Virus record (IMG/VR): IMGVR_UViG_3300011113_000787
Location: 47,269 to 111,268 of that record
DNA length: 64,000 nucleotides
Direction: 5' to 3' (one strand)
Source: a virus
Taxonomy: Duplodnaviria; Heunggongvirae; Uroviricota; Caudoviricetes
Shown: positions 1-64,000 of the stretch, piece by piece
Layout of the letters: each line of letters begins with the position of its first letter
Position numbering within the stretch: position 1 is the first letter of the stretch
The notes under the pieces: generated by a model
Databases searched by the model: none
What the model was told of the DNA's origin: nothing
What the model saw: the letters and a program-made list of their open reading frames with translations, nothing else
Translations under genes and position numbers: made by a program

Positions 1-57
1 ATCTTATAAAGAAGCATTCCCTAAGTTTGTTGAGAAATTTGATTTAAAAGATTTAAT

Positions 58-630
58 TTAAACGTCTTTCAAAATTTTTTCAATTTCCTTCCACTTTCTT
101 GTAATTTCCTTCGGGGTTTTTCCTTCGGTTAATATTAATGTTACACCGTCGTTTTTCTTAAGAGGAACTTTACCTTTGAGTTTTTCGTAAATATTCCCTT
201 CGTCCACCATACCCAAAACACCTTTTGTTTGGTATTTTCTAAGCTTTTTTAAAAAGTCATCTTTTGTGTAGGGGAGTTTATAATTCTGATTTTTATAGAA
301 GAATCTTCTATCTGTCTCAGGATTAATTAACTCGATTCCATCCTTTCTAATTTTATTTTTTGTGTGGGCTAACGTTTTGAATATCTTTTCATAATGGTCG
401 TCATTTTTGATATGACCTGAGCAAGATGGGGTCGTTGGGATTTTTTTTGAATGGAGGCTAATAACAATATCTTTCAAATCTTCATCTAAAGTATTGTAGA
501 AATTTTTGTTGTTTGGTAACTTAAAATCTCTCGGTGATTCATAAAAGAAAAACCACGGGCACTTTTCTGTTTTCAACCAGAAGCCTTTGTGAAAATTTTC
601 ATGTAGTATAAAATCAGAATTTAAAATCAT
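58..630 (-). CDS. hypothetical protein (190 aa)
   Basis: Long ORF in minus-strand operon context; no motif I can name with confidence (SCSGH motif noted). Confidence 0.4.
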   Translation of the reverse strand: MILNSDFILHENFHKGFWLKTEKCPWFFFYESPRDFKLPNNKNFYNTLDEDLKDIVISLHSKKIPTTPSCSGHIKNDDHYEKIFKTLAHTKNKIRKDGIELINPETDRRFFYKNQNYKLPYTKDDFLKKLRKYQTKGVLGMVDEGNIYEKLKGKVPLKKNDGVTLILTEGKTPKEITRKWKEIEKILKDV

Positions 631-935
631 GTTAACTCTTCAATTTCGACAACTAATGTGCCCTTTCCTTTTATAACTCTATGCCAAACAAATTTTGGAA
701 TATAAAGTTGTCTCGCATCTTCTAATTTGCTTGGCAATGAATCTTCAATTTGAAATTCCCATCCACCACCTTCGATAACAGTTACTTTTCTGTCTTTCAA
801 GTCTTGATGCCACTTCAACTCCTCTGACTCAATATCGGGTGTAAAAACTCTTCTTAGTTTATTATCTATTATTTCTTGTTGGAAGGGGTAGTTCATAACT
901 CCATAACTTTTTTCATGTTGGGTGACTTGTTCCAA
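627..935 (-). CDS. hypothetical protein (102 aa)
   Basis: ORF with stop/start overlap to neighbours (translational coupling). Confidence 0.35.
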   Translation of the reverse strand: MEQVTQHEKSYGVMNYPFQQEIIDNKLRRVFTPDIESEELKWHQDLKDRKVTVIEGGGWEFQIEDSLPSKLEDARQLYIPKFVWHRVIKGKGTLVVEIEELT

Positions 936-1198
936 TGTATTTTTACTCTGAATTTTATTGAGAAAATTTGAAAGAAATTACTGATGTCTTTTTCAATACC
1001 ACCCAAAGACATTCTTGGGGTCCAATGTGGTTCCACGTTAATGAATACGTGAATGATTGGAGGTTGGTAACTACCCTTAATTATGTGTTTTACATCCAAT
1101 GTAATTGGTTCTTCTCTCTCAGCATTTGAAGTTGGTAACACTACAGTATCTAAGTAATCCTGAAGAAAGCCCTTTATTCTTTCGAAGTCCATTACCAA
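893..1198 (-). CDS. hypothetical protein (101 aa)
   Basis: ORF in the same operon; start uncertain. Confidence 0.3.
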   Translation of the reverse strand: MVMDFERIKGFLQDYLDTVVLPTSNAEREEPITLDVKHIIKGSYQPPIIHVFINVEPHWTPRMSLGGIEKDISNFFQIFSIKFRVKIHWNKSPNMKKVMEL

Positions 1199-1809
1199 GA
1201 GTTTGAAGACGATAATCCCAACTGCTTAGCATATCTACCTACATTACATGACCAATATCCTGCAGTTGTTCTGTCTTTCTTTTGGTCACATCTGTGTCTT
1301 GCTCTGAAAGATTTTGCCGCTCCTTTATTTCTATTTCTCACTTTTAATTTTGGGTCACCAAAAGTGACTTTTTTTACACCACCACCTTTCGATTTAACAT
1401 ATACTGCAAATTTCTTTGGTCCTCCTGGTGTTCTGAATGGTTTACCTAATTTCACATTTTTACCTCTGTGTTTTGCCTCTTCCAAAACCTCTTCATCATC
1501 CAATTCAAATGGTGCATCCAAGTAAACTATTTCCTCTCCAATTTTAACTCTTTTACCTAAGTCAGATTCAACCATTAAAGTATCCTCTTCATTCAATTTT
1601 ATCTTACCTTGTTCCCAAAGATTTCTTACCTCATTGACCAAGTCAAAATAACCCTTAGAGTACACTCTAAACACATTATCAGTCAATGATAACTCTTCAT
1701 CTATATGATATTTAAGTGCCTCTGAAATCTCCACTTTTTCTGTTAGAATTAAAGTTTTATTCAGCTGTTTTTCTAAAGCCTCTTTAATAATCTGTTTCAA
1801 ATTTCTCAT
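1192..1809 (-). CDS. hypothetical protein with basic C-terminal domain (GGGVKKVTFGDP...FRARHRCD...YWSC motif)
   Basis: 205-aa ORF; N-terminus IIKEALEKQL resembles the shared family helix; conserved-looking Cys/His/Trp basic C-terminal region. Confidence 0.45.
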   Translation of the reverse strand: MRNLKQIIKEALEKQLNKTLILTEKVEISEALKYHIDEELSLTDNVFRVYSKGYFDLVNEVRNLWEQGKIKLNEEDTLMVESDLGKRVKIGEEIVYLDAPFELDDEEVLEEAKHRGKNVKLGKPFRTPGGPKKFAVYVKSKGGGVKKVTFGDPKLKVRNRNKGAAKSFRARHRCDQKKDRTTAGYWSCNVGRYAKQLGLSSSNSW

Positions 1810-1812
1810 ATA

Positions 1813-2919
1813 TTATAAATTTGGTTTGAGTACTGTTAATACCTCAGGGTATTCTTTATCAAGAACGCCTTCATTTTTTCCTTCATAAGGAATATTCTGA
1901 AGTACGTATCTAATTGCATTTAAACCTGATACTCTTTTATCTTCTGCATCAATAATAACCCATGGGTGATTAAGTGTAGATGTTTTATCGAATAATTTTT
2001 CTTTAAACTCAGTGAATCTGTCCCACAAATCTTGCATTTTTGAATCATTGGGTGAATATTTCCAATATTTCAACGGAGATTGTTGTCTCATTTTGAATCT
2101 TCTCGCTTGTGTGTCTTTGTCTATTGAAAACCACAACTTAAAAAGATAATCACCTTCTTTTACTAAATCACTTTCGAAATCCTCTACATTTTCCATAAAG
2201 TCCTCATACTCTTCAGGTGAACCATACCCCATCACAGGTTCGATAAGACCTCTGTTATACCAACTTCTATCAAAAAGGTTAATCATTCCTGGTCTGATTT
2301 GTTTACGATATCTACCCCACCAATCTTTCCTATCTTCAGGTGTAGGTACTCCTAAGGCAATTACGTTATAATATCTTGGATTTAGATTATCAACAAATTT
2401 TTTAATCGTCGAACCCTTACCTGCAGAATCTCTTCCTTCGAAAACAATAATCACCGTCTTATTTGTTTTTTTCAACCACTCTTGGAGTTTGAGTAGTTCT
2501 ACTTGTAGTTCGTAAAGTTCTTTTCTAAAAACTTTCTTTGGCACAATTGATGGTTCCTCTATTTCGAATTCATAGTCTTCGCTTTCGGGTTCAGTACCAT
2601 AACCCGACCTTTCTCTATATTTTAAGGATGTAATTATTTTTCCCAAATATTCTTCAACGTTTTTTTTCTTATCACCTTTTTTGAGAAGTACTTTTCTGAG
2701 ACCTCTATTCATCATATCAAAATCGATAATTTGAGTTGTCGCAAAATGTGTGATGTCCATCAACATTTTTTCAATCTTTGGTGAGTACAGTTTGAGGAAT
2801 TCCAAAGCCTCTACAAATTTTTTCAAATTCGTATTCATACTTGGACCTTCAATCCCCTTTTCTTCTTTCAATATACCCATTACAGAACGGATACGACTTA
2901 ATTCATTGAGAACAGACAT
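1813..2919 (-). CDS. ppk2: polyphosphate kinase 2 (PPK2) family protein with ~130-aa N-terminal extension
   Basis: Motifs VIIVFEGRDSAGKGSTIKK (PPK2 Walker A), FDRSWYNRG, WFSIDKDTQARRF, PWVIIDAEDK match the PPK2 consensus along the whole C-terminal 240 aa. Confidence 0.8.
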   Translation of the reverse strand: MSVLNELSRIRSVMGILKEEKGIEGPSMNTNLKKFVEALEFLKLYSPKIEKMLMDITHFATTQIIDFDMMNRGLRKVLLKKGDKKKNVEEYLGKIITSLKYRERSGYGTEPESEDYEFEIEEPSIVPKKVFRKELYELQVELLKLQEWLKKTNKTVIIVFEGRDSAGKGSTIKKFVDNLNPRYYNVIALGVPTPEDRKDWWGRYRKQIRPGMINLFDRSWYNRGLIEPVMGYGSPEEYEDFMENVEDFESDLVKEGDYLFKLWFSIDKDTQARRFKMRQQSPLKYWKYSPNDSKMQDLWDRFTEFKEKLFDKTSTLNHPWVIIDAEDKRVSGLNAIRYVLQNIPYEGKNEGVLDKEYPEVLTVLKPNL

Positions 2920-3003
2920 GCTAACTTTTCTTTATAAATATTATTTTAATCGGTATTTCTATATTTATCTATACCAAGATACTAAATCAAAAAAATCAAT
3001 AAA

Positions 3004-3306
3004 ATGGCGACAAGAAAAACCGCATTAGACTCTGCTGTTTCGACAGTAAAACCACCAATCACATTTAAGGAATTCTCAAAAGACCCAGTTAAAGGTCTTC
3101 TATTTATTGTGTTAATCGCAATCGGATACCTTTATGTTGATATCAAACTATCAAACAAAGAAATCGTTAGTAAGCAAGATGCTAAAATCGAAGCTTTGGA
3201 AGGTAAGGTCACAGTACTTGTAGACCAACTTCGTAAATCAGATAGTACCTCCGCCTCATTGGCATCAAAAATTTCAGTTCTACAAGAACTGGGTAAAATA
3301 AAATAA
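3004..3306 (+). CDS. lysis-associated membrane protein (i-spanin-like or holin; 1 TM + coiled coil)
   Basis: Single TM (GLLFIVLIAIGYLYV) followed by a coiled-coil-like segment; immediately upstream of lipoprotein and endolysin. Confidence 0.4.
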   Translation: MATRKTALDSAVSTVKPPITFKEFSKDPVKGLLFIVLIAIGYLYVDIKLSNKEIVSKQDAKIEALEGKVTVLVDQLRKSDSTSASLASKISVLQELGKIK

Positions 3307-3307
3307 G

Positions 3308-3640
3308 ATGAAATACTCAATACTACTTCTATTAATAGTGTTGGGATGTACATCACCAACGGAAACTAAAATCGAAAATAATGAAACATATTCAGCAATT
3401 GATTCAATCATTGGTCAAAGTAAAAAAAACCTTGTTGGACTTGATTCAACAATTAAAAGAACTGATTCTACCATCACAGGAAAAGTAGAAAAAACAGTTA
3501 AACAAATCTCAACTTTAAAAGAAGAGAACACAAAATTAAAAAAAGAAAATGAAACTCTTAAAAGCAAGCTTGACGATGCTAATGATGTTGGTCAGCCTTT
3601 CAAGCTACTCCCAGTATCCAACGGTCAAGACAATAGGTAA
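3308..3640 (+). CDS. lipoprotein, o-spanin candidate
   Basis: Lipobox MKYSILLLLIVLGC-TSP; starts 2 nt after previous stop; coiled-coil KLKKENETLKSKL. Confidence 0.4.
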   Translation: MKYSILLLLIVLGCTSPTETKIENNETYSAIDSIIGQSKKNLVGLDSTIKRTDSTITGKVEKTVKQISTLKEENTKLKKENETLKSKLDDANDVGQPFKLLPVSNGQDNR

Positions 3641-3974
3641 AGATACTGTTGTTATTATGACTGTAAAACAAGGCGAAGACATTAACCAAAGATTTATTTT
3701 ACTTAATGATAGTATTAAAAAAGTTAATGTAAGCTTCGATAAATACATGTTAGAAAACGGGATGCGTTTACAAAAAGTCTATTCCGATTATAACATGGAA
3801 TTAAACAATCACAGACAAACTAGAGCGGAAGCGGATAGTATCAAAAATCTCTATCTTCTTAACAAAAAACTTTATATGAACGCCGAAGAAGACCATAGAA
3901 GGGAAGTTAGAAATTTATTTGGTTTCACACTAATATCGTTTTTTCTTACAATATTCGTTTCTTTTAGTAAATAA
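3549..3974 (+). CDS. membrane protein with C-terminal TM (holin candidate); start uncertain (could be Met at about 3658)
   Basis: C-terminal hydrophobic segment LFGFTLISFFLTIFVSF; overlaps previous ORF if long start is used. Confidence 0.3.
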   Translation: MKLLKASLTMLMMLVSLSSYSQYPTVKTIGKDTVVIMTVKQGEDINQRFILLNDSIKKVNVSFDKYMLENGMRLQKVYSDYNMELNNHRQTRAEADSIKNLYLLNKKLYMNAEEDHRREVRNLFGFTLISFFLTIFVSFSK

Positions 3975-4025
3975 ATGTTGTATGTCCTAATATTAAAATA
4001 AAAATATTTATTAAAAAAATTATTT

Positions 4026-4841
4026 ATGTTACTGAAAAAAGGTTCTAAAGGTGACGAGGTAAAACAACTTCAATCAAAGTTAGGTTTGAATGCTGATGGG
4101 GATTTTGGTCTAAAAACAGAAGATGCCGTAAAAGCATATCAATTAAAAAATGGATTAACTCCTGACGGTATTGTTGGTCCAAATACTTGGCAGAAAATAA
4201 TGGGTGAGGGGGTTATTGTTACTCCACAATCTGCCCCTCAAGTAGGTGGTTTGAACTTAGATAAACTCAAAGGTCATATTCCTGATTCAGTAATTTCACA
4301 AATACCCGAAACCGCCGCTAAATTCAAAATAGACACTCCTTTAAAATTGGCACATTTCTTGGCTCAGTGTGGTCACGAATCTGGTGGATTCAAAGTTGTA
4401 AACGAAAACTTGAATTACTCTGCAGACGGTTTGAAAAAGATATTCACAAAATATTTCAAAGATGTACTTGCCGAAGGTTACGCTAGAAATCCTGAGAAAA
4501 TTGCAAACAGGGTTTACGGTGGTAGAATGGGAAATGGTCCAGAATCAACAGGTGAAGGCTTCAAATTCAGAGGTAGAGGATACATCCAATTAACAGGTAA
4601 AGACAACTATACTGCCTTTGGTAAGGCTATCAACGAAGACATCATTGGAAATCCTGATTTAGTATCCACAAAGTATCCGTTGTTATCTGCTGCATGGTTT
4701 TTCAGTAAAAATTGCTTGAGTAAATGTGTGGATGCTAGTGATGCCTCAGTTACCTCAGTTACAAAATGTGTTAATGGTGGAACAATAGGTTTACCAGATA
4801 GACTAAAGCATTTCAAAGAATACTATAAATTGTTATCTTAA
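4026..4841 (+). CDS. endolysin: peptidoglycan-binding domain (PG_binding_1) + GH19 lysozyme/chitinase-like domain
   Basis: N-terminus GSKGDEVKQLQSKLGL...DGIVGPNTWQKI is the PG_binding_1 pattern; HFLAQCGHESGGF and GRGYIQLTGKDNY are GH19 catalytic-region signatures. Confidence 0.8.
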   Translation: MLLKKGSKGDEVKQLQSKLGLNADGDFGLKTEDAVKAYQLKNGLTPDGIVGPNTWQKIMGEGVIVTPQSAPQVGGLNLDKLKGHIPDSVISQIPETAAKFKIDTPLKLAHFLAQCGHESGGFKVVNENLNYSADGLKKIFTKYFKDVLAEGYARNPEKIANRVYGGRMGNGPESTGEGFKFRGRGYIQLTGKDNYTAFGKAINEDIIGNPDLVSTKYPLLSAAWFFSKNCLSKCVDASDASVTSVTKCVNGGTIGLPDRLKHFKEYYKLLS

Positions 4842-4890
4842 GTTTTGGTGATTTTACCTTTGTTTGGTATCTTTGACCAAAATATAAAAT

Positions 4891-5115
4891 ATGAAACTCA
4901 AAGTGAAAGAAACTAAGGTAAATACAGAACTCAATTGGGTTATAAAGATTGTTAACTCAGTAAAAACTAAAGACCAACTTGATGTTGCTCTCAAATGTTT
5001 TTTGCTTTGGGACATCAAGCATAGTTGTGAACCAAGGTGTAAAGAAAAATCTCAATTAAAAGGGGTTTTTTGGTCGATATATAAAAACAAAGAAGCTAAC
5101 TTTTTTTGTCCTTAG
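4891..5115 (+). CDS. hypothetical small protein (74 aa)
   Basis: ORF only; weak. Confidence 0.2.
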   Translation: MKLKVKETKVNTELNWVIKIVNSVKTKDQLDVALKCFLLWDIKHSCEPRCKEKSQLKGVFWSIYKNKEANFFCP

Positions 5116-5202
5116 ACGTATCAAATAAAGATTTTTTTTATTTTTTTGATATATTTATTTCTACATCACTCTACAGAGTGTTCTCATATATCCCTTTTCC
5201 AA

Positions 5203-5240
5203 AAGACCCGTCAAATAATTTTGTCGGGTCTTATTTTTTT
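5203..5240 (+). terminator. rho-independent terminator downstream of lysis cassette
   Basis: Stem AAGACCCG / CGGGTCTT (8 bp) with 14-nt loop followed by ATTTTTTT. Confidence 0.5.
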
Positions 5241-5373
5241 AATATATTTGCTTTATGGACAAGTTATCTCTTTATCAACAAATTGAAACTGCCATCATTA
5301 GATGGTCAAACGATGGAACTAAAACAGCAGGTTCTCTAACAAGAGAAATTATGGAACTCATAAAAGATTTGAA

Positions 5374-5976
5374 ATGAAAATTACATACGCAGACTCATTT
5401 TGGAAATCTTTAAAAAGATTATCAAGACACCAAACTTGGTGGTACAAAACTTACGAAGTCTTTCGTTACAAAATTCCTATGTTCTTTGAAAACCTTTGGT
5501 ATTTCAGAAAAGAACTTTGGAGATTCAGGTCATGGGACTATACTTTTAACCTTAGTCTTTTTGCTCGTTCATTAGAAAAAAGTGCTAACACACTTGAATT
5601 TCATGGTAATGAGGTAGAAATATCAAGGATGAAGAAAGTTCTTAAAATGAAAAGAGTAATCGAAATTATCAGAAATTTGGACGAATCGAATTACATTTCA
5701 TTGGCTGAAAAAGAATTGGGAAAATTGAAAAATTCTGATGGTTGGTTCGACAACAGAGAGGACACACCTGAAGAAAAAGAACATAACAGAAAGGTTTTCG
5801 ATTTATCTACTGAGCTCGAAAAAAGGGATTGGGATGAGTTATGGTCAATCCTAAAAGGGCAAGACCATGAAGAATTCAAAAAGATATACGATAAACTAAC
5901 CGACGAAGAAAAATGGGAACATTCTCATTGGGAAAATTGGTTTGATGGTTCAGGCATAAAAACTTGGTGGGATTAA
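5374..5976 (+). CDS. hypothetical protein (200 aa), Trp-rich
   Basis: Long ORF on plus strand; no recognised motif. Confidence 0.45.
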   Translation: MKITYADSFWKSLKRLSRHQTWWYKTYEVFRYKIPMFFENLWYFRKELWRFRSWDYTFNLSLFARSLEKSANTLEFHGNEVEISRMKKVLKMKRVIEIIRNLDESNYISLAEKELGKLKNSDGWFDNREDTPEEKEHNRKVFDLSTELEKRDWDELWSILKGQDHEEFKKIYDKLTDEEKWEHSHWENWFDGSGIKTWWD

Positions 5977-5988
5977 AAAAATAAAAAT

Positions 5989-6147
5989 ATGATTGCTGGT
6001 ATTATAATTTCGTTTATCTTAGCTTTAATTATTTCAATTTTTTGGGTCAGGGGTATTGATTACATGCACAAAAATCATCCTGATTACAAAGGAGAAGACT
6101 TTTTAAATTGGGACAAAGATGAAGACGATGAAAATAACGTTTATTAG
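5989..6147 (+). CDS. small membrane peptide (52 aa), unannotated in ORF track
   Basis: ATG at 5989, one hydrophobic helix IAGIIISFILALIISIFWV, stop TAG 6145-6147; overlaps MPP start by 20 nt. Confidence 0.25.
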   Translation: MIAGIIISFILALIISIFWVRGIDYMHKNHPDYKGEDFLNWDKDEDDENNVY

Positions 6148-6802
6148 TGATACTCACAACAAACACGAGTATTTGACCTCCAAAGCCTATGGTAATATCT
6201 TAGGAAGTGGCGATGTACTTGTACATGCGGGTGATATTAGTATGATGGGTAAAACAGGTGAAATCAAAAGTTTTTTGGATTGGTTCTCTAATGTTGATTA
6301 CACTCACAAAATCTTCATTGCTGGTAACCACGATTGGGGTTTTGAGTTGGTGAGTGATATTGCTCCTGAATATAAAGAAAAAGGGGTTCATTACCTTTTC
6401 GATAGTGGTATCGAAATTGATGGTGTAAACTTTTACGGTAGTCCTTGGCAACCTGAATTTTTCAATTGGGCATTCAATCTACCAAGAGGAGAAAAACTTG
6501 CAGAAAAGTGGGCGATGATTCCTGGTAACACTGATATTTTGATAACTCATGGACCAGCACATGGAATGTTGGATTGGGTTCCAAATGGTCAAAGAGTAGG
6601 TTGTGAGGATTTGTTTCAAAGAGTTATGGATATCCAACCCAAAATACACGTATGTGGTCACATACACTGTGCTCACGGTCAGAAAAGTTTTAATGGGGTA
6701 GAATTCATCAACGCATCAGTCTTAGGTGAGAGATACACACATGAAAACAAACCTATAACCATTTTATTTGATACCTATACAAAACAAATTGATTACCCAT
6801 GA
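6128..6802 (+). CDS. calcineurin-like metallophosphoesterase
   Basis: MKITFISDTHN, GDVLVHAGDIS, GNHDW, ITHGP, GHIH = MPP motifs; the track start at 6119 is probably too early and the real start is Met 6128. Confidence 0.7.
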   Translation: MKITFISDTHNKHEYLTSKAYGNILGSGDVLVHAGDISMMGKTGEIKSFLDWFSNVDYTHKIFIAGNHDWGFELVSDIAPEYKEKGVHYLFDSGIEIDGVNFYGSPWQPEFFNWAFNLPRGEKLAEKWAMIPGNTDILITHGPAHGMLDWVPNGQRVGCEDLFQRVMDIQPKIHVCGHIHCAHGQKSFNGVEFINASVLGERYTHENKPITILFDTYTKQIDYP

Positions 6803-7281
6803 AAAATGAATCTGTAATTTCAGAACTCAAAAAGTTGAATCCTGATGATTACGTAAAAGTCACCATTGACCTTTATAGAAAGTCGCTACTCGAAATTTGT
6901 TACCACAATGGTTCCAAATTCGATAAAAACTTTTCTTGTGATTCGGAAACTACTTGGAGAGGAGCTAATTTAGTTTGTGAACAATTCAACGTCTCCGAAC
7001 TAATTGAACTCTTAGAATCCAAAGACATAACTGAAATGCAAGACCTTGACTTCCCTGATTTGTCTATAGAGACCTCTACGGACGGCGATGTTGACGTAAC
7101 TAATGTTGAGTGGGACGAACCCTTGACTGAAGAAGAAGAGTCAGAATTCAGTCCTATGGACCTTTATTGGGATTCTGAAATTACAGATTCTGAATTAAAT
7201 TTTGGTACGGGTAGTATTCATACCATGATTATAGAACATAACGATTCAATAATTGCAAAAATTACTGAAAATGAAGATTAA
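6799..7281 (+). CDS. acidic hypothetical protein (160 aa)
   Basis: ATGA overlap with upstream gene; strongly acidic C-terminal half (DEPLTEEEESEF...). Confidence 0.45.
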   Translation: MKNESVISELKKLNPDDYVKVTIDLYRKSLLEICYHNGSKFDKNFSCDSETTWRGANLVCEQFNVSELIELLESKDITEMQDLDFPDLSIETSTDGDVDVTNVEWDEPLTEEEESEFSPMDLYWDSEITDSELNFGTGSIHTMIIEHNDSIIAKITENED

Positions 7282-7522
7282 TGATGGACATTATTTAGAA
7301 TTAATGGATAGATTACACGTACAAACATGTATGATTGAATCTCATTTGGTGGGTCATCCGTTAACCAAAAGAATTAAGAAAGTAAAAAAATTAATAAATT
7401 CAGCACAGTGGGCTCTACTTGAAGCCTATCAAGTTGTTGGAGAAAAAGATTATGAAAGAGAACAAAAAAATAATCCAATTGCCGAAGTTGTACTTGGACG
7501 ACGTAAGAAATCCAAAGACTAA
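7253..7522 (+). CDS. hypothetical protein (89 aa), overlaps both neighbours
   Basis: ORF only; basic C-terminus. Confidence 0.25.
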   Translation: MQKLLKMKINDGHYLELMDRLHVQTCMIESHLVGHPLTKRIKKVKKLINSAQWALLEAYQVVGEKDYEREQKNNPIAEVVLGRRKKSKD

Positions 7523-7778
7523 GGGTTGGACTATTGTAAGAAATTACGAGGAATTCGTTAAACACATTGAAGAAAATGGTCTTCCTGATGAAATATCATT
7601 TGACCATGATTTGGGTGAAGATATCAAAACGGGTTACGATTGTGCAAAATGGTTGTGTAACTACTGTTGGACAAATGGGATTCCAATTCCGACTTATAAT
7701 GTTCACTCAGCTAACCCTGTTGGAAGAGATAACATAATTGGAGTACTCAAATCCTTCGAGCAAAAACTGAATGATTAA
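7419..7778 (+). CDS. receiver (REC)-like domain protein
   Basis: KLYLDDVRNP (beta1 with DD), ISFDHDLG (Asp pocket), VHSANP (Thr/Ser position) in REC-like order; assignment tentative. Confidence 0.35.
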   Translation: MKPIKLLEKKIMKENKKIIQLPKLYLDDVRNPKTKGWTIVRNYEEFVKHIEENGLPDEISFDHDLGEDIKTGYDCAKWLCNYCWTNGIPIPTYNVHSANPVGRDNIIGVLKSFEQKLND

Positions 7779-7807
7779 AAAAGGTGAGTTAATTCTCACC
7801 TTTTTTT
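7775..7807. terminator. bidirectional rho-independent terminator
   Basis: AAAAAA GGTGAG ttaatt CTCACC TTTTTTT. Confidence 0.6.
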
Positions 7808-7819
7808 GTATTTATAAAC

Positions 7820-8437
7820 ATGAGCGTGCTATCTAATCAACCATTAAAAGTTTTACTTGTATTATCAAAACAACTCATTGAAGATGAATTCGAATATAGA
7901 AATCCTTGGGACTATGAACATGATAATATGAAAAAATTAAATACTAGCGGGGCTTGGATTGGGGAAAATTTCGATGAAGACGACATGGAATTTATTGCCG
8001 CATTCATTTTGGAAAATCTCAAGATAATACTTAGTTCAATACATAATGAACTAACAAGCTCGGAAGCAATAGAAGCACTTTCAATCCCAAAAAAGAAAAA
8101 ATATACACTTTACTATGAAATTTGGGGTTCAGCGACTTTGACCGAAAAATATAAAACCACTTGGGAATCTTATTATAAAAATTGGGTCAAAGATTCACTA
8201 AGATACAGTTACAACGAGGGTCATTTTGACTACTATAATGGAGATTATTTAGAGCATGAATCAGACAACTTTGAACCTGATAATTTTGATATAACTTACG
8301 TGAATGAATTGAACGAAAACAAAGTGCCAATTTTAGACAAATTAGTTGTTGAAAACACTGAGGATTTGTTGAACAACTTAGACAGAGATACTCTAGTGAA
8401 ACTCAGAAATTTGATTAATCAGAAACTTTCTTCTTAG
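7820..8437 (+). CDS. hypothetical protein (205 aa)
   Basis: Long ORF following terminator; no recognised motif. Confidence 0.45.
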   Translation: MSVLSNQPLKVLLVLSKQLIEDEFEYRNPWDYEHDNMKKLNTSGAWIGENFDEDDMEFIAAFILENLKIILSSIHNELTSSEAIEALSIPKKKKYTLYYEIWGSATLTEKYKTTWESYYKNWVKDSLRYSYNEGHFDYYNGDYLEHESDNFEPDNFDITYVNELNENKVPILDKLVVENTEDLLNNLDRDTLVKLRNLINQKLSS

Positions 8438-8633
8438 CTTCTTTAGCAAGTTCCCCTAAGGTTTTCTTTTTTGAACCAGGATGAACATACCCCCTCTTAT
8501 ATTTGTATTCTACCTCGACAGGACCGTTTGTCGTAATTTTGGAATTATATTTCCAAATTGAAATACACTCCTCGTCTTCAAACACGTATTCGTATTTTGT
8601 AGGTTTTGGCTCAGGTTTTTTCTCAAAAGGCAT
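8415..8633 (-). CDS. hypothetical small protein (72 aa)
   Basis: ORF convergent with 7820..8437. Confidence 0.3.
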   Translation of the reverse strand: MPFEKKPEPKPTKYEYVFEDEECISIWKYNSKITTNGPVEVEYKYKRGYVHPGSKKKTLGELAKEAKKKVSD

Positions 8634-8642
8634 AGTACAAAA

Positions 8643-9803
8643 TTACTCAGTTTCACAATTCAAACCAAGAAAATCTTCATCAAAAGATTTTGGTAAACCT
8701 TTCCCTGTATCGTAGACCCAATTTCCACAATCTCTTTTTTTCTCCGCAGGATAGACTAAAATCCCTCCGATATCATAGGATAATAATTTTGAGTATTTGG
8801 CTTGTGAGCTCTTTATTTGAATTGGTACCCATTTGTCTTCAAATTTGACCATTAAATCACATTGAAATGTTATGTCTACAAGATTCCCATATGAAGAAAA
8901 AATTCTAATATTTTCTCTTGGAATACCATTATACAATAAATCACTTAAGAAGTCCCTTTCAGCAGATTCACCTTTTTCTGTAGTCTTTTTGATTCTTTCC
9001 AACATTCTTCTATAATCGTAATCGGATTCTGAATCATCCGCACTTATTAGTAAAGAGAGAACATCTCTGTCGGCTAAACTCAATTCAGGAACTTTTAGTT
9101 TTATTAAATCCCTTTGTTGTGGGCCGTATCCAGATAAATCAACTATATTTTCAATAGGTTTTTCTTTGAAGTAGTTTTTTACCTTTTCTGTAACTGTTCT
9201 CCCCTCCAACTCCCCTTCTACGTCGCTCTTTGCTATTAACTTTATCCAATTTGTATAGTTGGTGTTAATTCTATTGAGTATTGACCAATCGTCTTTTTCT
9301 ATAAATCCAAAAAAATCTCTAGCACCTAATTGTCTAATCAACTTATTACATTCATTCGTGATTGTAGATTTATACTCTCTATCAGGGAAATCAAATTTTT
9401 TTCCTGTGTCCTCGATGTTATTTTTGAAGAACACCAAGTCTCTAACGTTTTGTAGAATCCAACTCCTTTCAGGTTGACCAACCTTGATATTTTTGTTGTT
9501 GTTCAGCATGATTTTTTTGTTACTCCTGATTAGGTCGTTATATGTTTTTGTACCTAATTCTTTAATCAAATCATGAATTTTTTGGTTGGTTCTTATAGAA
9601 TCCAGAATCGATGTGGCGTAGTATTCCTTTTTAAATTGTGATACCGCCTTATTATATTCCGCCTTTGTAATTTTTCCGAAAACTCTTAGTTTACGACCAA
9701 TGTCCTGCAAGGTTATATCAGGTCCCTGATAATTCCTTAGCATTTCATATGTGTCGTATTTTTCCTCTTGCTCCTGTAAAAATTTTCGAATAGAACTTTT
9801 CAT
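8643..9803 (-). CDS. hypothetical protein (386 aa); possible PD-(D/E)xK-like C-terminus
   Basis: Start reassigned to ATG 9803 (TATTTATTACAG upstream; track start 9881 runs through a terminator hairpin). C-terminus VDITF..CDLMVKFEDK is weakly nuclease-like. Confidence 0.5.
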   Translation of the reverse strand: MKSSIRKFLQEQEEKYDTYEMLRNYQGPDITLQDIGRKLRVFGKITKAEYNKAVSQFKKEYYATSILDSIRTNQKIHDLIKELGTKTYNDLIRSNKKIMLNNNKNIKVGQPERSWILQNVRDLVFFKNNIEDTGKKFDFPDREYKSTITNECNKLIRQLGARDFFGFIEKDDWSILNRINTNYTNWIKLIAKSDVEGELEGRTVTEKVKNYFKEKPIENIVDLSGYGPQQRDLIKLKVPELSLADRDVLSLLISADDSESDYDYRRMLERIKKTTEKGESAERDFLSDLLYNGIPRENIRIFSSYGNLVDITFQCDLMVKFEDKWVPIQIKSSQAKYSKLLSYDIGGILVYPAEKKRDCGNWVYDTGKGLPKSFDEDFLGLNCETE

Positions 9804-9821
9804 CTGTAATAAATACCAAAA

Positions 9822-9853
9822 TAAAATAAAAATCCCCTCACTGTGGAGGGGAT
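9822..9853 (-). terminator. rho-independent terminator (minus strand)
   Basis: A-run + ATCCCCTC actgt GGAGGGGAT on plus strand = hairpin + U-run on minus strand. Confidence 0.55.
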
Positions 9854-9861
9854 TCAAAATC

Positions 9862-10158
9862 TTACTCTTGTACGGGTTCATCTGAGGACCCTTTGGATTT
9901 GTTAATCCATTTGTCCACAGAACCTATTCCAAACGAACCTAACACCAACCAAAGGAAAGCATTAAAGATAAAATCGTTTATCACAAGGTCCTTTCCAAGT
10001 GAGCCAGTAACGATGTCTGCAATTGCAAATAAAACCATCATCACAAAAGCTAAAAATCCAACGACACTTTTTTCATTAATTGAGTTGTTGTCGTTAAACA
10101 ACTGTCCGAAAAATTTTTTCATAGTATTTGGTAATTTACTTACCAATAAATATTTCAA
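9862..10158 (-). CDS. small membrane protein (98 aa)
   Basis: Two hydrophobic helices. Confidence 0.4.
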   Translation of the reverse strand: MKYLLVSKLPNTMKKFFGQLFNDNNSINEKSVVGFLAFVMMVLFAIADIVTGSLGKDLVINDFIFNAFLWLVLGSFGIGSVDKWINKSKGSSDEPVQE

Positions 10159-10176
10159 AATTTCAACGAATCAGTT

Positions 10177-11157
10177 TTAATTAACGACCAAACTTACATA
10201 AACAGGGAATCCAATTGTATAGTTAGTTGTTGCAGATTGTATAAGAACGGCAGCGCCTGATGGGGTACCACTTGGAGGAAGTCCTATATTAGCACCAAAC
10301 ACAAATCCTGAACCCATTGGTGATTGAATCCATTGTTTAAATGAGTTCGTGTCTCCTGAATAAATTGCAGTATTACCAGTTTGTGAGAATGTTATTGTTA
10401 CACTTTGACCTGTAAATGTAGAGTAGTAGCTTGTTCTATCAATTCCATCAGTATCAAAAGAATTGAAATAGAATCCTCTTCCTCCTGTTGCCAAGACATT
10501 AATTTCAGTACTTCCTGTAATCAAACCACCTGTATTATTCATAATTGAATTACCTGATGATGGGAAGTTATATGGTGTAGCAACTAAGTTGAAGGAATAT
10601 CCCGTTACAGGTTGAGGGGATGTTGAAGGTGTTGGTGTATTTGTTGGAGTACCTGTATTTGTTGGTGTAGGAGTAACTAAGATTTCTGTTGCTGTAGGCG
10701 TTGGAGTCGGTGTTACGACAACTTCTGTTGCTGTTGGGGTCGGTAATGAATCATAAGAAGTCCAAAACCCGTTTGCATTTAACCAAATTTTAGCATCATT
10801 GGGGTTAGTAAAAACCTGTGGGGTTGAATATTTTCCTGAAAGGTACTCCGCAAGATTAATAAATGAGGTATCATCACCAGGTATCTTACTTCTCCAAAAT
10901 TGTACAAATCCTGTTCCCGACAAAGGTAAAGGTTGTGTACCTCCTGATTGAGGATAACCGATAACATATCCTAAATCTTCATCAGGTCCGTTTTTCCATG
11001 TAAGTCCACCATACCCTTCCGATACAGGTAATTCATTTGTTCCAATTGCTAAATCACCAACTTGTGTTGTTGCTGAAACGGTGGAACCCGTATTATATGC
11101 GAAAGGTCTTGATGTTGCCATGATTGTATGTTCTTGGTAATTTTGATTTACTCTCAA
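10177..11157 (-). CDS. tail fibre / receptor-binding-like protein (N-terminal anchor domain + PT-rich linker + C-terminal domain)
   Basis: N-terminal ~110 aa ~80% identical to 11181..12227; PTPTATE(V/I)(V/L)VTPTPT repeats; no signal peptide. Confidence 0.5.
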   Translation of the reverse strand: MRVNQNYQEHTIMATSRPFAYNTGSTVSATTQVGDLAIGTNELPVSEGYGGLTWKNGPDEDLGYVIGYPQSGGTQPLPLSGTGFVQFWRSKIPGDDTSFINLAEYLSGKYSTPQVFTNPNDAKIWLNANGFWTSYDSLPTPTATEVVVTPTPTPTATEILVTPTPTNTGTPTNTPTPSTSPQPVTGYSFNLVATPYNFPSSGNSIMNNTGGLITGSTEINVLATGGRGFYFNSFDTDGIDRTSYYSTFTGQSVTITFSQTGNTAIYSGDTNSFKQWIQSPMGSGFVFGANIGLPPSGTPSGAAVLIQSATTNYTIGFPVYVSLVVN

Positions 11158-11180
11158 TAAATACCCTCAGTAAATTAAAA

Positions 11181-12227
11181 TTATATACCGTACAAAGATT
11201 TTCTAGAATTAAAGAAATTAGTTACTTGAGTTTGACTAATTGCACCATTCCAAACTCTCCATTGTCCAATGTAACCTTTGAAATAACCGTTTGCGCCACC
11301 CAAATATGAATTTGCTGTATCAGGTCTTCCTAATGTTAAAGTTGTTGCTGAAGGATTGGCTTTAACTCCGTTTGTTGTCGAAATTAGTGAACCGTTTACA
11401 TACAACTTGAGATTTCCACTAATAGGGTCGTATGTTAGTACAATATAATACCATGTGTTAACTGAAAAATTTGGTCCTTGAATATATGGGTTAGGTGAGA
11501 AATTATCAGGGTAAACACCACCATTTATTTTTCCTCCAACAAATGCGAGTTGAGCATCATTCCATCCTGTTGGTGGGAATCCACTCCATTCTGCAATCAA
11601 AGTACCGTTCTGTGTTTTAGTTGGATAAGCCCATATCTCATATGTTAGTCCACATGTATCCATATCATTACCGAAACCAGATATTGGTATTACAAATGAA
11701 GTTGTTCCACTCAAGGCAACAACTTGATTTCCATTAAATGTTGCTAACGCATAATCGTTATATAATGTGGCGTTTCTTCCATTACCTGAGATATCCGCCC
11801 AAATGTTACTTGTGATTCCTGTTGTAGAATCTAACTCCATCAGTTTGGATGCCGCACCACAACCAATCCCAAATGAAGTCCAATAACCGTTTGACTCTAA
11901 CCATGTTTTAGCGTCATTTCCTGTGGCAAAAGTTTGAGAAAAATTTGCAATATATTCAGCTAAACTTATGAATGTACCTTCGGTCAAATCCTCAGACCTC
12001 CAAAATTGAACGAATCCTGTTCCTGAAACGGGTAATGGTTGTGTACCTGCAAAGTTCGGATAACCAATCACATAACCCAAGTCTTCATCTGCACCATTTT
12101 TCCAAATCACACCACCATATCCTTCAGATACAGGTAAGTCATTTGTTCCGATTGCTAAATCTCCTATTTGTGTTGTTGCGGATATTGTTGAGCCTGTGTT
12201 ATAGGCGAAAGGTCTTGTTGTTGCCAT
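11181..12227 (-). CDS. tail fibre / receptor-binding-like protein with LamG/concanavalin-like C-terminal domain
   Basis: Shares N-terminal domain MAT(S/T)RPFAYNTGST..FVQFWRS with 10177..11157; C-terminus LKLYVNGSLI...YFKGYIGQWRVWNGAISQTQV is LamG-like. Confidence 0.55.
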   Translation of the reverse strand: MATTRPFAYNTGSTISATTQIGDLAIGTNDLPVSEGYGGVIWKNGADEDLGYVIGYPNFAGTQPLPVSGTGFVQFWRSEDLTEGTFISLAEYIANFSQTFATGNDAKTWLESNGYWTSFGIGCGAASKLMELDSTTGITSNIWADISGNGRNATLYNDYALATFNGNQVVALSGTTSFVIPISGFGNDMDTCGLTYEIWAYPTKTQNGTLIAEWSGFPPTGWNDAQLAFVGGKINGGVYPDNFSPNPYIQGPNFSVNTWYYIVLTYDPISGNLKLYVNGSLISTTNGVKANPSATTLTLGRPDTANSYLGGANGYFKGYIGQWRVWNGAISQTQVTNFFNSRKSLYGI

Positions 12228-12256
12228 TTTTTTTTATTTATAAATATCAAGTTTTT

Positions 12257-12823
12257 TTATCCACACTGACCCCAATTTATCACAAGGGTTCCAGTAACTT
12301 GAATAAAGGTTGCTCCATCAGTAATTGTAAATTTTGCACCTACAGGGGGTATTGTGAAAAGTCTATCCCCATAGACATTATCACCTGGTCTCAGTAAATG
12401 AAATGGTTTTGGTGCGTATATTTTTACGTTACTTGGAGTTCCATAATCAATTGACTCACATACATCTTGATACCAATTACCTGTAACTAAATTTTCTATA
12501 AAAACAGGTGTTGGTGTTAATGTTGGAGTTGGTGTATAGGTTGGTGTGGGGGTTGGCGTATGTACTGTTGGGGTTGGTGTAAGTGTTGGGGTTACTGAAG
12601 GCGTTAATGTTGCAGTTGGCGTAGCTGAAGGACACGGTCCAATGATTTCTATTGTTAGAGGGGAACTATATTCTTCTTGTATTAAGTTTTCTGCACAAAC
12701 ATATGCTCTATCTAAAGGATTCAAAGGAGAAACACTTATGATTCCTCCTGTACATCCAGTCCATCTATAATACCCCTCTTCAACGCTGTTATAATTGGTA
12801 ATTTCGTAGTAGTTACACGCCAT
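12257..12823 (-). CDS. PT-linker protein, probable fibre-associated
   Basis: Start reassigned to ATG 12823 (track start 12877 lies inside a terminator hairpin); PTPT repeats; TATTTATAGTT box upstream. Confidence 0.45.
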   Translation of the reverse strand: MACNYYEITNYNSVEEGYYRWTGCTGGIISVSPLNPLDRAYVCAENLIQEEYSSPLTIEIIGPCPSATPTATLTPSVTPTLTPTPTVHTPTPTPTYTPTPTLTPTPVFIENLVTGNWYQDVCESIDYGTPSNVKIYAPKPFHLLRPGDNVYGDRLFTIPPVGAKFTITDGATFIQVTGTLVINWGQCG

Positions 12824-12846
12824 AACTATAAATAGAATGGGTATAT

Positions 12847-12875
12847 AAAAAAAAAGGGGAAGCCGTCGCTTCCCC
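12847..12875 (-). terminator. rho-independent terminator (minus strand)
   Basis: A9 + GGGGAAGC cgtc GCTTCCCC perfect 8-bp stem. Confidence 0.6.
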
Positions 12876-13228
12876 AAATCTCCGTCGAGATAATTTTGGT
12901 CTAATTTTTTTTGGACTGTGGGCGAAAGACCGATAAACCCGAGGAAGTGGACAACTTCTGTTTCAAATTTTACGCCCGAAACATCCAGAAAAGGCAGTGG
13001 TTGTTAGTTTCTTAAGGTAAACTAGAATTTCCTTTCGTCTAAACCTCCCGTGTTTTGATTGACCTTCTATATCTAATTTATAGAGCGGAGAAGAAAGAGG
13101 GTCGGGTGAGTATGGGGAACCACCACGATAACAAACATTCCGCTGTCCATTTGTTTTACAAAGATAAGAAAGATTTTAATGCCTTCCAAATCTTTTCAAA
13201 AAATTCAGATAAAAATCTGAAAATTTCG

Positions 13229-13316
13229 TGGTTGGGAGTGGAGTCGAACCACTGGCTCACGGTTTTCACCCGCTGCTCTACCATAAACCCCGAAGAGTCA
13301 CTGAGCTACCTCAACC
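13229..13316 (-). tRNA. tRNA-Phe(GAA)-like with 17-nt D-loop insertion and bulged acceptor stem (possibly a pseudo-tRNA)
   Basis: Reverse complement reads GGTTG(A)GG-TA-GCTC-AGT[GACTCTTCGGGGTTTAT]GGTA-GAGC-A-..CGG-GTGAAAA-CCG..-AGTGG-TTCGACT-CCACT-CCCAACC-A. T-arm, D-stem, U33-GAA-A37 anticodon loop all present; CCA not encoded. Confidence 0.5.
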
Positions 13317-13476
13317 AATTGTCTTACAAAGATAAGTTATCTGTGCCTGACTTCCAAATTTTGTAAGAACTTTTTTTTGTTCGAATACCGAGTATCTTTC
13401 ATCACCTGTGAGTTCCGAACAGAATACAAAGTTATATTATTCTACTTGAATCGTCAAACTTTTTATATTTATTTTT

Positions 13477-14112
13477 ATGAAAATTTTTCTAACTACCATA
13501 GTTTTATTCTTGAGCCTGAACACTTATTCTCAAGATACTATTCGTATCAAACACACCAACTACTCAACAGTGTTTTCAATCTCAAAAAAATATCCCGTTC
13601 TTGTTGAATGGTGGGTTACTAAGTCTATGGTAACTTGTCCTACTCCTCTCAAAAGAAAAGACAATTTCAAACCTGACCCTAAACTGATTGAACATACCGA
13701 CATTGCAAAGGATTACGTGGGAAGTGGGTTTGATAGGGGTCATATGATGCCTGCCGCAGATAACTTATGCCAAACACCTCAAGTTCAAGACGAGTGTTTT
13801 TATTTTTCAAATATGTCCGCGCAATATCACAGTCTGAATGCTGGTGATTGGAAATCTTTAGAAACCTATGTTAGAGAAGAGGTAAAAAAAACAGATTCAA
13901 TACGTGTATGGACAGGTAATGTAGGTGAGATTCAAAAAATCGGCAAAGTGTCCGTACCAAAATATTGTTGGAAAGTAATATACATTAAGAGTTCGAATGT
14001 TTGGAAGTCTTTTTTGTTTGAAAATAACAAAAACAAACCAGATGGTTTTCAAAACAACGAGGTGAAATTAAGTGAAATAGAAAAGTTGACGGGTTTTATG
14101 TTCAAGAATTGA
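13477..14112 (+). CDS. secreted DNA/RNA non-specific endonuclease (EndoG/Serratia nuclease family)
   Basis: Signal peptide MKIFLTTIVLFLSLNTYSQ; active-site motif GFDRGHMMPAADN (DRGH beta-beta-alpha-Me). Confidence 0.7.
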   Translation: MKIFLTTIVLFLSLNTYSQDTIRIKHTNYSTVFSISKKYPVLVEWWVTKSMVTCPTPLKRKDNFKPDPKLIEHTDIAKDYVGSGFDRGHMMPAADNLCQTPQVQDECFYFSNMSAQYHSLNAGDWKSLETYVREEVKKTDSIRVWTGNVGEIQKIGKVSVPKYCWKVIYIKSSNVWKSFLFENNKNKPDGFQNNEVKLSEIEKLTGFMFKN

Positions 14113-14404
14113 TAACCCCATCAAGATATTTTTTTATTGTCCTTCTGATTTTTTGTTCTCCTAATGCAACCCACTCATCTTCAATCATCTGAAAAATTTT
14201 CCCCACAAGATATTTTTTGTTACCCAAAAGTGGTCTAGTTTTATCATCTATTTGTATAAATTTTGCAGGAGTTTTCATCCAATCAAAATTTATTTCGTGT
14301 GTCGGAAAATGTCTTTTGAGATAAGTCAAAAGCTCATCTGAAGTATCATCATTATATTTTGATAAAATTTCTTTTCTTTCTTCTTCTGTGATACGCATAT
14401 TCAT
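14102..14404 (-). CDS. small protein with family N-terminal motif (MRITEEERKEIL)
   Basis: TATTTATGAAT box directly upstream of second ATG (14398). Confidence 0.4.
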   Translation of the reverse strand: MNMRITEEERKEILSKYNDDTSDELLTYLKRHFPTHEINFDWMKTPAKFIQIDDKTRPLLGNKKYLVGKIFQMIEDEWVALGEQKIRRTIKKYLDGVINS

Positions 14405-14436
14405 AAATATAAGTCTATTTATTTGAAAATCTAACT

Positions 14437-14568
14437 ATGGCAAAAGCAAAAGGCGGTGCAAGTGTATCAAGAAAAATTTCCTTCGGTAAAAGAAAAGGGG
14501 GAGTTGCTAAAAAATCTTATAACAAACACAATCCGAAACCAAAACCTTATAGAGGTCAAGGACGCTAA
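14437..14568 (+). CDS. small highly basic protein (43 aa), not in ORF track
   Basis: MAKAKGGASVSRKISFGKRKGGVAKKSYNKHNPKPKPYRGQGR; ATG 14437, TAA 14566-14568; preceded by TATTTATTTG box. Confidence 0.3.
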   Translation: MAKAKGGASVSRKISFGKRKGGVAKKSYNKHNPKPKPYRGQGR

Positions 14569-14604
14569 CTTTAGTTTTACGATAATTCAATTATAATTTT
14601 TATC

Positions 14605-14892
14605 ATGTTAGATAAGAAAAGAAGACTTTTCCGCCTAATAGAAACCTACATCAATGACTACCAAAAAGAAGCGGTGGAGGAAATGTATGGTGTGGGCACC
14701 AAAATCAAAATTCACAATATCGCAGAATCTCAAACACAAAATTCAATTTTGTTTGAGGCAATCATTGTTTTGGGGGATACTATAACCGAACAAGTTATGG
14801 ATAGAAAATTAGCAGACATTTTAATTCAAGACGCTGTTGTCTATTTTTTCCCTGACCAATCTATTAAAACTTATGTAAGATGGGATGTTTAG
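14605..14892 (+). CDS. hypothetical protein (95 aa)
   Basis: ORF on plus strand in a short plus-strand island. Confidence 0.35.
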   Translation: MLDKKRRLFRLIETYINDYQKEAVEEMYGVGTKIKIHNIAESQTQNSILFEAIIVLGDTITEQVMDRKLADILIQDAVVYFFPDQSIKTYVRWDV

Positions 14893-15197
14893 AGAGTTCT
14901 TTTTCTCATTTCCTCAAGTAATTCACTATTTTCTTTTTGGAGGAATTCTACTTTTACAGTCAGAGCCGAAACCTTTTCTGTAAGTGATAAAATTGTTGTT
15001 CTCATGTCGTCTTTTTCTTTTGAGCTCAACTGAAGAAGGGCTTCTAATTTAGCGATTCTGTCTCTGCAGTCATCACGAACAAAATCCTCGTCTCTTTCTT
15101 TTCTCATTGCTCTTTTTTCGTAAAATCTCCAAGCACTTGTTGAACCCAAAACTGTGACGATGGTTATTAACACCGTCCAAACTGAATCACTCGTCAT
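14889..15197 (-). CDS. membrane-anchored coiled-coil protein (102 aa)
   Basis: N-terminal TM WTVLITIVTVLG then charged coiled coil. Confidence 0.4.
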   Translation of the reverse strand: MTSDSVWTVLITIVTVLGSTSAWRFYEKRAMRKERDEDFVRDDCRDRIAKLEALLQLSSKEKDDMRTTILSLTEKVSALTVKVEFLQKENSELLEEMRKRTL

Positions 15198-15210
15198 ATT
15201 TTAATTTTCT

Positions 15211-15347
15211 TGTATTTTCATAAATACACAAAAGTCAAGAAAAGAATATTTTTTTTAATTAAAAATTTCTGAAGGGAGGGAAATAATTATTATTCTTATA
15301 GAATAATAATATAAATTAAAATATATAAAAAACTAGTAATACTAGTT
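15211..15347. promoter_or_regulatory. AT-rich control region with three perfect palindromes (operator candidates)
   Basis: TGTATTT tcat AAATACA (15211-15228); ATTATTATTC ttata GAATAATAAT (15286-15310); AACTAGTA a TACTAGTT (15331-15347). Confidence 0.35.
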
Positions 15348-15357
15348 CTAGGTGATT

Positions 15358-15627
15358 TTAAACAAAATCAACACAGCATTCCAAATTCAAAAGACTTTCC
15401 AAAAAATTTGTAACTTCGTTAATTGTAAAATTTGACTCCAAGTAAGGGGAACCCGATTTATTTTTGATGGATAAAAAAATGGTGTGGGAATCAGGTAACC
15501 ATTGGTCACTAACTTGGTCGTACTTTTGTGTTGGTAGTATCACCATCTCTCTGATTTGTAAACTATCACCATATGAAAGTTCAAAAGAGGATTCAACTAA
15601 TCTTTTTATGCGTTTAATTTTGTCCAC
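15358..15627 (-). CDS. hypothetical protein (89 aa)
   Basis: ORF in minus operon. Confidence 0.35.
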   Translation of the reverse strand: MDKIKRIKRLVESSFELSYGDSLQIREMVILPTQKYDQVSDQWLPDSHTIFLSIKNKSGSPYLESNFTINEVTNFLESLLNLECCVDFV

Positions 15628-15992
15628 GTCATATCAGAATTTAAAACGACCGAGTATAAGTATTTTTTATTCCATTCTTTGGGTCCAATTAAAGATAGTG
15701 TGCGTCCACCATCACTTTCCTCATATAAGTGATATATCTCCCCTATAATCGGTTCAAATTTGTATCTTGACTCGTAGACCTCTTGTTGTAAAAGGATTGA
15801 ATTTTGAAGGGTTTCTGCGTCTCTAATGAGTTCTTCATACCGTCTCTTGATAACCCTATCTACTTTATTTAGACCGTGACTTTTGAATGCGGTCAAATCG
15901 GTGGGCTCAATCTTTGGAGCACCAACATGTGTAGGGTATGGAATACTCTTTGGCTGTAGATTTACCTTATCGATATGAGATTGTGTCGACAT
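15606..15992 (-). CDS. hypothetical protein (128 aa)
   Basis: ORF in minus operon. Confidence 0.4.
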   Translation of the reverse strand: MSTQSHIDKVNLQPKSIPYPTHVGAPKIEPTDLTAFKSHGLNKVDRVIKRRYEELIRDAETLQNSILLQQEVYESRYKFEPIIGEIYHLYEESDGGRTLSLIGPKEWNKKYLYSVVLNSDMTWTKLNA

Positions 15993-15995
15993 TTT

Positions 15996-16625
15996 TTATA
16001 AAACTTCTAAAATTGTTTCGGAATGTGAAGGAGAAAATATAATCAAAGGATTTCCTCGACTATTCTCATACATACATGTTAATAACGGTAAAAGGAATAG
16101 ATAAAGTTTATCTCTAACTAATTTTTCAATATTTGGGTTCATAAGCTCACTGTGATGAGTTGGTGAGACCGTGATATGAATTTCTAATGGTCCGAAATAT
16201 ATTACTCCCTCAAGATTTGGGTCAATCCTTCCTTTTGGTTTAATTCTAACTTCAGTAACATCAATTATCCATGGAAATGTTTTCATGAGTAACCTTTTGA
16301 GAGGTTTTTCATCAAGCTTCAAAGGGTCTTTTTTTTCATAGGTTGATGATGCAACATAATTCAAGGTGGAACCACACCATTGAACAAAATATTCTACGGG
16401 CATAGAGGTTGGACTAGGTGTTTTTTCTTGATATGTGTTGGTTTTATTAGTTAAAATAGATGCAGTCATCGGGGTATCGTGTGCGAGTGGTAGATTTGTC
16501 GGCACAAAAAGTAATTGGTTCAAAACATGTGGGTCTTGTTGGTTGTTGAATCTCACTTGAGTTTCCTCAACTTCCCTGTTTTCTTCTTTAGTGAAAAATG
16601 AGATTAAAGTCTTAAGTACGGTCAT
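15996..16625 (-). CDS. hypothetical protein (209 aa) with FPWIIDV motif
   Basis: Shares KxFPWIIDV block with 39158..39661. Confidence 0.45.
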   Translation of the reverse strand: MTVLKTLISFFTKEENREVEETQVRFNNQQDPHVLNQLLFVPTNLPLAHDTPMTASILTNKTNTYQEKTPSPTSMPVEYFVQWCGSTLNYVASSTYEKKDPLKLDEKPLKRLLMKTFPWIIDVTEVRIKPKGRIDPNLEGVIYFGPLEIHITVSPTHHSELMNPNIEKLVRDKLYLFLLPLLTCMYENSRGNPLIIFSPSHSETILEVL

Positions 16626-16627
16626 AA

Positions 16628-16651
16628 ATAAAAAAGTCCCTTTATAGGGAC
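16628..16651 (-). terminator. rho-independent terminator (minus strand)
   Basis: A-run + GTCCCTTTATAGGGAC hairpin. Confidence 0.5.
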
Positions 16652-16681
16652 AATTTTAAAAAATATATTTCAAAAAAACAA

Positions 16682-17179
16682 TTACTGACCTTTAATCATT
16701 CCAATACCATGTTTCAAGAATTCCTTAGCTCTTGGTGAAATGTGTTGCATCGCATAAACTTTTTCGATGTCTTTAACAAGTTCCTCACCATGTTCGTTTT
16801 CCTTGTACAGTTCGATGATTTTGTCCATTGCCTTGGTACATTCTTTCTTAGTTTCATCAAAATAATTGTAAGGTTTAAAACCTTTTAGATGATTCATAAT
16901 CTCGTAAGCCAAGTGTTCCCCACCATCCGAAACCTTCGGGTGTAGTCTAAGGGTTTTAAGTAATTCAAGTTTATCAACTAAACCTCTAACCCCATTTTTT
17001 CTCATCTTAACCCCTTCGATATAATCATCATCTTCGTCATCACCCACAATTTCCTCTAATGATTTTGTATTTCCTGCGTGGCAAAATTTTCTATCTTCAG
17101 TTTTTTCCGATTCACTGACTTGATAGATTCCTCTAATTCTTTGTTTTTCTTCTTCAGTTAAAATAAATCTTTTACCCAT
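16682..17179 (-). CDS. hypothetical protein (165 aa) with family N-terminal motif (FILTEEEKQRIRGIY)
   Basis: TATTTATAGTC box 4 nt upstream of ATG. Confidence 0.45.
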   Translation of the reverse strand: MGKRFILTEEEKQRIRGIYQVSESEKTEDRKFCHAGNTKSLEEIVGDDEDDDYIEGVKMRKNGVRGLVDKLELLKTLRLHPKVSDGGEHLAYEIMNHLKGFKPYNYFDETKKECTKAMDKIIELYKENEHGEELVKDIEKVYAMQHISPRAKEFLKHGIGMIKGQ

Positions 17180-17212
17180 GACTATAAATACTGCACTTTC
17201 GTTAAAATTTAA

Positions 17213-17914
17213 TTACTCCAAATCCTGATGTAAAAATAAAATTCTATCGTTATCTGTAAGTTTTTCGGTTGTAAAAGAAAATGGTGAATAGTCAAACTTA
17301 TAAAAACAAGGTTTGAAAAATTCGTAAACTAAAACAGCAGACTTAAAATCATAAACATCCTGATAGGAAAAATGTCTTTCATTTATGAATCGATTATCTT
17401 CCAAAAGAGAACTTATTCTCGATATTTCATTTTCAGTTTTTGTAATAAAAGGGAGATTCAGTATGTCTTCTTCGAGATTTTCAAATCTTATATAAAAGTC
17501 GACATCAATAGTATCATAAGTCCATTTCTGAAAAAAATTGTTTTTATCATCATACCATGGACTTAGAAAAACGTGAGGACCATTGTGCCAAAAATTTTCA
17601 GAAACCCATTTGGTAAATTTTGATTTGTAATCTTTTGAGTTTCTATATATAGGTTTTTCCAGAATGAATTTCTGATAGCAGGCAAACACTCTATCATAAG
17701 GATTTCTAACATTGGCAACAATTTGGAAATCTAAAAAGTCCTCTTCAATATGATTTTCTTGTGAATGGGTATCATTACGAAAATTCACCAATTTGAATTT
17801 GTTTTTTTTCTTTTTGGTGAAAAAATGATAATTTTCTAAGATTTTTTTCGTGATTGAACTTGCGGTTCTTTCAGGTGCCAACCATATTACTTGGTTTTCA
17901 ATGGAAACATTCAT
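17213..17914 (-). CDS. sulfotransferase-like protein
   Basis: IWLAPERTASS (5'-PSB-like) and RNPYDRVFACY (3'-PB-like RNPxDR..S/C.Y) in correct order and spacing; tentative. Confidence 0.35.
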   Translation of the reverse strand: MNVSIENQVIWLAPERTASSITKKILENYHFFTKKKKNKFKLVNFRNDTHSQENHIEEDFLDFQIVANVRNPYDRVFACYQKFILEKPIYRNSKDYKSKFTKWVSENFWHNGPHVFLSPWYDDKNNFFQKWTYDTIDVDFYIRFENLEEDILNLPFITKTENEISRISSLLEDNRFINERHFSYQDVYDFKSAVLVYEFFKPCFYKFDYSPFSFTTEKLTDNDRILFLHQDLE

Positions 17915-18162
17915 ATTTTAATGAAATTATTAACATTTTGGATAGTGTAAACAGACTCTATCTTGTCTTCACAATAATCCCAAAGCGTTTTTAAATTCAT
18001 ATACGGGTGTTTTTGAGTTTTGGACCATTTTTTTGCATATTTGTAGTCTTCGACTGTCCATGTAAGTTTTCTGGTGGGTTTTTCTACGAAAAAACCACGA
18101 ATTTTCAATAAAATTGAAAAAAAGAATAATTTCAAACTATAAATAAAGTCTTGATGTTTCAT
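17911..18162 (-). CDS. hypothetical small protein (83 aa)
   Basis: ORF coupled to upstream gene (overlap ATGA). Confidence 0.3.
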   Translation of the reverse strand: MKHQDFIYSLKLFFFSILLKIRGFFVEKPTRKLTWTVEDYKYAKKWSKTQKHPYMNLKTLWDYCEDKIESVYTIQNVNNFIKI

Positions 18163-18331
18163 TGAAGATTTTTTTTGCGATGATTTCTAATCTATCAATT
18201 TCTTTTTGGTCGTTTTCTGAAATCTCAAAGTTTTTACCTTTTATTTCCCTAATTTGTTCCTGTATTCTTTGATATTGGAACAAATATTTGTTGTAAAGCT
18301 CGGCTTTTTGGTCGTTTGTTAGTCTTTGCAT
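18137..18331 (-). CDS. hypothetical small protein (64 aa)
   Basis: ORF; coiled-coil-like. Confidence 0.3.
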   Translation of the reverse strand: MQRLTNDQKAELYNKYLFQYQRIQEQIREIKGKNFEISENDQKEIDRLEIIAKKIFNETSRLYL

Positions 18332-18351
18332 TTTTCTGTTTTAATAAAAAT

Positions 18352-18384
18352 AAAAAAAGGGTACTAAATGTAAATCAAGTACCC
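18352..18384 (-). terminator. rho-independent terminator (minus strand)
   Basis: A7 + GGGTACT..AGTACCC hairpin. Confidence 0.45.
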
Positions 18385-18659
18385 TCTTTAGTTTTGTTAT
18401 ATATTGAATTTAGGTCATCGACCACCTTAAAAACATCGTTTTTGGTATTATGTTCAATTTTTTTTCCAACTTTGAATAAAGAATTCAATTCTTTAAGTTT
18501 TCCAATGATATCCTCAATAGAATCCTCTAAATTTTCATTACCTGTACTTGTATCGTATTCCACTGGTTGTACATAAATGTCCAAATCCATTGCAGCACTA
18601 TTTGAACCAGTCTCAACAAGTCTTTTGTATTGTTTTTCGGTTATAAGAATTGTCTTCAC
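18375..18659 (-). CDS. small protein with family N-terminal motif (MKTILITEKQYKRLVE)
   Basis: ORF; N-terminal helix motif. Confidence 0.4.
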   Translation of the reverse strand: MKTILITEKQYKRLVETGSNSAAMDLDIYVQPVEYDTSTGNENLEDSIEDIIGKLKELNSLFKVGKKIEHNTKNDVFKVVDDLNSIYNKTKEGT

Positions 18660-18667
18660 AAAAAGTA

Positions 18668-19030
18668 TTACTTAGATAAAGTAATGTTGATAATAGAAGA
18701 AGGAATAACGTTAGCCCAATCCGCTAATTTTATCTCACTATCTGCTAAAACCTCAATATTTCCATTGAAATTCAAGTCAGCTTGAATTTTAGTGCCAGGA
18801 ATATTAGCTAAGTTCAAATATACTCCGTCATTATCTCTGAAAATAACTTTCATGATACCCAAAAAAGTGGAACATGATTCTTCAGCATATACATTGAATA
18901 TTTTATCTGAGGACACATCCAATAATTGTACTGTAACATCCTCCGTTTCTCCTGATGGTTTATGAACAAAACTATCATTGAATAGTTTGATGAATCTATC
19001 TGATTCGTTTCTTACATTAAGTGTTGCCAT
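18668..19030 (-). CDS. hypothetical protein (120 aa)
   Basis: ORF in minus operon. Confidence 0.4.
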   Translation of the reverse strand: MATLNVRNESDRFIKLFNDSFVHKPSGETEDVTVQLLDVSSDKIFNVYAEESCSTFLGIMKVIFRDNDGVYLNLANIPGTKIQADLNFNGNIEVLADSEIKLADWANVIPSSIINITLSK

Positions 19031-19083
19031 GGTTTTATTTTCTATATAAATAGTCTTATTTTTGTTTAGAAATATTTATTGAT

Positions 19084-19899
19084 ATGAAAATAGCACTATA
19101 TCTACTCCTTTTTTTACCTATTTTAGGGTTTTCACAAACAAGTTCGTGGAGAACACAGCCTCCATCAAACACTCAATCCAAAACCACTACGAATACAACC
19201 CCCTCAACCCAATCCAACAACTCAATTAGTTCATGGAGAAATGAGAGTCCAAGAGAATTTAACAAACCGAGAACAAATCCAACTGTTTTAGTTAGAGACC
19301 CTTGGTTTGATATGGGTTGGAATAGATGGGGAATGTGGGGGGCACCTCGATTCGGATGGAATAGTTATCTTCCCACTTGGTATTACAATGATTGGGGTTA
19401 CAGACAACCTGCAAGAGTCTATTATTACAATGATGGGAAAGTAGATACTGTAAGAGGTAAAAGACCGATTTATAGTTTCGGTTTACATCATACTTCTAAC
19501 CGACAGATGGGTGCATTTTTCACAATTGGTAATAAAGGATATTTTATTTTTGATTTCAACACAACTTACGAAAGGGACCGTTCCACCTTTTTTCCATACG
19601 GAACGATAGACCAAGTAGATTTTCCCTTAATTTCAGATTTAGTTAAACAAAATAGTTTCTACTTAGGTGCGGGTAAGAGGATAAATAGATTTGGAGTTCA
19701 CGCAATGGTCGGTTTCGCAAACGAGAGAATCCTTTGGAGAGGTAAAGACGATGTGGGTGAAATAACATTTCCTAAATCCCAACAAAATTTTGTTACGTTC
19801 AAGTTTGGAGCAATGAAAGACTTCAAAAATTTTACATTTAAGATGGATTATGACCCTGTTGTAAGATACGGGCAGATAGGTGCGGGTCTTAACTTTTGA
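19084..19899 (+). CDS. secreted outer-membrane beta-barrel-like protein
   Basis: Signal peptide ...LGFSQ; Thr/Ser/Asn-rich linker; alternating beta-strand pattern; C-terminal ...GAGLNF (terminal Phe typical of OMPs). Confidence 0.45.
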   Translation: MKIALYLLLFLPILGFSQTSSWRTQPPSNTQSKTTTNTTPSTQSNNSISSWRNESPREFNKPRTNPTVLVRDPWFDMGWNRWGMWGAPRFGWNSYLPTWYYNDWGYRQPARVYYYNDGKVDTVRGKRPIYSFGLHHTSNRQMGAFFTIGNKGYFIFDFNTTYERDRSTFFPYGTIDQVDFPLISDLVKQNSFYLGAGKRINRFGVHAMVGFANERILWRGKDDVGEITFPKSQQNFVTFKFGAMKDFKNFTFKMDYDPVVRYGQIGAGLNF

Positions 19900-20092
19900 T
19901 TTTTTTCTTTTCCTCCTGCCATTCATACCAAAAAGCAAGAAGTACGACCAAATTAATTCCGAGAGACATCATAATTTCTTTAAAATCATCATATACACTC
20001 ATTGTTAGGTGAATATGTCCAACCACCCAAAACGGCACCGCTAACTTGGATGCAACATACCTTATAAAAAATTTGAAAAATTCCATTATCAA
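19889..20092 (-). CDS. small membrane protein (67 aa)
   Basis: Two hydrophobic helices. Confidence 0.3.
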   Translation of the reverse strand: MIMEFFKFFIRYVASKLAVPFWVVGHIHLTMSVYDDFKEIMMSLGINLVVLLAFWYEWQEEKKKIKS

Positions 20093-20097
20093 TAAGT

Positions 20098-21171
20098 ATG
20101 GTATTTATAGTTAGAGTTATGAAGAAAAATATTATAGAAGCTGTAGGTGTTCCTGCAAACATTCACGAAACATCTGAAAAGATATTCAAAAAGGTTTTCA
20201 GTTGGGTCAAAAATCTCCAAGAAGAAGATTTAGAACCAGGTGTCGGTGCCCAAAAAGACTTCAGAGGACAATTTCAAATTGCAGATTATCCTTTTTCAAC
20301 AGTAAGAGTAAAACTTGGTGTAGAGCCTCACAAAAAAGTCACTGAACCTGAGTTGATGTCGATGAGTGTACAAACACAATCCAAGAAAACTGAAGATTTC
20401 AAACTACAGACAATGAAAAGTAAGACAATCAATATTCTTATTCTGATTGTTGTACCGAAAGGTTGGGACTACAGTGAATTACCTTCATTTTTTGAAAAAA
20501 ACAAAAATGAAATATTAGAGAACTTTAGTCATGAGTTAAAACACGCATACGACCATCATAAGAAAGAGTATGATAGTATGGAAAATAGAGCGATTTATCA
20601 AGGTGCTGTTGGCTCAGGTATTGGAATTGACGCTGTTGATAGATTTATTCATGATATCTACTTCACTTCTGCAAATGAAAATTTAGTCAGACCGAGTGAG
20701 ATGTTAAGTGCAATCAAAGCCAACAAAATTTCACAAAAAGATTTTTTAAATTTCTTAACAAATCACGCAACATATCAAAATTTTAAAAGAATACAGAATT
20801 TCAATTATGAACAGTTTGTTCAGGAAATTCTTTCCAAACCAAAACAAGTAGACAAATTCTTAAGAAAACTCGGTTTGGACCCAACTACCATGATGGATAA
20901 AACCAAAGTTAGAAGAGTGTTGGAAGCGACCTATAACTACATTGTAAACACAACAATTTCGAATTACAGTGATATGTTAAAACAATCAATTTTAGACGAA
21001 CTCATCGGTTTCCAAGGTGAACAACAAGTTATGTTTACTAATTTCATAAAGAAAGTAACTAGATTCAAAAAACCTGAAGATTTTTACAAATATTATGAAA
21101 AACAGTTCAAATATGTGGCAGATGAAATGATTAGGAAAATTTCTAAAGTATATTCTTTAGTTGATAAGTAG
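20098..21171 (+). CDS. hypothetical protein (357 aa)
   Basis: Long plus-strand ORF; no recognised motif. Confidence 0.5.
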   Translation: MVFIVRVMKKNIIEAVGVPANIHETSEKIFKKVFSWVKNLQEEDLEPGVGAQKDFRGQFQIADYPFSTVRVKLGVEPHKKVTEPELMSMSVQTQSKKTEDFKLQTMKSKTINILILIVVPKGWDYSELPSFFEKNKNEILENFSHELKHAYDHHKKEYDSMENRAIYQGAVGSGIGIDAVDRFIHDIYFTSANENLVRPSEMLSAIKANKISQKDFLNFLTNHATYQNFKRIQNFNYEQFVQEILSKPKQVDKFLRKLGLDPTTMMDKTKVRRVLEATYNYIVNTTISNYSDMLKQSILDELIGFQGEQQVMFTNFIKKVTRFKKPEDFYKYYEKQFKYVADEMIRKISKVYSLVDK

Positions 21172-21690
21172 GTAATCCTCAACAAAAACTTTACCCTTCC
21201 CTTGTTTCAAAGTAAGATATTTCTTGGTGAATCCGTAAGTGAATCCGTATCTGTTATTATATTCTAAAAGTCCTTTTTTCTTTTTCAAAAAGTCTGAAAT
21301 ATAATACTCCTGTGAACCTCCCCTCCTATGAACTGTTCTCAGAGGTAAATCAAAGTTTTTTTCGAACCATTCACGAATTAAATTGGATAATTCTTTTGAC
21401 TCTAATGAAAATAAACTTTTATAAGGTTTAAAAAATGCCTGATTATAGAAGAGTTCTCCATTGGAAGTAGCTTTTAAAAACCATTCACGAGTATCTTCTT
21501 CGATTATCCAAAAATCACTTTCGTTTGTAAAAATTCCTTTGTCTGCAATGTCTTCTACAAGCTTATTAAAAACAAACTTTTTAAGATTTGGGTGAATTTC
21601 AGACATACTTTTAGTTATCAACAGTTTTAACTGGTTCGTCAAAATTGTGAATGAACCATTTTCTGAATGGTTCTTTCCACATATCACCAA
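21157..21690 (-). CDS. hypothetical protein (177 aa) carrying the family C-terminal WFEKNFDLPLRTV block internally
   Basis: Shares REWFxxNFDxPxxTV with 21611..21982 C-terminus. Confidence 0.4.
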   Translation of the reverse strand: MVICGKNHSENGSFTILTNQLKLLITKSMSEIHPNLKKFVFNKLVEDIADKGIFTNESDFWIIEEDTREWFLKATSNGELFYNQAFFKPYKSLFSLESKELSNLIREWFEKNFDLPLRTVHRRGGSQEYYISDFLKKKKGLLEYNNRYGFTYGFTKKYLTLKQGKGKVFVEDYLLIN

Positions 21691-21982
21691 AATATCCGTT
21701 CAAAATGTTTTCATATTTATACTCTACGGTTACCGTAGGACAAATATCTCTTACATAACTACCAGGACTGAAATATTCACAATCATACCATCTGAAACAA
21801 GTATCATCGTTTTCATAATCCCCAATGTAAAACTCCATCCTCGTTAAATCATCACCCTCTTCCCCTGTCTCGTCATTATATTCATAAGGTACAGTGTAGT
21901 GAATATTATCCACATCGAAAAGTAGGTCCAAATAATTTGTTATTGTCTTTTCTAACTTAGACTCAGAGATTATATATTTCAT
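21611..21982 (-). CDS. MKYIISE-family small protein (group A)
   Basis: N-terminus MKYIISESKLEKTITNYL; C-terminus FRKWFIHNFDEPVKTV. Confidence 0.5.
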   Translation of the reverse strand: MKYIISESKLEKTITNYLDLLFDVDNIHYTVPYEYNDETGEEGDDLTRMEFYIGDYENDDTCFRWYDCEYFSPGSYVRDICPTVTVEYKYENILNGYFGDMWKEPFRKWFIHNFDEPVKTVDN

Positions 21983-22683
21983 TATGCTAAATTGGAATCT
22001 TGTTTTTTGATGGAAGCGAATATAGGTTGACTCATATTTTTGACTTGGTTAGCAATCTGAGATACAGGACCTTCGTATTTTGAAGTTGCATACCTTAATC
22101 CATTCTTATTTACAAAATTATTTAAAAGGTCTGAGGCTGTTTTATCTCCAACCAAATAGTCTCTCGCTATCAAGTCATAATATCTTTGAATACCGCTCTG
22201 AACACTTGAATGAAATTCATTTTTTCCACTATCGGTATTACCTACATTGTAAGGGTTTTTTGTTCTAATAGGTCTTGAATTTGGGTCCTTAGAGAATCCT
22301 CCCTCCGCAGCAAGTTGTGCTAAAGAAAGTTCCACAGGAACATATTTCCCATATTTGTTTTGGGTCTTTTTTGCTGCATCCGCTAACATGGAACCTGTAA
22401 TCCCTAAAAGATTGGAAGACCTTGATGAAATAAAATTGTTTGCAACTTTTTCATATGCTTGGAAGTCTTCAGGCTTATTTAAATCCAACTGTTGAAATTC
22501 CCCAGCAGTATTTGACGAACTTTTAGTCGTTCCGTCACTTGAATCTTCTGTCGATTTTTTATCCCCTTTCAAGTCTTTAAGAATATCACCGATAACATCT
22601 TTTCCTTTCCCACCGAAGACATTTCTAACCAACAAGTCAGTAAAATCTTGTTCTGAAATTATTACTTTAAATTTTTTTCCCAT
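21982..22683 (-). CDS. GH73-type N-acetylglucosaminidase (FlgJ-like) with family N-terminal helix motif
   Basis: AQLAAEGGF, NPYNVG, RYATSKYE resemble GH73 blocks; N-terminus KFKVIISEQDFTDLL then Ser/Thr/Gly linker. Confidence 0.5.
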   Translation of the reverse strand: MGKKFKVIISEQDFTDLLVRNVFGGKGKDVIGDILKDLKGDKKSTEDSSDGTTKSSSNTAGEFQQLDLNKPEDFQAYEKVANNFISSRSSNLLGITGSMLADAAKKTQNKYGKYVPVELSLAQLAAEGGFSKDPNSRPIRTKNPYNVGNTDSGKNEFHSSVQSGIQRYYDLIARDYLVGDKTASDLLNNFVNKNGLRYATSKYEGPVSQIANQVKNMSQPIFASIKKQDSNLA

Positions 22684-22697
22684 ACAAATAAATACAA

Positions 22698-22720
22698 CAA
22701 AAAACCCTCTTTTCAGAGGG
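22698..22720 (-). terminator. rho-independent terminator (bidirectional-capable)
   Basis: AAAAAA CCCTC ttttca GAGGG TTTTATTT. Confidence 0.55.
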
Positions 22721-22726
22721 TTTTAT

Positions 22727-23137
22727 TTAATCGATTACTTCAGTTAGAAAATATCTCAAATTGTACCCTTCTGAAACATTAATGATTGAAATAACAGCAG
22801 TTTTGGACTCTTTATGTGATAAGACATCAATTTTAACCATTTGGTCTTCTCTTAAATCTTTCGCAGTATATCTATACCCTGAAAGACTTTTAGTATTCAT
22901 TTCCTCTTTGCTATTCTCATAAACCTTAAACATAGAAGGTTTTTTAGCTTGGAAACTAATAAACTGAGGTTCAACAACTACAGTGATACTAACATCAGAA
23001 TTTTTTGTATATAACTCCCATGATTTGTTAACGTTGTCGTAAGTGTACATCTCAGTTAGAGTTGCTTTGTAATAAGTTTGTGCGGTTAGCATTAATGTCG
23101 ATACAACCAAAATGAGAGTTAAAAAAAGTTTTTTCAT
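22727..23137 (-). CDS. secreted hypothetical protein (136 aa)
   Basis: Signal peptide MKKLFLTLILVVSTLMLTAQ. Confidence 0.45.
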   Translation of the reverse strand: MKKLFLTLILVVSTLMLTAQTYYKATLTEMYTYDNVNKSWELYTKNSDVSITVVVEPQFISFQAKKPSMFKVYENSKEEMNTKSLSGYRYTAKDLREDQMVKIDVLSHKESKTAVISIINVSEGYNLRYFLTEVID

Positions 23138-23139
23138 TA

Positions 23140-23571
23140 TTAAAGTATTGTAATTGAATTGATTTTGTCTCCTGCTTGGATTCTGTCTACGATATCAACA
23201 CCTTCGGTTACCTTACCAAAACAAGTATGGTTTCTATCCAAGTGTTGGGTATTTTGTCTATTGTGGCAAATGAAGAATTGAGAACCACCTGTGTTTCTAC
23301 CAGCATGTGCCATAGATAAAACACCTCTATCGTGAAATTGATTAGGTCTGTCCACCTCACAAGGGATTTGATAACCAGGACCACCCGTTCCCGTACCAAG
23401 AGGACATCCACCCTGAATCATAAACCCAGGTATTACTCTGTGAAAGTTTAATCCATCATAGAATTTTTTTTCAATCAACTCTATAAAGTTTTTTACTGTT
23501 ACTGGTGTTGCGTCATCATATAAGTCCGCAATCATATCACCTTTGTCTGTTGAAATTTTTACTTTAGTCAT
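23140..23571 (-). CDS. cyclophilin-type peptidyl-prolyl cis-trans isomerase
   Basis: FHRVIPGFMIQGGCP, LSMAHAGRNTGGSQFFI, cyclophilin signature blocks. Confidence 0.8.
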   Translation of the reverse strand: MTKVKISTDKGDMIADLYDDATPVTVKNFIELIEKKFYDGLNFHRVIPGFMIQGGCPLGTGTGGPGYQIPCEVDRPNQFHDRGVLSMAHAGRNTGGSQFFICHNRQNTQHLDRNHTCFGKVTEGVDIVDRIQAGDKINSITIL

Positions 23572-23574
23572 AAT

Positions 23575-23910
23575 TTAAAAAATATATGCTCTTTTTTTCA
23601 AAACGTCAACATCTGGTTTTGGATTTGGGGCACTCTCCCATTCAACTATAAAAAGTTGATTCATAAAATAATCAAATTTGACTTTGTCTATGGATAGATA
23701 TTGGAGTGCAGAATATAACTCCTCAGTTATAGTGTTATTAAATTCTCTTATGACTACTCCAGTCATCTTTTTTTCTAAAAAGAAATCCTTTTTAGTGGAA
23801 TAGATTTGTATGGAACCTAAAATGTTACCATCAACGTGAAACGGAGATATGATTGTGGGTCCAATTTTTATGCCCCCAACAGAGAAAAATTTTTCAAATA
23901 ATGGATTCAT
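23575..23910 (-). CDS. hypothetical protein (111 aa)
   Basis: ORF 3 nt from cyclophilin gene. Confidence 0.4.
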   Translation of the reverse strand: MNPLFEKFFSVGGIKIGPTIISPFHVDGNILGSIQIYSTKKDFFLEKKMTGVVIREFNNTITEELYSALQYLSIDKVKFDYFMNQLFIVEWESAPNPKPDVDVLKKRAYIF

Positions 23911-23936
23911 ATAAAATCCAATTTAAAAATAAAGTT

Positions 23937-24953
23937 TTATTTTCTCAAGTGATTGAATTTAAATTCAATTACCGACTTCTCGGGTAATGGTTCATGGTAT
24001 CTGTATCTCGGTCCGATAAATTCTCTAAAATCACCTTTTAGTTTTTTTGTTATAGACTTTTCAACTCTTTCTTTAGTTACGCCTTCCATTTCTCCTTTCA
24101 AATAATTTTCGGGTGTTTTCACTCCTTTGTTGGTCATGGTGTCTAGCTTAAGAACGTCTACAACATCAACATTTATAATAACTTTGTCTCCTGTATCATC
24201 TATGGAGTTAATTCTGTATTTCGCCTTAAATCCTTGTTGATTATCTTGTGGCTCTCCCCAAGTGTATCTGTTTTGAGTAAGGGTTGCAAGTCTTTTGTTT
24301 TGTAATTCTTGTTCTTTTGATTTAAGAGATTTTCTTTTGTGTTTGATAATGTCTTCGTGAGTTGCACCCATTTCTAACATTTCCATCTCTTTTCTTGTTA
24401 CAATATAAACTCTATCGTCCAACACATCACTCCACTCAACGGGGTTTGTATTTCTCATCTGACGACCTGTTGAAGATGAGTAGTGTTCAAATATCTCATA
24501 CCATCTATCGTTTTTGAAAATGTATATTGGATACCATCCGTATGATTTAACAACATAATAAGGTACTCCTTTTGCATCTTTGGACCAATATCCATGCAAG
24601 TTTGAACCTTTAAATGGTAGTTGAGCAACTGTATATAAATCGGCTTGAGTATTAGGAGTTGTTTTCCCTTTCATTTCTCTTGGGTCCACAAAGTTTTCCT
24701 TTGTTATTGAACTATAATCTCCGTCTTTTCTATAATTTAATAGGTATAATTCAAGGAGATAAAGCTCATGTCCTTTTGGTAAGTTCATATAGTCTGTTAA
24801 ACTCTTGATTACGTCCAAAAGTTGTGCTCTCGTTTTTTTGGTTTTTTTCTCTTCATTAAGGAAACGGAATAACTTTACAATACGAGGTTCTATAACTTTC
24901 TCGTCTTGTTCAAAAATGAACTTATATTTCTCTAATAAATCGACTAATCCCAT
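23937..24953 (-). CDS. hypothetical protein (338 aa)
   Basis: Long ORF; no recognised motif. Confidence 0.5.
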   Translation of the reverse strand: MGLVDLLEKYKFIFEQDEKVIEPRIVKLFRFLNEEKKTKKTRAQLLDVIKSLTDYMNLPKGHELYLLELYLLNYRKDGDYSSITKENFVDPREMKGKTTPNTQADLYTVAQLPFKGSNLHGYWSKDAKGVPYYVVKSYGWYPIYIFKNDRWYEIFEHYSSSTGRQMRNTNPVEWSDVLDDRVYIVTRKEMEMLEMGATHEDIIKHKRKSLKSKEQELQNKRLATLTQNRYTWGEPQDNQQGFKAKYRINSIDDTGDKVIINVDVVDVLKLDTMTNKGVKTPENYLKGEMEGVTKERVEKSITKKLKGDFREFIGPRYRYHEPLPEKSVIEFKFNHLRK

Positions 24954-24962
24954 TCTAAACTA

Positions 24963-25382
24963 TTATTGTGTTTTACATTTTTCAGTCGCCATGTCCGACA
25001 AAACCTTTGAATAATATTTTACATTTCCTTTTGAAAAAGCACCATCAGTTGGTAAAGTGCTACAGTTAGCAGTTAAGTTGAAATTGACGGTTCCCTTCAA
25101 ACTAACATCAAGTTTACCTCCATTGTTAGTCATAGATTCAAATTGATAGGTTGCATACTTATTTCTCAATTCTTTATCAGTAAACAAATCTATATTTTGT
25201 CCTGCACCTACGTTAGCTGCAACTGTTTGTGCTTCAGGTGTTGAACTTCTTGTGATATCTCCATATGCTGCAAATCCTGATGAAGGTGTTGTTGAGGTAG
25301 CTGTTGTTGCACCCTCTTCGCCCTGCTCGGAGATAAGTTTAATTAGTTTTTGGTACTGTGTTTCTTTGATAATGTATCTCAT
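24963..25382 (-). CDS. MRYIIKE-family protein (139 aa)
   Basis: N-terminus MRYIIKETQYQKLIKLISEQ. Confidence 0.45.
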   Translation of the reverse strand: MRYIIKETQYQKLIKLISEQGEEGATTATSTTPSSGFAAYGDITRSSTPEAQTVAANVGAGQNIDLFTDKELRNKYATYQFESMTNNGGKLDVSLKGTVNFNLTANCSTLPTDGAFSKGNVKYYSKVLSDMATEKCKTQ

Positions 25383-25490
25383 GATTGGTATTTTTTTAAA
25401 ACGAGATGATTTTCGGCAATTCTCTTTGCCGTTTTTATTCCCGATTTCTTACTTCTCATCGGTTTTGGTTTTTTTGATTTCTTAGCCATC

Positions 25491-26357
25491 TTAAATATCT
25501 ATTCTTATTTTATTATCAGGGAATCCCAGTTTTGAAAAATATGACTTAACTTTATCTTTAAGAGCACTTCTACTCTGATACGATGGGTAACCCTTAAAAA
25601 TGAATTTCATATTAGCACCTGTTGTGTTCGGTTCAAACCTTATACTTTTTAAATCTCTTGCTTCAGGGAAAGTACGAATTTCTTTTTTTATAACTTTATT
25701 CAAAACGTCTTTGACCCACGGCTCTAAACCGACAAGTTTTGGCTCTTCTACTTGTATATTTAATTCTCCATGAGCAGGATTACCTAATTCCAATCCCAAA
25801 TAATTTTTCACAAAATCTTCAATCTTTCTTGAAATGGTATATGTGCTTATTGATTTGGTGCTTGGAGAAAGTAACATAGTGGCAAATGGAACGTCAACGA
25901 ATACTTTAACGAATTTTGGGTCATCCTCCACAAATCGTATACTTGCATATTCAGGTAATTCCAATTGCTCAATTATCTCGGGTAATATTTTATTATATTT
26001 TTCTGTGAATTTTTCCTCAGAATACAAACTAGGTAATTGATATCCTCCCCTTTTAACAACTGACTTAACGATTTTTTCAATATCCCACTTACTAATTTCA
26101 TAATCATTGTAATCGTCCATATTACGATAATCGGTACCAGTCATATCTATCAAAAATTGTTTGGAATATTTTTTTACTAAAAATCCAAAAGGATATGACC
26201 AAAATTTTTCAGGGGTGTTTTTTCTAATCCAATCCATGAATATATGGACGAATGCTGCCATGTAATCAAGCTCATCGTATTCAAGGTTAACTTGTTCTAC
26301 GATGTTCTTGATTACTGAAATTAGTTCTGATTCTTTTAAAAATATCTTGGACGCCAT
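25491..26357 (-). CDS. hypothetical protein (288 aa) with family N-terminal helix (KIFLKESELISVIKNIVEQ)
   Basis: Long ORF; N-terminal motif. Confidence 0.5.
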   Translation of the reverse strand: MASKIFLKESELISVIKNIVEQVNLEYDELDYMAAFVHIFMDWIRKNTPEKFWSYPFGFLVKKYSKQFLIDMTGTDYRNMDDYNDYEISKWDIEKIVKSVVKRGGYQLPSLYSEEKFTEKYNKILPEIIEQLELPEYASIRFVEDDPKFVKVFVDVPFATMLLSPSTKSISTYTISRKIEDFVKNYLGLELGNPAHGELNIQVEEPKLVGLEPWVKDVLNKVIKKEIRTFPEARDLKSIRFEPNTTGANMKFIFKGYPSYQSRSALKDKVKSYFSKLGFPDNKIRIDI

Positions 26358-26378
26358 ATAGAATAAATATGAAGAAAT

Positions 26379-26672
26379 TTAATCTTCTTCTTCACAGGTG
26401 TCCCTATAAAGTTCCAATAGTTCAAACCCAAATGTTTCTTTGATGTAATCGTATACTAAACTATAAATTTCGTCGTAATCTTCACCTAATGAAAGATTTT
26501 CTTCTACAGTTAGAAAGTCGTCACAAGCCCATGAAATTATATTATCGGCATATTCAAATTCATCACTAAAATCAGAACAAGGTGTGGGCTGTTGTTGAAT
26601 TGATTGGTCAACAAATGTTTTGAGATTATTTTCTCCAATTCTTCTTTTTAACCATAAAGGAATATTGTTCAT
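26379..26672 (-). CDS. acidic small protein (97 aa)
   Basis: Very acidic (DEFEYADN...EEED C-terminus). Confidence 0.4.
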   Translation of the reverse strand: MNNIPLWLKRRIGENNLKTFVDQSIQQQPTPCSDFSDEFEYADNIISWACDDFLTVEENLSLGEDYDEIYSLVYDYIKETFGFELLELYRDTCEEED

Positions 26673-26953
26673 AGTATCATATATTTAATACTTCTTGAAA
26701 ATAATTCGGGGAATCCAAAAACTGAAATAATCTGTCTGATAGTTTCTGTGTGTTTATCCAAAATTAAGTCAGTATCAAAGTCATATTTTCTTTTGATTTT
26801 TGCAGGTATTGCCAACATGATTGTAACCAAAGGTCTTCTCCCACTCAAATGGTCAATTATGAAATCAAAGTCAACTATTTCCCCTTTAGTTGCATCACTA
26901 ATTGCTTTTGAAATTTTCTCTCTATTCTTCAGTAAATCGTCAAAAGTATTCAT
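26669..26953 (-). CDS. hypothetical protein (94 aa)
   Basis: ATGA overlap coupling. Confidence 0.4.
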   Translation of the reverse strand: MNTFDDLLKNREKISKAISDATKGEIVDFDFIIDHLSGRRPLVTIMLAIPAKIKRKYDFDTDLILDKHTETIRQIISVFGFPELFSRSIKYMIL

Positions 26954-26955
26954 GG

Positions 26956-27363
26956 TTAATCATTTGTCTTAGCGTCAATTGTCCCTCCAGCATCAAATGT
27001 ACTGAACTTAAGTCCAGCATATTGTGATAACTCAACCATTTTTACTCTTAAATCATGAAAATAGAGTTCACCATAACATTTATCCACCATTTCTTTATTA
27101 ATCGGACCACCATCCCACCCATTTTCAATCAAAGGAGTTTTATCTATAATAACATCACAATCATAATCAATAAAGTTCTCACTCATAGTGTATGGTCCCA
27201 TTTTTCTTTTTACTAAAACTTCAACAGATTTGTTTGTTTTAAATTCGAGAACATAGGGATATGATAGAGGCATAAGATTATCCCAAACCTTACTAAGAGT
27301 TTTAGTGTAGTCTTTGACTATATCCTTTTCCTCATATTCAGAAGTCCATCCCATACTATGCAC
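26956..27363 (-). CDS. hypothetical protein (135 aa)
   Basis: ORF coupled to upstream gene. Confidence 0.4.
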   Translation of the reverse strand: MHSMGWTSEYEEKDIVKDYTKTLSKVWDNLMPLSYPYVLEFKTNKSVEVLVKRKMGPYTMSENFIDYDCDVIIDKTPLIENGWDGGPINKEMVDKCYGELYFHDLRVKMVELSQYAGLKFSTFDAGGTIDAKTND

Positions 27364-28783
27364 CTACTTTCTTTACAACACCTGAGGTCCCTTGCTGCAC
27401 ATCTCTTGCCTTGGCACCTTGATAATCAAATTCACCTCTGGCGGTGTTAGCTCCTACATCCGCTACTTTCAGATACTTACCCTCATTATTATATTTGAAT
27501 AGTTTTTTTCCACCTAAGTACGCCAAATATAAATCACCATACGCTGTACCAAAATTCGAATCTACCCATCTCAAAAATTCTTCAGTAGGTCGTTCTTTAA
27601 ACCTACTGTTAGACTCTTTCTCAATATACTTTAATGTTGTTTTTTCTAATTCTTTTCCGACATATTCTCCAATTTCTTGTTCAGTCAATGCTGCAACTTT
27701 AGAAAAAACAGCAGGTTCAAATTTAGTTGCAAGAATTGTTGAAGTTCTGAGTAGTGTTGGTGATAATATTGAAGAAATTAATGAACCTACTTTTTGAGCA
27801 CTACCTTGTAAGTTTTTTGAAAACCACGCAACTATTTGAGTATAATAAGGTTCAATTTTAGAAATTAAGTTTGATACCCAATTAATCCCCATCCTGTCTT
27901 TCATAAATTTAGCAGCTTGTCCAAACCAGTACATGAGAGTTTTAAAACCTCCAATAATAATTTGAATAAATGGTTTTACTGAAGTTCCCGCATTACTTTT
28001 CATTAATGCAGCTAAGAAACCTTCAACAGAAGTGAAAACCTTGCCAGCAAAGGCGGATAAAGGTTTTCCTAAATAACCTGAACTTACACAACAAATAATA
28101 TCAATTAATAAATTACCTAAATAACCTGTGTTACCATTAACAACAACTTGATATAAATCATAAAGGCCCATTATACCCCAAACAATCGTAACCGCAACAG
28201 CACCCGCACCTGTAAAAGACAAAGCAATTTGTATTGCAGTTCCAACACCACTGAAAAGTGCCTGTCTGATGTTTTCCATCACATAAGTAAGACCTTTTTC
28301 TTTGATGTAGTTAATTGCATCCATTAAACCTGAGGTTGCTTGTTGATTATAAGTCTTCATAGCATTTCTTTCACTTTGAGACATAAACCTCGATTCAGGT
28401 TGTTCAACAAGGGTAACTTTCAAGGATTCTAATATGAAGTTATGGAGTCTTTCCAATTCTTTCGAAAAATCGTCTATGGATTCGTTAAGTACATTTAAAA
28501 ATTTGTTGTTAAAATTTTCTAAAATATTTGAGTTATTTCCAAACAACCCTAAAGCATAATCATTTTGAACATTTCTGAGGTAAATGTTCTTATCAACGCC
28601 AACAAGCATAGAGATTCTATGTAAGTGTACTCCCTTTTGAAACTCAAATTCTTCTTGTATGAATGAAAATTGTTCTGATAATTTTGTGGGACAGGCTTTT
28701 TTATATCTTTTTGGAACGAATTTATCGTGTAATCCTAAAATTCTATCTTTTTCGGACTCAGATATGATAAGTGAATTATTCAT
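27356..28783 (-). CDS. large membrane protein (475 aa) with Gly-zipper TM region and family N-terminal helix
   Basis: MNNSLIISESEKDRILGLH N-terminus; central GVGTAIQIALSFTGAGAVAVTIVWGIMG hydrophobic region; adjacent to the M23 peptidase gene. Confidence 0.5.
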   Translation of the reverse strand: MNNSLIISESEKDRILGLHDKFVPKRYKKACPTKLSEQFSFIQEEFEFQKGVHLHRISMLVGVDKNIYLRNVQNDYALGLFGNNSNILENFNNKFLNVLNESIDDFSKELERLHNFILESLKVTLVEQPESRFMSQSERNAMKTYNQQATSGLMDAINYIKEKGLTYVMENIRQALFSGVGTAIQIALSFTGAGAVAVTIVWGIMGLYDLYQVVVNGNTGYLGNLLIDIICCVSSGYLGKPLSAFAGKVFTSVEGFLAALMKSNAGTSVKPFIQIIIGGFKTLMYWFGQAAKFMKDRMGINWVSNLISKIEPYYTQIVAWFSKNLQGSAQKVGSLISSILSPTLLRTSTILATKFEPAVFSKVAALTEQEIGEYVGKELEKTTLKYIEKESNSRFKERPTEEFLRWVDSNFGTAYGDLYLAYLGGKKLFKYNNEGKYLKVADVGANTARGEFDYQGAKARDVQQGTSGVVKKVGA

Positions 28784-28801
28784 TGAATATAAATACCTCT
28801 A

Positions 28802-29419
28802 TTAAAATTTAAAATTGAATATAGACCCGAAGCCTGTGTCTTTGGTTAAATCTTCCTCATCATTGTCTACATCATCCGACGGTTGTGCTGTGCCTATGTT
28901 TACTTTATTGAGATTTATATTACCTCCGCATTTGATAGTACCATCATCGTTAATAAGTTCTCTGATGTTATGGCCCGACTCAATCCCAATATGTAAGTGG
29001 TCGTATGAACTTCCTGGGAAATCCATAACATAACCTAAGAGTTGACCACACTCAATCTTGTCTCCTTTGTTTACCTGTGGGTCTTTCAAGTGTGTATAAT
29101 AAACATCAGGTAAACCCTCATCACTTTTCACTGTGAATCCTGCACCAAATAATTTCTTTCCGTTTGTTTTGATTACCTTAGGACCATAGTCTTTGAATGT
29201 TACTACAGTTCCTGGTGCAACTGCATAAACAGGGTCCCCTATATCTGCTTTAATATCCCAAGCATTGTTACTTTGCCATCCTGATTGTCCTGCGTGAGCT
29301 CCATCTCTTGGTATTTTGATGTCGTTATCTCCCATTATTTTATCTGAGGCGTTTGGGGCTTCATTAATTCCTGACTTAATCAACCTTAATAGTTGTGACT
29401 CTGTTAAAATGTACTTCAT
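28802..29419 (-). CDS. M23 (LytM-type) metallopeptidase with family N-terminal helix motif
   Basis: MKYILTESQLLRLIKSGINE N-terminus; HAGQSGWQ..D..IGDPVYAVAPGTV...YYTHL...GQLLGYV...HLHIGIE = M23 HxxxD / HxH blocks. Confidence 0.65.
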   Translation of the reverse strand: MKYILTESQLLRLIKSGINEAPNASDKIMGDNDIKIPRDGAHAGQSGWQSNNAWDIKADIGDPVYAVAPGTVVTFKDYGPKVIKTNGKKLFGAGFTVKSDEGLPDVYYTHLKDPQVNKGDKIECGQLLGYVMDFPGSSYDHLHIGIESGHNIRELINDDGTIKCGGNINLNKVNIGTAQPSDDVDNDEEDLTKDTGFGSIFNFKF

Positions 29420-29421
29420 AA

Positions 29422-29751
29422 TTAAAATGATTTTTCAAAAAATTTCTTTGCTTCATATCTTGCGAGACTCTCTAAATAATTCTCTACGTCTCTATTATTA
29501 CCAAGGTAAGCCAAAATTCCCTCTTCAACACCCATTTCTTTATTACCCTCAGAATAAGCAATCTTATCATTTCTTAATTCATAGCAATGATATGAGATAT
29601 ATTCTTTTCTATCTTTATAGTGGACAATTACTTTAACACAAACACTTTTTCTGCCGTTGTGATTCCTGTAAGACCTAGCGATATCAACGGATACTCTCAT
29701 ACCCATCTGATTCATAAATTTTATGATTGATATTACAAAATCTCTGTCCAT
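29422..29751 (-). CDS. hypothetical protein (109 aa)
   Basis: ORF 3 nt upstream of M23 gene. Confidence 0.4.
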   Translation of the reverse strand: MDRDFVISIIKFMNQMGMRVSVDIARSYRNHNGRKSVCVKVIVHYKDRKEYISYHCYELRNDKIAYSEGNKEMGVEEGILAYLGNNRDVENYLESLARYEAKKFFEKSF

Positions 29752-29792
29752 ATCATATAAATACTCAAATAAAATTATGTTTTCTATAAAAT

Positions 29793-29816
29793 AAAAAAAG
29801 GGTCTTGTAAGACCCT
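29793..29816 (-). terminator. rho-independent terminator (minus strand)
   Basis: A7 + GGGTCTTGTAAGACCC. Confidence 0.55.
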
Positions 29817-29838
29817 TTCTTAATAATATTCTTTTGAA

Positions 29839-30246
29839 TTACAATCCCCAAGCTGGGTTAGCAATTATCAATTTTCCGTCTTCTACTCTTGGTAAATCAC
29901 CTAAGTCTTGATAACCTGCATATTCAATCTCATGAGGGAAGAATTTTTGACCATTAAACATGATATAATTGTCCCCTTCTTCTTCTTTTCCAATATGACT
30001 ATATCCGTGTTTTTTTAAATGTGTTTTTGCCGCGTCATCTACAGTTGGTCTACCAAAGTTCAAATCCCAAAAACTTTCTTTAGTTTCTTTTTTCTCAACT
30101 TTTTGTTCTACTAATGTTTTAACGTCACCGAGTCTTGATTTCACAAGTTTATTGAACTTCTCATTTGAAAGTTTCATTCCACCTGTATGCTGTTCGCGGA
30201 TTGCATTTTTCTCTTGCTCCGACAAATTATTTAAAAGATGCTTCAT
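29839..30246 (-). CDS. hypothetical protein (135 aa)
   Basis: N-terminus LSEQEKNAIREQH weakly family-like. Confidence 0.4.
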   Translation of the reverse strand: MKHLLNNLSEQEKNAIREQHTGGMKLSNEKFNKLVKSRLGDVKTLVEQKVEKKETKESFWDLNFGRPTVDDAAKTHLKKHGYSHIGKEEEGDNYIMFNGQKFFPHEIEYAGYQDLGDLPRVEDGKLIIANPAWGL

Positions 30247-30294
30247 AAAAATGTTTTTTTATATAAATAGTCAAATATCTTACAATATTTCGTT

Positions 30295-30669
30295 TTAATT
30301 CATCCACTTACTAATAACCTGACCATCAGGTCTTACTACCGCAAAACCAGTTTTTTTGTTTGGTTCGATACCGATATAAGGTAAAAACTTTTTGAAGTGA
30401 TAATCAACCAAGTAATGGGGGTCTAGCTCCTTATCATACATATTTTCTTCATCCATCTCGGGGTCATTCACATAAATTCTCAAAATAAAATAATTAATAT
30501 CCTCGAGTTCATAAACATCAATATGGTCTACCATAGGGTAGATATCTTTGATACTACTTTGGTTGACGTATTTTGTTAATGGTTTATTGATGTATTTGGC
30601 AACTTCATCCAATTTAGAATTTGCTATCTGATAATGTTTAACTGTAGGATATGTTATAGTTTCCTTCAC
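30295..30669 (-). CDS. hypothetical protein (124 aa)
   Basis: ORF in minus operon. Confidence 0.4.
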   Translation of the reverse strand: MKETITYPTVKHYQIANSKLDEVAKYINKPLTKYVNQSSIKDIYPMVDHIDVYELEDINYFILRIYVNDPEMDEENMYDKELDPHYLVDYHFKKFLPYIGIEPNKKTGFAVVRPDGQVISKWMN

Positions 30670-30672
30670 GTT

Positions 30673-31194
30673 TTATTTTGTTTCAGTTTTTTTCAGTTTG
30701 ATTTGGTTTCCCAAAATAGCCAATATTACACCTAAAACAATTGAAATCTGATTGTCCAAAAACCCACCTGCAATTTGAGGATATAATGTATCAATTAAAT
30801 AAGATATCGGTGCACCAAAAAGGGCAAGGTTTAAAAAACCAATTGATGCAAGAGTTCCGAATACGCCATTTTTGATTTTATCTTTAACACTAAGCTTTTC
30901 ATCATCTTCGGTCATTTCTAAAGAATTTTCCGAAGAAGTTGAATCAACTAAGTCATCAGCAATTGCTATTGCAGTCAATGGGTTAGTATTTGAACTTATT
31001 CCAATTGAACTTAGTCTATTTTGGACATTCGATAGTTCTTTAGGTGTTAACATGTCCAAGGCTTTATCTACCATTCTATTCAATTTTGGGGAATTAACGA
31101 TTTCAGATGCAAGTTCGAGTTGTTCTTGTTCTTTGATGACTCTTTTTACAAGTCTTGTTAAATCTGATTCAGTAAGTCTTATTATTCTACTCAT
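30673..31194 (-). CDS. family-B protein (RLTESDLTRLVKRVIKE) with C-terminal TM segments
   Basis: N-terminal motif; C-terminal hydrophobic helices. Confidence 0.45.
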   Translation of the reverse strand: MSRIIRLTESDLTRLVKRVIKEQEQLELASEIVNSPKLNRMVDKALDMLTPKELSNVQNRLSSIGISSNTNPLTAIAIADDLVDSTSSENSLEMTEDDEKLSVKDKIKNGVFGTLASIGFLNLALFGAPISYLIDTLYPQIAGGFLDNQISIVLGVILAILGNQIKLKKTETK

Positions 31195-31204
31195 AAAATA
31201 TTGA

Positions 31205-31492
31205 TTACATTCTATGTTTTATATACAAAATAACATCTCCGAGTCTATTCCAATCCTCGTCTTGAATAATATCTTTTAACCATGAAATAAGATAATCCTT
31301 TTTCTTCATCACTTCACCTCTCAGGTCACCAGAATAATCAGTAAGTCTTACATCTTCATCACCAGCTAAATCTTTTTGCAAATTACGTATTTGCTGAGTA
31401 CCATAACCGATTCTACGTTCGTCATCCTCTTTTATAATTCTCTTAACCAATTTTTGTAGGTCAGACTCGTTTAATTTCACAATTTTTGGCAT
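31205..31492 (-). CDS. family-B small protein (KLNESDLQKLVKRIIKE)
   Basis: N-terminal motif nearly identical to 30673 and 38698 proteins. Confidence 0.45.
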   Translation of the reverse strand: MPKIVKLNESDLQKLVKRIIKEDDERRIGYGTQQIRNLQKDLAGDEDVRLTDYSGDLRGEVMKKKDYLISWLKDIIQDEDWNRLGDVILYIKHRM

Positions 31493-31525
31493 AATAGTTC
31501 TTTTGTAATAAATACAACATATAAC

Positions 31526-31548
31526 AAAAAACCCTCCGAGTGGAGGGT
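31526..31548 (-). terminator. rho-independent terminator (minus strand)
   Basis: A6 + ACCCTCC gagt GGAGGGT. Confidence 0.55.
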
Positions 31549-31552
31549 TTAA

Positions 31553-31906
31553 TTAGTTTTGATAGGATTTGGGTGAAGGTAGGTCTGAATATTCACACCA
31601 TAACTCCTCACGTTTCTTTCTAAGGTCTTCTTTCACATCATCAGGAAAATATACTCCGTCAGATTCCATGTCTGCAATGGTCTTACTAACGGCCTTATAA
31701 AGGGTACGTTTTTCTTTTACTGGAATCTTCTCATCTTCAAATAACTTAGCCATCAAGTTGAAAAGGTAAACACGCGGCCCACCTTCCCTATGAATTTTGT
31801 AAGAGTTTTCATCAACACTACTAAGTTCTCTGTATACGACAACTCCGAACACAATGAACAAAGTGCTAATGATAGATGTAAGGATGAATATTTCTAAATT
31901 CTCCAT
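31553..31906 (-). CDS. membrane-anchored protein (117 aa)
   Basis: N-terminal TM IFILTSIISTLFIVFGVVVY. Confidence 0.4.
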   Translation of the reverse strand: MENLEIFILTSIISTLFIVFGVVVYRELSSVDENSYKIHREGGPRVYLFNLMAKLFEDEKIPVKEKRTLYKAVSKTIADMESDGVYFPDDVKEDLRKKREELWCEYSDLPSPKSYQN

Positions 31907-31909
31907 TTT

Positions 31910-32083
31910 TTATTTTCTTTTTGAATTGATAAAGTTGAGAAGTCCGAGGATTGTTGGTGGCCATAGACCAATAAAAATTGCTTTAAGTGGGTCACCATGA
32001 GATAGATAGATATATTCTGAGACGAAGATACATACCACACACAAAATTAAGATTCCGAGTTCGGAAATTGAGAATTTTTTCAT
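31910..32083 (-). CDS. small membrane protein (57 aa), not in ORF track
   Basis: ATG at 32083; two hydrophobic helices; stop TAA at 31910-31912. Confidence 0.3.
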   Translation of the reverse strand: MKKFSISELGILILCVVCIFVSEYIYLSHGDPLKAIFIGLWPPTILGLLNFINSKRK

Positions 32084-32190
32084 TTTTTTTAGTTTTTTAA
32101 TGAGTTGTTTACGTTTTCAATTGTGACCAAACCCAAATAGATAACAATCAAAATCACGAAAAGTTTTGTAAGACCGATACCTATCATATA

Positions 32191-32364
32191 TTATTTTTTT
32201 TCTTGTAGAGCCTCAACTAATACCCAACCAAAAAACATAATTCCTATTGGGAGATTCAAAGATACTGCAAAAGAAACAGATAATCCAATTCCGATTATAG
32301 TTTTTATATAACGGAGTCCATCACTAATAATTCGTTTTGCCCAAAAGTTATAAAAGTTATTCAT
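32191..32364 (-). CDS. small membrane protein (57 aa), not in ORF track
   Basis: ATG at 32364; two hydrophobic helices; ends ...EALQEKK. Confidence 0.3.
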   Translation of the reverse strand: MNNFYNFWAKRIISDGLRYIKTIIGIGLSVSFAVSLNLPIGIMFFGWVLVEALQEKK

Positions 32365-32374
32365 AATTGCACAC

Positions 32375-33319
32375 TTATTTCAAATTAAGTAATACGTTTC
32401 CATTTGAACCTAGCACGGTGGTTGGAACATCTCCTTTCCACTTTTGAACTTTGAGATAGTCAATGTAAAGTGGTGTAAGATATTGTTGTTCTTTCCTAAC
32501 AGCTTCCGCTCTACCTGAGGCAGCGATTACAGCTTGTGCCGAATCACCCTTAGCTCTGGCAATCTTTTCAAATGCCTCAGCTTCCGCAACTGCTTTACGT
32601 TGCATTGCCGCTTGGGCTTCTTGTACGGCTTTAGTTTTTTCTTCAATAGCTTTGGTAATCGCTGGTGGAGGGGCAATGTTTGTTCTCAATTGAGACACAG
32701 TGAACCACTTACCAACACGCTTATTACATTCAACAATGATGGCAGATTCAAATTCAGCTCTATGATTAAAAATTGAATCAACTGTGAATAAGTTTGCAAC
32801 ATCATTAACTGATGAAACAATTGCATTTCTTAACCAACCTTGTTCAACCGTTTTAATATCAACACGCAAGTTTTGAAACATTTGGTCTACTGCGGTTGGG
32901 TTTAATGAATAGTTGAAACTTGGTTTAATAGTTACTTGGAATCCACCCTTAGTGATTATGGTATTCTCTTCATAATCAATGTGTTGTTGGTAAACAGGGA
33001 ATTCATAGTACTGCTGAGTAAATGAGTTATATAAAACCCATCCACGTTTGTATTCAACCTTTGCCATACCACGGCTGTCTCCAATATTATCAACAAGAAT
33101 TGCAACTTTACCTGAGTCTACTCTTTCAACTTCATAAGGGTTTAAAATTGCAATGGTGAAGGCCGCAACCAAAGTGAGAACCGATTTGATTACTTGAGAG
33201 GTGTTTGTTTTTCTGTCTCCCCATTTATCTACTTCACCCAAGTAGTTTTTCATGTTAAATACTCCGAGGAATAGTCCCATTATTCCGAATACCAAAAGGA
33301 ACGTGATTAGTCCAATCAT
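32375..33319 (-). CDS. SPFH / band-7 (stomatin-prohibitin-HflK/C-like) membrane protein
   Basis: N-terminal TM, central SPFH-like region, Ala/Glu-rich coiled coil (AQAAMQRKAVAEAEAFEKIARAKG) typical of the family. Confidence 0.55.
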   Translation of the reverse strand: MIGLITFLLVFGIMGLFLGVFNMKNYLGEVDKWGDRKTNTSQVIKSVLTLVAAFTIAILNPYEVERVDSGKVAILVDNIGDSRGMAKVEYKRGWVLYNSFTQQYYEFPVYQQHIDYEENTIITKGGFQVTIKPSFNYSLNPTAVDQMFQNLRVDIKTVEQGWLRNAIVSSVNDVANLFTVDSIFNHRAEFESAIIVECNKRVGKWFTVSQLRTNIAPPPAITKAIEEKTKAVQEAQAAMQRKAVAEAEAFEKIARAKGDSAQAVIAASGRAEAVRKEQQYLTPLYIDYLKVQKWKGDVPTTVLGSNGNVLLNLK

Positions 33320-33573
33320 AATTTTTCTTTTTTATTGTTTTTTGATTTGTTTTCCAAAGTTGAGAAAATTTCTTGATAAAGTCCAATTGATATGACCATT
33401 ACCAAAGCACTTATGAGTAAAACTCCAATGAATTGAGCGTTCCTCAAGAATCCATATACACCGACTGCTGCAACAATCCATATGAAAATCGTGATAAGAA
33501 CGGCTTTGAATTTGTTTTCCATTTGATTTTTTTTATTTAACCAAAGAATAAAAAAAAAATTCTGAACAAACAA
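33316..33573 (-). CDS. small 2-TM membrane protein, NfeD-like partner candidate
   Basis: Stop overlaps SPFH start (ATGA); two hydrophobic helices; SPFH genes are typically paired with a small membrane partner. Confidence 0.35.
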   Translation of the reverse strand: MFVQNFFFILWLNKKNQMENKFKAVLITIFIWIVAAVGVYGFLRNAQFIGVLLISALVMVISIGLYQEIFSTLENKSKNNKKEKL

Positions 33574-33590
33574 AATTAGACGACCACTTT

Positions 33591-33770
33591 TTATTCCACA
33601 TCATTTATTTTATGAATTCCTATATTTCCCCCATGTTCATCCCTTTCAAGTTTAATATTATAGTCCATCATTCGTTTCAAAAAATCATCAAGTTTTTCTG
33701 GTTTAATTCCATACATCTTGGCAAGTTCCACATGATACTCAACATTAAAATTATCACCAAACTCTTTCAT
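33591..33770 (-). CDS. hypothetical small protein (59 aa), not in ORF track
   Basis: ATG 33770 to TAA 33591; fills gap between flanking genes. Confidence 0.3.
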   Translation of the reverse strand: MKEFGDNFNVEYHVELAKMYGIKPEKLDDFLKRMMDYNIKLERDEHGGNIGIHKINDVE

Positions 33771-33771
33771 A

Positions 33772-33957
33772 TTAATTTGTTAAATGTATCCCTTTAGCTC
33801 CACCCATTGCGGAACGAATCAGATGGATACGATATATTTCTTTGTAGTTCTCCATCGCGATTTCTTCTTCTTTAGTTAAAGGTGGACCTGTAGGAATCTT
33901 CCGAGTTTCAATTCGGATTAATTCAACAGGATATGAATTATTTTCATTCATATCCAA
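33772..33957 (-). CDS. hypothetical small protein (61 aa)
   Basis: ORF. Confidence 0.3.
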   Translation of the reverse strand: MDMNENNSYPVELIRIETRKIPTGPPLTKEEEIAMENYKEIYRIHLIRSAMGGAKGIHLTN

Positions 33958-33983
33958 AAAATAATGAAAAGAAATTAAAAAAC

Positions 33984-34010
33984 AAAAAAGGGTCTCACGG
34001 GACCCTTTTT
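33984..34010. terminator. bidirectional rho-independent terminator
   Basis: AAAAAA GGGTC tcacg GGACCC TTTTT. Confidence 0.55.
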
Positions 34011-34013
34011 CAT

Positions 34014-34826
34014 TTATATCTTATTTCCACAAGATGGACAGAACTTATAATTCTTTTTGACTTTAACACCACATTCCGTGCAGTATTGTCTTATTTCTTC
34101 AACGGTGGTATTTTTTGTTGAAATTGGTAAAATTTTATACTCAATAACATTTGTGGTATAGTATTCAAAGTTCTGATATGAATTTGTAAAAGTTTGGTTG
34201 GACTTTTCACCCTTTTCAACTCTACCTGTATCAATAGAATTTTTTGATTTCAGGTTTCTTGGTTTCCCGCTCAATAAAGTGTTGGATGTATCAAATTTAC
34301 TTCTAATATTTGGACCTGTAGGAGTGGTGTTGGAATAAAAACTTGTAGAGGTGTTAGACGCACCCATACTTGTTGTTACAAACATATTTCCTCCCATATA
34401 AGGTGTTCCCGTGTTTATTGTGCTCCAACCAGTGTTCCAACTACCGTTTGTAAGATGGATAGGATTAAATGATGGTGTTTGTTCATCATAAAACTCAATT
34501 CTCACATCTCCGTTCAAATCAATTGCACGTTTGTTTTCTGCAGTGTTTGCAACTTGATATACCGAAAACTTAAATTTATTTTGGGTATCCAAAAATCTTT
34601 CCAAAAATATTCTCTGACCTGGTTTTATTACAATACCACTTTGTGATATATAAAAACCATCAAGTTTGATTTTAACAAGAACCGATTTTTGTTTTGGATT
34701 GTAGAGTTCTAACTCAAAATTATCACCGTCGTTTAAGAAAACATTATGTCCCTTATAGATTTTTAGACGGGACTTCTTTTTGGTGATGTGCGCTGTGGGA
34801 TTACCCACTTGTGTTGTGTAATTCAT
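34014..34826 (-). CDS. hypothetical protein (270 aa) with C-terminal zinc ribbon
   Basis: C-terminus CTECGVKVKKNYKFCPSCGNKI (CxxC..CxxC). Confidence 0.5.
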   Translation of the reverse strand: MNYTTQVGNPTAHITKKKSRLKIYKGHNVFLNDGDNFELELYNPKQKSVLVKIKLDGFYISQSGIVIKPGQRIFLERFLDTQNKFKFSVYQVANTAENKRAIDLNGDVRIEFYDEQTPSFNPIHLTNGSWNTGWSTINTGTPYMGGNMFVTTSMGASNTSTSFYSNTTPTGPNIRSKFDTSNTLLSGKPRNLKSKNSIDTGRVEKGEKSNQTFTNSYQNFEYYTTNVIEYKILPISTKNTTVEEIRQYCTECGVKVKKNYKFCPSCGNKI

Positions 34827-34965
34827 TTTTTTTAATTTTACAATAGTTTAATTGACTATGTTACCAATCCCTTTGCATCCGTGAATACTCTACAGTCATT
34901 TAGACTGGGGACTAATAAACTAAAATCTACCAATAAATATCATGAATTATTTTTCAAAGACAATA

Positions 34966-35090
34966 GAAGACGACCCCTTTTTCTGAGATGGTTTCTACGA
35001 CGGGGGATATTCGGTCCGACGAAGTCGGTCGGGGACGGCGGTCGGAGGATTTCGGGGGAAAATACCGACGGAGTCGGTTTCGGTTTGCGA
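34966..35090. other. GC-rich intergenic island with two copies of hairpin CCGAC-NNA-GTCGG (possible structured RNA or protein-binding site)
   Basis: CCGACgaaGTCGG at 35016-35028 and CCGACggaGTCGG at 35065-35077 within a ~120-bp >60% GC patch in a ~33% GC genome. Confidence 0.35.
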
Positions 35091-35119
35091 ATACAGACCA
35101 AAAAGAAGAATAAAAGATA

Positions 35120-35452
35120 CTAATCCATATCCCAATTATAAATTATTTTTTTAACAGGAAGTCCCGAATTATCTTCAAACCATTTTACAAATACAGGTCT
35201 CCATCTATCACCAAATAAAGTATCAAGTTTGTTTTCAACCCATGTTCTAATTAATAGTTCCCCTCTTCCTTGTCCACGGTAAGCATATGCTCTTCTATCA
35301 TTAATTGCAAAATCATAAAACCCAAACTTTGCAATATCCTTTTTATAAAAGTCATGAAGCTCAGGTCCCCAATTATAATCGGGGTGATAATTTGTTGTTA
35401 GATATTCATAAATGAAATCATTAAGACGAGACTCGGATATAAGATATTTCAT
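35120..35452 (-). CDS. MKYLISE-family small protein (group A)
   Basis: MKYLISESRLNDFIYEYL N-terminus; C-terminus KWFEDNSGLPVKKI family block; TATTTATAATTA box upstream. Confidence 0.5.
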   Translation of the reverse strand: MKYLISESRLNDFIYEYLTTNYHPDYNWGPELHDFYKKDIAKFGFYDFAINDRRAYAYRGQGRGELLIRTWVENKLDTLFGDRWRPVFVKWFEDNSGLPVKKIIYNWDMD

Positions 35453-35478
35453 TAATTATAAATACCCTGACCCCCACT

Positions 35479-35646
35479 TCTAAAATTTGTGGGCATAAGA
35501 ATTAGTTATTAGTTTTTCGGCTCTATACTTTATACTATCGTGTTTTTTATACTCACGGTCCATGACCTCCTCAATCTCATCTTTCGGAACATTTGCAGCT
35601 TCAAGAAGTCTTCTTATAATTTCAATATCAATATGTTGCGTGGACA
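35479..35646 (-). CDS. small protein (55 aa), paralog of 35803..36000; not in ORF track
   Basis: MSTQHIDIEIIRRLLEAANVPKDEIEEV vs IDIEILTEVLRTANVSEEEIQV in neighbour. Confidence 0.35.
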
Positions 35647-35876
35647 TTTTTATTTGTTAAGTCATTTAATTCTCTATGTAATATATCAACTTGCTCCCTA
35701 CCCACTCTGATGTACATATACTTCATAAGGTCAGACATATCTGAGAGTTTTTTTATAGCATCTTCATACTTTTCCATAAACCCCTCGGGGAGACAATATG
35801 TATTATTTTTCGGTTCCATGTATTTGTTTTGTTCCTCCCATAAACTGTCTTTCAAATTCAGTGTCCTGTGAATCAA
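35628..35876 (-). CDS. hypothetical small protein (82 aa)
   Basis: ORF. Confidence 0.35.
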   Translation of the reverse strand: MIHRTLNLKDSLWEEQNKYMEPKNNTYCLPEGFMEKYEDAIKKLSDMSDLMKYMYIRVGREQVDILHRELNDLTNKNVHATY

Positions 35877-36000
35877 TTAGTTTTTCAATATTAACTTGAA
35901 TCTCTTCTTCTGAGACATTTGCAGTTCTTAATACTTCAGTTAATATCTCAATATCAATTTCGTTGGAGAGTTTTTTTGCGAGTAATTCTTCTACGGTCAT
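35803..36000 (-). CDS. small protein (65 aa), paralog of 35479..35646
   Basis: Shared IDIEI..L..ANV..EEI motif. Confidence 0.35.
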   Translation of the reverse strand: MTVEELLAKKLSNEIDIEILTEVLRTANVSEEEIQVNIEKLIDSQDTEFERQFMGGTKQIHGTEK

Positions 36001-36338
36001 TTAATTATTAATTTCAAAAGGTCACTTAAAACTTTAATATTATTCCTCTCACCAAACCAATCTCTAATATATTTCCATGATTCGTTGGGGTCGATAGAAA
36101 AATACCCTTCAATCTTATCACATAACTCCTCTGACCTATAAACTTTGACCATATCTTGTCTGATAGAAAACCATATAATTAAGGTTCCATTGGATGACCT
36201 AACGTCATAGTTTTCTGACCATGTTCTAAAAAGTCCTGAAGGTCTTGGTTCACATAAAGTGCCATCACCAACATACTCATCCAAAAAATTATAAATCTTG
36301 TCTTTCATATACCAAATGTATTTTTTCAATTCCTCCAA
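35997..36338 (-). CDS. hypothetical protein (113 aa)
   Basis: ORF with ATGA coupling. Confidence 0.4.
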   Translation of the reverse strand: MEELKKYIWYMKDKIYNFLDEYVGDGTLCEPRPSGLFRTWSENYDVRSSNGTLIIWFSIRQDMVKVYRSEELCDKIEGYFSIDPNESWKYIRDWFGERNNIKVLSDLLKLIIK

Positions 36339-36525
36339 TCTTATACCTCTCCTTCCACGTATCCATTACATCACTATACTCATTATCAACCTGATTTTGA
36401 TGTCCCTTCAAATATTGCCTACCCTCAGGTGTGTAATCCCTTCCCAATCTTTGAAACTCAAACATGTGAGGGAATTTATTTTTAGGATAATCCATATCTT
36501 TTGTGTATTTGTGCGTTGGAACCAA
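36289..36525 (-). CDS. small protein, tandem paralog 1 of 3 (FPHMFEFQRLGRDY)
   Basis: Shares (K/R)FP(H/Y)xxxLxxxxxxY(T/C/K) N-terminal block and IHK/IHL C-terminal block with next two ORFs. Confidence 0.4.
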   Translation of the reverse strand: MVPTHKYTKDMDYPKNKFPHMFEFQRLGRDYTPEGRQYLKGHQNQVDNEYSDVMDTWKERYKIGGIEKIHLVYERQDL

Positions 36526-36691
36526 ATTTTATTCTTTCCGATATTGCTTCCATTATTTCTGTATACTCACATTGAAGTTCCTCCTCATGGTCCTCATAAT
36601 ACTCCTCCCCTTTCGCACAATATCTTCCACCAAGAATTTTTAATTTATAAACATGGGGAAACCTCTCTTTATTGTGTATTGTTAACTGCAT
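36482..36691 (-). CDS. small protein, tandem paralog 2 of 3 (RFPHVYKLKILGGRY)
   Basis: See paralog 1. Confidence 0.4.
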   Translation of the reverse strand: MQLTIHNKERFPHVYKLKILGGRYCAKGEEYYEDHEEELQCEYTEIMEAISERIKFGSNAQIHKRYGLS

Positions 36692-36884
36692 CCAATTTAT
36701 GAATTTTATTATTACCCCCCAAAATTAAAACTCTATGTTCAATAAGGTCAAGTCTATCTCGATACTCCTTCCATAGTTCATGCTTATAATCCCTTCGAAA
36801 CAACCAACTATCTTGCCTTGGAATTTCAAATTCCATTCTCTCAAGTTCATAAAGATAAGGAAACATTTTCTTTGGAAATTTCAT
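36669..36884 (-). CDS. small protein, tandem paralog 3 of 3 (MFPYLYELERMEFEI)
   Basis: See paralog 1. Confidence 0.4.
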   Translation of the reverse strand: MKFPKKMFPYLYELERMEFEIPRQDSWLFRRDYKHELWKEYRDRLDLIEHRVLILGGNNKIHKLDAVNNTQ

Positions 36885-37104
36885 TACTCCTCATCTTTTT
36901 TATCAAACAAATACTCATGTAAAATTGTACCCCCAAATATCAGAAGAGTTACACCAAAGAAAATTATAATTGAATAGTCCATGTCTTACCTTTTCATGCA
37001 AACTTAGGTCTTTTAGAAAAATTTTCCAAAAATTTTTTTTTGAGTATAAAGGGGTATTTTGAAATGGGGGGTCTTGTCTATGGAACGTAGTGGAATACTT
37101 GTTT

Positions 37105-37179
37105 TGGAAATATATTTCCATTTGTGTGAATATGGGTGGACTTTTACCCCACCATTATTTGAAATAAGAAATATATTTC
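37105..37179. promoter_or_regulatory. pair of perfect palindromes TGGAAATATATTTCCA / GAAATATATTTC, 63 bp apart (operator candidates)
   Basis: 16-bp perfect palindrome at 37105-37120 and 12-bp copy at 37168-37179, upstream of the 36289-36884 paralog array. Confidence 0.35.
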
Positions 37180-37192
37180 CAATTCCCACAAA

Positions 37193-37220
37193 TAAAAAAC
37201 CCCTCTTGTTGGGGAGGGGG
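37193..37220 (-). terminator. rho-independent terminator (minus strand)
   Basis: A-run + CCCCTC ttgttggg GAGGGG. Confidence 0.5.
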
Positions 37221-37224
37221 TGAA

Positions 37225-37542
37225 TTAATAATATATTGAACAATATGCGTGGAGGATAAGCTCATCGGGAAACCTATATTCAAACCATTTCCTAAATAGG
37301 ATTCCAGTTTCAGCCTGATTCAGGTTTAAATAATTCATAATGGTTAAGAATAGTTGTTGTTTAATTCCCAAGCTATGGTCCACAAATTCAAAGACAAGGT
37401 CTTCATTTTCATCAATCATTTCAAAGTCCCCTTCTTTAGCATTCACATTGGTTGAATCAACAACCTGAAGTTCCCCCACCGTATCAGTGATATACTTATC
37501 AATTATTTTTACAAGTCTACTTTCTGCAATGATATAATCCAT
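37225..37542 (-). CDS. MDYIIAE-family small protein (group A)
   Basis: MDYIIAESRLVKIIDKYI N-terminus; C-terminus FRKWFEYRFPDEL. Confidence 0.5.
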   Translation of the reverse strand: MDYIIAESRLVKIIDKYITDTVGELQVVDSTNVNAKEGDFEMIDENEDLVFEFVDHSLGIKQQLFLTIMNYLNLNQAETGILFRKWFEYRFPDELILHAYCSIYY

Positions 37543-37544
37543 AA

Positions 37545-37790
37545 TTAAAAATTGTGAACCAACTTATAAGTCCATCTAGGATTGGATGGTTTATATATCT
37601 TTCCGTGAAAATTGAACAGGGTTTCTATTGTCTCAGCCAATTCCCTAACTTGCTCAGAAGAAGGAACAGGATATTTTAAATAAATAATCACCTCCCCATC
37701 CTCTATTTGAGCATCATCAACAAAACGTTTTTGTTCCAAAAAACTCAAAACAAGTTTCTCCAATCTGCTCTCACTTATAATATATTTCAT
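37545..37790 (-). CDS. MKYIISE-family small protein (group A); start reassigned to ATG 37790
   Basis: MKYIISESRLEKLVLSFL; GGTATTTATTTTT box immediately upstream of this ATG (track start 37817 lies upstream of the box). Confidence 0.5.
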   Translation of the reverse strand: MKYIISESRLEKLVLSFLEQKRFVDDAQIEDGEVIIYLKYPVPSSEQVRELAETIETLFNFHGKIYKPSNPRWTYKLVHNF

Positions 37791-37869
37791 AAAAATAAAT
37801 ACCCAAAAAAGGGACAATTTTTTCCCAAAAATTTTTAAATGAAAAAACCCCCTTCTTTTCAGAAGAGGG
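37791..37869. repeat. intergenic terminator-promoter cassette, copy 1 (~75 bp)
   Basis: AAATAAATACC...AAAAGGGACAATTTTTTCCCAAAAATTTTTAAATGAAAAAACCCCCTTCTTTTCAGAAGAGGGTC. Confidence 0.6.
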
Positions 37870-37875
37870 TCGTGT

Positions 37876-38172
37876 TTAAACTTCTTTATTCAATTTCATT
37901 TCTTCCCATTCCTCCCTACTGAAAGGGTTATTATAAACCCCACAAATTTCAACGTCCATATATTTTGCAAGATTTCTAACAAATTCATTAACATCCTCAT
38001 AGTTTACGTTTTCCAAATTTTCATCTAAGATACCAAGAAATACTTCATAACATTTGTTACGAGGAGTATAGACATACCCTATACCTGAATCTTCCTTAAC
38101 TCTGAAATCCAAATACATTGGGAATTTATCGAAAAACATTTGTCTTAAAAAGTTCTCAAAACCTTTTTTCAT
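37876..38172 (-). CDS. hypothetical small protein; start reassigned to ATG 38172 (MKKGFENF...)
   Basis: GGTATTTATTTTAT box directly upstream of 38172. Confidence 0.45.
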   Translation of the reverse strand: MKKGFENFLRQMFFDKFPMYLDFRVKEDSGIGYVYTPRNKCYEVFLGILDENLENVNYEDVNEFVRNLAKYMDVEICGVYNNPFSREEWEEMKLNKEV

Positions 38173-38252
38173 ATAAAATAAATACCACCCCGAAAGGACA
38201 ATTTTTTCCAAAAATTTTTAAATGAAAAAACCCCCTTCTTTTCAGAAGAGGG
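38166..38252. repeat. intergenic terminator-promoter cassette, copy 2
   Basis: Near-identical to copy 1 including hairpin CCCCCTTCTTTTCAGAAGAGGG. Confidence 0.6.
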
Positions 38253-38266
38253 TCTTGTTTTAGAAA

Positions 38267-38605
38267 TTACATTTTTGGACTTGTGTCTTGGAGTTGTTCA
38301 AAGGTTGGAAGAGTTACCCCCGTTATTTTCTTTGCTGTTAAATCATCTTGAACAAGCTTGACCACTTGAGGATATAACTGAGCTGCGTCTTTTCCTTCTG
38401 CACCTTTACTTGTGATAATTTGACTTGTTGTCTTATCAATAACTTTTATATCAACTCTACATGAACCATAGAAACAAAACTTTGTTCCCGCAGCCATGTA
38501 CTGTGTATTAGGAGCAGGTTGTTGCGGTTGAGTCTGCTCAGAAAGATTATGCATCCCCAAGATACTTCTTCTTTCTTCTTCTGTAATTATTACTAAGTTT
38601 TTCAT
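38267..38605 (-). CDS. family-B small protein (MKNLVIITEEERRSILGMH); start ATG 38605
   Basis: TATTTATTGAAT box directly upstream. Confidence 0.45.
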   Translation of the reverse strand: MKNLVIITEEERRSILGMHNLSEQTQPQQPAPNTQYMAAGTKFCFYGSCRVDIKVIDKTTSQIITSKGAEGKDAAQLYPQVVKLVQDDLTAKKITGVTLPTFEQLQDTSPKM

Positions 38606-38610
38606 ATTCA

Positions 38611-38672
38611 ATAAATACCAAAATTTTCCAAAAATTTTTAAATGAAAAAACCCCCTTCATTTCTGAAGAGGG
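38611..38672. repeat. intergenic terminator-promoter cassette, copy 3
   Basis: ATAAATACCAAAATTTTCCAAAAATTTTTAAATGAAAAAACCCCCTTCATTTCTGAAGAGGGTC. Confidence 0.6.
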
Positions 38673-38697
38673 TCTTATTTCTAAAATATTTTTTAAT

Positions 38698-38931
38698 TTA
38701 TTTTACAGGTGAACCTTGTGAAGGTGCTGAACAATCCAATCCTATTTTTTGACCGTTAATGATGAAAACCAAATCATCACCCTCAACAACTACTTGAGCT
38801 GTTTTGTTAGGTAATGTATTTAATTTAGCAACTAAATCAGCAGGATTCAAATCCATTCTAAAACCTTCTTTTAAAATTTTTTTGGTTAATCTAACCAAAT
38901 CAGATTCTCTCAATTTTATAGTCTTTGCCAT
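38698..38931 (-). CDS. family-B small protein (KLRESDLVRLTKKILKEG)
   Basis: N-terminal motif; preceded by partial copy 4 of cassette (38945-38992). Confidence 0.45.
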   Translation of the reverse strand: MAKTIKLRESDLVRLTKKILKEGFRMDLNPADLVAKLNTLPNKTAQVVVEGDDLVFIINGQKIGLDCSAPSQGSPVK

Positions 38932-39157
38932 GTTTAAATGTTTTCAATAAATACCTCAAAAAAGGACAATTTTTTCCCAAAAATTTTTTTTGCGTTACTC
39001 AAGGTATTATCCCCCCCAAACTGACGTTTTGTCCTATAGTAAGGGGGGATACGGGGGGAGGGGCCCCCACCTAGGGGGTATACCCCCATGCCGAAGGGGG
39101 GTTATGTGGATAAATAGTTATCCCCACCTCCCCTGTGGATAAATAAATTTGGTTTTG

Positions 39158-39661
39158 TTAAAATGTCGTTTTGTCTTTTCTTGCAAACACGGCGTCTTCA
39201 GGGACCTCCATCTTAGGAGCGAGCCATGACCCCACCACGAACTGTCTATCTTTGCCGAGCTTAAGGTCTTCGGGAATGGCGGGGGACTTAGCAATTTGTT
39301 TCATTGTCTTTTCTATATCCTCTTGTATGTAGTTACTATCTTCACGGGGTACATCATACATGGTTGTGAGATATGCTGTCGAGTAGGCGTATGGGTCGTG
39401 GGTGTGAAGGAATGTATTCTCGGTCCCGAAATAGAATTTCATGTATGAGTTAAGTGGCCACCCCGTCTCACGTTGTAACATGTATGGGTCAATTAGCACA
39501 TTAACAAATATTAAGGCGTATTGGTTTATCTCCTCATCTGAGGGGAGAAGGACATCTATAATCCATGGGAACTCACGTTTAAGAATTTTCTTAATTAGCT
39601 TAAACTCATAGGAGTTTTCCACCTCTTCTTTTGTGACGAATCTTTGGGGGTCATTAAACAT
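39158..39661 (-). CDS. hypothetical protein (167 aa) with FPWIIDV motif; higher GC than surroundings
   Basis: KREFPWIIDVLLP block shared with 15996..16625. Confidence 0.45.
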   Translation of the reverse strand: MFNDPQRFVTKEEVENSYEFKLIKKILKREFPWIIDVLLPSDEEINQYALIFVNVLIDPYMLQRETGWPLNSYMKFYFGTENTFLHTHDPYAYSTAYLTTMYDVPREDSNYIQEDIEKTMKQIAKSPAIPEDLKLGKDRQFVVGSWLAPKMEVPEDAVFARKDKTTF

Positions 39662-39724
39662 GAAAAATAAATTTGTTTAATTGATAAATAGTTTGGACCT
39701 TTGATAATCTAAATCTTAACTAAT

Positions 39725-39859
39725 ATGAAGAAGTTTATTAAAGCTGTGATTATCGGGTACGTTGTATTGTGGGGGGTTCAGTGGATGAAAGACCTTTTCC
39801 GTGATGAGAACATTAACACTTTGGATGACGTGAAGCGTCTGTTGAAGGAGAAGTTATAA
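39725..39859 (+). CDS. small membrane peptide (44 aa), not in ORF track
   Basis: MKKFIKAVIIGYVVLWGVQWM...; ATG 39725 to TAA 39857-39859. Confidence 0.3.
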   Translation: MKKFIKAVIIGYVVLWGVQWMKDLFRDENINTLDDVKRLLKEKL

Positions 39860-40279
39860 CCCCGACATTAGTATTCTGTTTCTACACTCACTTATAATCT
39901 GAGCTGGGGTGATGGACTCGTCTTTTGTATAGAGTCCTTCCACCTTGGCATCTACGCATGCCCATGAGTTAAGACCTATGGGTTTTCTCACATAACCTCT
40001 TTTTGCTTTCTCGAAGTATAGTATACCGAGACTCTCTGTGAGCTCCCCCACCTTGAAGAGTACCTCCACAGATATTCGCTCAGGCGTGATTAGTGTTATA
40101 TCATACGACAGTTTGGCGGATGTATCGACGTTAGTTGATTCCATATACGGTAAAACATAGTTATGGAACATATAAAAATAAAGGGTCCCACTCACACGAT
40201 ATCCACCTGACGATATGTCTGTGTGGATAAAAAAGTTTTCCACACGAGGTTTGGGGATAACTTTTTTTGGAAAAGACAA
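39854..40279 (-). CDS. hypothetical protein (141 aa); N-terminal part overlaps DnaA-box cluster so true start may be internal Met
   Basis: ORF; first ~35 codons coincide with DnaA boxes at 40198-40245. Confidence 0.35.
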   Translation of the reverse strand: MSFPKKVIPKPRVENFFIHTDISSGGYRVSGTLYFYMFHNYVLPYMESTNVDTSAKLSYDITLITPERISVEVLFKVGELTESLGILYFEKAKRGYVRKPIGLNSWACVDAKVEGLYTKDESITPAQIISECRNRILMSGL

Positions 40280-40587
40280 AAAGTCAGGGGAGCTTTAGAT
40301 GGGGGATAATCCCCTCGACCCATTTTCCCCCACTTTTCCCCACCACTCATTCCCACTTTCTCCCACCCATTATGGTCATGGCATACCCTAAAACCCCACT
40401 TTTTCCCTTCTGACGGTATCAGGAGGACCAGTTTTTTACTATGTATATTTCTTAGCAAAAAAAGGAAGATTAAGTATAATGAGCGGGGAGTGAGTGTAAC
40501 GAACCTTTAATATGATTAAATTACCTTCAACGAGATGGACATGTAGTGTCCCATAGTATGGACAATTCATATATGGTGGGTAAATGT

Positions 40588-40740
40588 GGGAGTTAATTAT
40601 ACGATATTTCATTTAATCGTGTGAATACACGATACTCTATTTTATCGTTTCATTTGACGATACTATGGTCATGTCGAAAATATCGTTTCGTTTCATCACG
40701 AAGTGTTGTCTAATGACGATATGATATACATGACCATTAT
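40588..40740. repeat. iteron-like direct repeats (ACGATAyT / TTTCATTT) and inverted TATGGTCATG copies
   Basis: ACGATA at 40591, 40618, 40648, 40705; TTTCATTT at 40597, 40638, 40681; TATGGTCATG at 40371 and 40654, inverted copy at 40719-40729. Confidence 0.45.
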
Positions 40741-40810
40741 ATCACCATCTCACGAGTCCCCTCACTTATGCGGGGGGATAATTAGGGTGGGGTAAGTTTT
40801 ACATTATAAT

Positions 40811-41203
40811 GTGTTTTATGGTGGACATTTTACTACATCTTTATCCTTTTTACGACACATTTGGAAGAATATAGAGTTGTTATATTTCTCCAAAACCCCT
40901 AAAAAAAGTGAGATTTGGAGAAATATAAATGATATATTTATGAGTATGGAAGAAGCTTTCGAAAAGATATTAAATAGTATAGTTGTACCTATGAACCACA
41001 GACTATCAGGTGTGAGGGTAAATAAACATAATCGACTTAAGGGTACTTATGATGTAACTTATTTCTTTAATGATAGAGTTGATTTTCATGATGGTCAGAA
41101 AATACAGATAGAAACAGATAACATGTTTAGATTATTAGGACTTAAGGGAAAGGAAACTTTCATTATTTCATTTGAAAAAGCAGACGATTTCGTAAACATA
41201 TAA
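40811..41203 (+). CDS. hypothetical protein (130 aa), first gene of plus-strand module
   Basis: ORF downstream of origin-like region; start uncertain. Confidence 0.4.
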   Translation: MFYGGHFTTSLSFLRHIWKNIELLYFSKTPKKSEIWRNINDIFMSMEEAFEKILNSIVVPMNHRLSGVRVNKHNRLKGTYDVTYFFNDRVDFHDGQKIQIETDNMFRLLGLKGKETFIISFEKADDFVNI

Positions 41204-41442
41204 TGGTACAGTTAGAAAGAATATTAGAACAGATTATTATCCCCCGATATAAAGAACTTGTGGGTGTTAACGTAACCACTATGGGATTGGATAGTACATG
41301 GTTTAAAGTTGTATATTATTTCAGACCCCCTTTAGATAGAAGTGATGCTATTGAGATTATGGAAGAGACCACATCACTCTATAAGATGCTTGGAGTCAGA
41401 GGTGGAGATATTGTCGTATCATTTGAACCATATATAGGGTAG
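41203..41442 (+). CDS. hypothetical small protein (79 aa)
   Basis: TAATG overlap with upstream ORF. Confidence 0.4.
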   Translation: MVQLERILEQIIIPRYKELVGVNVTTMGLDSTWFKVVYYFRPPLDRSDAIEIMEETTSLYKMLGVRGGDIVVSFEPYIG

Positions 41443-41557
41443 ATTATACAATTAAAGAGAGAAGTGAGGGACATCCACGGAACGTAGTGTAGTGGATTGT
41501 ATTTGTCCCGAACTGAACGAATTAATTGGATAATCTAATAGAATTATATTTATTTAC

Positions 41558-41938
41558 ATGAGATACATTATAACACAGACGCAGCTTCATACACTTATAT
41601 ACAAGTATTTGGATGAGATGTTCTCTTCACAAGACTTTAGAAAAGAAATTAATCCATACGTTAAAGACGGTAATACTTGGAGGATTAATATGTTTGATAA
41701 TGAAGGTAATGAACTCATGAACTATTTTTGGTTTGGACCAGGTAATTCTTGGGACGACGATGAAGACACTCCTCCACACAATGGTGTTGGTAATCTTCAT
41801 ATCCACCACAAAGTTGTTGATACGTTAAAGAAGACATTCTCCATTAGGGAGAGCAAAGTTCTTGATATTGTTGCTGATTGGGTTAGTGAGACTTTGGGTG
41901 CAGATATTGATGATATTGATATCTACCCTGAAAAATAA
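41558..41938 (+). CDS. MRYIITQ-family small protein (group A, plus strand)
   Basis: MRYIITQTQLHTLIYKYLDEMF. Confidence 0.45.
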   Translation: MRYIITQTQLHTLIYKYLDEMFSSQDFRKEINPYVKDGNTWRINMFDNEGNELMNYFWFGPGNSWDDDEDTPPHNGVGNLHIHHKVVDTLKKTFSIRESKVLDIVADWVSETLGADIDDIDIYPEK

Positions 41939-41996
41939 AACCCCCACCATTTCTGATGAGGGTCTCCCTTCGGTAGCGTTCCGTTAGGAAAGAATG

Positions 41997-42371
41997 TTAT
42001 TGTTTGTCGAAGGTTAGTGAAATATCTCCACCATTTTCGAATAGATTCCACGCTAATAGTGTTGCCCCACCGTTTGCGGTTTGTACCCACTGTATACCAT
42101 TTGCAACTGCGGTCATCTTAATTGTTTGGTCATTATCTGCCATCCATCCACGGTCCACATATACTCCTGCTTCAGGACCAAAAGATAGATTACCTTGCAT
42201 GTACCATACGTTTGGTGTTACCCAAAATAGTAATGACTTTGTATTATGTACTTCTTCAGAGGACCACTGCGTCTGAGAGTTTGGTCCTATGGTTGTGTTG
42301 CCAGGACCTACACCGTCAACTGTTAAGTTGTATTCAGTGTTGTTTTGAATTGTGATGTTTGCTTGCCACAT
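41997..42371 (-). CDS. hypothetical beta-rich protein (124 aa)
   Basis: ORF; Gly/Asn/Thr/Trp-rich, lectin-like composition. Confidence 0.4.
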   Translation of the reverse strand: MWQANITIQNNTEYNLTVDGVGPGNTTIGPNSQTQWSSEEVHNTKSLLFWVTPNVWYMQGNLSFGPEAGVYVDRGWMADNDQTIKMTAVANGIQWVQTANGGATLLAWNLFENGGDISLTFDKQ

Positions 42372-42435
42372 ATTTTTTTTATCTATAAATATAAGTTGGT
42401 TGTCCTACTTAAATTTTATTTATATCTTTGATAAC

Positions 42436-42747
42436 ATGGAAAGAATTTATTCTGCGGCAATTTGGTATAAAGATATGCCAACACCAAAATATAAACCAAC
42501 AAATGTTGAAGTGGGTCTCGTTGTTGAAGGACATAGACATGCCGATATTATTAGAACTATGGTTAATCTTCTCGGCAAACGCACTTGCACAAATGGTGAA
42601 GACTGCACTGGTGAATCTGTACAGGGTTTTGTGACCAATAAGAATCGATTTGTTGATAGAGTTGAAGCACTCAAAATCGCTCGTGAAGCAAATCAATTAA
42701 TTTCAGAAACATCATTCTCTGAGCTTTACTCTGAAGACCTATATTAA
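42436..42747 (+). CDS. hypothetical protein (103 aa); start reassigned to ATG 42436
   Basis: MERIYSAAIWYKDM...GLVVEGHRHADII; possible small hydrolase, not assigned. Confidence 0.35.
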   Translation: MERIYSAAIWYKDMPTPKYKPTNVEVGLVVEGHRHADIIRTMVNLLGKRTCTNGEDCTGESVQGFVTNKNRFVDRVEALKIAREANQLISETSFSELYSEDLY

Positions 42748-42773
42748 TTGAGAAAATTAATGTATTTATCGTT

Positions 42774-43025
42774 ATGAAGTACATCATAACAGAACAACAA
42801 GCCTCAGAGATTTTTGCTCTCTATAGAAAACTAATTCAGGATGTCTTGGAACAAAAAGATATCTATGTGAAAGATGTTGAAATCACTCCTATATATTTCC
42901 CGAGAGGGTTGAAAGTGATTGTTAAATTGGAAAAAGGTCAAGATAAGGAGCTCGCAAGGAAACTTATTAAAGGTATAGTTGGAAGTCTTTCAGGTTTTGG
43001 TCAAAGAGAAGTTAGTCTCCCTTAA
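42774..43025 (+). CDS. MKYIITE-family small protein (plus strand)
   Basis: MKYIITEQQASEIFALYRKLIQ. Confidence 0.45.
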   Translation: MKYIITEQQASEIFALYRKLIQDVLEQKDIYVKDVEITPIYFPRGLKVIVKLEKGQDKELARKLIKGIVGSLSGFGQREVSLP

Positions 43026-43309
43026 TTTTTATTGAAATCTAAAACGGTTGATATTTCTCCTGTCCGTCCATCAGCTAAGTAACCGTTCTGTAAGTTTTTA
43101 ATTGCGTATATTGCTTCTGATTCTGATTTAAATACTATAGCTGTTTTATAACAGTCTCCGATTCCACATACCATTTCTTTTATTGTATACCACCTCTCCC
43201 AAAAGAATAAGAATTTCTTTTTAACTTGTATTGTATACTGTTCTGTTTTGATATCACACCTTTCGAAGTAAGTGTGTTTGATTACTCTAAATAATGGAAG
43301 TTTTTTCAT
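43022..43309 (-). CDS. hypothetical small protein (95 aa)
   Basis: ORF convergent with 42774..43025. Confidence 0.35.
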   Translation of the reverse strand: MKKLPLFRVIKHTYFERCDIKTEQYTIQVKKKFLFFWERWYTIKEMVCGIGDCYKTAIVFKSESEAIYAIKNLQNGYLADGRTGEISTVLDFNKN

Positions 43310-43375
43310 AATACGATATGTAATTTTTTTGATATATCAAAAAGTTATTTTACTTTTGAAACAAATTCAAATTAT

Positions 43376-44104
43376 ATGAAAAAAATAACCTTGATTATTC
43401 TTTTGTCCACCCTATTTGTGGCATGTCGAAAGAAAAACTACGTGCAACCCATCTCGAGTTTGTATAACGGTTTGGTTGCCTATTATCCTATGGATGGTAA
43501 TACCAATGACCTTACTCGTTACTCAAATCACGGTGTATCTACAGCTTCATTCACCACTGACCGAAATGGAATACCAAACAAAGCATCTGATTTTATCAGT
43601 GACGAATTTCAATCAACCAATATTCCCATCAATCTTAAATCACAATATACTTTTTCATTTTGGGTTAAAATGAATGCTTATGACGATGGTATGGCAGTGA
43701 TGGAGTTAACCAAAAATAAATCTTGTGAACTTAATCCTCAGATTTGGCAATGGCAAGACACCATCTTTCTATCCACATCATCTAATGTTAACGGTAGAAT
43801 GCCAATAATGTCTATGCAAAGAATCAAAGGTGGAGCTACACCAACTTGGAGTCATGTTCTGTGGACGGTAAAAAATGAAATAACCAAACTCTATGTGAAT
43901 GGTATTTTGATAAATCAAAAAGTTATTAATTGGCCTGACCTCACTAATGTCGATTTGACCTTGGGTAACTCAGGTAATCAGTGTACAGGAGACTTAGGTG
44001 CATCAAATTATCATAATCAACCGTCCAAGGTTTCAATTGATGAGGTCAGAGTATATAATCGTGTGTTATCTGATAGTGAGATATTGAACCTATCAAGAAA
44101 ATAG
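43376..44104 (+). CDS. lipoprotein with LamG / concanavalin-A-like lectin domain
   Basis: Lipobox LSTLFVAC; KLYVNGILINQKVI...SIDEVRVYNRVLSDSEILNL is the LamG_3 pattern. Confidence 0.55.
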   Translation: MKKITLIILLSTLFVACRKKNYVQPISSLYNGLVAYYPMDGNTNDLTRYSNHGVSTASFTTDRNGIPNKASDFISDEFQSTNIPINLKSQYTFSFWVKMNAYDDGMAVMELTKNKSCELNPQIWQWQDTIFLSTSSNVNGRMPIMSMQRIKGGATPTWSHVLWTVKNEITKLYVNGILINQKVINWPDLTNVDLTLGNSGNQCTGDLGASNYHNQPSKVSIDEVRVYNRVLSDSEILNLSRK

Positions 44105-44111
44105 AATTGAA

Positions 44112-44148
44112 GGGTTATTTGGAAATTGAATCTAAATAACCCTTTTTT
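44112..44148. terminator. bidirectional rho-independent terminator
   Basis: GGGTTATTT (13-nt loop) AAATAACCC + TTTTTTATTT. Confidence 0.55.
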
Positions 44149-44162
44149 ATTTCATATTAAAT

Positions 44163-44837
44163 TCATTTTTTCTTTTTCACACAGTTCGGATATCTTTTAC
44201 CAAACATAGTTTTCATGCCCTTTTGAGTGTATCCTTTCCAGCATCTCTCTTTGAGTTCACCCTCGGTCTGTTCCATCTTTTTCTCACCTCCAGGTCTGAT
44301 AACAATTATCTGACCAACATATAGGTTTTGTGGCGTTATTGGAGTTTCATAAAAATCAAACCAACATCTTCTGAAGTCGTACTTACTCACAACTCTCATC
44401 TCTTCTAAGTAAGGGTCTAAGATAAATAAGTTTTCATCATTATACCCTATGACTACTGATGAATGTCCCTCGGGTGGGTCACCACAGAACCAATCGACAA
44501 TCACAGGAACGTTGGCATCAATCAAACGAACAACTTCTTCGATTGTTGAGTTGTTTTTCATATAAACTTTGAAACCTAAAGACTCAGCTGCACAAGCCAT
44601 GTCTTCACTCTTACATCCTAATTCATATGTGTGGTCACAAATTTCAGCAATATCTTTCTCACTCAACATTGTACCATAGTATCCGAAAACCATTCTTAGT
44701 GAAGCAGGTCCGCAAGTTGAATCATCTGATTGTAGAAAATGAGGAACATCCAAAATCTTTGTTGGAGTTTGGTTAGTTTCCTCAATTATCAGAGAAACCA
44801 ATTCGATAAGTTGTGTTTCAGTTAATCTACGTATCAT
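44163..44837 (-). CDS. C39-like papain-fold cysteine peptidase with family N-terminal helix
   Basis: MIRRLTETQLIELVSLIIEE N-terminus; FLQSDDSTCGPASLRMVFGYYG (Q..CG.ASL.M) and GHSSVVIGY...DP blocks as in peptidase C39. Confidence 0.55.
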   Translation of the reverse strand: MIRRLTETQLIELVSLIIEETNQTPTKILDVPHFLQSDDSTCGPASLRMVFGYYGTMLSEKDIAEICDHTYELGCKSEDMACAAESLGFKVYMKNNSTIEEVVRLIDANVPVIVDWFCGDPPEGHSSVVIGYNDENLFILDPYLEEMRVVSKYDFRRCWFDFYETPITPQNLYVGQIIVIRPGGEKKMEQTEGELKERCWKGYTQKGMKTMFGKRYPNCVKKKK

Positions 44838-45400
44838 GCTCTTGAAAATATAAATTCAATGTCTCTTGGGAAACCATCTTTTTGATGAGGACTATCTATA
44901 CCACCCATTCTTATAAAATCTTTGAAGTTTGACCTAAAGACTTCTAAATCGTCGTGAAACTTTTGGTTTTTAACCCAATTGAACCAATCATCAGTCACAG
45001 GTGTTAGTACAACAATCCATTTATCAGATTGAGGCGTTACTTTATTAACTTTGAGTCCTTTGAGACGCTCGAAGTTGTTCATTTTCCTGGTTTTTCTGAA
45101 AACAAAGTCTACAAGTTTTTGGAACTCTTCCTCATACGGTTCCCACTGAGGGTCCTTAATATATTTTGGTTCCCCATCAATCTTATTTTTCAGATAATAT
45201 AATGGGTCGAAATATTCTTTTAAGTCCTCATGAGTTCCACAGTGAGGACATATTGGCTTAGATTTCTTTCCTTTATGTATAGTTTGGGTGTACTTCTTTT
45301 TACAATTTCTACATTTGATAAATTTTGCAGTCTCATCTTTTTCTTCCATGAGTTTTTTCATCAAATCAAGATGTTGTTTTTCAGAAATTAAAATGTTCAT
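44834..45400 (-). CDS. zinc-ribbon protein (188 aa) with family N-terminal helix (MNILISEKQHLDLMKKLMEE)
   Basis: CRNCKKK...CPHCG zinc ribbon. Confidence 0.45.
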   Translation of the reverse strand: MNILISEKQHLDLMKKLMEEKDETAKFIKCRNCKKKYTQTIHKGKKSKPICPHCGTHEDLKEYFDPLYYLKNKIDGEPKYIKDPQWEPYEEEFQKLVDFVFRKTRKMNNFERLKGLKVNKVTPQSDKWIVVLTPVTDDWFNWVKNQKFHDDLEVFRSNFKDFIRMGGIDSPHQKDGFPRDIEFIFSRA

Positions 45401-45449
45401 ATTGATAAATATTCTGAATTACGTAACTTGCATCAAAGTATTTATTGTT

Positions 45450-45722
45450 ATGATATCGAACACAGTTTCATTATTAGAGAAGTTTTTAGAAGAGTATGAA
45501 GTACCAGGTATTTGTGGGTATTGGGTTGATGACGAACCCGATGACCACGATAAGTTTTGGGTGTATATAATCTTGGACTTGGATATGTTAGAGGACCATC
45601 CGACTAAACCTGGCTTTGTTGCGGATAGATATAGGAGAGGAATACAGCAGGAAATAAAAAAATTCTTAGGGATTGATGTTATGGTTGGTAGTACATCAAG
45701 AAGGTGTTCGGAACTTAACTAA
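45450..45722 (+). CDS. hypothetical small protein (90 aa); start reassigned to ATG 45450
   Basis: TATTTATTGTT box immediately upstream; the track's 5' extension has low-complexity hydrophobic codons. Confidence 0.35.
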   Translation: MISNTVSLLEKFLEEYEVPGICGYWVDDEPDDHDKFWVYIILDLDMLEDHPTKPGFVADRYRRGIQQEIKKFLGIDVMVGSTSRRCSELN

Positions 45723-45904
45723 TCCTTTTTTTCTTTAGGTATCAACCTAAATGTACAAGCTCTCTTTCCATTTATTGTTGGCATTCCGTACTCATCAACA
45801 CCAATTGTTTTAACTGTAGTCTTCTTGTTTTTGAATCTACCTGTGTAGATTATGTCCCCCACTTTTAGAGGGACATAAATTCCACTGAATTTCTTTTCAC
45901 TCAT
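45719..45904 (-). CDS. hypothetical small protein (61 aa)
   Basis: Overlaps umuC start (ATGA coupling). Confidence 0.35.
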   Translation of the reverse strand: MSEKKFSGIYVPLKVGDIIYTGRFKNKKTTVKTIGVDEYGMPTINGKRACTFRLIPKEKKD

Positions 45905-47109
45905 ACAAATACTTTTGGTATTTCATCCCACGAAGTTGTATACTTTTGAGACATGAAATCTTGTTTCATTTCCCACTCCTTGGTTTTATTTACAGGCGCC
46001 TGAACAAGTTGTATTGAACTTGAAAATAGTGTTGGTTGTTCGATGTTCTCAGGCATAAGGTCGTTAAAGATTATACCACACTTTTTATAGTTTTTCTTTG
46101 AGTTATACATCTTTCTAAGGTGTGGATATACTTGTGACCATATTTGGTCTATATCACGGGTTTGTGATTCAAATTTAATCTGTTTTGAACTATAATGTTT
46201 CTCACCTTTGTGTACATTACCACTCAGAAAGATTGTTGCCCTGTTTGGTGATATCTCATTATCAATAAGTTTCTTTACACCGTTTTTGATGTATGTGTAC
46301 ATCGCTTCAGCAAGTTGGTCAAAGTCATTCACATCTTTACCAAATGAACGAGTTGATGCCACGTTTTTCTTTAACTTCGGGATTGGTTTTACAGGGTGGC
46401 AGTACATTCCGAGTAGTTCGCATTTGGTTCTCAAACCATTCACATTCATCATTCCTCTAACAATAGAATCAGACATCATAACAAACTGTCCAATACTTTC
46501 TACCCCTTGAAGTTTTAACTTCTTTGTCCACTTTCTTCCTACACCCCAAACTTCATCGACAGGTATTGTATAAAGTGAATCTCTGAAATTTTGTAAACCC
46601 CAATACGAACAAACACCATCATAAGATGGTTGTTGTTTTGCCATGTATGACGTAAGTTTGGCGAGTGTCTTGTTTGGACCAACACCAATTGATACAGGAA
46701 TACCAGTAAGTCTTTTGACTTCGTTTCTGATTAGATGTAATCTGTCTTGAAGTTCTTCGTCAGGTATGTTAGAGAAGTCAACGAAACATTCATCGATTGA
46801 ATACACCTCCACTTCGTTCGCATACTTTTTGATTGTGGTCATAACCCTGTCGGACATATCACCATAAAGATTATAGTTGGAAGAGTATACACAGAATCTA
46901 TGTTCGTCCATGAATTCCTTTTTCATAAAGAATGGTTCCCCCATCTTTATTCCGAGGTCTTTGGCTTCTTGTGAGCGAGCAATAACACAACCGTCGTTAT
47001 TTGATAACACGACAGTTGGCCTTCCTATGGAAATAGGATTAAACACTCTCTCACAACTTACATAGAAATTGTTACAGTCAACAATACCAATCTTCTTATT
47101 GGACTTCAT
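45901..47109 (-). CDS. umuC: Y-family DNA polymerase (UmuC/DinB-like)
   Basis: IGIVDCNNFYVSCERVF (D.D.FY.S.E), SIDECFVD, IPVSIGVGPNKTLAKL blocks of the IMS/UmuC family. Confidence 0.75.
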   Translation of the reverse strand: MKSNKKIGIVDCNNFYVSCERVFNPISIGRPTVVLSNNDGCVIARSQEAKDLGIKMGEPFFMKKEFMDEHRFCVYSSNYNLYGDMSDRVMTTIKKYANEVEVYSIDECFVDFSNIPDEELQDRLHLIRNEVKRLTGIPVSIGVGPNKTLAKLTSYMAKQQPSYDGVCSYWGLQNFRDSLYTIPVDEVWGVGRKWTKKLKLQGVESIGQFVMMSDSIVRGMMNVNGLRTKCELLGMYCHPVKPIPKLKKNVASTRSFGKDVNDFDQLAEAMYTYIKNGVKKLIDNEISPNRATIFLSGNVHKGEKHYSSKQIKFESQTRDIDQIWSQVYPHLRKMYNSKKNYKKCGIIFNDLMPENIEQPTLFSSSIQLVQAPVNKTKEWEMKQDFMSQKYTTSWDEIPKVFV

Positions 47110-47476
47110 CTTTATCTAATTTAGGTTTTCCGTGTGGTTTTGGTTTTCCGTTTTCATCAAGTAATACAAACACAATCTTGTCTATTCTAACAATAGATTG
47201 TTTTGTAATTTTATTCCTAACGTCACACGCTATCGTAATTGAACTCGTACCCACTTTAACCATATCCATCCCGAACTCTATGATATCACCAAGAACTGCG
47301 GTTGATACAAAGTTAATCTCAGACATCGCTTTTGTTACAATGTTCGGACTACCGAGTTGGCAGATTGCAAATATCGCAGCCTCTTCATCAATCCATTTTA
47401 GGACCTGTCCTCCAAACAAAGTTCTTCTTGGATTTAGGTCACCTGGCTTTACCAATTTTCTTGTTCTATATTTCAT
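47096..47476 (-). CDS. hotdog-fold acyl-CoA thioesterase-like protein
   Basis: LVKPGDLNPRRTLFGGQVLKWIDEEAAIFA resembles the 4HBT/YciA thioesterase N-terminal block; inserted between umuD-like and umuC. Confidence 0.45.
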   Translation of the reverse strand: MKYRTRKLVKPGDLNPRRTLFGGQVLKWIDEEAAIFAICQLGSPNIVTKAMSEINFVSTAVLGDIIEFGMDMVKVGTSSITIACDVRNKITKQSIVRIDKIVFVLLDENGKPKPHGKPKLDKDEVQ

Positions 47477-47790
47477 ACCTTATTCAATATCCACGAAACT
47501 CTCCCCCATAAATTGGTTTGACCTTCGTACTTTCTTATTTTAAAATGATTAGTTTCGGTTAACACTACAAGGTCACCTTCGACAGGGTCAATAGAACGGT
47601 CTATAACGAGGATATTTCCCGTCTTGACTCCAAGAGTACTTGGACCCATATAACGGAAATAAAACGTCGTATAAGTGTTCTGAATGATTAATTCGTTGAG
47701 GTCTAACCTCTTGTCCACGTACGATTCGGCAGGAGATGCGAATCCTGTGGTTCTTGATTTAATATTTAATTCCTTTGTAGTAGTTTCCAC
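47473..47790 (-). CDS. umuD: UmuD-like (LexA/S24 peptidase family) protein
   Basis: GFASPAESYVDKRLDLNELIIQ closely parallels UmuD GFPSPAADYVEQRIDLNQLLIQ; Ser and Lys of the dyad present (GPST ... FKIRKY). Confidence 0.6.
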   Translation of the reverse strand: METTTKELNIKSRTTGFASPAESYVDKRLDLNELIIQNTYTTFYFRYMGPSTLGVKTGNILVIDRSIDPVEGDLVVLTETNHFKIRKYEGQTNLWGRVSWILNKV

Positions 47791-47831
47791 ACTACAAAAA
47801 TAAGAAAATATTTCCTATCTTCAAATGTATT

Positions 47832-48446
47832 TTAGATTTCCCCGATTAAAACTTTGGGTTTCATTCCCATTGCACTTGCAGTACAGAGTCTCGTGTTACC
47901 AGCAACAAGGTGATACCTATCACCAAATTTGAGAATTAGTGGTCTTTTGTAATCACCACTTTCTAAGGCTTTTTTCAACACTAATGGGTTTTCTTTGTTG
48001 TATTTCTTGGCAATTGCAATGACCTTTTTCATTTCCCCTTTCTTAACTTTATTTGCTTCAGTGTTTTCTAATTTTTCCAACACTTTGGTTGGTAGTGTAA
48101 CTTCGCTAGCATCATCAAATGCATTATAAACATCCTCTACAGAAACATCTATTCCTTCTTCTCTGTTAAGATATTGAACAACTCTTTCAATCTCTTCCAT
48201 CTCGGCTTTGAGATATCTTTTTCTCCTGTTTATAAAAAACTCAACTTCATTTTTTATTTGTTGGAACTCGGAATAATCTGCATCTAAAAGGTATTCTTTG
48301 AGACTTTTCATGGAACCAAAATTCAGATGTGCAAGTACTTCGGGGTAGTGCGTCACAAGGTCATATAACTCTTGAAATCCGCTTGAATCGGGGGACAACT
48401 CGTTAATTAATTTTTTAATTCTTGTTATTTGTTCGTTAATTCTCAT
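47832..48446 (-). CDS. ParB/Srx-like nuclease-domain protein (204 aa)
   Basis: C-terminus PLILKFGDRYHLVAGNTRLCTA resembles ParB N-terminal domain core; tentative. Confidence 0.35.
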   Translation of the reverse strand: MRINEQITRIKKLINELSPDSSGFQELYDLVTHYPEVLAHLNFGSMKSLKEYLLDADYSEFQQIKNEVEFFINRRKRYLKAEMEEIERVVQYLNREEGIDVSVEDVYNAFDDASEVTLPTKVLEKLENTEANKVKKGEMKKVIAIAKKYNKENPLVLKKALESGDYKRPLILKFGDRYHLVAGNTRLCTASAMGMKPKVLIGEI

Positions 48447-48844
48447 TCGCCAAATAGTTTTTTTTCAAATTGAGGATATTTTTTCTGAAACTTTTTCAAG
48501 AATATCGATGATAAAACACTTGCCATGTTCTCCTCAGGTCCCCCGATATCTTGAATTGGTTCCTCATCTGAAACCCCCATCTTTTGAACTTGGTATTCGT
48601 GTACCCATTCATGAGACAGAGTCCTCAATACGTCTATCAACATTCTATCACCTGATAGTATGAAAATTTCATGATGAGGCATTCTAACACCCGTAGTCAT
48701 TGGTCTGTTTCTTTCTGATACAAAATTGATGTGAACGTCATCAGACAATTTCAATTCGTTTTGTAACATTTCACAGAATTTTTTGATTACAGAAATGTTA
48801 TCTTGTAAATTATTTTTTTGAATGTTTTTTAAACAAACTCTCAT
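48443..48844 (-). CDS. hypothetical protein (133 aa)
   Basis: TATTTATTAAC box upstream of ATG; HEWVHEY motif. Confidence 0.4.
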   Translation of the reverse strand: MRVCLKNIQKNNLQDNISVIKKFCEMLQNELKLSDDVHINFVSERNRPMTTGVRMPHHEIFILSGDRMLIDVLRTLSHEWVHEYQVQKMGVSDEEPIQDIGGPEENMASVLSSIFLKKFQKKYPQFEKKLFGE

Positions 48845-49041
48845 GTTAATAAATATACATGAAAGAGGAAGGTCAGAGAAAAGTCAGAAAATAATAAACT
48901 AAATGAGTTTTGATAAAAAGAATTTCTGAAGTTTGAAACAGTTGAGTTTTGAATTTTGAAATTCATATCATTATCTGCAGAAGCATTTTCTAGGTGCTAA
49001 TATTGTTTGTCTATTAATTCCTTCTTAACCCGACCCTCCAA

Positions 49042-49479
49042 TTAGATATGAGTTGTAGCGTTGTGAACGTCTAACTCATCTTGAATTTTTTCTACAAGTT
49101 CCTCTAACTTACTAATCATCGCATCTTTCTCAACCACAGAAATTACTGAAGTTTTTTCAACTGATGCGCTTTCAGAGAAACGATATTTGTCTTTAGTTTT
49201 ACCCTCAGAACAATCTAACTCTTTCAACTTTGAAATCTGAGATTTCAATTCCGACATCTCAAAAATCTTACTGTAAACAGCTGCGTTAGCAGTGTGTATT
49301 TTTGTTTTCAAATCTACTAATTCACGGGTGAGTTTGAAGTACTCATCCAATAAATCTTCAACATTATATGGTCTAACTTGACCTTCTTCAACAGAATTAT
49401 ATAACGCAACTTTGGCGTAGGCTTCGTTGATTTTCTTTGTTAACTTGTTTTTGTACTTAAGTGCTTGCTTGATAGTCAT
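49042..49479 (-). CDS. coiled-coil hypothetical protein (145 aa)
   Basis: ORF, heptad-like pattern. Confidence 0.4.
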   Translation of the reverse strand: MTIKQALKYKNKLTKKINEAYAKVALYNSVEEGQVRPYNVEDLLDEYFKLTRELVDLKTKIHTANAAVYSKIFEMSELKSQISKLKELDCSEGKTKDKYRFSESASVEKTSVISVVEKDAMISKLEELVEKIQDELDVHNATTHI

Positions 49480-49510
49480 AAAATAAAAATTGTTTTGAAA
49501 GTGTAATAAA

Positions 49511-50626
49511 TTAATTCTCTAAGTCAAGTTGCTTAACCAAATTAAGTGCTTGAGCAATAATTTGATGCATATCATAATAAACATATGTTGCAAGTCTTCC
49601 ACCAAAATAATAGTTTGGTAAACTCTCGGTCATTTTTTTGTATTGTTCGTACACCTCAGTATTTTTATCATCTCTGATTGGATAGTAAGGTTCGTTATTT
49701 CCGTTGTAATCAACAGGATATTCGTGACTTATGATTGTACCTTTTTGGCCTTGATGGTCGAACCATTTGTGTTCTAAAATTCTTGTGAACTTAGTTTCAC
49801 GGTCTGTGTAATTTACTACTGGTACTCCTTGGAAGTTGTCGATGGGTAAAACTTGAGTTTCCCAATCCAAACTTCTGTATTCTAATTGACCGTGTTCGTA
49901 GTTAAAAAATTTATCAATTGGTCCCGTGTAAATTACTTTGTTAGCCAAACCATCGAAATACTTTTTATTATCGAAGTAATCCACACCAAGTTCCACATCA
50001 GAACTCTCTAACATTTTTTCGAATATTTGAGTATAACCTCCAATCGGCATACCTGTGTACTTGTCGTTGAAATAATTACTATCCCAAGTAAACCTCACAG
50101 GTAGTCTTTTAATTATTGATGGTGGAAGTTCTTCACAGGTTTTGTTCCATTGTTTTTCAGTATAACCCTTAATCAACCTTTCATAAATCTCTTCTCCGAC
50201 CATAGACTTAGCTTGCTCTTCGAGATTAGAGATTTTTCCTTTATACTTAACCTTTTCAAGTTTTTCTTTTGCTTGTTCAGGTTCATTAACATCCCATAGT
50301 TGATTGAAGGTCCACATGTTGAAGGGTAAGGTATACATATCTCCCTTATAATTTGCAATAACATTGTGTGTATATTGCTTAAATTCAGCGAACTGATTCA
50401 CATAATCCCATATGTTCTTGTCGTTGGTATGAAAAATGTGAGCACCATATCTATGTACGTGTATACCGTTAACATTTTCTGTATAACAATTACCACCAAT
50501 CACTTTTCTTTTATCTATTACAAGACATTTAAATCCTTTCTTGGTTAACTCGTAAGCACAAACCGAACCGAAAGGACCTGCCCCTACAATAAGATAATCA
50601 TACTTTGGTTTTTCTAATAATATCAT
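49511..50626 (-). CDS. glf: UDP-galactopyranose mutase
   Basis: YDYLIVGAGPFGSV FAD-binding Rossmann motif; HRYGAHIFHT and overall length match Glf. Confidence 0.8.
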   Translation of the reverse strand: MILLEKPKYDYLIVGAGPFGSVCAYELTKKGFKCLVIDKRKVIGGNCYTENVNGIHVHRYGAHIFHTNDKNIWDYVNQFAEFKQYTHNVIANYKGDMYTLPFNMWTFNQLWDVNEPEQAKEKLEKVKYKGKISNLEEQAKSMVGEEIYERLIKGYTEKQWNKTCEELPPSIIKRLPVRFTWDSNYFNDKYTGMPIGGYTQIFEKMLESSDVELGVDYFDNKKYFDGLANKVIYTGPIDKFFNYEHGQLEYRSLDWETQVLPIDNFQGVPVVNYTDRETKFTRILEHKWFDHQGQKGTIISHEYPVDYNGNNEPYYPIRDDKNTEVYEQYKKMTESLPNYYFGGRLATYVYYDMHQIIAQALNLVKQLDLEN

Positions 50627-51777
50627 TTGAAATCAAATGTAAAACTTTCACTATCGATGAAGTGTTCCCCCATCTTATTGGTTATCTTTTCTCTAAATTC
50701 GTTTAAGAAATTGCTCGTGTTGAGATAACATCTATCTTCAATTAAGAAAGCTAAATCAGGGAAAGGATTTGTTCTCTCAGGTTTAGCCATCAAATCGATA
50801 GTTTCCAAAACCTTATCAAACATTCCAAGACGTTCATAATAAAAAGCCAAATACATAAAATGTTCATTTCTTCTTAATGAGAACTGTCCTGCTAACATGT
50901 AAGTTTCCTCAGCCTTTTGATGGTCACCAATAAACTCATAAGCCCATCCCATTACAATCAGTCCGAAATAAGCCATTTCGTCGCTATACTTAGCAGTCTT
51001 GGACTCATTCCACTTATGTGTAAGTTCTAAGAATCTTTCGTAATACCAAATAGACCTTCTTGCATATTCTTCTGAGTGTTTTCTACCAAAAGGTAATTCA
51101 CTTGAATTACCGTAGCAGTCCGCATAACTTTTAGCAATATACCAAAGGTGGTAATAATCTTCATTAACTTTGTCTCCAACGACTTTATCAATTTCAAGTT
51201 CCAAAGCATCTCTAAGAAACTTTCTTGGTGCTAACCATGTGTTACCATCTTGAGAAACCAAATGTCTAAACCCATAAGGCATTGAAAGTCTCTGAAACTC
51301 TTCTCCAACTTCAGGAAGATGGATTGTTTCGTGTCTTTTATCGTGAGCGAAATAGAATGGTAATTTAGCATTCCAAAACCAACATCTGAAATATCTCATC
51401 CCACCTGTGTCTGCAGTAATGTTATAACTCTGAACTGATGTGTCGTTTAAAATTGACCAATCAAAGTCTTCATCTACCTGAAGTCTTTCATCGGCATCCA
51501 TTCTGAGTATCCAATCACAACCATGGTCCGCCTGTAAACACTTTTGGAGTGTGTGGTCACGGTTCCAACCTGGGAAATTCCACTCAACCTGATAGGTGAA
51601 TCCAGGTATGTTCTTTTCCTTAAAGAAGTTATCAATCTTTTGTTGAGTATCGTCATTTCCGTTACATTGAATAACATAGTAGTCAACATAAGGTGCAACA
51701 GATTCTAACATTCTTGTAATGGTGGCAGATTCGTTACCGACCATTGAGTTTACACAAATTTTTGTAGTTTTATTCAT
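50623..51777 (-). CDS. glycosyltransferase (GT2-like N-terminal domain) with TPR-like C-terminal region
   Basis: ICVNSMVGNESATITRMLESV...RMDADERL (DxD) ; overlaps glf start by 4 nt. Confidence 0.5.
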   Translation of the reverse strand: MNKTTKICVNSMVGNESATITRMLESVAPYVDYYVIQCNGNDDTQQKIDNFFKEKNIPGFTYQVEWNFPGWNRDHTLQKCLQADHGCDWILRMDADERLQVDEDFDWSILNDTSVQSYNITADTGGMRYFRCWFWNAKLPFYFAHDKRHETIHLPEVGEEFQRLSMPYGFRHLVSQDGNTWLAPRKFLRDALELEIDKVVGDKVNEDYYHLWYIAKSYADCYGNSSELPFGRKHSEEYARRSIWYYERFLELTHKWNESKTAKYSDEMAYFGLIVMGWAYEFIGDHQKAEETYMLAGQFSLRRNEHFMYLAFYYERLGMFDKVLETIDLMAKPERTNPFPDLAFLIEDRCYLNTSNFLNEFREKITNKMGEHFIDSESFTFDFK

Positions 51778-53017
51778 AAATGTAATTCATTACTCCCTCT
51801 TCTTCGAAGAATTTCTTTACGGGAGTGTGTTTTTGAAATTTATGGGAATGTCCCAACTCTTCGTCCCAATACCAATCATCATATCCGAGTTCTTTAATTC
51901 TTTCATGGATTCTTGTATCGTAATGGTCTCTTATTAATCTAGCTCTTCTGTTGATATCAATTGCGTTGTTATCAACTGTACTATTTCTGTTGTTGTATTG
52001 TAAGTATAACATTTTTTTCACATGAATAAATCTTGTATGAAGAAATGACCTTACAATAATTTCAAAATCATCAGCCACAGGAGTGGACTTATTATGACCA
52101 CCGATATCGTGGTAGAAGTTTCTTTCCCACATCCTTATGTGATTTGGCATTGATATGTTAAATCTGATGGTAAGAGGGTTGATATCAGGGTACCAATGTG
52201 CTAAGTACCTTTTACCATCCGCAACCACCCAACTATGTCCAGCATAACCAAAATCAAAGTAGTTATCGGGTCTTGCATACCAATTACCACTCCAATCGTG
52301 GTCGTAAGATTTCATTTCACCATCTTCATAAACCTCACAACTGTCGGTATATAAAAACTTACCATCAGGGTATTTCTGAATCGCACTCAAACATGTTTCC
52401 AAACAGTTTGAAATCAAAGCGTCGTCATGGTCTAATTCACAAACCCAATCTCCATCACAAAGCATTGCTGCTCTATGTTTAGACAAACCCACATTACCAC
52501 CAGTAAGAGGGTAAATTTTATGTATTTTTACTCTAAAGTCTTGGTTTGAAATTAGTTGGAGTTTTTTCCAAGTATCATCATCAGGGGAGTCATCAACAAC
52601 TACCCATTCCCAATCTCTAAAGGTCTGATTTTTGAGACTTTCATACGTTCTGAATATTCTATCACCCGTTTTATATGTTGGAGTGAATATGGAGAACTTA
52701 GGACGACGGTATTTACAATTTCTAAAAACCGATTGGCATACAATTATGTTAGCCAAAACGTTATCCCCCAAAACCTCGTCAAGGTGAACGTGAATATCGT
52801 GTAATTTTGAATCATTAATTTCTATAGGTTCAACGATAGAAACAATTAAATCGGGTTCATATTTCGAATAGTCTGAGAATACATCGTCAGTATAGGGTAA
52901 TGATATAAGTTGAACCTCATCTTCCAAACCTTCCTCAAAATAAACATCCGACTGTAAAATGTGGTGACCTTGAAAATGCCATCCATAAACTATTGCACTA
53001 GGTTTCTTTGTCTTCAT
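51770..53017 (-). CDS. family 2 glycosyltransferase
   Basis: FSIFTPTYKTGDRIFRTYESLKNQTFRDWEWVVVDDSPDD and ELDHDD (DxD). Confidence 0.55.
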   Translation of the reverse strand: MKTKKPSAIVYGWHFQGHHILQSDVYFEEGLEDEVQLISLPYTDDVFSDYSKYEPDLIVSIVEPIEINDSKLHDIHVHLDEVLGDNVLANIIVCQSVFRNCKYRRPKFSIFTPTYKTGDRIFRTYESLKNQTFRDWEWVVVDDSPDDDTWKKLQLISNQDFRVKIHKIYPLTGGNVGLSKHRAAMLCDGDWVCELDHDDALISNCLETCLSAIQKYPDGKFLYTDSCEVYEDGEMKSYDHDWSGNWYARPDNYFDFGYAGHSWVVADGKRYLAHWYPDINPLTIRFNISMPNHIRMWERNFYHDIGGHNKSTPVADDFEIIVRSFLHTRFIHVKKMLYLQYNNRNSTVDNNAIDINRRARLIRDHYDTRIHERIKELGYDDWYWDEELGHSHKFQKHTPVKKFFEEEGVMNYIYE

Positions 53018-53318
53018 CGGTTAAGTGAACTTTTTTATTTGATGGTCTATGTTTTTTATTTTTTAGTTTTTTGAAATTATGTTCCAAGGTTTTTGCTTGT
53101 GACTCTTCCAACTCCGCATCTATTTTATAGATTCTTCCATCACTCCCGTCTAAATCTAATCTTACTCCATTAGTTGTAAAGATGGAAACAGATTGATATC
53201 TACATAAATTCTTGGTATCCCACACAGTTGTATAATGAAGTTCTGAAACTTCACCTTTATTTACACCACTGTGTTTTGTGAATTGAATAAACTTGTCTCC
53301 TTTTTTAAACATCTCCAT
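52998..53318 (-). CDS. hypothetical protein (106 aa)
   Basis: ORF coupled to GT genes. Confidence 0.35.
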   Translation of the reverse strand: MEMFKKGDKFIQFTKHSGVNKGEVSELHYTTVWDTKNLCRYQSVSIFTTNGVRLDLDGSDGRIYKIDAELEESQAKTLEHNFKKLKNKKHRPSNKKVHLTDEDKET

Positions 53319-53637
53319 CTGAATCCCATTCTGTTAATACAAATTCTAATCTTAATCCTTCAATATGTCCATACCTGTTAATCCAAGCATTACCTTTGAG
53401 ACCACCACTTGAACTGAAGTAGGTCGCCTTTGAACACTTTTGTTCTTTAGCGAGTTCAATCGCAGCTTTAAGTCTACTCCTTGCAGCATCTTTCAATCTT
53501 TCAATTGAAGGTGTTTGTTCTTGGAATCCCCAGGTCCATCCGAGTGCAATCATGGTGAGTTCACATTTTCCGAAATCAAAATTTTCAATGATTTCTTCAA
53601 TCATTTTGTTTTCTTGTTCTAATACTCTATTTGCCAT
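53305..53637 (-). CDS. hypothetical protein (110 aa)
   Basis: N-terminus MANRVLEQENKMIEEII family-like. Confidence 0.4.
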   Translation of the reverse strand: MANRVLEQENKMIEEIIENFDFGKCELTMIALGWTWGFQEQTPSIERLKDAARSRLKAAIELAKEQKCSKATYFSSSGGLKGNAWINRYGHIEGLRLEFVLTEWDSDGDV

Positions 53638-53646
53638 ATGTTAAAG

Positions 53647-53672
53647 ATAAAAAAAATCCCACAAAGTGGGAT
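53647..53672 (-). terminator. rho-independent terminator (minus strand)
   Basis: A8 + ATCCCAC aaa GTGGGAT. Confidence 0.55.
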
Positions 53673-53678
53673 TTAAGA

Positions 53679-53894
53679 TTAACCATTCATTTCAGATAAG
53701 AACTCATGAATCACTTCTTGAGCTTCATCTTCAGAACCCCCTTCATCATCCCACATTATCTCGGATGCGTCAGCGGCCCAGTCATACCATTCGTCCCATA
53801 TAGCAACGATGGTGAATTTTCTTCCGTCTGAGGTTTCGCCAGGAAACCATACGGTTTTGGAGGTTGTTTTTGGTGATTCGTAGTCGATGAACAT
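53679..53894 (-). CDS. acidic small protein (71 aa)
   Basis: ORF; acidic C-terminus. Confidence 0.35.
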   Translation of the reverse strand: MFIDYESPKTTSKTVWFPGETSDGRKFTIVAIWDEWYDWAADASEIMWDDEGGSEDEAQEVIHEFLSEMNG

Positions 53895-53898
53895 AGAA

Positions 53899-54237
53899 TT
53901 AGATTGTTCTCAAAATATAAGAAACAATAGCTAAAATTCCAACAATCACAGGCATATATGTTTTTGAACCATTCATCAAAGACAAATGAAGCACTGCCGC
54001 CGCACTCATAAATGATGTAATAAGAACCATACCATAAAGAGAAGTCATTGGGATTGCCAAAAGCACAACTCCGAGAATTTCTCCTACACCTGTTGGGACT
54101 CTGTATTTTTCCAATTTCATGTAGGCAAAATTTCCTACCATTTCTTGAGTTCCGATGATTTTTTCAATCGCACCTTTACCCAAAAAGATTGCAACAATAC
54201 CTGTAAACAACCAACCGATTAGTGATAATGTAATCAT
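53899..54237 (-). CDS. polytopic small membrane protein (112 aa)
   Basis: 3-4 hydrophobic helices. Confidence 0.4.
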   Translation of the reverse strand: MITLSLIGWLFTGIVAIFLGKGAIEKIIGTQEMVGNFAYMKLEKYRVPTGVGEILGVVLLAIPMTSLYGMVLITSFMSAAAVLHLSLMNGSKTYMPVIVGILAIVSYILRTI

Positions 54238-54286
54238 AATTTATAGATTTTTTTTATAATGATAACACTTAAATCTATAATATCAA

Positions 54287-54311
54287 TAAAAAACCCCTCA
54301 CGTTGGAGGGG
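54287..54311 (-). terminator. rho-independent terminator (minus strand)
   Basis: A7 + CCCCTC acgttg GAGGGG. Confidence 0.55.
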
Positions 54312-54319
54312 TAAGATTG

Positions 54320-54631
54320 TTACGACCTTTTTCTGTGGGGTTTACCGTGGTGTCTTTTACATTTGGAACATGTAAGTTGAGGTCTGTGATTGGCCAGTCT
54401 ATATATTTGAGCCGCTCTCATTTGTTTCATTCTGTTGAATTGTTCCTCGGACATTGTGATTATCACCTTACCGTCTTTTTTTTCAATGTGAGGTCTTTGT
54501 CTTTCAAGGGCTTGTTGATGGTCCAAAAAGTCCCTAAATTGATTTGGCAAAGGTCTTTGACCTCTTGGTTGTTGTGCAACGAGCGAAAGTGTAGCAAATA
54601 GGCTCATTACGATTAGCATCATTTTTTTCAT
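54320..54631 (-). CDS. secreted basic small protein (103 aa)
   Basis: Signal peptide ...LSLVAQQ; His/Arg-rich C-terminus. Confidence 0.4.
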   Translation of the reverse strand: MKKMMLIVMSLFATLSLVAQQPRGQRPLPNQFRDFLDHQQALERQRPHIEKKDGKVIITMSEEQFNRMKQMRAAQIYRLANHRPQLTCSKCKRHHGKPHRKRS

Positions 54632-54632
54632 A

Positions 54633-56276
54633 TTATTCTATTGTAAATTTATCTGTATTAAAATAATTATTTTCCCAATAAGGAGGTTCAATTTTTTTAG
54701 CACTTATTTTCTTCAAAAACTGACCATCCTTATCATAGACCTTTACTTTATCCGATGGCATACCTCCAATGAAATCCGCTTCAAAAATATATCTATTCCC
54801 ATCCTTTGATTTAACAACATCCGTCCAAGTACCATTTCTATAACCTTTTAGAAAACTACCTTCGGAACGAATACTACCATCAGGGAAATAATAAGTCCAT
54901 TTACCCAAATAGTTTCTTGAAGCACCGATTTTACCAATGGCCTCAACTTTCCCTGTTCTTCCGTAGAAAATAGTTTTACCAAATGGGTAAGAATCCGATT
55001 GGTTTTTTATCTGAGAAACATACCTTATCCTACCTGTACTAGTATAACCAGTTTGAGTCATATCTGAAAAATTCATTTTCTTATAAACTCCGTCATAATC
55101 ACCCAAAGTCCAAAGTCCTTCAGGTTTTCCACTTTTATCGTAAGTGCCTTTTTTATAGGTTCTTCCGTTTTTGAAATTCTCTTCAAATTCACCTATTAAT
55201 TCGTCATATTTTGTACGAATTCCTTTTTTTTCAATCTTTCCATCTGAATAATATTGAACAAAAGGTCCTTCAAGTTTACCCTTATTATATGTCTGAATTC
55301 CAGCAAGTTGACCTCCCCCGTAAAAATACTTCCAAAGACCCTCTTTTTTGCCTTTGTCGTCTTCAAAACCTTTATCTTTAACAGGAATTTCAAATTGACT
55401 TGGGAAATTTTCAGCCTCAATACTGTATTTAGGTACCCTATCACCAACAAATTTGAAAAAATCAATTTGTTTTATATTATGAAGTTCACGGTCATTTTTG
55501 TCCATAAATTGACCTGATTCATGATGTAGTTGATAAGGAGACCTTGTATCATCCAAATTGAAAAGTAAAAAATAACTTGAACCCTTTGGGTCGGTAAGGT
55601 AATTTTTGAAGAAACTATATTGACCTATGGTACATATATCAATTTTGGCACCTTTGTCCCTTCCCTTACATCTTCCGAGTATGTCTCTATATAACTTCCA
55701 AACGTCCTTGTTAACACCAAAAACTTCGAATACCTGATACTTGTAGTCACCGTTATCGTATATCCCCAAGTATTTTATACCACCCGATGATTCGAGCTTC
55801 TCGATATCATTTTGTGAAACAAAGTTGTCTTTACCCTGAATTTCATCATAGACAATATTTCCCTCTCTGAGTTTAATAACCTCTTGTAAAAACTTTTTAA
55901 CGTCCTCAGCTGTTTTGTATAGGTGAATGTCTCTATGTTCGAACTTTTTCTTGTTCTTCTCGTAAAGGTCAAAGTATTCTTTGTATTTGTAGATGTCTTC
56001 GGCTTTGATAATACCAGTCCCAACCTTTTTTGTAAGCCAACTCAGTAAGTAAAATTTGTCTCCTGTAACCTCAGCCAATTTGTTGAAGTCTTCTTCAGAA
56101 ATAGGCTTACCTTCACCAACATATTTGTTTTTCAAATTGATGGTGTTTTGGTCTACTTGTTCTCTAAGAAGTTTCAAAATGAGTGAGCGTAATTCCATAC
56201 CCATAAATACTTTAGAGGAACAGTTTGTGAACGCTGTCCTGTTGGAACTTAAGACATAGGTAGGAACCACCGTCAT
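54633..56276 (-). CDS. large protein (547 aa) with C-terminal MORN-like repeats
   Basis: Repeated G..(E/D)G.w..yY.nGk motifs (e.g. EGLWKYFYGGGQL, EGPFVQYYSDGKI, GKWTYYFPDGSI) in C-terminal half. Confidence 0.45.
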   Translation of the reverse strand: MTVVPTYVLSSNRTAFTNCSSKVFMGMELRSLILKLLREQVDQNTINLKNKYVGEGKPISEEDFNKLAEVTGDKFYLLSWLTKKVGTGIIKAEDIYKYKEYFDLYEKNKKKFEHRDIHLYKTAEDVKKFLQEVIKLREGNIVYDEIQGKDNFVSQNDIEKLESSGGIKYLGIYDNGDYKYQVFEVFGVNKDVWKLYRDILGRCKGRDKGAKIDICTIGQYSFFKNYLTDPKGSSYFLLFNLDDTRSPYQLHHESGQFMDKNDRELHNIKQIDFFKFVGDRVPKYSIEAENFPSQFEIPVKDKGFEDDKGKKEGLWKYFYGGGQLAGIQTYNKGKLEGPFVQYYSDGKIEKKGIRTKYDELIGEFEENFKNGRTYKKGTYDKSGKPEGLWTLGDYDGVYKKMNFSDMTQTGYTSTGRIRYVSQIKNQSDSYPFGKTIFYGRTGKVEAIGKIGASRNYLGKWTYYFPDGSIRSEGSFLKGYRNGTWTDVVKSKDGNRYIFEADFIGGMPSDKVKVYDKDGQFLKKISAKKIEPPYWENNYFNTDKFTIE

Positions 56277-56925
56277 CTTTGTTTATGAGTTTTGTTATAC
56301 CGTTGTTAAGGTGAACTCTTACTCTTAGACCTAAGTCAAGTTTATTTCCATCAGGGGAAACACATAATACTTTCCAAGAGGTTTTACCTTTTGTGTTGTC
56401 TGATAGGACTAACTTGTAACCTTCAGTTATAAGTCTGAAGATTTTGGGATTTAATAGGTGGAGAGTCTTTGTACTTTCTTCCAAAAGAATAAGTTTCAAT
56501 GACTGACCTTTGTATTTTTCAATCACTTTGGACTTGAAGAGTTCCGTAAGAGTTTCAGGTGTTGTTTTAGATAACTCCTCATGAATCTTGGATTTGATGG
56601 ACTCAGCCCCAATTCGGTTACCCGATTTTCTGAACGTATCAATTAGGTGAATACTATCTTTGAATAGGTGTTTGTCGAAGTTTGCTGTGTTTACATAATC
56701 GAAAGACCCAGTCTTAATTTGTTTTTTTCTTTTGAGTGAGAAAACCGATAACGTGTCGTCCTCAAATAATATTTGGAAGTCTATGGTTGTTTTAGTCCCA
56801 CCAAGGTGAGTTATTTGTTTAACCGACTTACCAAATTTATCCTCGAACCAAGGAGTATACTCGTGGATGTTCTTTTCAGAATCAACCGCCGCCCAATGAT
56901 TTCTACCGTCTGAAGGAAATGCCAT
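56212..56925 (-). CDS. hypothetical protein (237 aa)
   Basis: ORF; overlaps upstream gene 5' end. Confidence 0.4.
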   Translation of the reverse strand: MAFPSDGRNHWAAVDSEKNIHEYTPWFEDKFGKSVKQITHLGGTKTTIDFQILFEDDTLSVFSLKRKKQIKTGSFDYVNTANFDKHLFKDSIHLIDTFRKSGNRIGAESIKSKIHEELSKTTPETLTELFKSKVIEKYKGQSLKLILLEESTKTLHLLNPKIFRLITEGYKLVLSDNTKGKTSWKVLCVSPDGNKLDLGLRVRVHLNNGITKLINKDDGGSYLCLKFQQDSVHKLFL

Positions 56926-56951
56926 AAGGCAAAGATAAGGGAAATATGTTA

Positions 56952-56979
56952 AAAATAAAAACCCCCGATTTCTCGGGGG
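56952..56979 (-). terminator. rho-independent terminator (minus strand)
   Basis: A-run + CCCCCGA tttc TCGGGGG. Confidence 0.55.
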
Positions 56980-57123
56980 CTTTACTTATTTCTTTATTTT
57001 AGAAACAAGCTTTAGAATATGTGGTCCCACCACAAATCCGACAACTACACCCAATAAAAAGTGCCAGTGCCATAAAAATTCTAATTGTTCCATAGTTTTT
57101 AAAAAGGTTTAATTTTGTTTAGA

Positions 57124-57576
57124 CTATAAATGATAGTTTAGACCCAAACCTACAAGGTTAGAGTGCTTACCATCTTTTACAGTTCTTAGAATTGATTGTT
57201 CTAAGCACCATTTCTTGTTTATCTTGTATCCAATGGTTGGGACATAAGTAAATTGTCCTTTTTGACCATTGAACAAAGTAACACCCCCATCAAGACCAAC
57301 ATATAGGTTCTTTTTAAGGTGCTTACGGTACCCAACTAACACAGGCATTCTTACAAAAGACGCCTTGTCTTGCATGAACTGAAAAGATACATTCAAATTC
57401 TTTTTATGAAAGTTAACTTTCTGACCCCATGCTTTTGAGTCCCAACCAACATTTCCTGCTAACGGTGCGTTCACAGTTGCCCCCACAGAGATGTCCCATC
57501 CCTTTTTGTCGTGTTTTTGTGCAAATGTTACTAGCGAACATGTGATAGCAAGAAATAACAAAAATTGTTTCTTCAT
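57124..57576 (-). CDS. small outer-membrane beta-barrel protein (OmpA/OmpW-like 8-strand type)
   Basis: Signal peptide ...LVTFAQ; alternating hydrophobic beta pattern; aromatic-rich C-terminal strand. Confidence 0.45.
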   Translation of the reverse strand: MKKQFLLFLAITCSLVTFAQKHDKKGWDISVGATVNAPLAGNVGWDSKAWGQKVNFHKKNLNVSFQFMQDKASFVRMPVLVGYRKHLKKNLYVGLDGGVTLFNGQKGQFTYVPTIGYKINKKWCLEQSILRTVKDGKHSNLVGLGLNYHL

Positions 57577-57602
57577 TTTCGTTTTATTTAACGGTTTATA
57601 AA

Positions 57603-57641
57603 TAAAAATCCCATCTTCACCTGCAACGTAGTTGAGATGGG
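57603..57641 (-). terminator. rho-independent terminator (minus strand), long hairpin
   Basis: CCCATCT...AGATGGG with nested CAAC gta GTTG. Confidence 0.4.
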
Positions 57642-57690
57642 ATGGGACTTATATTCTCTTATAAATATCTTTGAGTTTCTAAAAATCGAC

Positions 57691-58014
57691 TTACATGAAC
57701 CTTTTGACTCTCATTCCCTTAGATGCAAAGTAATCTTTAAACACCTTTTTTGTAGATTCTGCATTCAAATTAAACATATCTTGTATCTTATGATAAAGTT
57801 CATCTAAAACAAATAAAAGTTGTTCCCCTTTGTCGTAAGCTATTTGATTTCGCTTTCCTCTACCGTAAACAATAAGGTTATCATTTTCCTCAGGAGTATA
57901 GTCTTTTAGATATGAATCCAAAAATAAAAAAATAATTTTATCAACTTTGGATTCACTGATGTAATTCACTTTCAAAAAGTCTTTAATCCTATTTTCAGTT
58001 ATAATGTATCTCAT
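57691..58014 (-). CDS. MRYIITE-family small protein (array member 1)
   Basis: MRYIITENRIKDFLKVNYI. Confidence 0.5.
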   Translation of the reverse strand: MRYIITENRIKDFLKVNYISESKVDKIIFLFLDSYLKDYTPEENDNLIVYGRGKRNQIAYDKGEQLLFVLDELYHKIQDMFNLNAESTKKVFKDYFASKGMRVKRFM

Positions 58015-58319
58015 GGCTCTACGAATTCTATTTTAACATTGAATTTATTTTCAAACCATAACTTGATTAAAACTTTCATTCTTCCTTGACTCAAAGCAAA
58101 CATGTCGGTCAACATTTTTTGGAAATTACGGTTAACCCATAATCTTCCATCTGAGTGGTCAAACTCCATAATATCCTCCCAATCATCCTCATCATCCCCA
58201 ACTTTTTGAGATACAACAATGTAAGGATGGAGTCTGTTAACAACCTTTCTTCCAACCAAATCCTCAAGGTAATCGAGTATAAACTGATTTAATCTATTTT
58301 CTGATATTACGTACTTCAT
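58011..58319 (-). CDS. MKYVISE-family small protein (array member 2)
   Basis: MKYVISENRLNQFILDYL; C-terminus LWFENKFNVK. Confidence 0.5.
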   Translation of the reverse strand: MKYVISENRLNQFILDYLEDLVGRKVVNRLHPYIVVSQKVGDDEDDWEDIMEFDHSDGRLWVNRNFQKMLTDMFALSQGRMKVLIKLWFENKFNVKIEFVEP

Positions 58320-58605
58320 GGTTAATATTTCTTATTGTTGCGGTGGCTGAATGAACGGGAACTCCAACCATATCCTCAACGAACTGTGCAAGTTCGTGTT
58401 TAAACAAATGAAAATCAGGACCCATAGTTCTTTCGGTAACATAAAATATTGGATGAAGAATATAATAGGTTCCACCCATCATTGCTTTACCTTCTTCAAT
58501 CGCAACCTCAGTTTTCATAACAGAGTTGTTTGTGAAAGTCTCAGCAACCTGTTTGATAATTTCTTTTATCCTATCGTTTTGTTCCTCAGTTATAATGTAT
58601 CTCAT
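58294..58605 (-). CDS. MRYIITE-family small protein (array member 3)
   Basis: MRYIITEEQNDRIKEIIKQ. Confidence 0.5.
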   Translation of the reverse strand: MRYIITEEQNDRIKEIIKQVAETFTNNSVMKTEVAIEEGKAMMGGTYYILHPIFYVTERTMGPDFHLFKHELAQFVEDMVGVPVHSATATIRNINHEVRNIRK

Positions 58606-59012
58606 AAGTTTCCTTGGTTACCCCAGCCAAAGTTATCAACTTTTTTTACTTTCAAACCCGTATTATTTTGGAACCATTCAATAAAGATAGGTTTCCAACC
58701 TTCACCAAAATATGCAGACAGAGAGTTTACAATACCATCAGGTAACAAAACTAATGGACAATCTTCTTTTTTCAAACTCACATTGGGATTGGTATAAACT
58801 GAATACCACATATGACTTCCATCATCGGGTGTATCAACATCATCGATGAAGATGAAAACCTCACCGTCATTTTCCTTTAACTCACTTTTGTACTTTTTGG
58901 GAGATTGCCAACCATCAAATGGCGTTAGATTTTTGTCGAAATACTCGATAATTTGGTCTACCAACCTTCTGTTTTGTTCCTCTGTTATAATATAAATCAT
59001 ACTTTTGTCCAA
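58602..59012 (-). CDS. MIYIITE-family small protein (array member 4)
   Basis: MIYIITEEQNRRLVDQII; C-terminus IEWFQNNTGLKVKKV. Confidence 0.5.
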   Translation of the reverse strand: MDKSMIYIITEEQNRRLVDQIIEYFDKNLTPFDGWQSPKKYKSELKENDGEVFIFIDDVDTPDDGSHMWYSVYTNPNVSLKKEDCPLVLLPDGIVNSLSAYFGEGWKPIFIEWFQNNTGLKVKKVDNFGWGNQGNL

Positions 59013-59452
59013 TTTAATGAATAGACATCCACATCAAGAGGTGTCCCATAATATGTTACATCAATATTGAAAAAGGATTTTAGGTCTTTGAATATTTCCC
59101 TTTTGGTTACAGCAGCCCAATTTCTATCATTTTCCATATTATTGAAATCAAAATAAAACTTCAGATTTGGTTTCTGAATTGAAAAGTTTTCATGTCCATA
59201 GTGAGAGGGTTTCTCCTTAATCTCAATCTTTACCAATAAGTCACCGTACTTAGATTCGAAGTAATCAACTATCCTTGGAATAATACTTTCAATATGACTT
59301 TTATATTCTTTAATGAACTCAATTCTGCCTTCCGTCGGTAGGTTGTGAAACTTCACCACCCAATCTGGTGTATTAGGTTCAACTTTGAGTGCTTCCTTTA
59401 AAACCTTTCTAATGAGTTCTTTCATCGTCCCCTTTCTGTTTTTTTGTTCCAA
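58997..59452 (-). CDS. hypothetical protein (151 aa), family-like N-terminus (MKELIRKVLKEALK)
   Basis: ORF, array member 5. Confidence 0.45.
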   Translation of the reverse strand: MEQKNRKGTMKELIRKVLKEALKVEPNTPDWVVKFHNLPTEGRIEFIKEYKSHIESIIPRIVDYFESKYGDLLVKIEIKEKPSHYGHENFSIQKPNLKFYFDFNNMENDRNWAAVTKREIFKDLKSFFNIDVTYYGTPLDVDVYSLNWTKV

Positions 59453-59723
59453 AATAATATGAGAATATCATCAGAGTCAATGTTTTTATAAGGTCAAAAA
59501 GTTCAGCATTTTGTTCTTCATCAACAAGTTTTATCTTAAATGCAATTACCTTATCAACAATAAAGAGTGCCACAAGAGCGGTAAAAACCATCAGAATAAA
59601 CCTTACCAATACCTCTTGAGTGGAATCTTTGAATAACTTACTTACATACCATATCGACCCCATGATGAAACCAAGGGCTAATAGTATACCAAAAATCATT
59701 ACAATTCCACCTTCGCTAAACAT
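59409..59723 (-). CDS. small membrane protein (104 aa)
   Basis: Two hydrophobic helices; TATTTATTGTT box upstream. Confidence 0.4.
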   Translation of the reverse strand: MFSEGGIVMIFGILLALGFIMGSIWYVSKLFKDSTQEVLVRFILMVFTALVALFIVDKVIAFKIKLVDEEQNAELFDLIKTLTLMIFSYYFGTKKQKGDDERTH

Positions 59724-59745
59724 AACAATAAATACAAAAGAAAAT

Positions 59746-59771
59746 AAAAAACCCCTCCGTTTCTGAAGGGG
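59746..59771 (-). terminator. rho-independent terminator (minus strand)
   Basis: A-run + CCCCT..AGGGG hairpin. Confidence 0.5.
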
Positions 59772-59777
59772 TTTAAA

Positions 59778-60980
59778 TTAGTTTCCTTTTGTTGGGAATC
59801 TTGTCCAACCGTTGGTCCAAGTTGGTTTGGATAACAAATCCATTTCCCCTTTGGTGTATTGTTTTTCTGAATTACCTTCGGATAGTGCCTTGGTTTTCAT
59901 GTCTGTTGCTGTAAACACTGTAGAGGTAGATTTAAAATTGAGAAGTGGGTCAAATGCCTGAATCTCATTATTCAAAAATTTAGAGACCCTGTCCTTGTAA
60001 GACTGAGCAGTTTCATTACTTTCAATTGAAAATGAACCCTTTTGATATCCAAGTATTTTTGAGTTTGTTATTGTGAATTGAGTTGCTCTTCTCCATCTCA
60101 AACCTAGATTATGGTTTGATAAAGAAGTGTTGCTAAATGGTCCAATCAAAATCATTTGGTTTAACTTTGGATGTGTAAATGGTTGTGCAGATGAACCTGT
60201 TCCATCATTATCACATTCAACACCATTTCCTGCATCTCCGTTATCAACAAATAAAGGGTCTCTTTTGGAAACACCGTAATTAAGTTCACCTGTGTAACCA
60301 AAGTCAAAGTCATAATCATCATCTGCTGTTGCGAATGCATAAAGATATCTTGGTGATACAGTTCCACCGAAGAATTCAAATGCGTCGTCGTTAGCATAAA
60401 TTGTTTGGACATATTGGATAATTGTTCCTCTGCCAACTGCACCTAACGTCAAAGCATTTATCTCAGAATTTGGAAGTGCTGCAATTCCAGCGTACTCAAT
60501 TCTAACATACTTGATTATACCACTGTTGTCTTCATCATTTGTTCCACCATAAGGTCTCCCGATTCCACCTTCAATTGTTGGTTCAGAACTTCTGTTTGTT
60601 TTTGCTCTACCAAGGATTACAATCCCACCCCAATCACCAGGACTTCTTTGTCCTTCAGGTTGACCTGATGTGAAAACAATTGGTCTATCAGGTGTGCCTT
60701 CAGCAATTATCTTTGCACCCCTCTCAATACATAGTGCACCTTTTTCTGCAACATCTGATTTGATTACAGTTCCTGGTTGGATTATTAATGAAGCCCCATC
60801 TGTAACATACACATAGCCCTTCAATGTCCATACTTTGTCTGAAGTCAAAGTTGTTGTTGCGTTAATGTTACCTGATAGAGTAGTTGATGATGGTACGTTT
60901 ATTGGTCCCTCATCACCTCCAAGGTCTTTAGTACAACTGATAAATGATAATAAAGTCAGAGACAATAATAATTTTTTCAT
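59778..60980 (-). CDS. surface lipoprotein (400 aa), partner of the TonB-dependent receptor
   Basis: Lipobox LLSFISC; overlaps upstream TBDR stop (ATGA). Confidence 0.5.
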   Translation of the reverse strand: MKKLLLSLTLLSFISCTKDLGGDEGPINVPSSTTLSGNINATTTLTSDKVWTLKGYVYVTDGASLIIQPGTVIKSDVAEKGALCIERGAKIIAEGTPDRPIVFTSGQPEGQRSPGDWGGIVILGRAKTNRSSEPTIEGGIGRPYGGTNDEDNSGIIKYVRIEYAGIAALPNSEINALTLGAVGRGTIIQYVQTIYANDDAFEFFGGTVSPRYLYAFATADDDYDFDFGYTGELNYGVSKRDPLFVDNGDAGNGVECDNDGTGSSAQPFTHPKLNQMILIGPFSNTSLSNHNLGLRWRRATQFTITNSKILGYQKGSFSIESNETAQSYKDRVSKFLNNEIQAFDPLLNFKSTSTVFTATDMKTKALSEGNSEKQYTKGEMDLLSKPTWTNGWTRFPTKGN

Positions 60981-63508
60981 AGATTTAAATTAATTGATAG
61001 AGAGATTGATTGTTCGTTGTTTGTTTTAATCAAATCCCTATTGTTTATTTTTTGATAAAATCTTGTTGGTTGTGCTAGCAAATCCCCAACAGATAATTTT
61101 ATTTCTCCTTTTTTTAATTTTCTTAATATAACCATGTCTACAACATCTCTTGAGTTTTCGAAGATATCAGGATATCCTTGAAATCCAACTGCAGATATTC
61201 TTTCTCCGATTCTATTATATGTTATTGAAACAGAGTTGTTGTTCTTGTGGAAATTCAATCCACCATTGATAATATAATTTGATTGTCCTTGTAATTGTCT
61301 TTTGATTTGACCGACATTCACATTTGAATTGATAAGTGCTGAGTTTGTGTAAACATCAAGCCAGTCGCTCATCTTTTTTCTAAATTCAAATTCAATTCCA
61401 ATTACAGATGCTTGATTTGGATTTGTATATGTTAGAAGAAGATTTGATGGTACTGAACCGTCAGCAACTATTTGTTCAATTGGTCTGATAAAGTTTTTTG
61501 AGAAAACTCCAATTGAAAAGTTTTCACCAAGTTTTGGATAATGTTCCCACTTCAAATCGAAGTTGTAGATATCAGTTTTCTCAAGGTTTGGATTACCTAA
61601 AAGTTGTGCGTTTCTAACGAAGTCATAGTATGCAAAGTTTGCTACTTCTCTGAACTCAGGTCTTGCAAGTGTCTTAGACATCGAGAATCTAAACTTATCT
61701 TTCTCCAAGTTATATGATAGGTTAACTGATGGTAAGAAGTCCAAGTATTCTCTGTTAACTCTCACTCTTGTACCACTGAAATCTGATGTGTTAACTTGAA
61801 ATACATTGTACTCTGTTCTAAGACCACCATTAAATTTCCATTTGTTCCATGTCTTATCGTATTGGACATAACCATTCGAAAGGTCGAAGTCTGCGGAATA
61901 TCTATCAGCGTTGTTTGTGATTTCGTTCAACAGGTCTGCCGCATCATATCTGAATATTCTTGCTTGAAAGTTTCTGAACTTTTTTAGGTGTCCTACACCT
62001 ACTTTAAAGTCACCAAAGTCTTTGTCTACCGAACCATTAAATTGGTTTTCATCCATCACAGACCAGAATCTATAAGTGTCTCTCCAAGCAACTGAGAAGT
62101 TATCATTTGTTCCCAATGACTTTGTTATTGGATTAACTCTATAATCAGGTTGGTCTCTTAACATCAAGTTATAACCCAAGATGAAATCCCATGTCTTTAT
62201 CTTACCTTCGAATTGAGAGTTGAAGATTGTTTTAACCACCGTGTTTGATGAATTACTTTTAACATATTGAACGTTATCATAATTCTCACCGTTTCTTTGT
62301 AGATAAGAACGTTCAACCTGATGATTCAAAATTGACTTCCAAGAGAATTTATTATCACCAATATAAGTTAGGTTGAATAATCCACTCACAGAACTGTTAT
62401 CAGTAAACAAAGTGTCTCTGTATTTGTAAGCAAGCTCTGTTGAACTTTGATAGTCCAATCTATCTGTGTAGTTAAGACCAAATGATTTTCTTGCGTTTGA
62501 GCTAAACAAATAATTCCACTTGGAATTTTTCAAACCAAATGAAAGACCTCCATTAAAGTTTGGCGTGGATAGGAAGTTACGTTCATTTCCATCAACCATT
62601 AGTTTTGTGTATGCCCTTCTGTCTCCGATTGTTCCAACTCTGAATTTGTATGTTGACGGAAACTTGGTGGGGAAGGTTATATTTTCCACCAATCTGAAAT
62701 CTCTTAAACTCGAAACCGTTCCATAACTTGTTCCGAGTGATAAGGACAAAAAATTGTCGTTTACCTCCTTTGTTGTAACTTGAACAACTCCACCAGCGAA
62801 GTCACCAGGAAGTGATGGAGAAGCCGATTTCAATACCATCACGTTATCTATAAGACCCGCTGGTATGATATCAAAAGAAAATGACCTTCTATCTGGTTCT
62901 GTCGAAGGTAAAATTGTTTTATTTAAAAATGAAAGGTTATATCTATCAGAAAGTCCTCTTACCAAAACAAACTTATCGTTTTGGATTGTAACCCCATTAA
63001 CCCTTTTCAATACGTCACCAACTGTTCTATCAGGAGTCTTCTCAATGTATTCAATCGATACTCCATCAGATACAACATTATTGTTTCTTATTGTTCTGAT
63101 AACAGAAACTTCAGTAACTTTCTGTGGGACACTCCTTACTACAACCTCATTTAATTGAGTTGTATTGTCTTCAAATACGATATCATAATTCATATCACCC
63201 TGAACCAATAAGTCCTGTAGATACTCCTTATATCCAACGTAGGTTGCTTTAATCTGGTACTTACCCTCGGCTAAAGTGATTGAGTAAATTCCGTCCTTGT
63301 CTGATAATGTGGTGAAGACCTCACCTTTTTCGTTCTTAAAAGTAATGTGCGAAAAATAGATTGTCTCAGTCTTTGATTTTGTTACCCCTTTGATGTTCAC
63401 TTGAGAGAACAAAAAGTTTGGTAAAATTAGAAATAAAAATAAAAGTTGTTTCATGTCCACAATAATTATGAACTCAACTTTACATGCCCATAGTTTTTGT
63501 ATTAACAA
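60977..63508 (-). CDS. TonB-dependent outer-membrane receptor (CarboxypepD_reg-like N-domain + plug + barrel)
   Basis: Signal peptide ...FLFSQ; VNIKGVTKSK...YQIKATYVGYKEY carboxypeptidase-regulatory-like domain; plug block DNVMVLKSASPSLPGDFAGGVVQVTTK. Confidence 0.65.
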   Translation of the reverse strand: MLIQKLWACKVEFIIIVDMKQLLFLFLILPNFLFSQVNIKGVTKSKTETIYFSHITFKNEKGEVFTTLSDKDGIYSITLAEGKYQIKATYVGYKEYLQDLLVQGDMNYDIVFEDNTTQLNEVVVRSVPQKVTEVSVIRTIRNNNVVSDGVSIEYIEKTPDRTVGDVLKRVNGVTIQNDKFVLVRGLSDRYNLSFLNKTILPSTEPDRRSFSFDIIPAGLIDNVMVLKSASPSLPGDFAGGVVQVTTKEVNDNFLSLSLGTSYGTVSSLRDFRLVENITFPTKFPSTYKFRVGTIGDRRAYTKLMVDGNERNFLSTPNFNGGLSFGLKNSKWNYLFSSNARKSFGLNYTDRLDYQSSTELAYKYRDTLFTDNSSVSGLFNLTYIGDNKFSWKSILNHQVERSYLQRNGENYDNVQYVKSNSSNTVVKTIFNSQFEGKIKTWDFILGYNLMLRDQPDYRVNPITKSLGTNDNFSVAWRDTYRFWSVMDENQFNGSVDKDFGDFKVGVGHLKKFRNFQARIFRYDAADLLNEITNNADRYSADFDLSNGYVQYDKTWNKWKFNGGLRTEYNVFQVNTSDFSGTRVRVNREYLDFLPSVNLSYNLEKDKFRFSMSKTLARPEFREVANFAYYDFVRNAQLLGNPNLEKTDIYNFDLKWEHYPKLGENFSIGVFSKNFIRPIEQIVADGSVPSNLLLTYTNPNQASVIGIEFEFRKKMSDWLDVYTNSALINSNVNVGQIKRQLQGQSNYIINGGLNFHKNNNSVSITYNRIGERISAVGFQGYPDIFENSRDVVDMVILRKLKKGEIKLSVGDLLAQPTRFYQKINNRDLIKTNNEQSISLSINLNL

Positions 63509-63529
63509 ATGGTTAAGATATCAATAAGT

Positions 63530-63556
63530 AAAAAACCCCTCCGTTTCGGGAGGGGT
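63530..63556 (-). terminator. rho-independent terminator (minus strand)
   Basis: A6 + CCCCTCC gtttcg GGAGGGG. Confidence 0.6.
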
Positions 63557-63562
63557 TGGCTC

Positions 63563-64000
63563 TTAGATTGTTTCAACAATCGAAGCGGTTACGCCATCCC
63601 ACTTCTTAATCTGAGTCTTGGGAACCCAAAACTCCATTTCACCAATTTCATCCACACGCTTCAGATATTCCTCACGGAAACGCTGAGTCTGTGATTTGTC
63701 GGTGATGTACTCCACACCCACATGTTTAGCACAAATCTTACCAAACCCAGTCAACATTGAAAACTCATCAGTCAAAGTCTTCAAACAACAAGTACAAACA
63801 TCACCACGCTTGATAGTCAACTTACCAGTGAAAAGAACCGCCTTTGGAGACACAGCTTTAAGAGCTGTGATGTCGATAAGGATTGGGTTGAACTTCAGAC
63901 CGTATTTCTCATTAAGTTCGATACCCTTCTTACGACCAAGTTTGATGGTCTCTCCGATTGTCGGCCAGTTCATACGAACTGTCTTTTCTTTGTCCTCCTC
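63563..64000 (-). CDS. C-terminal part of a larger protein running off the window; distinctly higher GC and codon bias (likely highly expressed)
   Basis: Reading frame stays open upstream of the listed Met to the window edge (..EEDKEKTVR-MNWPT..); GC ~42% versus ~33% average. Confidence 0.45.
   Translation of the reverse strand, partial: EEDKEKTVRMNWPTIGETIKLGRKKGIELNEKYGLKFNPILIDITALKAVSPKAVLFTGKLTIKRGDVCTCCLKTLTDEFSMLTGFGKICAKHVGVEYITDKSQTQRFREEYLKRVDEIGEMEFWVPKTQIKKWDGVTASIVETI

What the first reader, a model, noticed from the sequence alone, without database searches (positions are those of the whole stretch)
37225..38992. Array of family genes separated by a repeated ~75-bp terminator-promoter cassette (3 full copies + 1 partial)
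Full copies at 37791-37869, 38166-38252, 38611-38672 and a partial one at 38945-38992: AATAAATACC..AAAAGGACAATTTTTTCC(C)AAAAATTTTTAAATGAAAAAACCCCCTTC(T/A)TTTC(A/T)GAAGAGGGTC. Read on the coding (minus) strand each copy is a G/C hairpin, a U-run, ~45 nt of A/T, then GGTATTTATT, then the ATG. This suggests gene-cassette duplication with its own regulatory unit. The repeats could also act as recombination substrates for cassette shuffling.
Basis: seen in the sequence. Interest (0 to 1): 0.6.

Follow-up and report, generated by a model that had tools for sequence, protein, structure and literature searches.

The report
Swappable terminator-promoter cassettes in huge phage
A cluster of five small phage genes is punctuated by near-identical 85-94 bp "stop transcription, then restart" cassettes, and in related ~320-kb phage genomes the same cassettes frame different genes, so they appear to act as both gene-expression units and swap points for gene shuffling.

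Summary
The repeat is real: three full copies and one promoter-only copy, where chance predicts none. Each full copy, read on the minus strand, is an intrinsic terminator (11-13 bp stem, GAAA loop, U6; -17 to -19 kcal/mol), an A/T block, then TATTTAT 4-5 nt before the ATG.

TATTTAT is not specific to the cassette. It is this phage's general gene-start signal (about 75% of its 55 occurrences in the window sit just upstream of an ORF) and is probably a phage-specific promoter.

The five genes are not a family. Their bodies are unrelated; three share only a ~22-aa N-terminal leader that at least 17 genes in the window carry.

The window comes from an uncultured ~320-kb phage lineage, probably with a Bacteroidota host. 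In eight related genome types, the slot between two conserved anchors holds 3-9 different genes in different orders. Against the closest relative, the cassettes are ~100%-identical islands between unalignable gene bodies. One relative has g1-cassette-g3 where the window has g1-cassette-g2-cassette-g3.

This is the behaviour described for PeSL cassettes of T4-like phages, but the promoter is not sigma-70-like. Verdict: a new variant of a known kind, of moderate interest. Expression and recombination remain inferred.

The parts
39158..39661 (-). Upstream anchor gene (167 aa, no known family). It is conserved next to the array in all relatives.
   Evidence: tblastn 36-60% aa identity in L002, L007, L012, L015, L019, L024, L031, L034; no Pfam/PHROG hit.
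38993..39157 (-). G/C-rich conserved non-coding block at the head of the array. It contains TATTTATCCACA twice (39105-39116, 39134-39145), the invariant CCCCCCGTATCCCCCCTTA, and GGGGGGGATAATACC. Function unknown.
   Evidence: Alignment A1 of six genomes shows long invariant runs. About 95% identical to L007, versus 79% for the neighbouring CDS. No covariation. No Rfam hit. Pattern counts.
38932..38992 (-). No terminator.
   Evidence: An orthologous sequence is present in L002, L007, L012, L019 and L035.
38698..38931 (-). g1, 77 aa. A type-1 leader (MAKTIKLRESDLVRLTKKILKE) plus a conserved small body.
   Evidence: Orthologues at 65-100% identity. Alignment A5 shows the same body with a different leader in P0010 and P0011. 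The AF2 model has low confidence; the leader is a helix at residues 9-22.
38606..38697 (-). Cassette C: terminator 38647-38676 (loop AGAAAT, closing A-U, GAAA tetraloop, U6), CATTTAAAAATTTTTGGAAAATTTTGG, TATTTAT 38611-38617, 5 nt, then the ATG of g2.
   Evidence: Fold -19.3 kcal/mol, z = -4.4; terminator scan; 68 nt 100% identical to the L007 cassette between non-homologous genes.
38267..38605 (-). g2, 112 aa. A second leader type (MKNLVIITEEERRSILGMH), shared with gene 27356-28783.
   Evidence: Only a weak body match to an L002 cargo gene. Absent between the g1 and g3 orthologues in L035/L036.
38173..38266 (-). Cassette B: terminator 38227-38256 (loop TGAAAA), long A/T block including AAAAAATTGTCCTTTCGGGGTGG, TATTTAT 38178-38184, 5 nt, then the ATG of g3.
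   Evidence: Fold -18.7 kcal/mol, z = -4.4.
37876..38172 (-). g3, 98 aa, no leader.
   Evidence: Orthologues at 77-79% aa identity in L019, L035 and L036, with different neighbours.
37791..37875 (-). Cassette A: terminator 37846-37871 (loop TGAAAA), long A/T block, TATTTAT 37795-37801, 4 nt, then the ATG of g4.
   Evidence: Fold -17.2 kcal/mol, z = -4.2.
37545..37790 (-). g4, 81 aa, type-1 leader (MKYIISESRLEKLV). No cassette separates it from g5, so the two are probably co-transcribed.
37225..37542 (-). g5, 105 aa, type-1 leader (MDYIIAESRLVKII). Last gene of the array.
   Evidence: 85% nt identity to L007, starting exactly at the ATG; leader HMM.
37194..37219 (-). Tail terminator with unrelated sequence (CCCCTC-CCCAACAA-GAGGGG plus a T-run). 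It closes the array.
   Evidence: Terminator scan.
36999..37193 (-). Downstream anchor: conserved non-coding region with a 15-nt perfect inverted repeat (37104-37118 / 37168-37182) and a Bacteroidota-type promoter, TTTG (37027-37030) - N20 - TAAGTTTG (36999-37006). The promoter uses the same AAAAAATTTTTGGAAAA block as the cassettes.
   Evidence: Conserved at 74-81% in L002, L012, L019 and L024. Equivalent junctions in L012 and L019. Consensus from PMC2483708.

Best explanation
The window is part of an uncultured ~320-kb phage, probably infecting Bacteroidota. Positions 37.2-39.0 kb are a hyperplastic region: a slot between two conserved anchors that holds small orphan genes.

Each gene, or gene pair, is an autonomous transcription unit bounded by a homologous 85-94 bp composite cassette. 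The cassette has four parts:
1. An intrinsic terminator that stops the upstream transcript.
2. An A/T-tract block.
3. The phage's general start-proximal promoter box, TATTTAT(A/T).
4. An ATG 4-5 nt later. With Bacteroidota -7-box geometry this puts the transcription start on the ATG, so the mRNA would be leaderless.

Because the cassettes are nearly identical to one another and to those of co-circulating relatives, homologous recombination between them inserts, deletes and replaces whole gene-plus-regulatory modules without disturbing neighbouring genes. This is the mechanism shown for PeSL cassettes in T4-like phages.

Shown here: the anatomy, the fold energies, the genome-wide association of TATTTAT with gene starts, and the comparative mosaic pattern. 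Inferred: promoter activity, leaderless transcripts, termination efficiency, and that recombination takes place within the cassettes.
For: Repeat significance.
Terminators: -17 to -19 kcal/mol, z about -4.3, GAAA loops, U6 tails. Distant relatives keep a hairpin plus T-run with different stems at the same junctions.
TATTTAT: 40 of 55 occurrences (ORF of at least 40 aa within 25 nt) or 41 of 55 (ORF of at least 50 aa within 45 nt) lie just upstream of an ATG-ORF, against 5-44% for permuted 7-mers. Spacing is 4-5 nt in 23 of 41. It often directly follows unrelated terminators.
Phage context: endolysin, virion protein and nuclease genes; the cassette occurs in IMG/VR contigs of 317-321 kb.
Synteny with replaced interior: the flanks match L002 and L007 at 70-85%, while inside the array only the cassettes match, and the cargo proteins are not orthologous.
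Breakpoints: against L007, identity is ~100% over cassette C and high over cassette B, with unalignable gene bodies between.
Pan-locus view: 3-9 genes per slot and sparse sharing of cargo families. Homologues of window genes 58997-59425, 30295-30534 and 29839-30246 sit inside the arrays of relatives.
Insertion signature: g1-cassette-g3 in L035/L036 versus g1-C-g2-B-g3 in the window.
Precedent and mechanism: PMC2839356 and PMC4122927.
Against: There are no transcript data, so promoter and terminator activity and monocistronic expression are unproven. No sigma-70-type promoter lies in the cassette, and TATTTAT matches only 4 of the 6 specified positions of the Bacteroidota TAnnTTTG box, so which polymerase or sigma factor reads it is unknown. 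TATTTAT could instead be a translation signal, given its tight spacing to the ATG. High cassette identity could reflect purifying selection on regulation rather than recent exchange. No pair of near-identical genomes differing by a single cassette-bounded indel with the same cassette subtype was recovered; L035's cassette has a different stem. No recombinase or mini-circle evidence is available. Only one such array per genome was seen with this stem.
Confidence: 0.72

Rival explanations
1. Regulation only. The cassettes are conserved because each is a good terminator-promoter unit, and gene turnover in the slot happens by illegitimate recombination or other means. The cassettes mark module boundaries but are not the recombination substrate.
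For: A generic 'terminator - TATTTAT - ATG' unit with unrelated hairpin sequences occurs at many other genes in the window, so selection for this architecture is general. Some breakpoints lie outside the cassettes: one inside the leader codons of g1 and one at the ATG of g5.
Against: Function alone does not require near-identity of the whole 70-90 nt, including the loop-flanking and spacer sequence. Other terminators in the same genome differ freely. Cassette C is 100% identical to L007's cassette, while the adjacent coding flanks are 79-85% identical. Different combinations of loop type and spacer type, for example the AATTAC loop with three different downstream forms in L002, look like crossovers within cassettes.
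Confidence: 0.17
2. Tandem duplication of a gene together with its regulatory unit, followed by divergence of the coding parts.
For: Three of the five genes share an N-terminal leader, and the cassettes are near-identical direct repeats at 383-420 bp spacing.
Against: The bodies show no detectable similarity, while the cassettes are at least 90% identical. That is incompatible with divergence of a duplicated unit at a shared rate. The leader also occurs on at least 14 other window genes, including M23 and C39 peptidases, and uses different codons in each. Orthologues of individual array genes sit in other contexts in relatives.
Confidence: 0.05
3. The cassette is itself a small mobile intergenic element (MITE/REP-like, or an integron attC-like site) that has spread between pre-existing genes.
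For: It is short, hairpin-containing, repeated and intergenic. Truncated and indel variants exist. The same stem is found in a few unrelated viral contigs (L025, L026, L028, L033).
Against: It is always in the functional orientation, exactly between a stop codon and a start codon. There are no terminal inverted repeats or target-site duplications. No GTTRRRY core is visible in the cassette sequence. No integrase or transposase matched in any scanned window ORF of at least 150 aa. Between relatives it is the genes that differ, not the presence of cassettes between the same genes.
Confidence: 0.04

Closest known systems
PeSL (promoter-early stem-loop) cassettes of T4-like phages (Arbiol et al. 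2010, PMC2839356; Comeau et al. 2014, PMC4122927)
   Same: Both are small (~70-100 bp) conserved intergenic composites of a promoter and a G/C stem-loop terminator with G-T pairs. [quoted passage not shown] Each inserted gene arrives with its own promoter and terminator.
   Different: The promoter here is not sigma-70-like; it is a single TATTTAT(A/T) box 4-5 nt from the ATG, with no Shine-Dalgarno sequence. The stem-loop is a canonical terminator with a U-tract placed upstream of the promoter, not interleaved with -35/-10 boxes. The phage is an uncultured ~320-kb lineage with no detectable similarity to cultured phages, and its host is probably Bacteroidota rather than an enterobacterium or Vibrio. 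Many cargo genes also share an exchangeable N-terminal leader. No mini-circle or reporter evidence is available.
Morons of lambdoid phages (Hendrix and colleagues; as discussed in PMC2839356)
   Same: Single accessory genes inserted between other genes, each with its own promoter and terminator.
   Different: Morons lack conserved flanking sequences and are thought to arrive by illegitimate recombination. Here the flanking units are homologous repeats.
T4 internal-protein (IP) locus with capsid targeting sequence (Repoila et al. 1994, as summarised in PMC3012670)
   Same: A hypervariable phage locus of small, mutually unrelated proteins that share only a short N-terminal sequence. Residues 5-9 of the leader here read (L/I)-(T/S)-E, which resembles the L/I-x-E processing motif of T4 (recalled from prior knowledge, not tested).
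   Different: The leader here is longer (~22 aa, predicted helix). It occurs on enzymes (M23 and C39 peptidases) and on at least 17 genes across 64 kb. In some metagenomic proteins it is repeated internally, which does not fit a simple cleaved propeptide. Encapsidation was not tested.
Integron gene cassettes
   Same: An array of small, unrelated, exchangeable genes separated by short repeats that contain hairpins.
   Different: There is no IntI integrase, no attC R/L boxes or GTTRRRY core, and the genes are not promoterless. Exchange presumably uses general homologous recombination.

Membership tests
PeSL cassettes (T4-like phages) | [quoted passage not shown] | tested here: met
   Three cassettes of 85-94 nt, each with an 11-13 bp stem.
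PeSL cassettes (T4-like phages) | Strong sigma-70-like early promoter (-35/-10 with an AT-rich upstream region) | tested here: not met
   The sigma-70 scan finds no site inside any cassette, and sites in the region are at chance level (28 found versus 24.4 expected). An AT-rich block is present, but the proximal box is TATTTAT.
PeSL cassettes (T4-like phages) | Stem-loop functions as a transcription terminator or attenuator | not testable with these tools
   Predicted only: -17 to -19 kcal/mol plus a U6 tail.
PeSL cassettes (T4-like phages) | Enriched in hyperplastic regions next to ORFans | tested here: met
   The array genes have no Pfam or PHROG family. The slot content differs in every relative examined.
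PeSL cassettes (T4-like phages) | Indels and replacements between related phages are bounded by the cassettes | tested here: met
   Homology islands at cassettes C and B in the comparison with L007. One extra gene plus one extra cassette relative to L035/L036.
PeSL cassettes (T4-like phages) | Recombination between cassettes yields mini-circles | not testable with these tools
   Needs inverse PCR or long reads on infected cultures or viromes.
PeSL cassettes (T4-like phages) | Resident in a T4-like myovirus genome | tested here: inconclusive
   No nucleotide or protein match to cultured phages. The only hint is a precomputed Pfam T4_Y16D tag on the L013 homologue of window gene 42352-42747, which my own Pfam scan of the window copy did not reproduce. 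No T4 core gene lies in the window.
Integron cassette array | Adjacent IntI tyrosine recombinase, and attC sites with a conserved core | tested here: not met
   No integrase among the scanned window ORFs of at least 150 aa. The cassette sequence has no GTTRRRY core. Each gene has its own promoter-like box.
T4-type capsid-targeted internal proteins | Short N-terminal targeting sequence ending in an L/I-x-E protease site; proteins packaged in the head | tested here: inconclusive
   The leader contains (L/I)(T/S)E at residues 5-9. However, it continues as a ~14-residue helix and can be internal and repeated. Packaging is not testable.
Bacteroidota sigma-A promoter (-33 TTTG / -7 TAnnTTTG; PMC2483708) | TTTG, a spacer of about 20 nt (as read here), then TAnnTTTG | tested here: not met
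   Cassette boxes read TATTTAT(T/A), which matches 4 of the 6 specified positions, and sit 24 or 11 nt from the TTTG. By contrast, the downstream-anchor promoter at 36999-37030 does fit: TTTG-N20-TAAGTTTG.

The most novel reading that the evidence does not exclude
The exchangeable unit is larger than a regulatory cassette. Terminator, phage-specific leaderless promoter and a ~22-aa helical leader would together form a plug-and-play module: any cargo domain dropped into it is expressed autonomously and directed to a common destination, for example the virion interior or ejectosome as with T4's capsid targeting sequence, or a shared docking partner. The locus would then be a diversity-generating arsenal of co-delivered effector or anti-defence proteins in huge Bacteroidota phages. 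Leader swapping on the same body, the leader on M23 and C39 peptidases, and a breakpoint inside leader codons are compatible with this reading. Nothing tested here excludes it.
Probability: 0.2. Interest if true: 0.75.

Novelty: new variant of a known kind. Interest (0 to 1): 0.5.

Why it matters
PeSL-type shuffling has so far been documented only in T4-like phages, using host sigma-70 promoters. Finding the same logic in an unrelated, uncultured ~320-kb phage lineage, built from a different promoter type and canonical terminators, suggests it is a convergent or general strategy by which large phages keep a fast-evolving accessory gene pool without disrupting core transcription. It also gives three practical handles: a candidate promoter box (TATTTAT) and a likely leaderless-mRNA strategy for annotating these phages; defined anchors for tracking gene flux in metagenomes; and a set of leader-tagged orphan proteins as candidates for host-takeover or anti-defence functions.

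Tried and rejected
- Rfam at permissive E-value over 33-43.5 kb: only sub-threshold chance hits.
- Pfam and PHROGs on the array proteins and neighbours: nothing significant.
- Cultured phages: megablast of 30-45 kb and tblastn of a structural protein found no match.
- tRNA scan of the window: none.
- Sigma-70 promoter scan: chance level, none in the cassettes.
- Source contig: looking up a window protein returned only ~1.5-kb Logan contigs.
- G/C-rich block as a structured RNA: conserved sequence but 0 compensatory pairs. Its DnaA-box-like TTATCCACA sits inside TATTTATCCACA, so it may simply be a variant of the promoter box.
- AlphaFold2 of g1 with 11 orthologues: pLDDT 63, pTM 0.34, too poor for a fold search, so none was run.
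- Leader annotation: word-indexed and exhaustive profile searches returned only unnamed metagenomic proteins, plus a few spurious low-complexity hits.
- g2 body versus an L002 cargo gene: only 38% over 68 aa, not used as evidence.
- TAnnTTTG as the general promoter of the window: not enriched upstream of ORFs (16%, within the control range of 10-26%).
- Integron and MITE readings: rejected on sequence features and the absence of a recombinase.
Full report
**1. Observation**

Reading 36.8-39.6 kb directly and running the repeat finder confirm the reported direct repeats.
- The 29-nt terminator pattern matches with no mismatch three times (37843-37871, 38226-38254, 38646-38674); none of 100 shuffles gave a match.
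- The promoter-side block TTTTCC(C)AAAAATTTTT is present in four cassette positions and at a fifth site, 37021-37038; 13 matches versus 1.1 expected.
- Measured from stop codon to start codon, the units are A 37791-37875, B 38173-38266, C 38606-38697, and a promoter-only copy at 38932-38992.

**2. Anatomy on the coding (minus) strand**

Each full copy begins 5-25 nt after the upstream stop codon.
- The hairpin is GACCCTCTTC-loop-GAAGGGGGT, with 11-13 pairs including one G-U. The loop is TGAAAA or AGAAAT, giving a T-A or A-T closing pair on a GAAA tetraloop. It is followed by U6.
- Predicted energies are -17.2, -18.7 and -19.3 kcal/mol, with z about -4.2 to -4.4 against shuffles. The terminator scan calls all three.
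- Next comes CATTTAAAAATTTTTGG(G)AAAA. Copies A, B and the head copy have an extra AAATTGTCC...GGG segment.
- Then comes TATTTAT(T), 4-5 nt, and the ATG. In the head copy this spacing is 15 nt.
- The sigma-70 consensus scan finds nothing inside the cassettes, and sites in the region are at chance level overall.
- g4 and g5 abut without a cassette. A different terminator (37194-37219) closes the array.

**3. TATTTAT is a genome-wide signal, not a cassette feature**

- Of 55 occurrences in the 64-kb window, 40 have an ATG opening an ORF of at least 40 aa within 25 nt, and 41 have one of at least 50 aa within 45 nt. Permuted 7-mers of the same composition give 5-24%, or 44% for the overlapping ATTTATT.
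- The spacing to the ATG is 4 nt in 16 cases and 5 nt in 7 cases. The rest cluster at 10-16 and 20-23 nt.
- In relatives, the long-spacing class carries TAAAAT-like sequence before the ATG. This matches the Flavobacterium TAAAA motif found 2-12 nt upstream of start codons (PMC2483708, PMC6028130).
- About ten of these sites are directly preceded by unrelated G/C hairpins with T-runs. "Terminator - TATTTAT - ATG" is therefore the phage's general way of building gene units. What is special in the array is that the units are homologous copies.
- TATTTAT(A/T) matches 4 of the 6 specified positions of the Bacteroidota -7 box TAnnTTTG. TAnnTTTG itself is not enriched upstream of ORFs here (16%; controls 10-26%).
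- If the box occupies the same position as a -7 box, a 4-nt spacing puts +1 on the A of the ATG, which would make the mRNAs leaderless. This is an inference from geometry. In phiKZ, by contrast, no leaderless transcript was found (PMC8244752).
- The A/T block supplies a TTTG. In the conserved region downstream of the array it forms a good host-type promoter, TTTG-N20-TAAGTTTG (36999-37030). In the cassettes it lies 24 nt (long form) or 11 nt (medium form) from TATTTAT, so its role there is unclear.

**4. What genome this is**

- The window encodes a phage endolysin, a virion structural protein and a nuclease. It also encodes Bacteroidota-style accessory genes: a TonB-dependent receptor with a CarboxypepD_reg domain, PPK2, UDP-galactopyranose mutase, glycosyltransferases and a Y-family polymerase.
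- There are no tRNAs and no similarity to cultured phages.
- The cassette core occurs in IMG/VR contigs of 59-321 kb. Three of them are 317-321 kb and a fourth is 317 kb, which suggests complete genomes of about 320 kb (inference).
- Nearly all cellular homologues of the receptor are Bacteroidota (Flavobacterium, Chryseobacterium, Draconibacterium and others; one Bacteriovoracaceae MAG and a few unclassified MAGs are the exceptions), mostly at 22-26% identity with a few segments at 32-39%. This supports a Bacteroidota host and argues against recent capture or a prophage in a sequenced species.

**5. The genes are not a family**

- All-vs-all BLASTP of the five proteins shows similarity only in the first 20-30 residues of g1, g4 and g5. 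The bodies (aa 26 to end) give no hit better than E = 0.08.
- g2 carries another leader (ITEEERRSILGMH), shared with the 475-aa protein at 27356-28783. g3 has none.
- An HMM of the type-1 leader, roughly M-x-(Y/K)-I-(I/L)-(T/S)-E-S-(Q/D/R)-L-x-(R/K)-L-(V/I)-K, finds at least 17 genes in the window. They include an M23 peptidase (28802-29419) and a C39-like peptidase (44163-44837).
- Codon usage differs between copies (Ser AGC, AGT, TCT, TCA; Leu TTG, CTT, TTA, CTA). Conservation is therefore at the protein level.

**6. Comparative test of shuffling**

- Against L002, from a 317-kb relative, the flanks are syntenic: window 35016-37206 and 38880-40607 align at 70-80% nt identity. The interval between them is 1.7 kb with 5 genes in the window but 4.5 kb with 9 genes and 7 cassettes in L002. 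Only the cassettes match there. The cargo proteins are not orthologous and share only leaders.
- In a global alignment with the closest relative, L007, identity changes in steps:
  - about 95% through the G/C-rich block, the head promoter and the first ~18 codons of g1;
  - none through the rest of that gene;
  - 100% over 68 nt of cassette C;
  - none through the next gene;
  - high again over cassette B, with a different loop and a 13-nt indel;
  - none, until 85% resumes exactly at the ATG of g5.
- Orthologues of g1 at 65-100% identity lie in further genome types. The upstream anchor, G/C block, head promoter and g1 are usually retained, but what follows differs:
  - L012-L014: three unrelated genes.
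  - L015/L016: a homologue of window gene 58997-59425, which lies 20 kb away in the window, then a SET-domain gene.
  - L019: a homologue of window gene 30295-30534, then g3.
  - L035/L036: a single cassette, then g3.
- The last arrangement differs from the window (g1 - C - g2 - B - g3) by exactly one gene plus one cassette. That is the pattern expected from recombination between flanking cassettes.
- Cargo families are shared only sparsely across the seven slots compared. One family (MKHILNxLSEQEKNAIREQHTGG) is inside the array in L002 and L024 but at 29839-30246 in the window.
- Within L002, the same terminator loop (AATTAC) is joined to three different downstream forms. This suggests crossovers between the terminator and promoter halves of the cassette.
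- More distant relatives use other stems (CCCCTC...GAGGGG) followed by the same TTTTTTCATTTAAAAATTT or ATTTCC...GGGTATTTAT sequence. The hairpin plus U-tract is therefore maintained as a structure.

**7. Leader modularity (side finding that bears on the unit of exchange)**

- In alignment A5, the g1 body is 66-90% conserved. P0010 and P0011 carry the MNRSYSKIRHIQE(A/S)N-type leader in place of the LTESDL type.
- The window-versus-L007 breakpoint inside g1 falls in the leader codons.
- The exhaustive profile search finds 69 representatives at E of 1e-3 or better, mostly small proteins with the motif at residue 1. In P0048 and P0050 the motif is repeated internally, and P0046 is two units fused.
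- No source names any of these proteins.
- AlphaFold2 predicts the leader as a helix at residues 9-22, but the model has low confidence.

**8. Comparison with known systems**

The closest known system is the PeSL of T4-like phages. [quoted passage not shown] They mediate insertion, deletion and replacement, and they form mini-circles (PMC2839356; PMC4122927).

The present element behaves the same way in every respect that sequence can show, but it fails the defining sigma-70 promoter test and sits in an unrelated phage. I therefore do not file it as a PeSL in the strict sense; it is a new variant of that kind. Morons differ in having no conserved flanks. Integrons differ in having IntI and attC sites and promoterless cassettes, none of which are found here. 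The T4 internal-protein locus, in which diverse proteins share only a capsid targeting sequence (PMC3012670), is the best precedent for the leader, but membership is untested.

**9. Verdict**

The "family" and "duplication" ideas are not.
- Best explanation (0.72): PeSL-like terminator-promoter cassettes that insulate and express orphan genes and serve as homology for modular exchange in a hyperplastic region of a huge phage with a probable Bacteroidota host.
- Promoter activity, leaderless transcription and the recombination mechanism remain inferences.
- Interest is moderate (0.5). The most novel surviving reading, a combined expression-plus-targeting module for a shuffled effector arsenal, has a probability of about 0.2.

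Noticed in passing
whole window, e.g. 7809(+), 13466(+), 19073(+), 41547(+), 9815(-), 12834(-), 22694(-), 28795(-), 59734(-): TATTTAT(A/T) is a genome-wide gene-start motif. About 75% of its 55 occurrences are followed by an ATG-ORF, most often 4-5 nt away, and it often sits right after an unrelated intrinsic terminator. It is probably a phage-specific single-box promoter giving leaderless or very short-leader mRNAs.
   Followed up: yes
window genes 21611-21982, 24963-25382, 28802-29419, 30673-31194, 31205-31492, 35120-35452, 37225-37542, 37545-37790, 38698-38931, 41558-41938(+), 42774-43025(+), 44163-44837, 44834-45400, 57691-58014, 58011-58319, 58294-58605, 58602-59000: At least 17 otherwise unrelated proteins, including M23 and C39 peptidases, start with a shared ~22-aa helical leader (M-x-Y-I-I-T-E-S-Q-L-x-R-L-I-K...). 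At least two further leader types exist (ISEEEKxRILGLH; MNRSYSKIRHIQEAN). The same cargo body occurs with different leaders (P0010 and P0011 versus g1), and some metagenomic proteins repeat the motif internally (P0048, P0050). No annotation exists anywhere.
   Followed up: partly
window 38993-39157 (minus strand): A G/C-rich non-coding block in a 33% GC genome, more conserved than the flanking genes. CCCCCCGTATCCCCCCTTA is invariant in six genomes. It contains two TATTTATCCACA boxes (these include the DnaA-box-like TTATCCACA) and a GATAAT/TATAAT element. Gene callers place a spurious 51-aa ORF (38934-39089) on it. It shows no covariation and has no Rfam family.
   Followed up: partly
window 36999-37193: A conserved non-coding region downstream of the array with a perfect 15-nt inverted repeat (37104-37118 / 37168-37182, 49 nt apart). 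It also has a textbook Bacteroidota-type promoter, TTTG-N20-TAAGTTTG, ahead of a 32-aa hydrophobic ORF (36884-36982).
   Followed up: partly
window 36289-36884 and 35480-36000 (minus strand): True tandem paralogues lie just downstream of the array. Three overlapping small genes (36289-36525, 36482-36691, 36669-36884) share a motif of the form FP..YE..R...GG..KIH, and two more (35480-35647, 35803-36000) are related at a 326-nt repeat spacing. None has a cassette between copies.
   Followed up: no
window 41935-41964 (minus strand): A diverged fourth member of the same terminator family (GACCCTCATCAGAAATGGTGGGGGT). It has a compensatory T-A to A-T change in the stem and sits where two convergent genes end (41558-41938 on plus, 41997-42371 on minus).
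   Followed up: no
window 1813-2919, 49511-53017, 60977-63508: Cellular-type accessory genes inside a phage genome: PPK2, UDP-galactopyranose mutase plus two or three glycosyltransferases, and a full TonB-dependent receptor. The receptor's cellular homologues are nearly all Bacteroidota, mostly at 22-26% identity.
   Followed up: partly
L025, L026, L028, L033 (IMG/VR contigs unrelated to the window): The same terminator stem (GACCCTCTTC...GAAGGGGGT) occurs in other viral contigs, followed by a host-type TATCTTTG box rather than TATTTAT. The terminator half may circulate more widely among Bacteroidota phages.
   Followed up: no

Follow-up and report, generated by a model that had tools for sequence, protein, structure and literature searches.

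What does a conserved set of DnaA-box-type sites do in a phage genome of ~320 kb: does it initiate replication, or does it serve another step of the phage programme? The question is raised by a 64-kb stretch of viral DNA (64,000 nt, referred to here as the window), in which a first-pass annotation had placed a host-DnaA-dependent origin. The three perfect copies of TTATCCACA that it had reported are all present, with near-matches alongside; so are the inverted box four nucleotides from the first of them, which reads TTATCCCCA, and the sites on either side of the third, ATATCCACC and TTTTCCACA (Table 1). The palindromes GGGGCCCC (39060-39067) and GGGGGTATACCCCC (39074-39087) were likewise found. 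The four further variants needed some correction: GGGGATAA occurs at 40253, 40302 and 40774, but the fourth site, at 39044, reads GGGGATAC, and a copy at 39007 had been missed. The box-type sites make up two clusters, A and B, that form an inverted repeat (39112-39142 versus 40236-40266; 31 nt, 77% complementary, 1093 nt apart).

The box signal is one of local clustering. Five perfect copies of TTATCCACA occur per 64 kb, three of them at the locus, versus 0.94 expected from shuffles, and a count of at least five was reached in none of 100 shuffles of the window. Finding at least three perfect boxes within 1126 nt has a Poisson p value of 7e-7, or 4e-5 once corrected for windows, and finding at least six sites with one mismatch or fewer within 1220 nt has a p value of 1.3e-5. 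The box count allowing one mismatch, which the first-pass annotation had suggested as a check, thus gives local enrichment at the locus but none over the whole 64-kb window (31 sites versus 26 expected). This absence of a window-wide excess is what one would expect of a functionless chance cluster of AT-rich 9-mers. However, the local clustering and the retention of the positions in ~20 diverged relatives speak against that explanation, which conservation has effectively refuted. The G+C content is 42% at the locus versus ~33% elsewhere in the window. Another perfect box, at 12257, is found ~30 nt upstream of the ATG of a different gene, which makes it a second promoter-proximal site.

Table 1. 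Features of the box-bearing locus (positions in the window)
Feature	Position	Strand	Remark
Leftward promoter cassette copy, AAAAATTTTTGGGAAAAAATTGTCC...GGTATTTATT	38955..38995	-	directly downstream of the array; repeated; present after the array in all relatives
GGGGGGGATAAT element, left copy of palindrome GGGGATWATCCCC	39007..39017	.	full palindrome in several relatives
TGACA/GTCA pair GACAAAACGTCA	39022..39033	-	in relatives as GTCAGAATGTCA
C/G-tract block, minus strand CCCCCC-tt-cGGCAt-GGGGG ... CTCCCCCCGTATCCCCCC	39043..39101	.	conserved
Cluster B, perfect TTATCCACA	39105..39113	-	slot kept in relatives
Cluster B, variant TTATCCCCA, inverted, 1 mismatch	39118..39126	+	4 nt past first box
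Cluster B, perfect TTATCCACA, AACCAAA-N5 ahead of box	39134..39142	-	slot kept in relatives
ORF167, second gene of box-enclosed cassette	39158..39661	-	conserved
Hydrophobic small ORF, 44 aa	39725..39859	+	in variable cassette spacer
ORF93/96, small protein, first gene of cassette	39854..40144	-	conserved
ORF93 promoter-like element, 19-mer CTTTATTTTTATATGTTCC (40165-40183) plus TAACTATGTTTTA (40151-40163)	40151..40183	-	near-invariant in relatives
Cluster A, box-type sites	40199..40260	.	family consensus and motif counts
Cluster A, ATATCCACC, 2 mismatches	40199	+	
TGACA-type pair GACATATCGTCA	40208..40219		inside cluster A
Cluster A, TTATCCACA, perfect	40222..40230	-	
Cluster A, TTTTCCACA, 1 mismatch	40236	+	
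Cluster A, TTATCCCCA, 1 mismatch	40252	-	
TGACA pair GACAAAAAGTCA	40275..40286	+	family consensus TGACATTtTGACA
Perfect palindrome GGGGGATAATCCCC, right copy	40301..40314	.	its 9-mers in 17/18 relatives
Iteron-like direct repeats GGTGGGGAAAAGTGGG, four copies	40319..40410	-	spacing 10, 23, 43 nt
Conserved noncoding DNA GACCAGTTTTTTACTATGTATATTTCTTAGCAAAAAAAGGAA...	40411..40535	.	blastn to distant relatives reaches ~40535
Third GGGGGGATAAT element	40771..40781	+	~160 nt upstream of probable start 40940

The locus had been described as a gap between a minus-strand and a plus-strand gene block. This description does not hold, as the region contains two conserved minus-strand genes and, on the plus strand, a small ORF. 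Noncoding sequence between the divergent genes spans ~40145-40939, with the probable start of the first rightward gene at 40940; the plus-strand "block" extends over only ~3 kb, and minus-strand genes are found again from 44.1 kb. ORF93 (true start at 40144; homologues of 86-96 aa; invariant core YFEKAK..KP..WACVDAKVEGLY) and ORF167 form a pair that is flanked by the two inverted box clusters, and neither product has a Rep, winged-helix, initiator or recognisable DNA-binding fold. The spacer between the two genes carries similar or other inserts in relatives. The leftward cassette next to the array, one of several copies (37810, 38194 and 38962), is a putative promoter that would drive a small gene at 38698-38931.

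Several accessory motifs surround the boxes. The full palindrome GGGGGATAATCCCC occupies the left slot in relatives such as L013, L148, L154 and L156, and four of the seven window matches to GWCA-N4-GWCA are at the locus. The C/G-tract block, whose stretch GGGGGGATACGGGGGGAGGGG...GGGGG covers 39043-39078, takes in both palindromes mentioned above; it is the top G-quadruplex/i-motif pattern and has the highest G4Hunter score in the 64 kb. Its four-tract pattern near cluster B is present in 18 of 19 relatives, and C6GTATC6 occurs as one copy per contig in 42 IMG/VR contigs. A symmetric G-quadruplex or R-loop arrangement was considered and dropped, as only 2 of 18 relatives have the G-quadruplex pattern at cluster A. 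A structured RNA in this block was also rejected, since folds of both strands were no better than those of shuffled sequences (z = -1.7 and -0.9), and the homopolymer tracts give no readable covariation. Rfam searches returned nothing at gathering scores for the whole window, nor at E values up to 1 for the locus and for the relative L009. The iteron-like repeat is 16 nt long with copies 81-100% identical, and three to five copies are present in relatives; three of the seven window copies of AAAGTGGG are inside the repeat region. In the adjoining conserved noncoding DNA (40411-40535), a hairpin resembling a terminator and a match of the sigma70 type were noted.

The window comes from an uncultivated phage family with genomes of ~295-327 kb, and relatives were gathered by a peptide-pattern search of IMG/VR with ORF93. 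The hosts are probably Bacteroidota (Flavobacterium-like). A scan of genome contigs for the C-tract motif gave one match in an "uncultured Flavobacterium" MAG, but at a different locus, so that it is only a weak host hint. Among GenBank phages, no megablast match was found for the 38-42 kb region and no tblastn match for ORF167 or a clamp-loader-like ORF. In relatives that share only 40-60% protein identity, the same 9-mer occurs in the same slots, with up to six perfect boxes per 2 kb (L008, L009, L013), and the locus is present as a single copy per related contig, those of 295-327 kb included. In an unbiased k-mer count, TGTGGATAA is shared by more relatives than any other 9-mer of cluster B (14/19), and in cluster A it is the top 9-mer that is not a palindrome (15/18); TGGGGATAA, around the 39118 slot, is conserved in L001, L011 and others. 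Box spacings are 4, 5, 7 and 10 nt, the convergent boxes of relatives are 47-49 nt apart, and the two clusters are separated by 1.1-1.7 kb. Because they are non-random, clustered and kept in position across so diverged a family, the boxes are taken to be functional binding sites of the DnaA-box type; this positional conservation is the decisive new result. The suggestion of a phage-plasmid finds no footing in these data, as the relatives are ~320-kb contigs and neither par nor rep genes turned up.

Two further ideas were discarded. The convergent pair TTATCCACA-N40-56-TGTGGATAA cannot be used as a family marker, as it occurs in >120 IMG/VR contigs that are mostly unrelated. A mobile or invertible cassette bounded by the inverted repeats was rejected given that order, orientation and genomic place are constant in all relatives, and Pfam scans found no recombinase gene within ~10 kb. 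In other viral contigs, huge tandem arrays of TTATCCACA were seen, with up to 23 boxes in 480 nt.

What protein binds these sites? Over the relatives, TTATCCACA was counted 56 times, TTATCAACA 10, TTATTAACA 11 and TTATCCCCA 14 times, so that the exact 9/9 DnaA consensus is the commonest form (56 of ~100 sites of the TTATNNACA type). Individual genomes (L156, L148, L189) contain more than one variant, which fits one binder with graded affinities. However, all sites of L014, L015 and L186 are of the TTATCAACA or TTATTAACA type, and these break the stringent E. coli consensus TTWTNCACA, meaning that the binder may not be DnaA. The 9-mers could instead be operators or iterons of a phage DNA-binding protein, with their identity to DnaA boxes a coincidence or mimicry; the protein would possibly be the product of ORF93 or of ORF167, which would then regulate its own gene, or be encoded elsewhere. 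Replacement of every site in the three relatives is what co-evolution with a phage protein would lead one to expect; the clusters are on either side of two conserved phage genes, an arrangement often seen for initiator or repressor genes and their own sites; and the palindrome, the TGACA pairs and the iterons must have binders other than DnaA in any case. Yet the exact consensus is by far the commonest form, variants are mixed within single genomes, neither enclosed protein has a recognisable DNA-binding fold, and the same variants and flanks recur in unrelated T5-like phages of enterobacteria. In addition, the massive TTATCCACA arrays of other viral contigs point to a shared host protein. A phage-encoded binder is thus considered unlikely.

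The boxes are closely associated with a promoter-like element and with start codons. In the window, CTTTATTTTTATATGTTCC and TAACTATGTTTTA together match TTTA-N19-TAnnTTTn, and an alignment of 17 diverged relatives shows TGTGGATAA fused to the near-invariant CTTTATTTTTATATGTTCC, which with cTATAcTTA gives the same match. The 19-mer is presumably a promoter, as read through a Bacteroidota consensus from the literature that it matches only partially; a strict scan for the Bacteroidota promoter TTTG-N17-23-TAnnTTTG gave 16 matches in the window. The family consensus has one box directly against the putative -33 element of ORF93, another over the putative -7 element, transcription start and ATG of this gene, and two further boxes 60-110 nt upstream. 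The window's own -40 box is a degenerate GGTGGATAT, displaced by a 14-nt insertion. TTATCMACAtg covers the ORF93 ATG in six lineages, and TTATCCACAtg or TTATCCCCAtg covers the ORF167 ATG in L008, L009 and L011. Such a placement looks like that of operators.

Could the locus nevertheless be an origin? DnaA would then oligomerise on both clusters, open nearby DNA, for instance at a 13-nt AT run by the third box or with the aid of transcription, and recruit a helicase, with accessory factors binding at the iteron-like repeats and palindromes. The boxes are clustered, occur in both orientations, are conserved and appear once per related contig (those of 295-327 kb included); the iteron-like repeats, at 10, 23 and 43 nt, are roughly in helical phase; the locus is situated between divergently transcribed small genes; and a pair of clusters flanking a gene recalls the bipartite oriC and P1 oriR. 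A formal (NAN)x4 "DnaA-trio" pattern is also present on the strand complementary to CTTTATTTTTATA, adjoining TGTGGATAA. In the basal unwinding system of bacterial origins, DnaA-trios follow the rule (NAN)n with n of at least 3, the consensus 3'-GAT-5' and a distance of 0-16 bp, typically 10-13 bp, from the box (PMC8287927). The candidate, TAT-AAA-AAT-AAA opposite CTTTATTTTTATA, fits this permissive rule and is chance-expected at 33% G+C. However, its spacer is 1 bp instead of 10-13 bp, it matches the consensus poorly, and it is located within the promoter-like 19-mer.

Other observations also weigh against an origin. An extended AT-rich unwinding element is absent, and a nearest-neighbour stability profile ranks the boxes among the 0-10% of the window with the highest stability; a single AT run, of 13 nt, is found next to a box, and nothing sets the nearest AT-rich stretch (39650-39725) apart in a genome of 33% G+C. 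The cumulative GC-skew minimum of the 64-kb window, expected at the locus by the first-pass annotation, is not there. Within this window, same-orientation blocks to the left and right have equal GC skew (-0.116 versus -0.122, p = 0.84), AT skew across the locus is likewise equal (p = 0.22), and skew tracks gene strand. Initiator, helicase, primase or replisome genes are absent within ~10 kb, ORF93 and ORF167 have no initiator fold, and tblastn with an approximate E. coli query found no DnaA domain IV homologue in the window at E values up to 10. The annotation had named a skew switch elsewhere together with a lack of box enrichment as the outcome that would count against an origin; in fact, the boxes are enriched, but no replication-type skew switch was seen, so that one half of this check went against an origin. 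The original proposal is supported only in part, by the clustered, position-conserved set of DnaA-type boxes. The T5 precedent shows that similar arrays need not be origins, and we regard an origin function as possible but rather doubtful.

The closest known analogue appears to be the untranslated pre-early (first-step-transfer) repeat region of T5-like phages. There, DnaA and DnaA* boxes are conserved in 25 phages, in inverted blocks 1.8-4.3 kb apart (Davison 2020, 10.1101/866236). The blocks, IRC-spacer-IRD and IRD'-spacer-IRC', have been proposed as an injection stop signal, and the arrays were thought unlikely to be origins (10.1101/866236). Reading the T5 sequence (AY587007) directly, we found the same variant set with the AAG/CTT flank at 6045, 6118 and 9358-9431. 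The two systems are alike in: their consensus and variant boxes (TTATCCACA, TTATCAACA, TTATTAACA and TTATCCCCA) with the AAG...CTT flank; paired inverted-repeat blocks with 1-4 kb of small genes in between; the setting of these blocks in palindromes and direct repeats, in noncoding DNA that is more conserved than the adjacent ORFs; and adjoining small genes with strong promoters and terminators. However, they have no sequence homology (megablast gave no GenBank phage match, and short motifs alone are common), and they differ in host phylum and phage lineage. Same-strand pairs are 3 bp apart with a fixed 52-bp spacer in T5, whereas here the distances are 4-10 nt and 47-49 nt for the convergent pair. 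In addition, the boxes here touch a promoter-like element and start codons and enclose two conserved genes, and the T5 region is part of the terminal repeat, while this locus is away from the ends of the 317-321-kb contigs, which may begin at an arbitrary point.

The T5 model raises the possibility of a cis-acting DNA-handling signal, such as an injection-stop signal or membrane anchor of the kind proposed for the T5 iss, or else a signal for packaging or close to a genome terminus. In keeping with this, motifs like those of the T5 first-step-transfer region, inverted blocks, palindromes, direct repeats and small genes with strong promoter and terminator cassettes are all found here, and 5 of 11 sub-genomic related contigs end within the locus. 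The T5 iss model is itself unproven, however, and these ends fall at differing nucleotides, which led us to reject them as a genome terminus; assembly breaks at repeats and homopolymer tracts explain them better. Neither a terminase gene nor a terminal repeat was seen in the 64-kb window, and the locus is interior in the large contigs, with the same caveat on start points. We therefore consider such a signal improbable.

Other well-studied systems offer partial parallels. Iteron replicons (P1 oriR/incC-repA-incA, pSC101, F and RK2) and the locus both have DnaA boxes together with short direct repeats, inverted repeats situated at a promoter and a gene with site clusters on both sides, but the enclosed products (96 and 167 aa) lack a winged-helix Rep fold, no clear AT-rich region is present, and the genome is that of a ~320-kb phage and not of a plasmid. 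Bipartite bacterial origins, such as incAB-dnaA-incC of Bacillus subtilis and oriC1-dnaA-oriC2 of Helicobacter pylori, likewise have high-affinity boxes in both orientations, a cluster pair around a gene and boxes over a promoter. Here, however, there is no dnaA, no convincing module of DnaA-trio and DUE, and no skew switch, and the surroundings are GC-rich. In E. coli, DnaA represses promoters (dnaA autoregulation, nrdAB and mioC) and is titrated by the datA locus. Boxes at a core promoter or transcription start and a high-affinity cluster without an unwinding element are shared with these, but the locus is of phage origin, its accessory motifs are far more elaborate, and regulation is here a prediction.

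Our best, though still tentative, reading is that the locus is a regulatory and architectural array to which host DnaA is predicted to bind. Its layout is a better fit to switches beside genes that are presumably expressed early, as in T5, than to a proven origin. We infer that DnaA binds both inverted clusters, including the variants TTATCCCCA, TTTTCCACA, TTATCAACA and TTATTAACA, and a nucleoprotein complex would then be formed over the ORF93-ORF167 promoter and just upstream of the first leftward promoter cassette; the two clusters may also bridge to each other. Most likely, the complex would exert operator-type control (repression or timing) on these promoters, because the boxes abut or overlap promoter elements and the ATG and, in some relatives, the ORF167 start. 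Against this operator model, the window's own -40 box is degenerate and displaced; cluster B is downstream of ORF167 and ~120-150 nt from the next promoter, a non-classical position for an operator; and a once-per-contig cluster amid iteron-like repeats and palindromes is equally reminiscent of plasmid and phage origins.

A broader and more speculative proposal, which we put forward as somewhat unlikely, is that unrelated large lytic phages have converged on recruiting host DnaA to a noncoding array by their first-expressed genes. The T5-like phages of enterobacteria and the present ~320-kb family, with probable Bacteroidota hosts, may be two examples. The array, the four-tract C/G block and the iteron-like repeats would together constitute a DnaA-gated switch, which could tie early transcription to the onset of phage DNA replication and so represent a new type of origin and timer without a classical AT-rich unwinding element. 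Alternatively, the array could anchor or sequester DnaA during host takeover. The tandem TTATCCACA arrays of other viral contigs would be a further part of this wider strategy.

Hardly any of the signals for initiation and early control have been mapped in jumbo phages, and this locus, present once per related contig, deeply conserved and carrying sites of the host-initiator type, offers a concrete and testable handle on them. For annotation, the lesson is that motif counts alone are no ground to call phage DnaA-box clusters origins. If the locus does prove to be an origin, a conventional unwinding element would be missing from it, and it would provide a cloning module for the Bacteroidota, which are genetically hard to manipulate. 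If DnaA does bind, then a ~320-kb phage would have built the host replication initiator into its early programme, and the long-unresolved observation in T5 would be extended to a second, unrelated phage group, which would favour a general role for such arrays among lytic phages.

The perfect 9-mer DnaA-box consensus, TTATCCACA, is present in five copies in the whole 64-kb window as compared to 0.94 expected from dinucleotide-preserving shuffles, a number reached in none of 100 such shuffles. Three perfect boxes fall within 1126 nt (Poisson p ~7e-7; ~4e-5 when corrected for windows), in cluster A (40199-40260, upstream of the small conserved gene ORF93) and cluster B (39105-39142, downstream of a second conserved gene, ORF167). 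The box motifs and palindromes described in the first-pass annotation are present, and the enrichment it proposed to test holds for the perfect boxes clustered at the locus. Counted over the whole 64 kb, one-mismatch boxes show no excess (31 versus 26 expected); the box signal is one of local clustering. Five of the eight copies of GGGGATAA in the window also fall in the locus, and the G+C content at 39-40 kb is 42% versus ~33% elsewhere.

Related loci in IMG/VR viral contigs (L-numbers), which read in the orientation opposite to the window, carry perfect TTATCCACA sites at equivalent positions: one group precedes the ORF93 homologue, and a second follows that of ORF167. Within ~2 kb there are six perfect boxes each in L008, L009 and L013 and four in L010, and the ORF93 proteins of these contigs share only 44-60% identity with that of the window. 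Further relatives were gathered using two conserved noncoding strings: C6GTATC6 (42 stretches, every one from a separate contig) and a promoter-like 19-mer ahead of ORF93 (27 contigs). In unbiased 9-mer counts, TGTGGATAA ranked first in cluster B, where 14 of 19 non-redundant relatives share it, and first among non-palindromes in cluster A, where 15 of 18 do; the family site spectrum was TTATCCACA (56), TTATCCCCA (14), TTTTCCACA (11), TTATTAACA (11) and TTATCAACA (10). The noncoding stretch ~40145-40535 can be aligned by blastn to the most distant relatives and ORF167 barely so; this stretch is a phylogenetic footprint. We regard the conservation as the key new result, one that makes the original observation considerably stronger than could have been known at the time. 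The locus occurs once per related contig. Five of 11 sub-genomic related contigs (L001, L008, L011, L012, L016) end in the locus or within ~1.6 kb of it, at differing nucleotides; rather than marking a defined genome end, they probably arose where assembly broke off at repeats or homopolymer tracts.

Features of the locus. Numbered rows give the family consensus architecture along the minus strand of the window, from high to low coordinates.
Feature	Position	Strand	Remark
1. Conserved leader DNA			upstream start of consensus
2. Iteron-like repeats GGTGGKAAAAGTGGG	40319-40410		3-5 copies in family; window spacing 10, 23, 43 nt
3. Palindrome GGGGATWATCCCC	40301-40314		
4. TGACATTnTGACA	40275-40286		
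5. Box 1: AACCAAA-N5-(a)AG-TTATCCACA			
6. Box 2: TTTTCCACA			~10 nt after box 1
7. GACAnnnnGTCA			between box 2 and box 3
8. Box 3: TGTGGATAA			fused to near-invariant CTTTATTTTTATATGTTCC
9. cTATAcTTA			after CTTTATTTTTATATGTTCC
10. Box 4: TTATCMACA			over ORF93 ATG, 6 lineages
11. ORF93			followed by variable spacer
12. ORF167			TTATCCACAtg or TTATCCCCAtg over ATG in L008, L009, L011
13. Cluster B: AACCAAA-N5-TTATCCACA, TGGGGATAA, TTATCCACA	39105-39142		
14. Conserved C/G-tract block	39043-39101		terminal CTCCCCCCGTATCCCCCC
15. GTCAGAATGTCA	39022-39033		
16. GGGGGATAAT(CCCC)	39007-39017		
17. First leftward promoter cassette	38955-38995		
Perfect box TTATCCACA	39105, 39134, 40222	-	direct reading and motif search
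One-mismatch box TTATCCCCA	39118	+	motif search
One-mismatch box TTTTCCACA	40236	+	motif search
One-mismatch box TTATCCCCA	40252	-	motif search
Two-mismatch box ATATCCACC	40199		motif search
Palindrome GGGGCCCC	39060-39067		direct reading
Palindrome GGGGGTATACCCCC	39074-39087		direct reading
ORF167	39158-39661	-	conserved gene
ORF93/96	39854-40144	-	conserved gene
44-aa ORF	variable spacer between ORF93 and ORF167	+	
ORF/noncoding block of relatives	L009 6780-6935; L008 1131-1270; L010 6810-6940; L011 ~880-960; L002 ~7010-7100		

Clusters A and B form an inverted repeat (39112-39142 versus 40236-40266; 31 nt, 77% complementary). The window and L001, its nearest relative, have a rearranged cluster A, in which box 3 is degenerate and shifted by ~14 nt and a perfect box occupies the box 2 slot. 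The only two canonical four-tract G-quadruplex/i-motif patterns of the 64 kb are both in the locus, at 39043-39078 (kept in 18 of 19 relatives) and 40311-40341 (2 of 18), as are the top three G4Hunter scores of the window (39039, 40772, 40319). In several relatives, ORF93 and ORF167 are separated by a reverse-strand ORF (with an HExxH motif in L009, 6347-6769), adjoined by a strongly conserved noncoding block of ~120 nt (…agcctacctctgatttcttcagctgaca…cccgcccgttctacactcccgcttcgaacaatacaaagg); the window lacks both, neither matches Rfam, and the block may be a new ncRNA or an ORF167 leader.

The region had been placed in a gap between diverging gene blocks, but it contains ORF167 and ORF93/96, both on the minus strand, and there is no empty gap. 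The listed 141-aa version of ORF93/96 begins too early, as most of 102 homologues are 86-96 aa long. Divergent noncoding DNA proper spans ~40145-40939, and the rightward "block" extends over only ~3 kb, with minus-strand genes again from 44.1 kb. To the left, four tandem cassettes (37545-38995) lie ahead of small minus-strand ORFs: three carry a near-identical terminator hairpin, GACCCTCTTCnnnnGAAGGGGGTTTTTT, plus a promoter-like element, AAAAATTTTTGGRAAAA...TATTTAT, and the fourth (38955-38995) the promoter-like element only. Together they resemble a series of early genes with strong expression. Small-protein paralogues with the common N-terminus M[KRD]YII[TSA](E/Q)(S/T/Q)(R/Q)L, matching no Pfam family, flank the locus on both sides (37225-37542, 37545-37817, 41558-41938, 42774-43025; also L009 7630-7965). 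ACGATA/TATCGT occurs six times in 150 nt within 40598-40745, a stretch holding a 28-nt inverted repeat (40659-40686/40716-40743), and a perfect 15-nt inverted repeat (40880-40894/40914-40928) directly precedes the probable ATG (40940) at which the first rightward gene would start; L002 and L010 retain parts of 40598-40745 and 40880-40928.

The window is low in G+C with many small ORFs. Neither tRNA genes nor Rfam families were found in it, and GenBank phages gave no match to 38-42 kb (megablast) or to two window proteins (tblastn). Relatives of gene 39854-40144 reside in IMG/VR viral contigs of 309-321 kb, and L066 (295 kb) and L171 (326 kb) contain related loci as well; the window therefore derives from an uncultivated jumbo-phage family. 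Its genes include phage-type lysis and peptidase functions together with auxiliary genes: UDP-galactopyranose mutase, two GT2 glycosyltransferases, a SusC/TonB-dependent-receptor-like outer-membrane protein (843 aa), the polyphosphate kinase PPK2, and umuDC-like genes. Those other than umuDC, which lie at 49511-53017, 60977-63508 and 1813-2919, are unusual in a phage. The umuD-like gene (Peptidase S24, 47473-47790) and umuC (IMS family, 45901-47109), with a thioesterase gene in between, form a phage-borne translesion-polymerase module. Weak hints of a Bacteroidota host come from lipoprotein signals, from the SusC-type domain architecture and from a single motif match in a Flavobacterium MAG, at a locus different from that of the window.

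The locus had been read as a host-DnaA-dependent origin, a reading to which only the conserved boxes, the presence of one locus per contig and the iteron-like repeats point. No AT-rich unwinding element lies beside the boxes, which, with their surroundings, rank within the few percent of window DNA that are most stable (nearest-neighbour stability scan). The sole AT stretch in contact with a box is 13 nt long and belongs to the 19-mer; the AT-rich spacer 39650-39725 does not stand out in this genome. Under the permissive DnaA-trio rule of PMC8287927, a candidate (NAN)x4 pattern does occur opposite CTTTATTTTTATA, at a 1-bp spacing and with a poor fit to the trio consensus. Cumulative GC skew follows gene orientation, and the minus-strand gene blocks flanking the locus differ in neither GC skew (-0.116 versus -0.122, p = 0.84) nor AT skew (p = 0.22); within 64 kb, there is no replication-type flip at the locus. 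No helicase, primase or initiator was found among 50 Pfam-scanned ORFs, which included nearly all ORFs of at least 85 aa within ~10 kb, a PHROGs scan of 10 ORFs concurs, and tblastn with an approximate E. coli query revealed no DnaA domain IV homologue encoded in the window. A DnaA-dependent origin is not the best-supported reading, and we consider it somewhat unlikely. DnaA-box "origins" in other phage papers are Ori-Finder predictions only.

Judging by the sites themselves, the binder is probably DnaA. The exact 9-mer consensus predominates in the family; L156, L148 and L189 each combine variants in one genome, a pattern that a single protein with graded affinities would produce; T5 carries the same variants with the same AAG...CTT flank; and unrelated viral contigs have huge tandem aGTTATCCACAg arrays. 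These results favour a shared host protein, DnaA, over a phage-encoded one. The latter seems quite unlikely to us, even though L014, L015 and L186 have only TTATCAACA or TTATTAACA-type sites, which violate the stringent TTWTNCACA consensus and could mean that the sites co-evolved with a phage factor. Perfect TTATCCACA boxes form very dense tandem arrays in the unrelated contigs L086 (IMGVR_UViG_3300043009_000020, 12862-13339; 23 boxes in ~480 nt, 22 on one strand, context a/cTTATCCACAg), L132 (185-366), L030 (5976-6116), L045 (1936-2119) and L081 (5380-5570), arrays that may be DnaA sponges or origins. DnaA-box arrays are recurrent in viral contigs.

In the 25 T5-like phages compared by Davison (10.1101/866236), the untranslated repeat regions of the first-step-transfer DNA hold eight conserved DnaA/DnaA* boxes (TTATCCACA, TTATCAACA, TTATTAACA, TTATCCCCA), in two inverted-repeat blocks 1.8-4.3 kb apart, among palindromes and direct repeats and beside pre-early genes. 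The noncoding DNA there is conserved better than the ORFs, the T5 origins are located elsewhere, and the role of the region in stopping injection is the author's proposal, without proof (10.1101/866236). The T5 box sites were confirmed by direct reading of AY587007. The window family closely resembles this system in its motifs, in the inverted layout of the blocks, in the surrounding repeats and in the small genes nearby. However, the two differ in fine box spacing, there is no homology, and the window-family boxes contact putative promoters and enclose conserved genes. A cis-acting DNA-handling signal appears to us very improbable for the window family.

The 19-mer plus cTATAcTTA fits TTTA-N19-TAnnTTTn. 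The housekeeping promoter consensus of Bacteroidota is TTTG-N19-21-TAnnTTTG, to which we take the putative promoter to be close. With the 19-mer as promoter: box 3 would abut the -33 element; box 4 would overlap the -7 element together with the ATG and the start of transcription; and boxes 1 and 2 would sit 60-110 nt upstream. The box-over-ATG arrangement is similar at ORF167 in some lineages. Relative to the putative promoter and start codons, such placement would be operator geometry, and the same arrangement is known for DnaA-repressed promoters, e.g., that of dnaA itself in E. coli. Elsewhere in the window, a fourth perfect box (12257-12265) lies ~30 nt upstream of the ATG of a LamG-domain gene (11181-12227), adjoining a TATTTAT element, which hints that other promoters may be controlled by the same binder. 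We tentatively favour, short of an even chance, a regulatory and architectural DnaA-bound array that would control both the promoter of ORF93-ORF167 and the start of the small-gene array next to it, and that may be a new form of the T5-type array.

Follow-up and report, generated by a model that had tools for sequence, protein, structure and literature searches.

GOLLD and ROOL are large ornate RNAs of phages and prophages; their function is unknown, and both have conserved and variable parts (PMC12286853; PMC5737381). In particular, one region of GOLLD is universally conserved and another is variable, and many of its members exceed 800 nt (PMC12286853; PMC5737381). In iteron origins (P1 oriR, F, pSC101, RK2, and the iterons of the lambda origin), short repeats are clustered beside DnaA boxes in an intergenic region (PMC4980987, PMC5043065). 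Here we describe a noncoding element of an uncultured phage that was first read, from the sequence alone, as an iteron array beside DnaA boxes. We found that its repeats are the arms of hairpins, and we regard the element as a probable new RNA, large and structured, rather than as an iteron array. As far as our searches show, this conserved, single-copy, structured noncoding element beside a selected cluster of DnaA boxes has not been described before.

The window (the whole stretch of DNA that we analyzed) comprises 64,000 nt of IMG/VR record IMGVR_UViG_3300011113_000787 (positions 47,269-111,268) and has a G+C content of about 34%. Because relatives of its proteins sit on contigs of uncultured viruses that reach 321 kb, we take the window to belong to a huge uncultured phage. 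Most of its ORFs are small and had no assignable function in a scan against Pfam and PHROG. Those that could be assigned encode a lysin-like protein with GH19 and PG-binding domains, an M23 peptidase, a non-specific endonuclease, PPK2, a UmuC-type polymerase, glycosyltransferases, and a protein that resembles TonB-dependent receptors and has a CarboxypepD_reg domain. No tRNA or tmRNA genes were found in the window. We saw no Shine-Dalgarno sequences upstream of those gene starts that we inspected, and in relatives the genes are preceded by TAnnTTTG boxes; together with the domain architecture of the receptor, this suggests a host of the Bacteroidota type. Within the window, GC skew tracks gene strand and has no turning point at the element. 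As the skew follows the genes, it is uninformative about an origin.

The flagged repeats fall within a 795-bp gap (40145-40939) between divergent genes (Table 1). The structure models of two conserved neighbors, a 167-aa protein and the 96-aa protein on the left, were usable (the two pLDDT values are 87.6 and 79.1), but neither had a significant match in the PDB, and no initiator fold or known DNA-binding fold was matched. Against Pfam, the 96-aa protein had only weak, HlyC-like matches.

Table 1. Features of the locus, with positions given in the window.
Feature	Position	Strand	Remarks
Second DnaA-box cluster	39105..39142	.	TTATCCACA at 39105 and 39134 (minus strand), TTATCCCCA at 39118
96-aa gene	39854-40144	-	Leftward; left neighbor of the gap, ATG at 40144
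Motif GGAACATATAAAAATAAAG	40165..40183	-	Near-invariant in aligned lineages; 21-39 nt upstream of the ATG of the 96-aa gene (40144)
DnaA-box cluster	40196..40262	.	TGTGGATAA 40222-30, TTTTCCACA 40236-44, TGGGGATAA 40252-60
Palindrome CTGACGATATGTCTG	within 40196..40262		In the DnaA-box cluster
5' core anchor GTCAGG...GGGGATAATCCCCTCG	40283..40317	+	Holds hairpin GGGGA-TAA-TCCCC (40302-14)
C-rich repeats, TTTTCCCCAC-like	40319..40367	+	CCCAC starts at 40329, 40339, 40353, 40363
Hairpin CCTTCTGA-CGGTA-TCAGGAGG, then T6 run	40406..40437	+	Terminator-like, by pattern match only
Central core	40484..40552	+	CGGGGAGTGAGTG (G-rich start), then hairpins and conserved CCTTCAACGA
Central-core hairpin TTTAAT-ATG-ATTAAA	40506-20	+	Covarying
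Central-core hairpin GGACA-TGTAG-TGTCC	40537-51	+	
G-rich motif ATGGTGGGTAAATGTGGGAG	40573..40592	+	Kept in nearly all lineages; start of the variable hairpin domain
Hairpin module A	40601..40648	+	Contains the first ACGATA copies of the sequence-only reading
Module A outer stem	40601-06 / 40643-48	+	ACGATA / TATCGT; folding
Module A inner stem	40616-22 / 40627-33	+	ATCGTGT / ACACGAT, loop GAAT; folding
Hairpin module H	40659..40743	+	Repeat finder, folding, covariance model
Module H basal stem	40664-74 / 40728-39	+	GATA/TATC plus TATGGTCATGT (40664-74) / ACATGACCATTA (40728-39)
Module H middle stem	40680-87 / 40715-22	+	ATATCGTT / AACGATAT-like; ACGATAT-type partner
Module H apical stem	40697-705	+	CAC-GAA-GTG, then conserved 3' TTGTCT
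Conserved 3' part	40743..40792	+	CACCATCTCA, hairpin, then GGGTGGGG (40785-92)
3' hairpin	40756-61 / 40774-79	+	GTCCCC / GGGGAT; 5' arm toggles C/U opposite invariant G in relatives
87-aa gene	ATG at 40940	+	Rightward; right neighbor of the gap

The flagged repeats are arms of two covarying hairpins

The sequence-only reading concerned 40588-40740, where it saw four to five direct copies of an ACGATA-type repeat, three copies of TTTCATTT, and an inverted pair of TATGGTCATG, all in AT-rich DNA. It took these for an initiator-binding iteron array with a DNA-unwinding element, or for the binding sites of a regulator of the divergent promoters. The clustering is real. ACGATAY matches the 64-kb window 21 times (9.4 expected; none of 100 shuffles reached 21), and 7 of the 21 matches fall in 40196-40722. 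The ACGATA hexamer has six copies on the two strands of 40588-40740, as compared to a mean of 0.66 in dinucleotide shuffles of the same 153 bp (0 of 2,000 reached six). So the copies do exceed chance under shuffling, but they are not all direct: four are forward (40601, 40629, 40657, and 40716) and two are inverted (TATCGT at 40643 and 40681). Three of the ACGATA copies are 28 bp apart.

Other details need correction. There are exactly two copies of TTTCATTT in the region (40607 and 40648), and the supposed third is TTTCGTTTCAT. TATGGTCATG does occur at 40371, but its second copy is at 40664 and not at 40654 (10 off). Its inverted partner exists too, but at 40729-40738 instead of 40719-40729, and with one mismatch (AATGGTCATG on the minus strand). 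Nor is the segment unusually AT-rich, as its G+C content is 32% versus about 34% for the window, and we found no compositionally distinct AT-rich segment in 40588-40740 that would be the unwinding element.

When 40596-40746 is folded, it forms exactly two long hairpins (−42.7 kcal/mol, z = −4.3; 0 of 200 shuffles equaled this), which we term modules A and H. A repeat finder also pairs 40659-86 with 40716-43 (28 nt, 79% complementary). ACGAT-N10-ATCGT has two exact sites, 28 bp apart, which are unique in the window; these apparent palindromes are the four arms of module A. Indeed, every listed repeat is an arm of a hairpin: the repeats are genuine yet were misread.

Near and distant DNA searches of GenBank phages found no relative, and tblastn of the 167-aa neighbor had no match. 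Contigs with the same locus were first reached via homologues of the 167-aa neighbor, and further copies came from exact-pattern scans of viral and metagenome contigs using invariant core words. The element was recovered in 69 lineages (clusters at 97% identity over the first 330 nt) of uncultured phages, and some of the contigs are 317-321 kb. It was not found in 185,579 species-representative bacterial and archaeal genomes, so the genome scan gave no clue to the host. The leftward 96-aa gene adjoins the element in those lineages whose left flank was readable. The core of the element is more conserved, at the nucleotide level, than the neighboring proteins are: positions 39882-40607 have 76% nucleotide identity to lineage L009, the 167-aa protein of L009 has 57% amino acid identity, and the gene for that protein has almost no blastn match. 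In many short contigs, the contig ends bunch around 40337-40446. We interpret these not as genome or transcript ends but as places where the assembly broke, at the border of sequence that co-occurring strains share.

In nearly all lineages, two modules of one design lie between the G-rich motif and CACCATCTCA. Each has outer and middle stems whose sequence is free and whose complementarity is kept. The TATGGTCATG stem is replaced in relatives by unrelated stems such as ATTACATAT/ATATGTAAT, ATGGGGTAT/ATACCCCAT, and ATGGACTC/GAGTCCAT; other module stems are ATCACATAT/ATATGTGAT and ATGACATAT/ATATGTCAT; and relatives have AAATCAT/ATGATTT where the window has ATATCGT/ACGATAT. The apical stem covaries as well (ACC/GGT, CCC/GGG, CAC/GTG, CACC/GGTG, and GACC/GGTC) and closes a three-base loop of GAA or GTA (GAA or GUA as RNA), while a TTGTYT stretch (UUGUYU) is conserved on the 3' side of each module. 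Where module A is present, up to four ACGAT-type arms surround a central hairpin. The arms are ATCGT/ACGAT, ATCAT/ATGAT (L062 and L067), or ATCGG/CCGAT (L029), and in L095, L111, and L165 they are mixed, in the sole arrangement that keeps the nested pairing perfect. The central stem varies in step (ATCGTGT/ACACGAT, ATCGTGG/CCACGAT, and ATCGTTT/AAACGAT). Finally, lineages such as L035, L042, and L050 lack the ACGAT motif but keep the modules, which implies that the repeats are not iterons, nor are they protein sites under conservation.

As MAFFT put some module rows one column out of register, we turned to a covariance model in the case of module H and defined the arms of module A by hand. The module H model (R1) was built from a MAFFT alignment of 21 sequences with an assigned structure. 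In the 64-kb window it has one match (40665-40742, 45 bits, E about 1e-6), and it also matches 30 other lineages. In the R1-based alignment, which is fitted to the model, 78.8% of cells pair, as compared to 31-49% with the partners slid, and there are 53 double-sided changes, as compared to 21 in shuffles (0 of 500 shuffles reach the observed value). The seed alignment of the 21 sequences, which is not fitted to the model, gives a more conservative figure: 72% of cells pair, versus 33-47% in slid controls. In short, the hairpins exist, they keep their position, and their stems covary.

Together, modules A and H make up the variable 3' domain of a larger noncoding element (about 600 bp, approximately 40185-40795), which has one copy in the 64-kb window. 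The 5' core anchor includes a 16-mer that is invariant by construction (it served as a search pattern). The C-rich repeats that follow are partly swapped for other sequence in some lineages. The stem of the hairpin at 40406..40437 covaries (CTGTAG/CTACAG and CCTG/CAGG), and in an RNAalifold prediction the T run after the 40406-26 hairpin pairs with an A run at 40457-63. Some lineages have optional hairpins inserted into the core at fixed sites, with compensatory stems. A long-range helix between CACTCATTCCC (40347-57) and GGGAGTGAGTG (40486-96) would join the C-rich part to the G-rich part. It spans 11 bp in the window, and some lineages show compensatory variants of it; as many others lack it, we do not claim it.

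We rejected a protein-coding core, as the frames and lengths of the ORFs differ between lineages (29 aa in the window versus 56-99 aa elsewhere). The window and 10 relatives had no match at the gathering score among the 4227 families of Rfam 15, and permissive E-values gave only chance-level matches to miRNA-like hairpins. The element is not simply the leader of the rightward genes because, in several lineages, those genes have their own TAnnTTTG-type box directly after the element. On the other side, GGAACATATAAAAATAAAG is probably the promoter or leader of the leftward 96-aa gene.

DnaA boxes at the 5' edge of the element

The DnaA boxes that had been reported beside the repeats are also real. 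TTATCCMCA has seven matches in the window, versus 2.0 expected (0 of 100 shuffles reach seven), and five of the seven are at 39105-39142 and 40222-40260. If we define boxes as 9-mers that match TTATCCACA with at most 1 mismatch, and a cluster as such boxes within about 100-150 bp, then there are three boxes in 40222-40260 and three in 39105-39142. The latter cluster lies 1.1 kb leftward, in a separate intergenic region that is ultra-conserved and hairpin-rich (38932-39157), and it repeats the box pair at 40236-40266 in inverted form (31 nt, 77% complementary).

Across the relatives, every one of the 52 lineages whose upstream sequence was long enough has at least one box in the 135 bp that precede the anchor. 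The mean is 2.56 boxes per 135 bp; shuffles give 0.054, and an equal length of the downstream element has 0.20. (The commonest box is TGTGGATAAC, then TTT.) The positions and orientations of the boxes differ between lineages. Such turnover, with presence kept, implies selection for binding and not for a fixed sequence, and it suggests that at least the 5' part of the element functions as DNA.

In most relatives, the 40252-60 box is a perfect TGTGGATAAC. This box overlaps TAACTTTN, which we take to resemble the −7 promoter box of Bacteroidota on the + strand (a candidate, from a pattern match to the consensus). If so, DnaA could gate a + strand promoter that overlaps this box.

RNA, origin, or protein-binding sites

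We propose, with a probability of roughly 60%, that the repeats are stems of two peripheral hairpins in a large structured RNA that extends rightward from the DnaA-bound region. The element would be transcribed from the + strand, its core being conserved in sequence and its peripheral hairpins variable. The transcript would start just downstream of the host DnaA boxes, the best conserved of which overlaps the possible −7 box. The hairpins would act as structural or recognition modules, and not as DNA sites for an initiator. Host DnaA would bind the DNA at the start of the element, and this might gate transcription or couple the element to replication. A broader and more tentative proposal, to which we give less than even odds, is that the element represents an undescribed class of ornate RNA (about 500-650 nt) that occurs once per genome and is widespread in huge uncultured phages, with host DnaA on its promoter. 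The phage might then read the host's state of replication initiation, or it might use the RNA for the start of its own replication.

Some of the evidence that bears on RNA comes from the kinds of changes that the helices tolerate. In the 3' hairpin, four variable positions lie opposite an invariant G, and these have C 79 times, U 44 times, and a purine 21 times, so that 85% of them pair on the + strand but 55% on the minus strand. This pattern fits tolerance of G·U pairs on the + strand only. In several predicted core helices, the only variation is C/U opposite G or G/A opposite U, and in module H the non-Watson-Crick cells are G·U in 38 cases versus A·C in 24. Most of the core is invariant across lineages, and because it never varies, most of it is uninformative about pairing. 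Optional inserted hairpins with compensatory stems, as seen in the core, are a pattern familiar from large structured RNAs, and such hairpins could also form in single-stranded DNA or as cruciforms.

The first and main alternative is that the region is the phage's replication origin, which we consider rather unlikely. DnaA would bind both clusters, and the core and the hairpins would act either in the DNA, as signals for unwinding, priming, or helicase loading in single-stranded DNA or cruciforms, or via an origin transcript. In ColE1-type and T4-type origins, an origin RNA serves as the primer or forms an R-loop, and the structured transcript could be an origin RNA of this sort. If the RNA is the origin's transcript or primer, then the origin and the structured RNA are overlapping explanations.

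Several features of the locus are what an origin might have: the DnaA boxes are kept in 52 of 52 lineages while their positions turn over, the two clusters are in inverted orientation and flank two small genes, the element is extremely conserved and single-copy in 64 kb, and it has C-rich and G-rich tracts. The strand evidence cuts both ways. Folding does not distinguish the strands (the minus strand does as well as the + strand or better), and general tests lack a clear strand bias (an unbiased count of single mismatches within Watson-Crick helices found no excess of G·U), which would suit an element that acts as DNA, but the C/U toggling opposite an invariant G favors an RNA from one strand. 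Also, freely varying stems under conserved loops, along with inserted hairpins, typify structured RNAs and not the known theta-type origins. Among the ORFs scanned, there is no initiator, helicase, or primase gene nearby; the region has no compositionally distinct AT-rich segment; and the GC skew in the window does not turn here. In a limited search of the literature, we found no description of a DnaA-dependent origin for huge phages. Nevertheless, an origin-related role of the region is conceivable, given that the repeats are non-random and lie beside a maintained DnaA-box cluster and between divergent genes.

A second alternative, which seems improbable, is that ACGAT-N10-ATCGT, along with the 18-bp GTAAAG-N6-CTTTAC palindromes of relatives, binds dimeric phage regulators of the divergent promoters; the changes in the arms between lineages would then reflect co-evolution with the regulator. 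The two exact ACGAT-N10-ATCGT sites are in the same place in several lineages, with variable spacers, and near-palindromic 18-mers do recur in relatives. But in L062, L067, L095, L111, L029, and L165 the palindromes are broken (e.g., ATGAT-N10-ATCGT) and the pairing of the arms is kept, and nested pairing gives 94 Watson-Crick pairs, versus 86 if neighboring arms are paired. A sigma-70-like promoter on the minus strand overlaps the first site, but this promoter is not conserved and the host apparently uses TAnnTTTG promoters. Furthermore, the stems of module H are wholly different between lineages, and no DNA-binding protein is encoded beside the element. A sequence-specific site for an initiator or a repressor would keep its sequence. 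Here the arms change in relatives and their complementarity is kept, so the covariation contradicts both regulator sites and iterons for a Rep protein.

Finally, an iteron array for a Rep-type initiator with an unwinding element is hardly credible: the motif does cluster significantly, with three ACGATA copies 28 bp apart and DnaA boxes adjacent, but the copies run in both directions and base-pair among themselves as arms of the two hairpins, the sequence is not conserved where the structure is, many lineages (L035, L042, and L050) lack the motif but otherwise retain the element, the 28-bp spacing does not hold the copies on one face of the helix, and no Rep-like gene was found among the ORFs scanned in this part of the phage genome (the neighbors had no replication match in Pfam or PHROG).

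The two leading explanations differ in what they would mean. If the element is an RNA, then it would join GOLLD and ROOL among the very few large, elaborate RNAs of phages; dozens of naturally occurring variants would help in solving its structure, and the selected host DnaA boxes at its 5' edge would be a concrete handle on its function. If it is indeed an ornate RNA with DnaA bound at its start, then it would be a direct link between the host's replication initiator and a structured RNA of a phage. If it is an origin, then it is a candidate origin for this group of huge phages that would depend on host DnaA. Either way, the element is conserved beyond the surrounding proteins and is a useful marker for a group of phages that is known from metagenomes only.

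Comparison with known systems

With iteron origins, the element shares only its adjacency to DnaA boxes. Its repeats are inverted, base-paired, and covarying, and there is no adjacent Rep gene; the locus does not have the at least three direct repeats (about 17-22 bp), in one orientation and with conserved sequence, that mark such an origin. The DnaA-box cluster itself is like bacterial clusters (oriC, datA-like titration sites, and DnaA-regulated promoters) in that several 9-mers lie within about 100 bp, in both orientations, and selection maintains them as a set although single sites turn over. It is unlike them in that it is in a phage genome, with no dnaA gene, no switch in skew, and no recognizable unwinding element adjacent to it.

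The put RNAs of phage HK022 and the nut sites of lambda are cis-acting antitermination RNAs. The element resembles them in that two stem-loops, each with conserved internal loops, stand in tandem downstream of an early promoter region. However, modules A and H, at about 50 and 85 nt, are far bigger and form part of an element of ~600 nt, and the downstream genes vary between lineages and have their own promoters.

In the ColE1-type origin, a DnaA box and a hairpin that serves as a primosome site lie close to a structured pre-primer, RNA II. The analogy to our locus is one of function. Like the ColE1 region, the locus combines a structured RNA of several hundred nt (predicted, in our case), G-rich and C-rich tracts, a DnaA box, and hairpins in one noncoding region. 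In contrast to ColE1, it belongs to a phage of ~320 kb and not to a small plasmid, and the two have no sequence similarity.

The closest analogues of the element are GOLLD and ROOL. Unlike these RNAs, the element has no Rfam match, is not near tRNA genes, and is preceded by a cluster of DnaA boxes. Its transcript is a predicted one, and the covariation so far is mainly in the peripheral hairpins. Like GOLLD and ROOL, the element has no known protein partner, is large and phage-encoded, and has many hairpins, with one part that is conserved and another that is less so.

Possible signals upstream of the rightward genes

A perfect 15-nt inverted repeat lies directly upstream of the ATG at 40940, which starts the 87-aa gene, the first gene to the right of the element (the conserved noncoding stretch of ~600 nt). 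The repeat is conserved in part in the related contigs L014, L018, and L035. For this gene, the repeat could act as an operator or as a hairpin in the leader. In five other contigs (L075, L101, L109, L125, and L142), a canonical TAnnTTTG box (TACCTTTG) is found 8 nt before the first rightward gene's ATG and ~60 nt 3' of GGTGGGG. Unlike these contigs, the window has no TAnnTTTG at all between 40145 and 40940.

Positions of the features discussed (window coordinates unless a contig is named)
Feature	Position	Strand	Sequence
Inverted repeat, left arm	40880-40894		TTATATTTCTCCAAA
Inverted repeat, right arm	40914-40928		TTTGGAGAAATATAA
Contig-end pile-up	~40337-40446		
Stem-loop element	41440-41542		
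T5orf172 insertion	L009 2905-4318		
ACGAT pattern, unrelated contig	L028 3740-3787		
Second intergenic region	38932-39157		
Small ORFs compared	40940-41442, 41558-41938, 42774-43025, 38698-38931		
843-aa ORF	60977-63508	minus	
167-aa protein	39158-39661	minus	

Insertions and contig ends at the element

One or two T5orf172 genes, one of them a fusion with HTH_3, are inserted at the element's 3' end in L009 (also in L010-L013 and in L120). As these genes are flanked by two copies of a CCCCTCACTTATGCGGGGGG...GGTGGGG motif, one on each side, the sequences suggest homing into this conserved site. A stem-loop element of ~100 nt (−31.5 kcal/mol, z = −5.8) lies 3' of the 79-aa gene and is kept in the L009-type relatives, where two related copies adjoin homing-endonuclease genes. 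The stem-loop shares the motif GAACGTAGTG with the core of many lineages.

The ends of short contigs (many among L056-L135) are concentrated ~20-130 nt 3' of the word GGGGATAATCCCCTCG. These are probably assembly breaks, where the core common to co-occurring strains meets variable sequence. Also, a 6.4-kb unrelated viral contig (L028) has the same ACGAT-N10-ATCGT-N8-ACGAT-N10-ATCGT pattern without the remainder of the element, which may be due to chance or may be an independent hairpin pair.

A second intergenic region and the small ORFs

The second conserved intergenic region is ~90% identical at the nucleotide level to that of one relative, whose flanking protein is only 57% identical. G/C-run hairpins (e.g., GGGGGTATACCCCC) are abundant in this region, which also contains three DnaA boxes, and the box pair found here repeats 40236-40266 in inverted orientation.

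Among the small ORFs, the 87-aa and 79-aa products appear similar by eye in an N-terminal stretch (EKILNSIVVP and ERILEQIIIP), and the 126-aa and 83-aa products both start with M(R/K)YIIT. A Pfam scan of the 87-, 79-, and 126-aa products gave no match.

Comparison with known protein families

The 843-aa ORF, on a phage genome, encodes CarboxypepD_reg, Plug, and outer-membrane beta-barrel domains; the product is a TonB-dependent-receptor-like protein. Its relatives (27-31% identity) are in other uncultured phage records, one of them 635 kb. The conserved 167-aa protein has a confident predicted structure (pLDDT 87.6) with no significant match in the PDB; its top matches, all weak, are mostly nucleotidyltransferase-fold proteins (CdnD, MNT, OAS, and TUTases).
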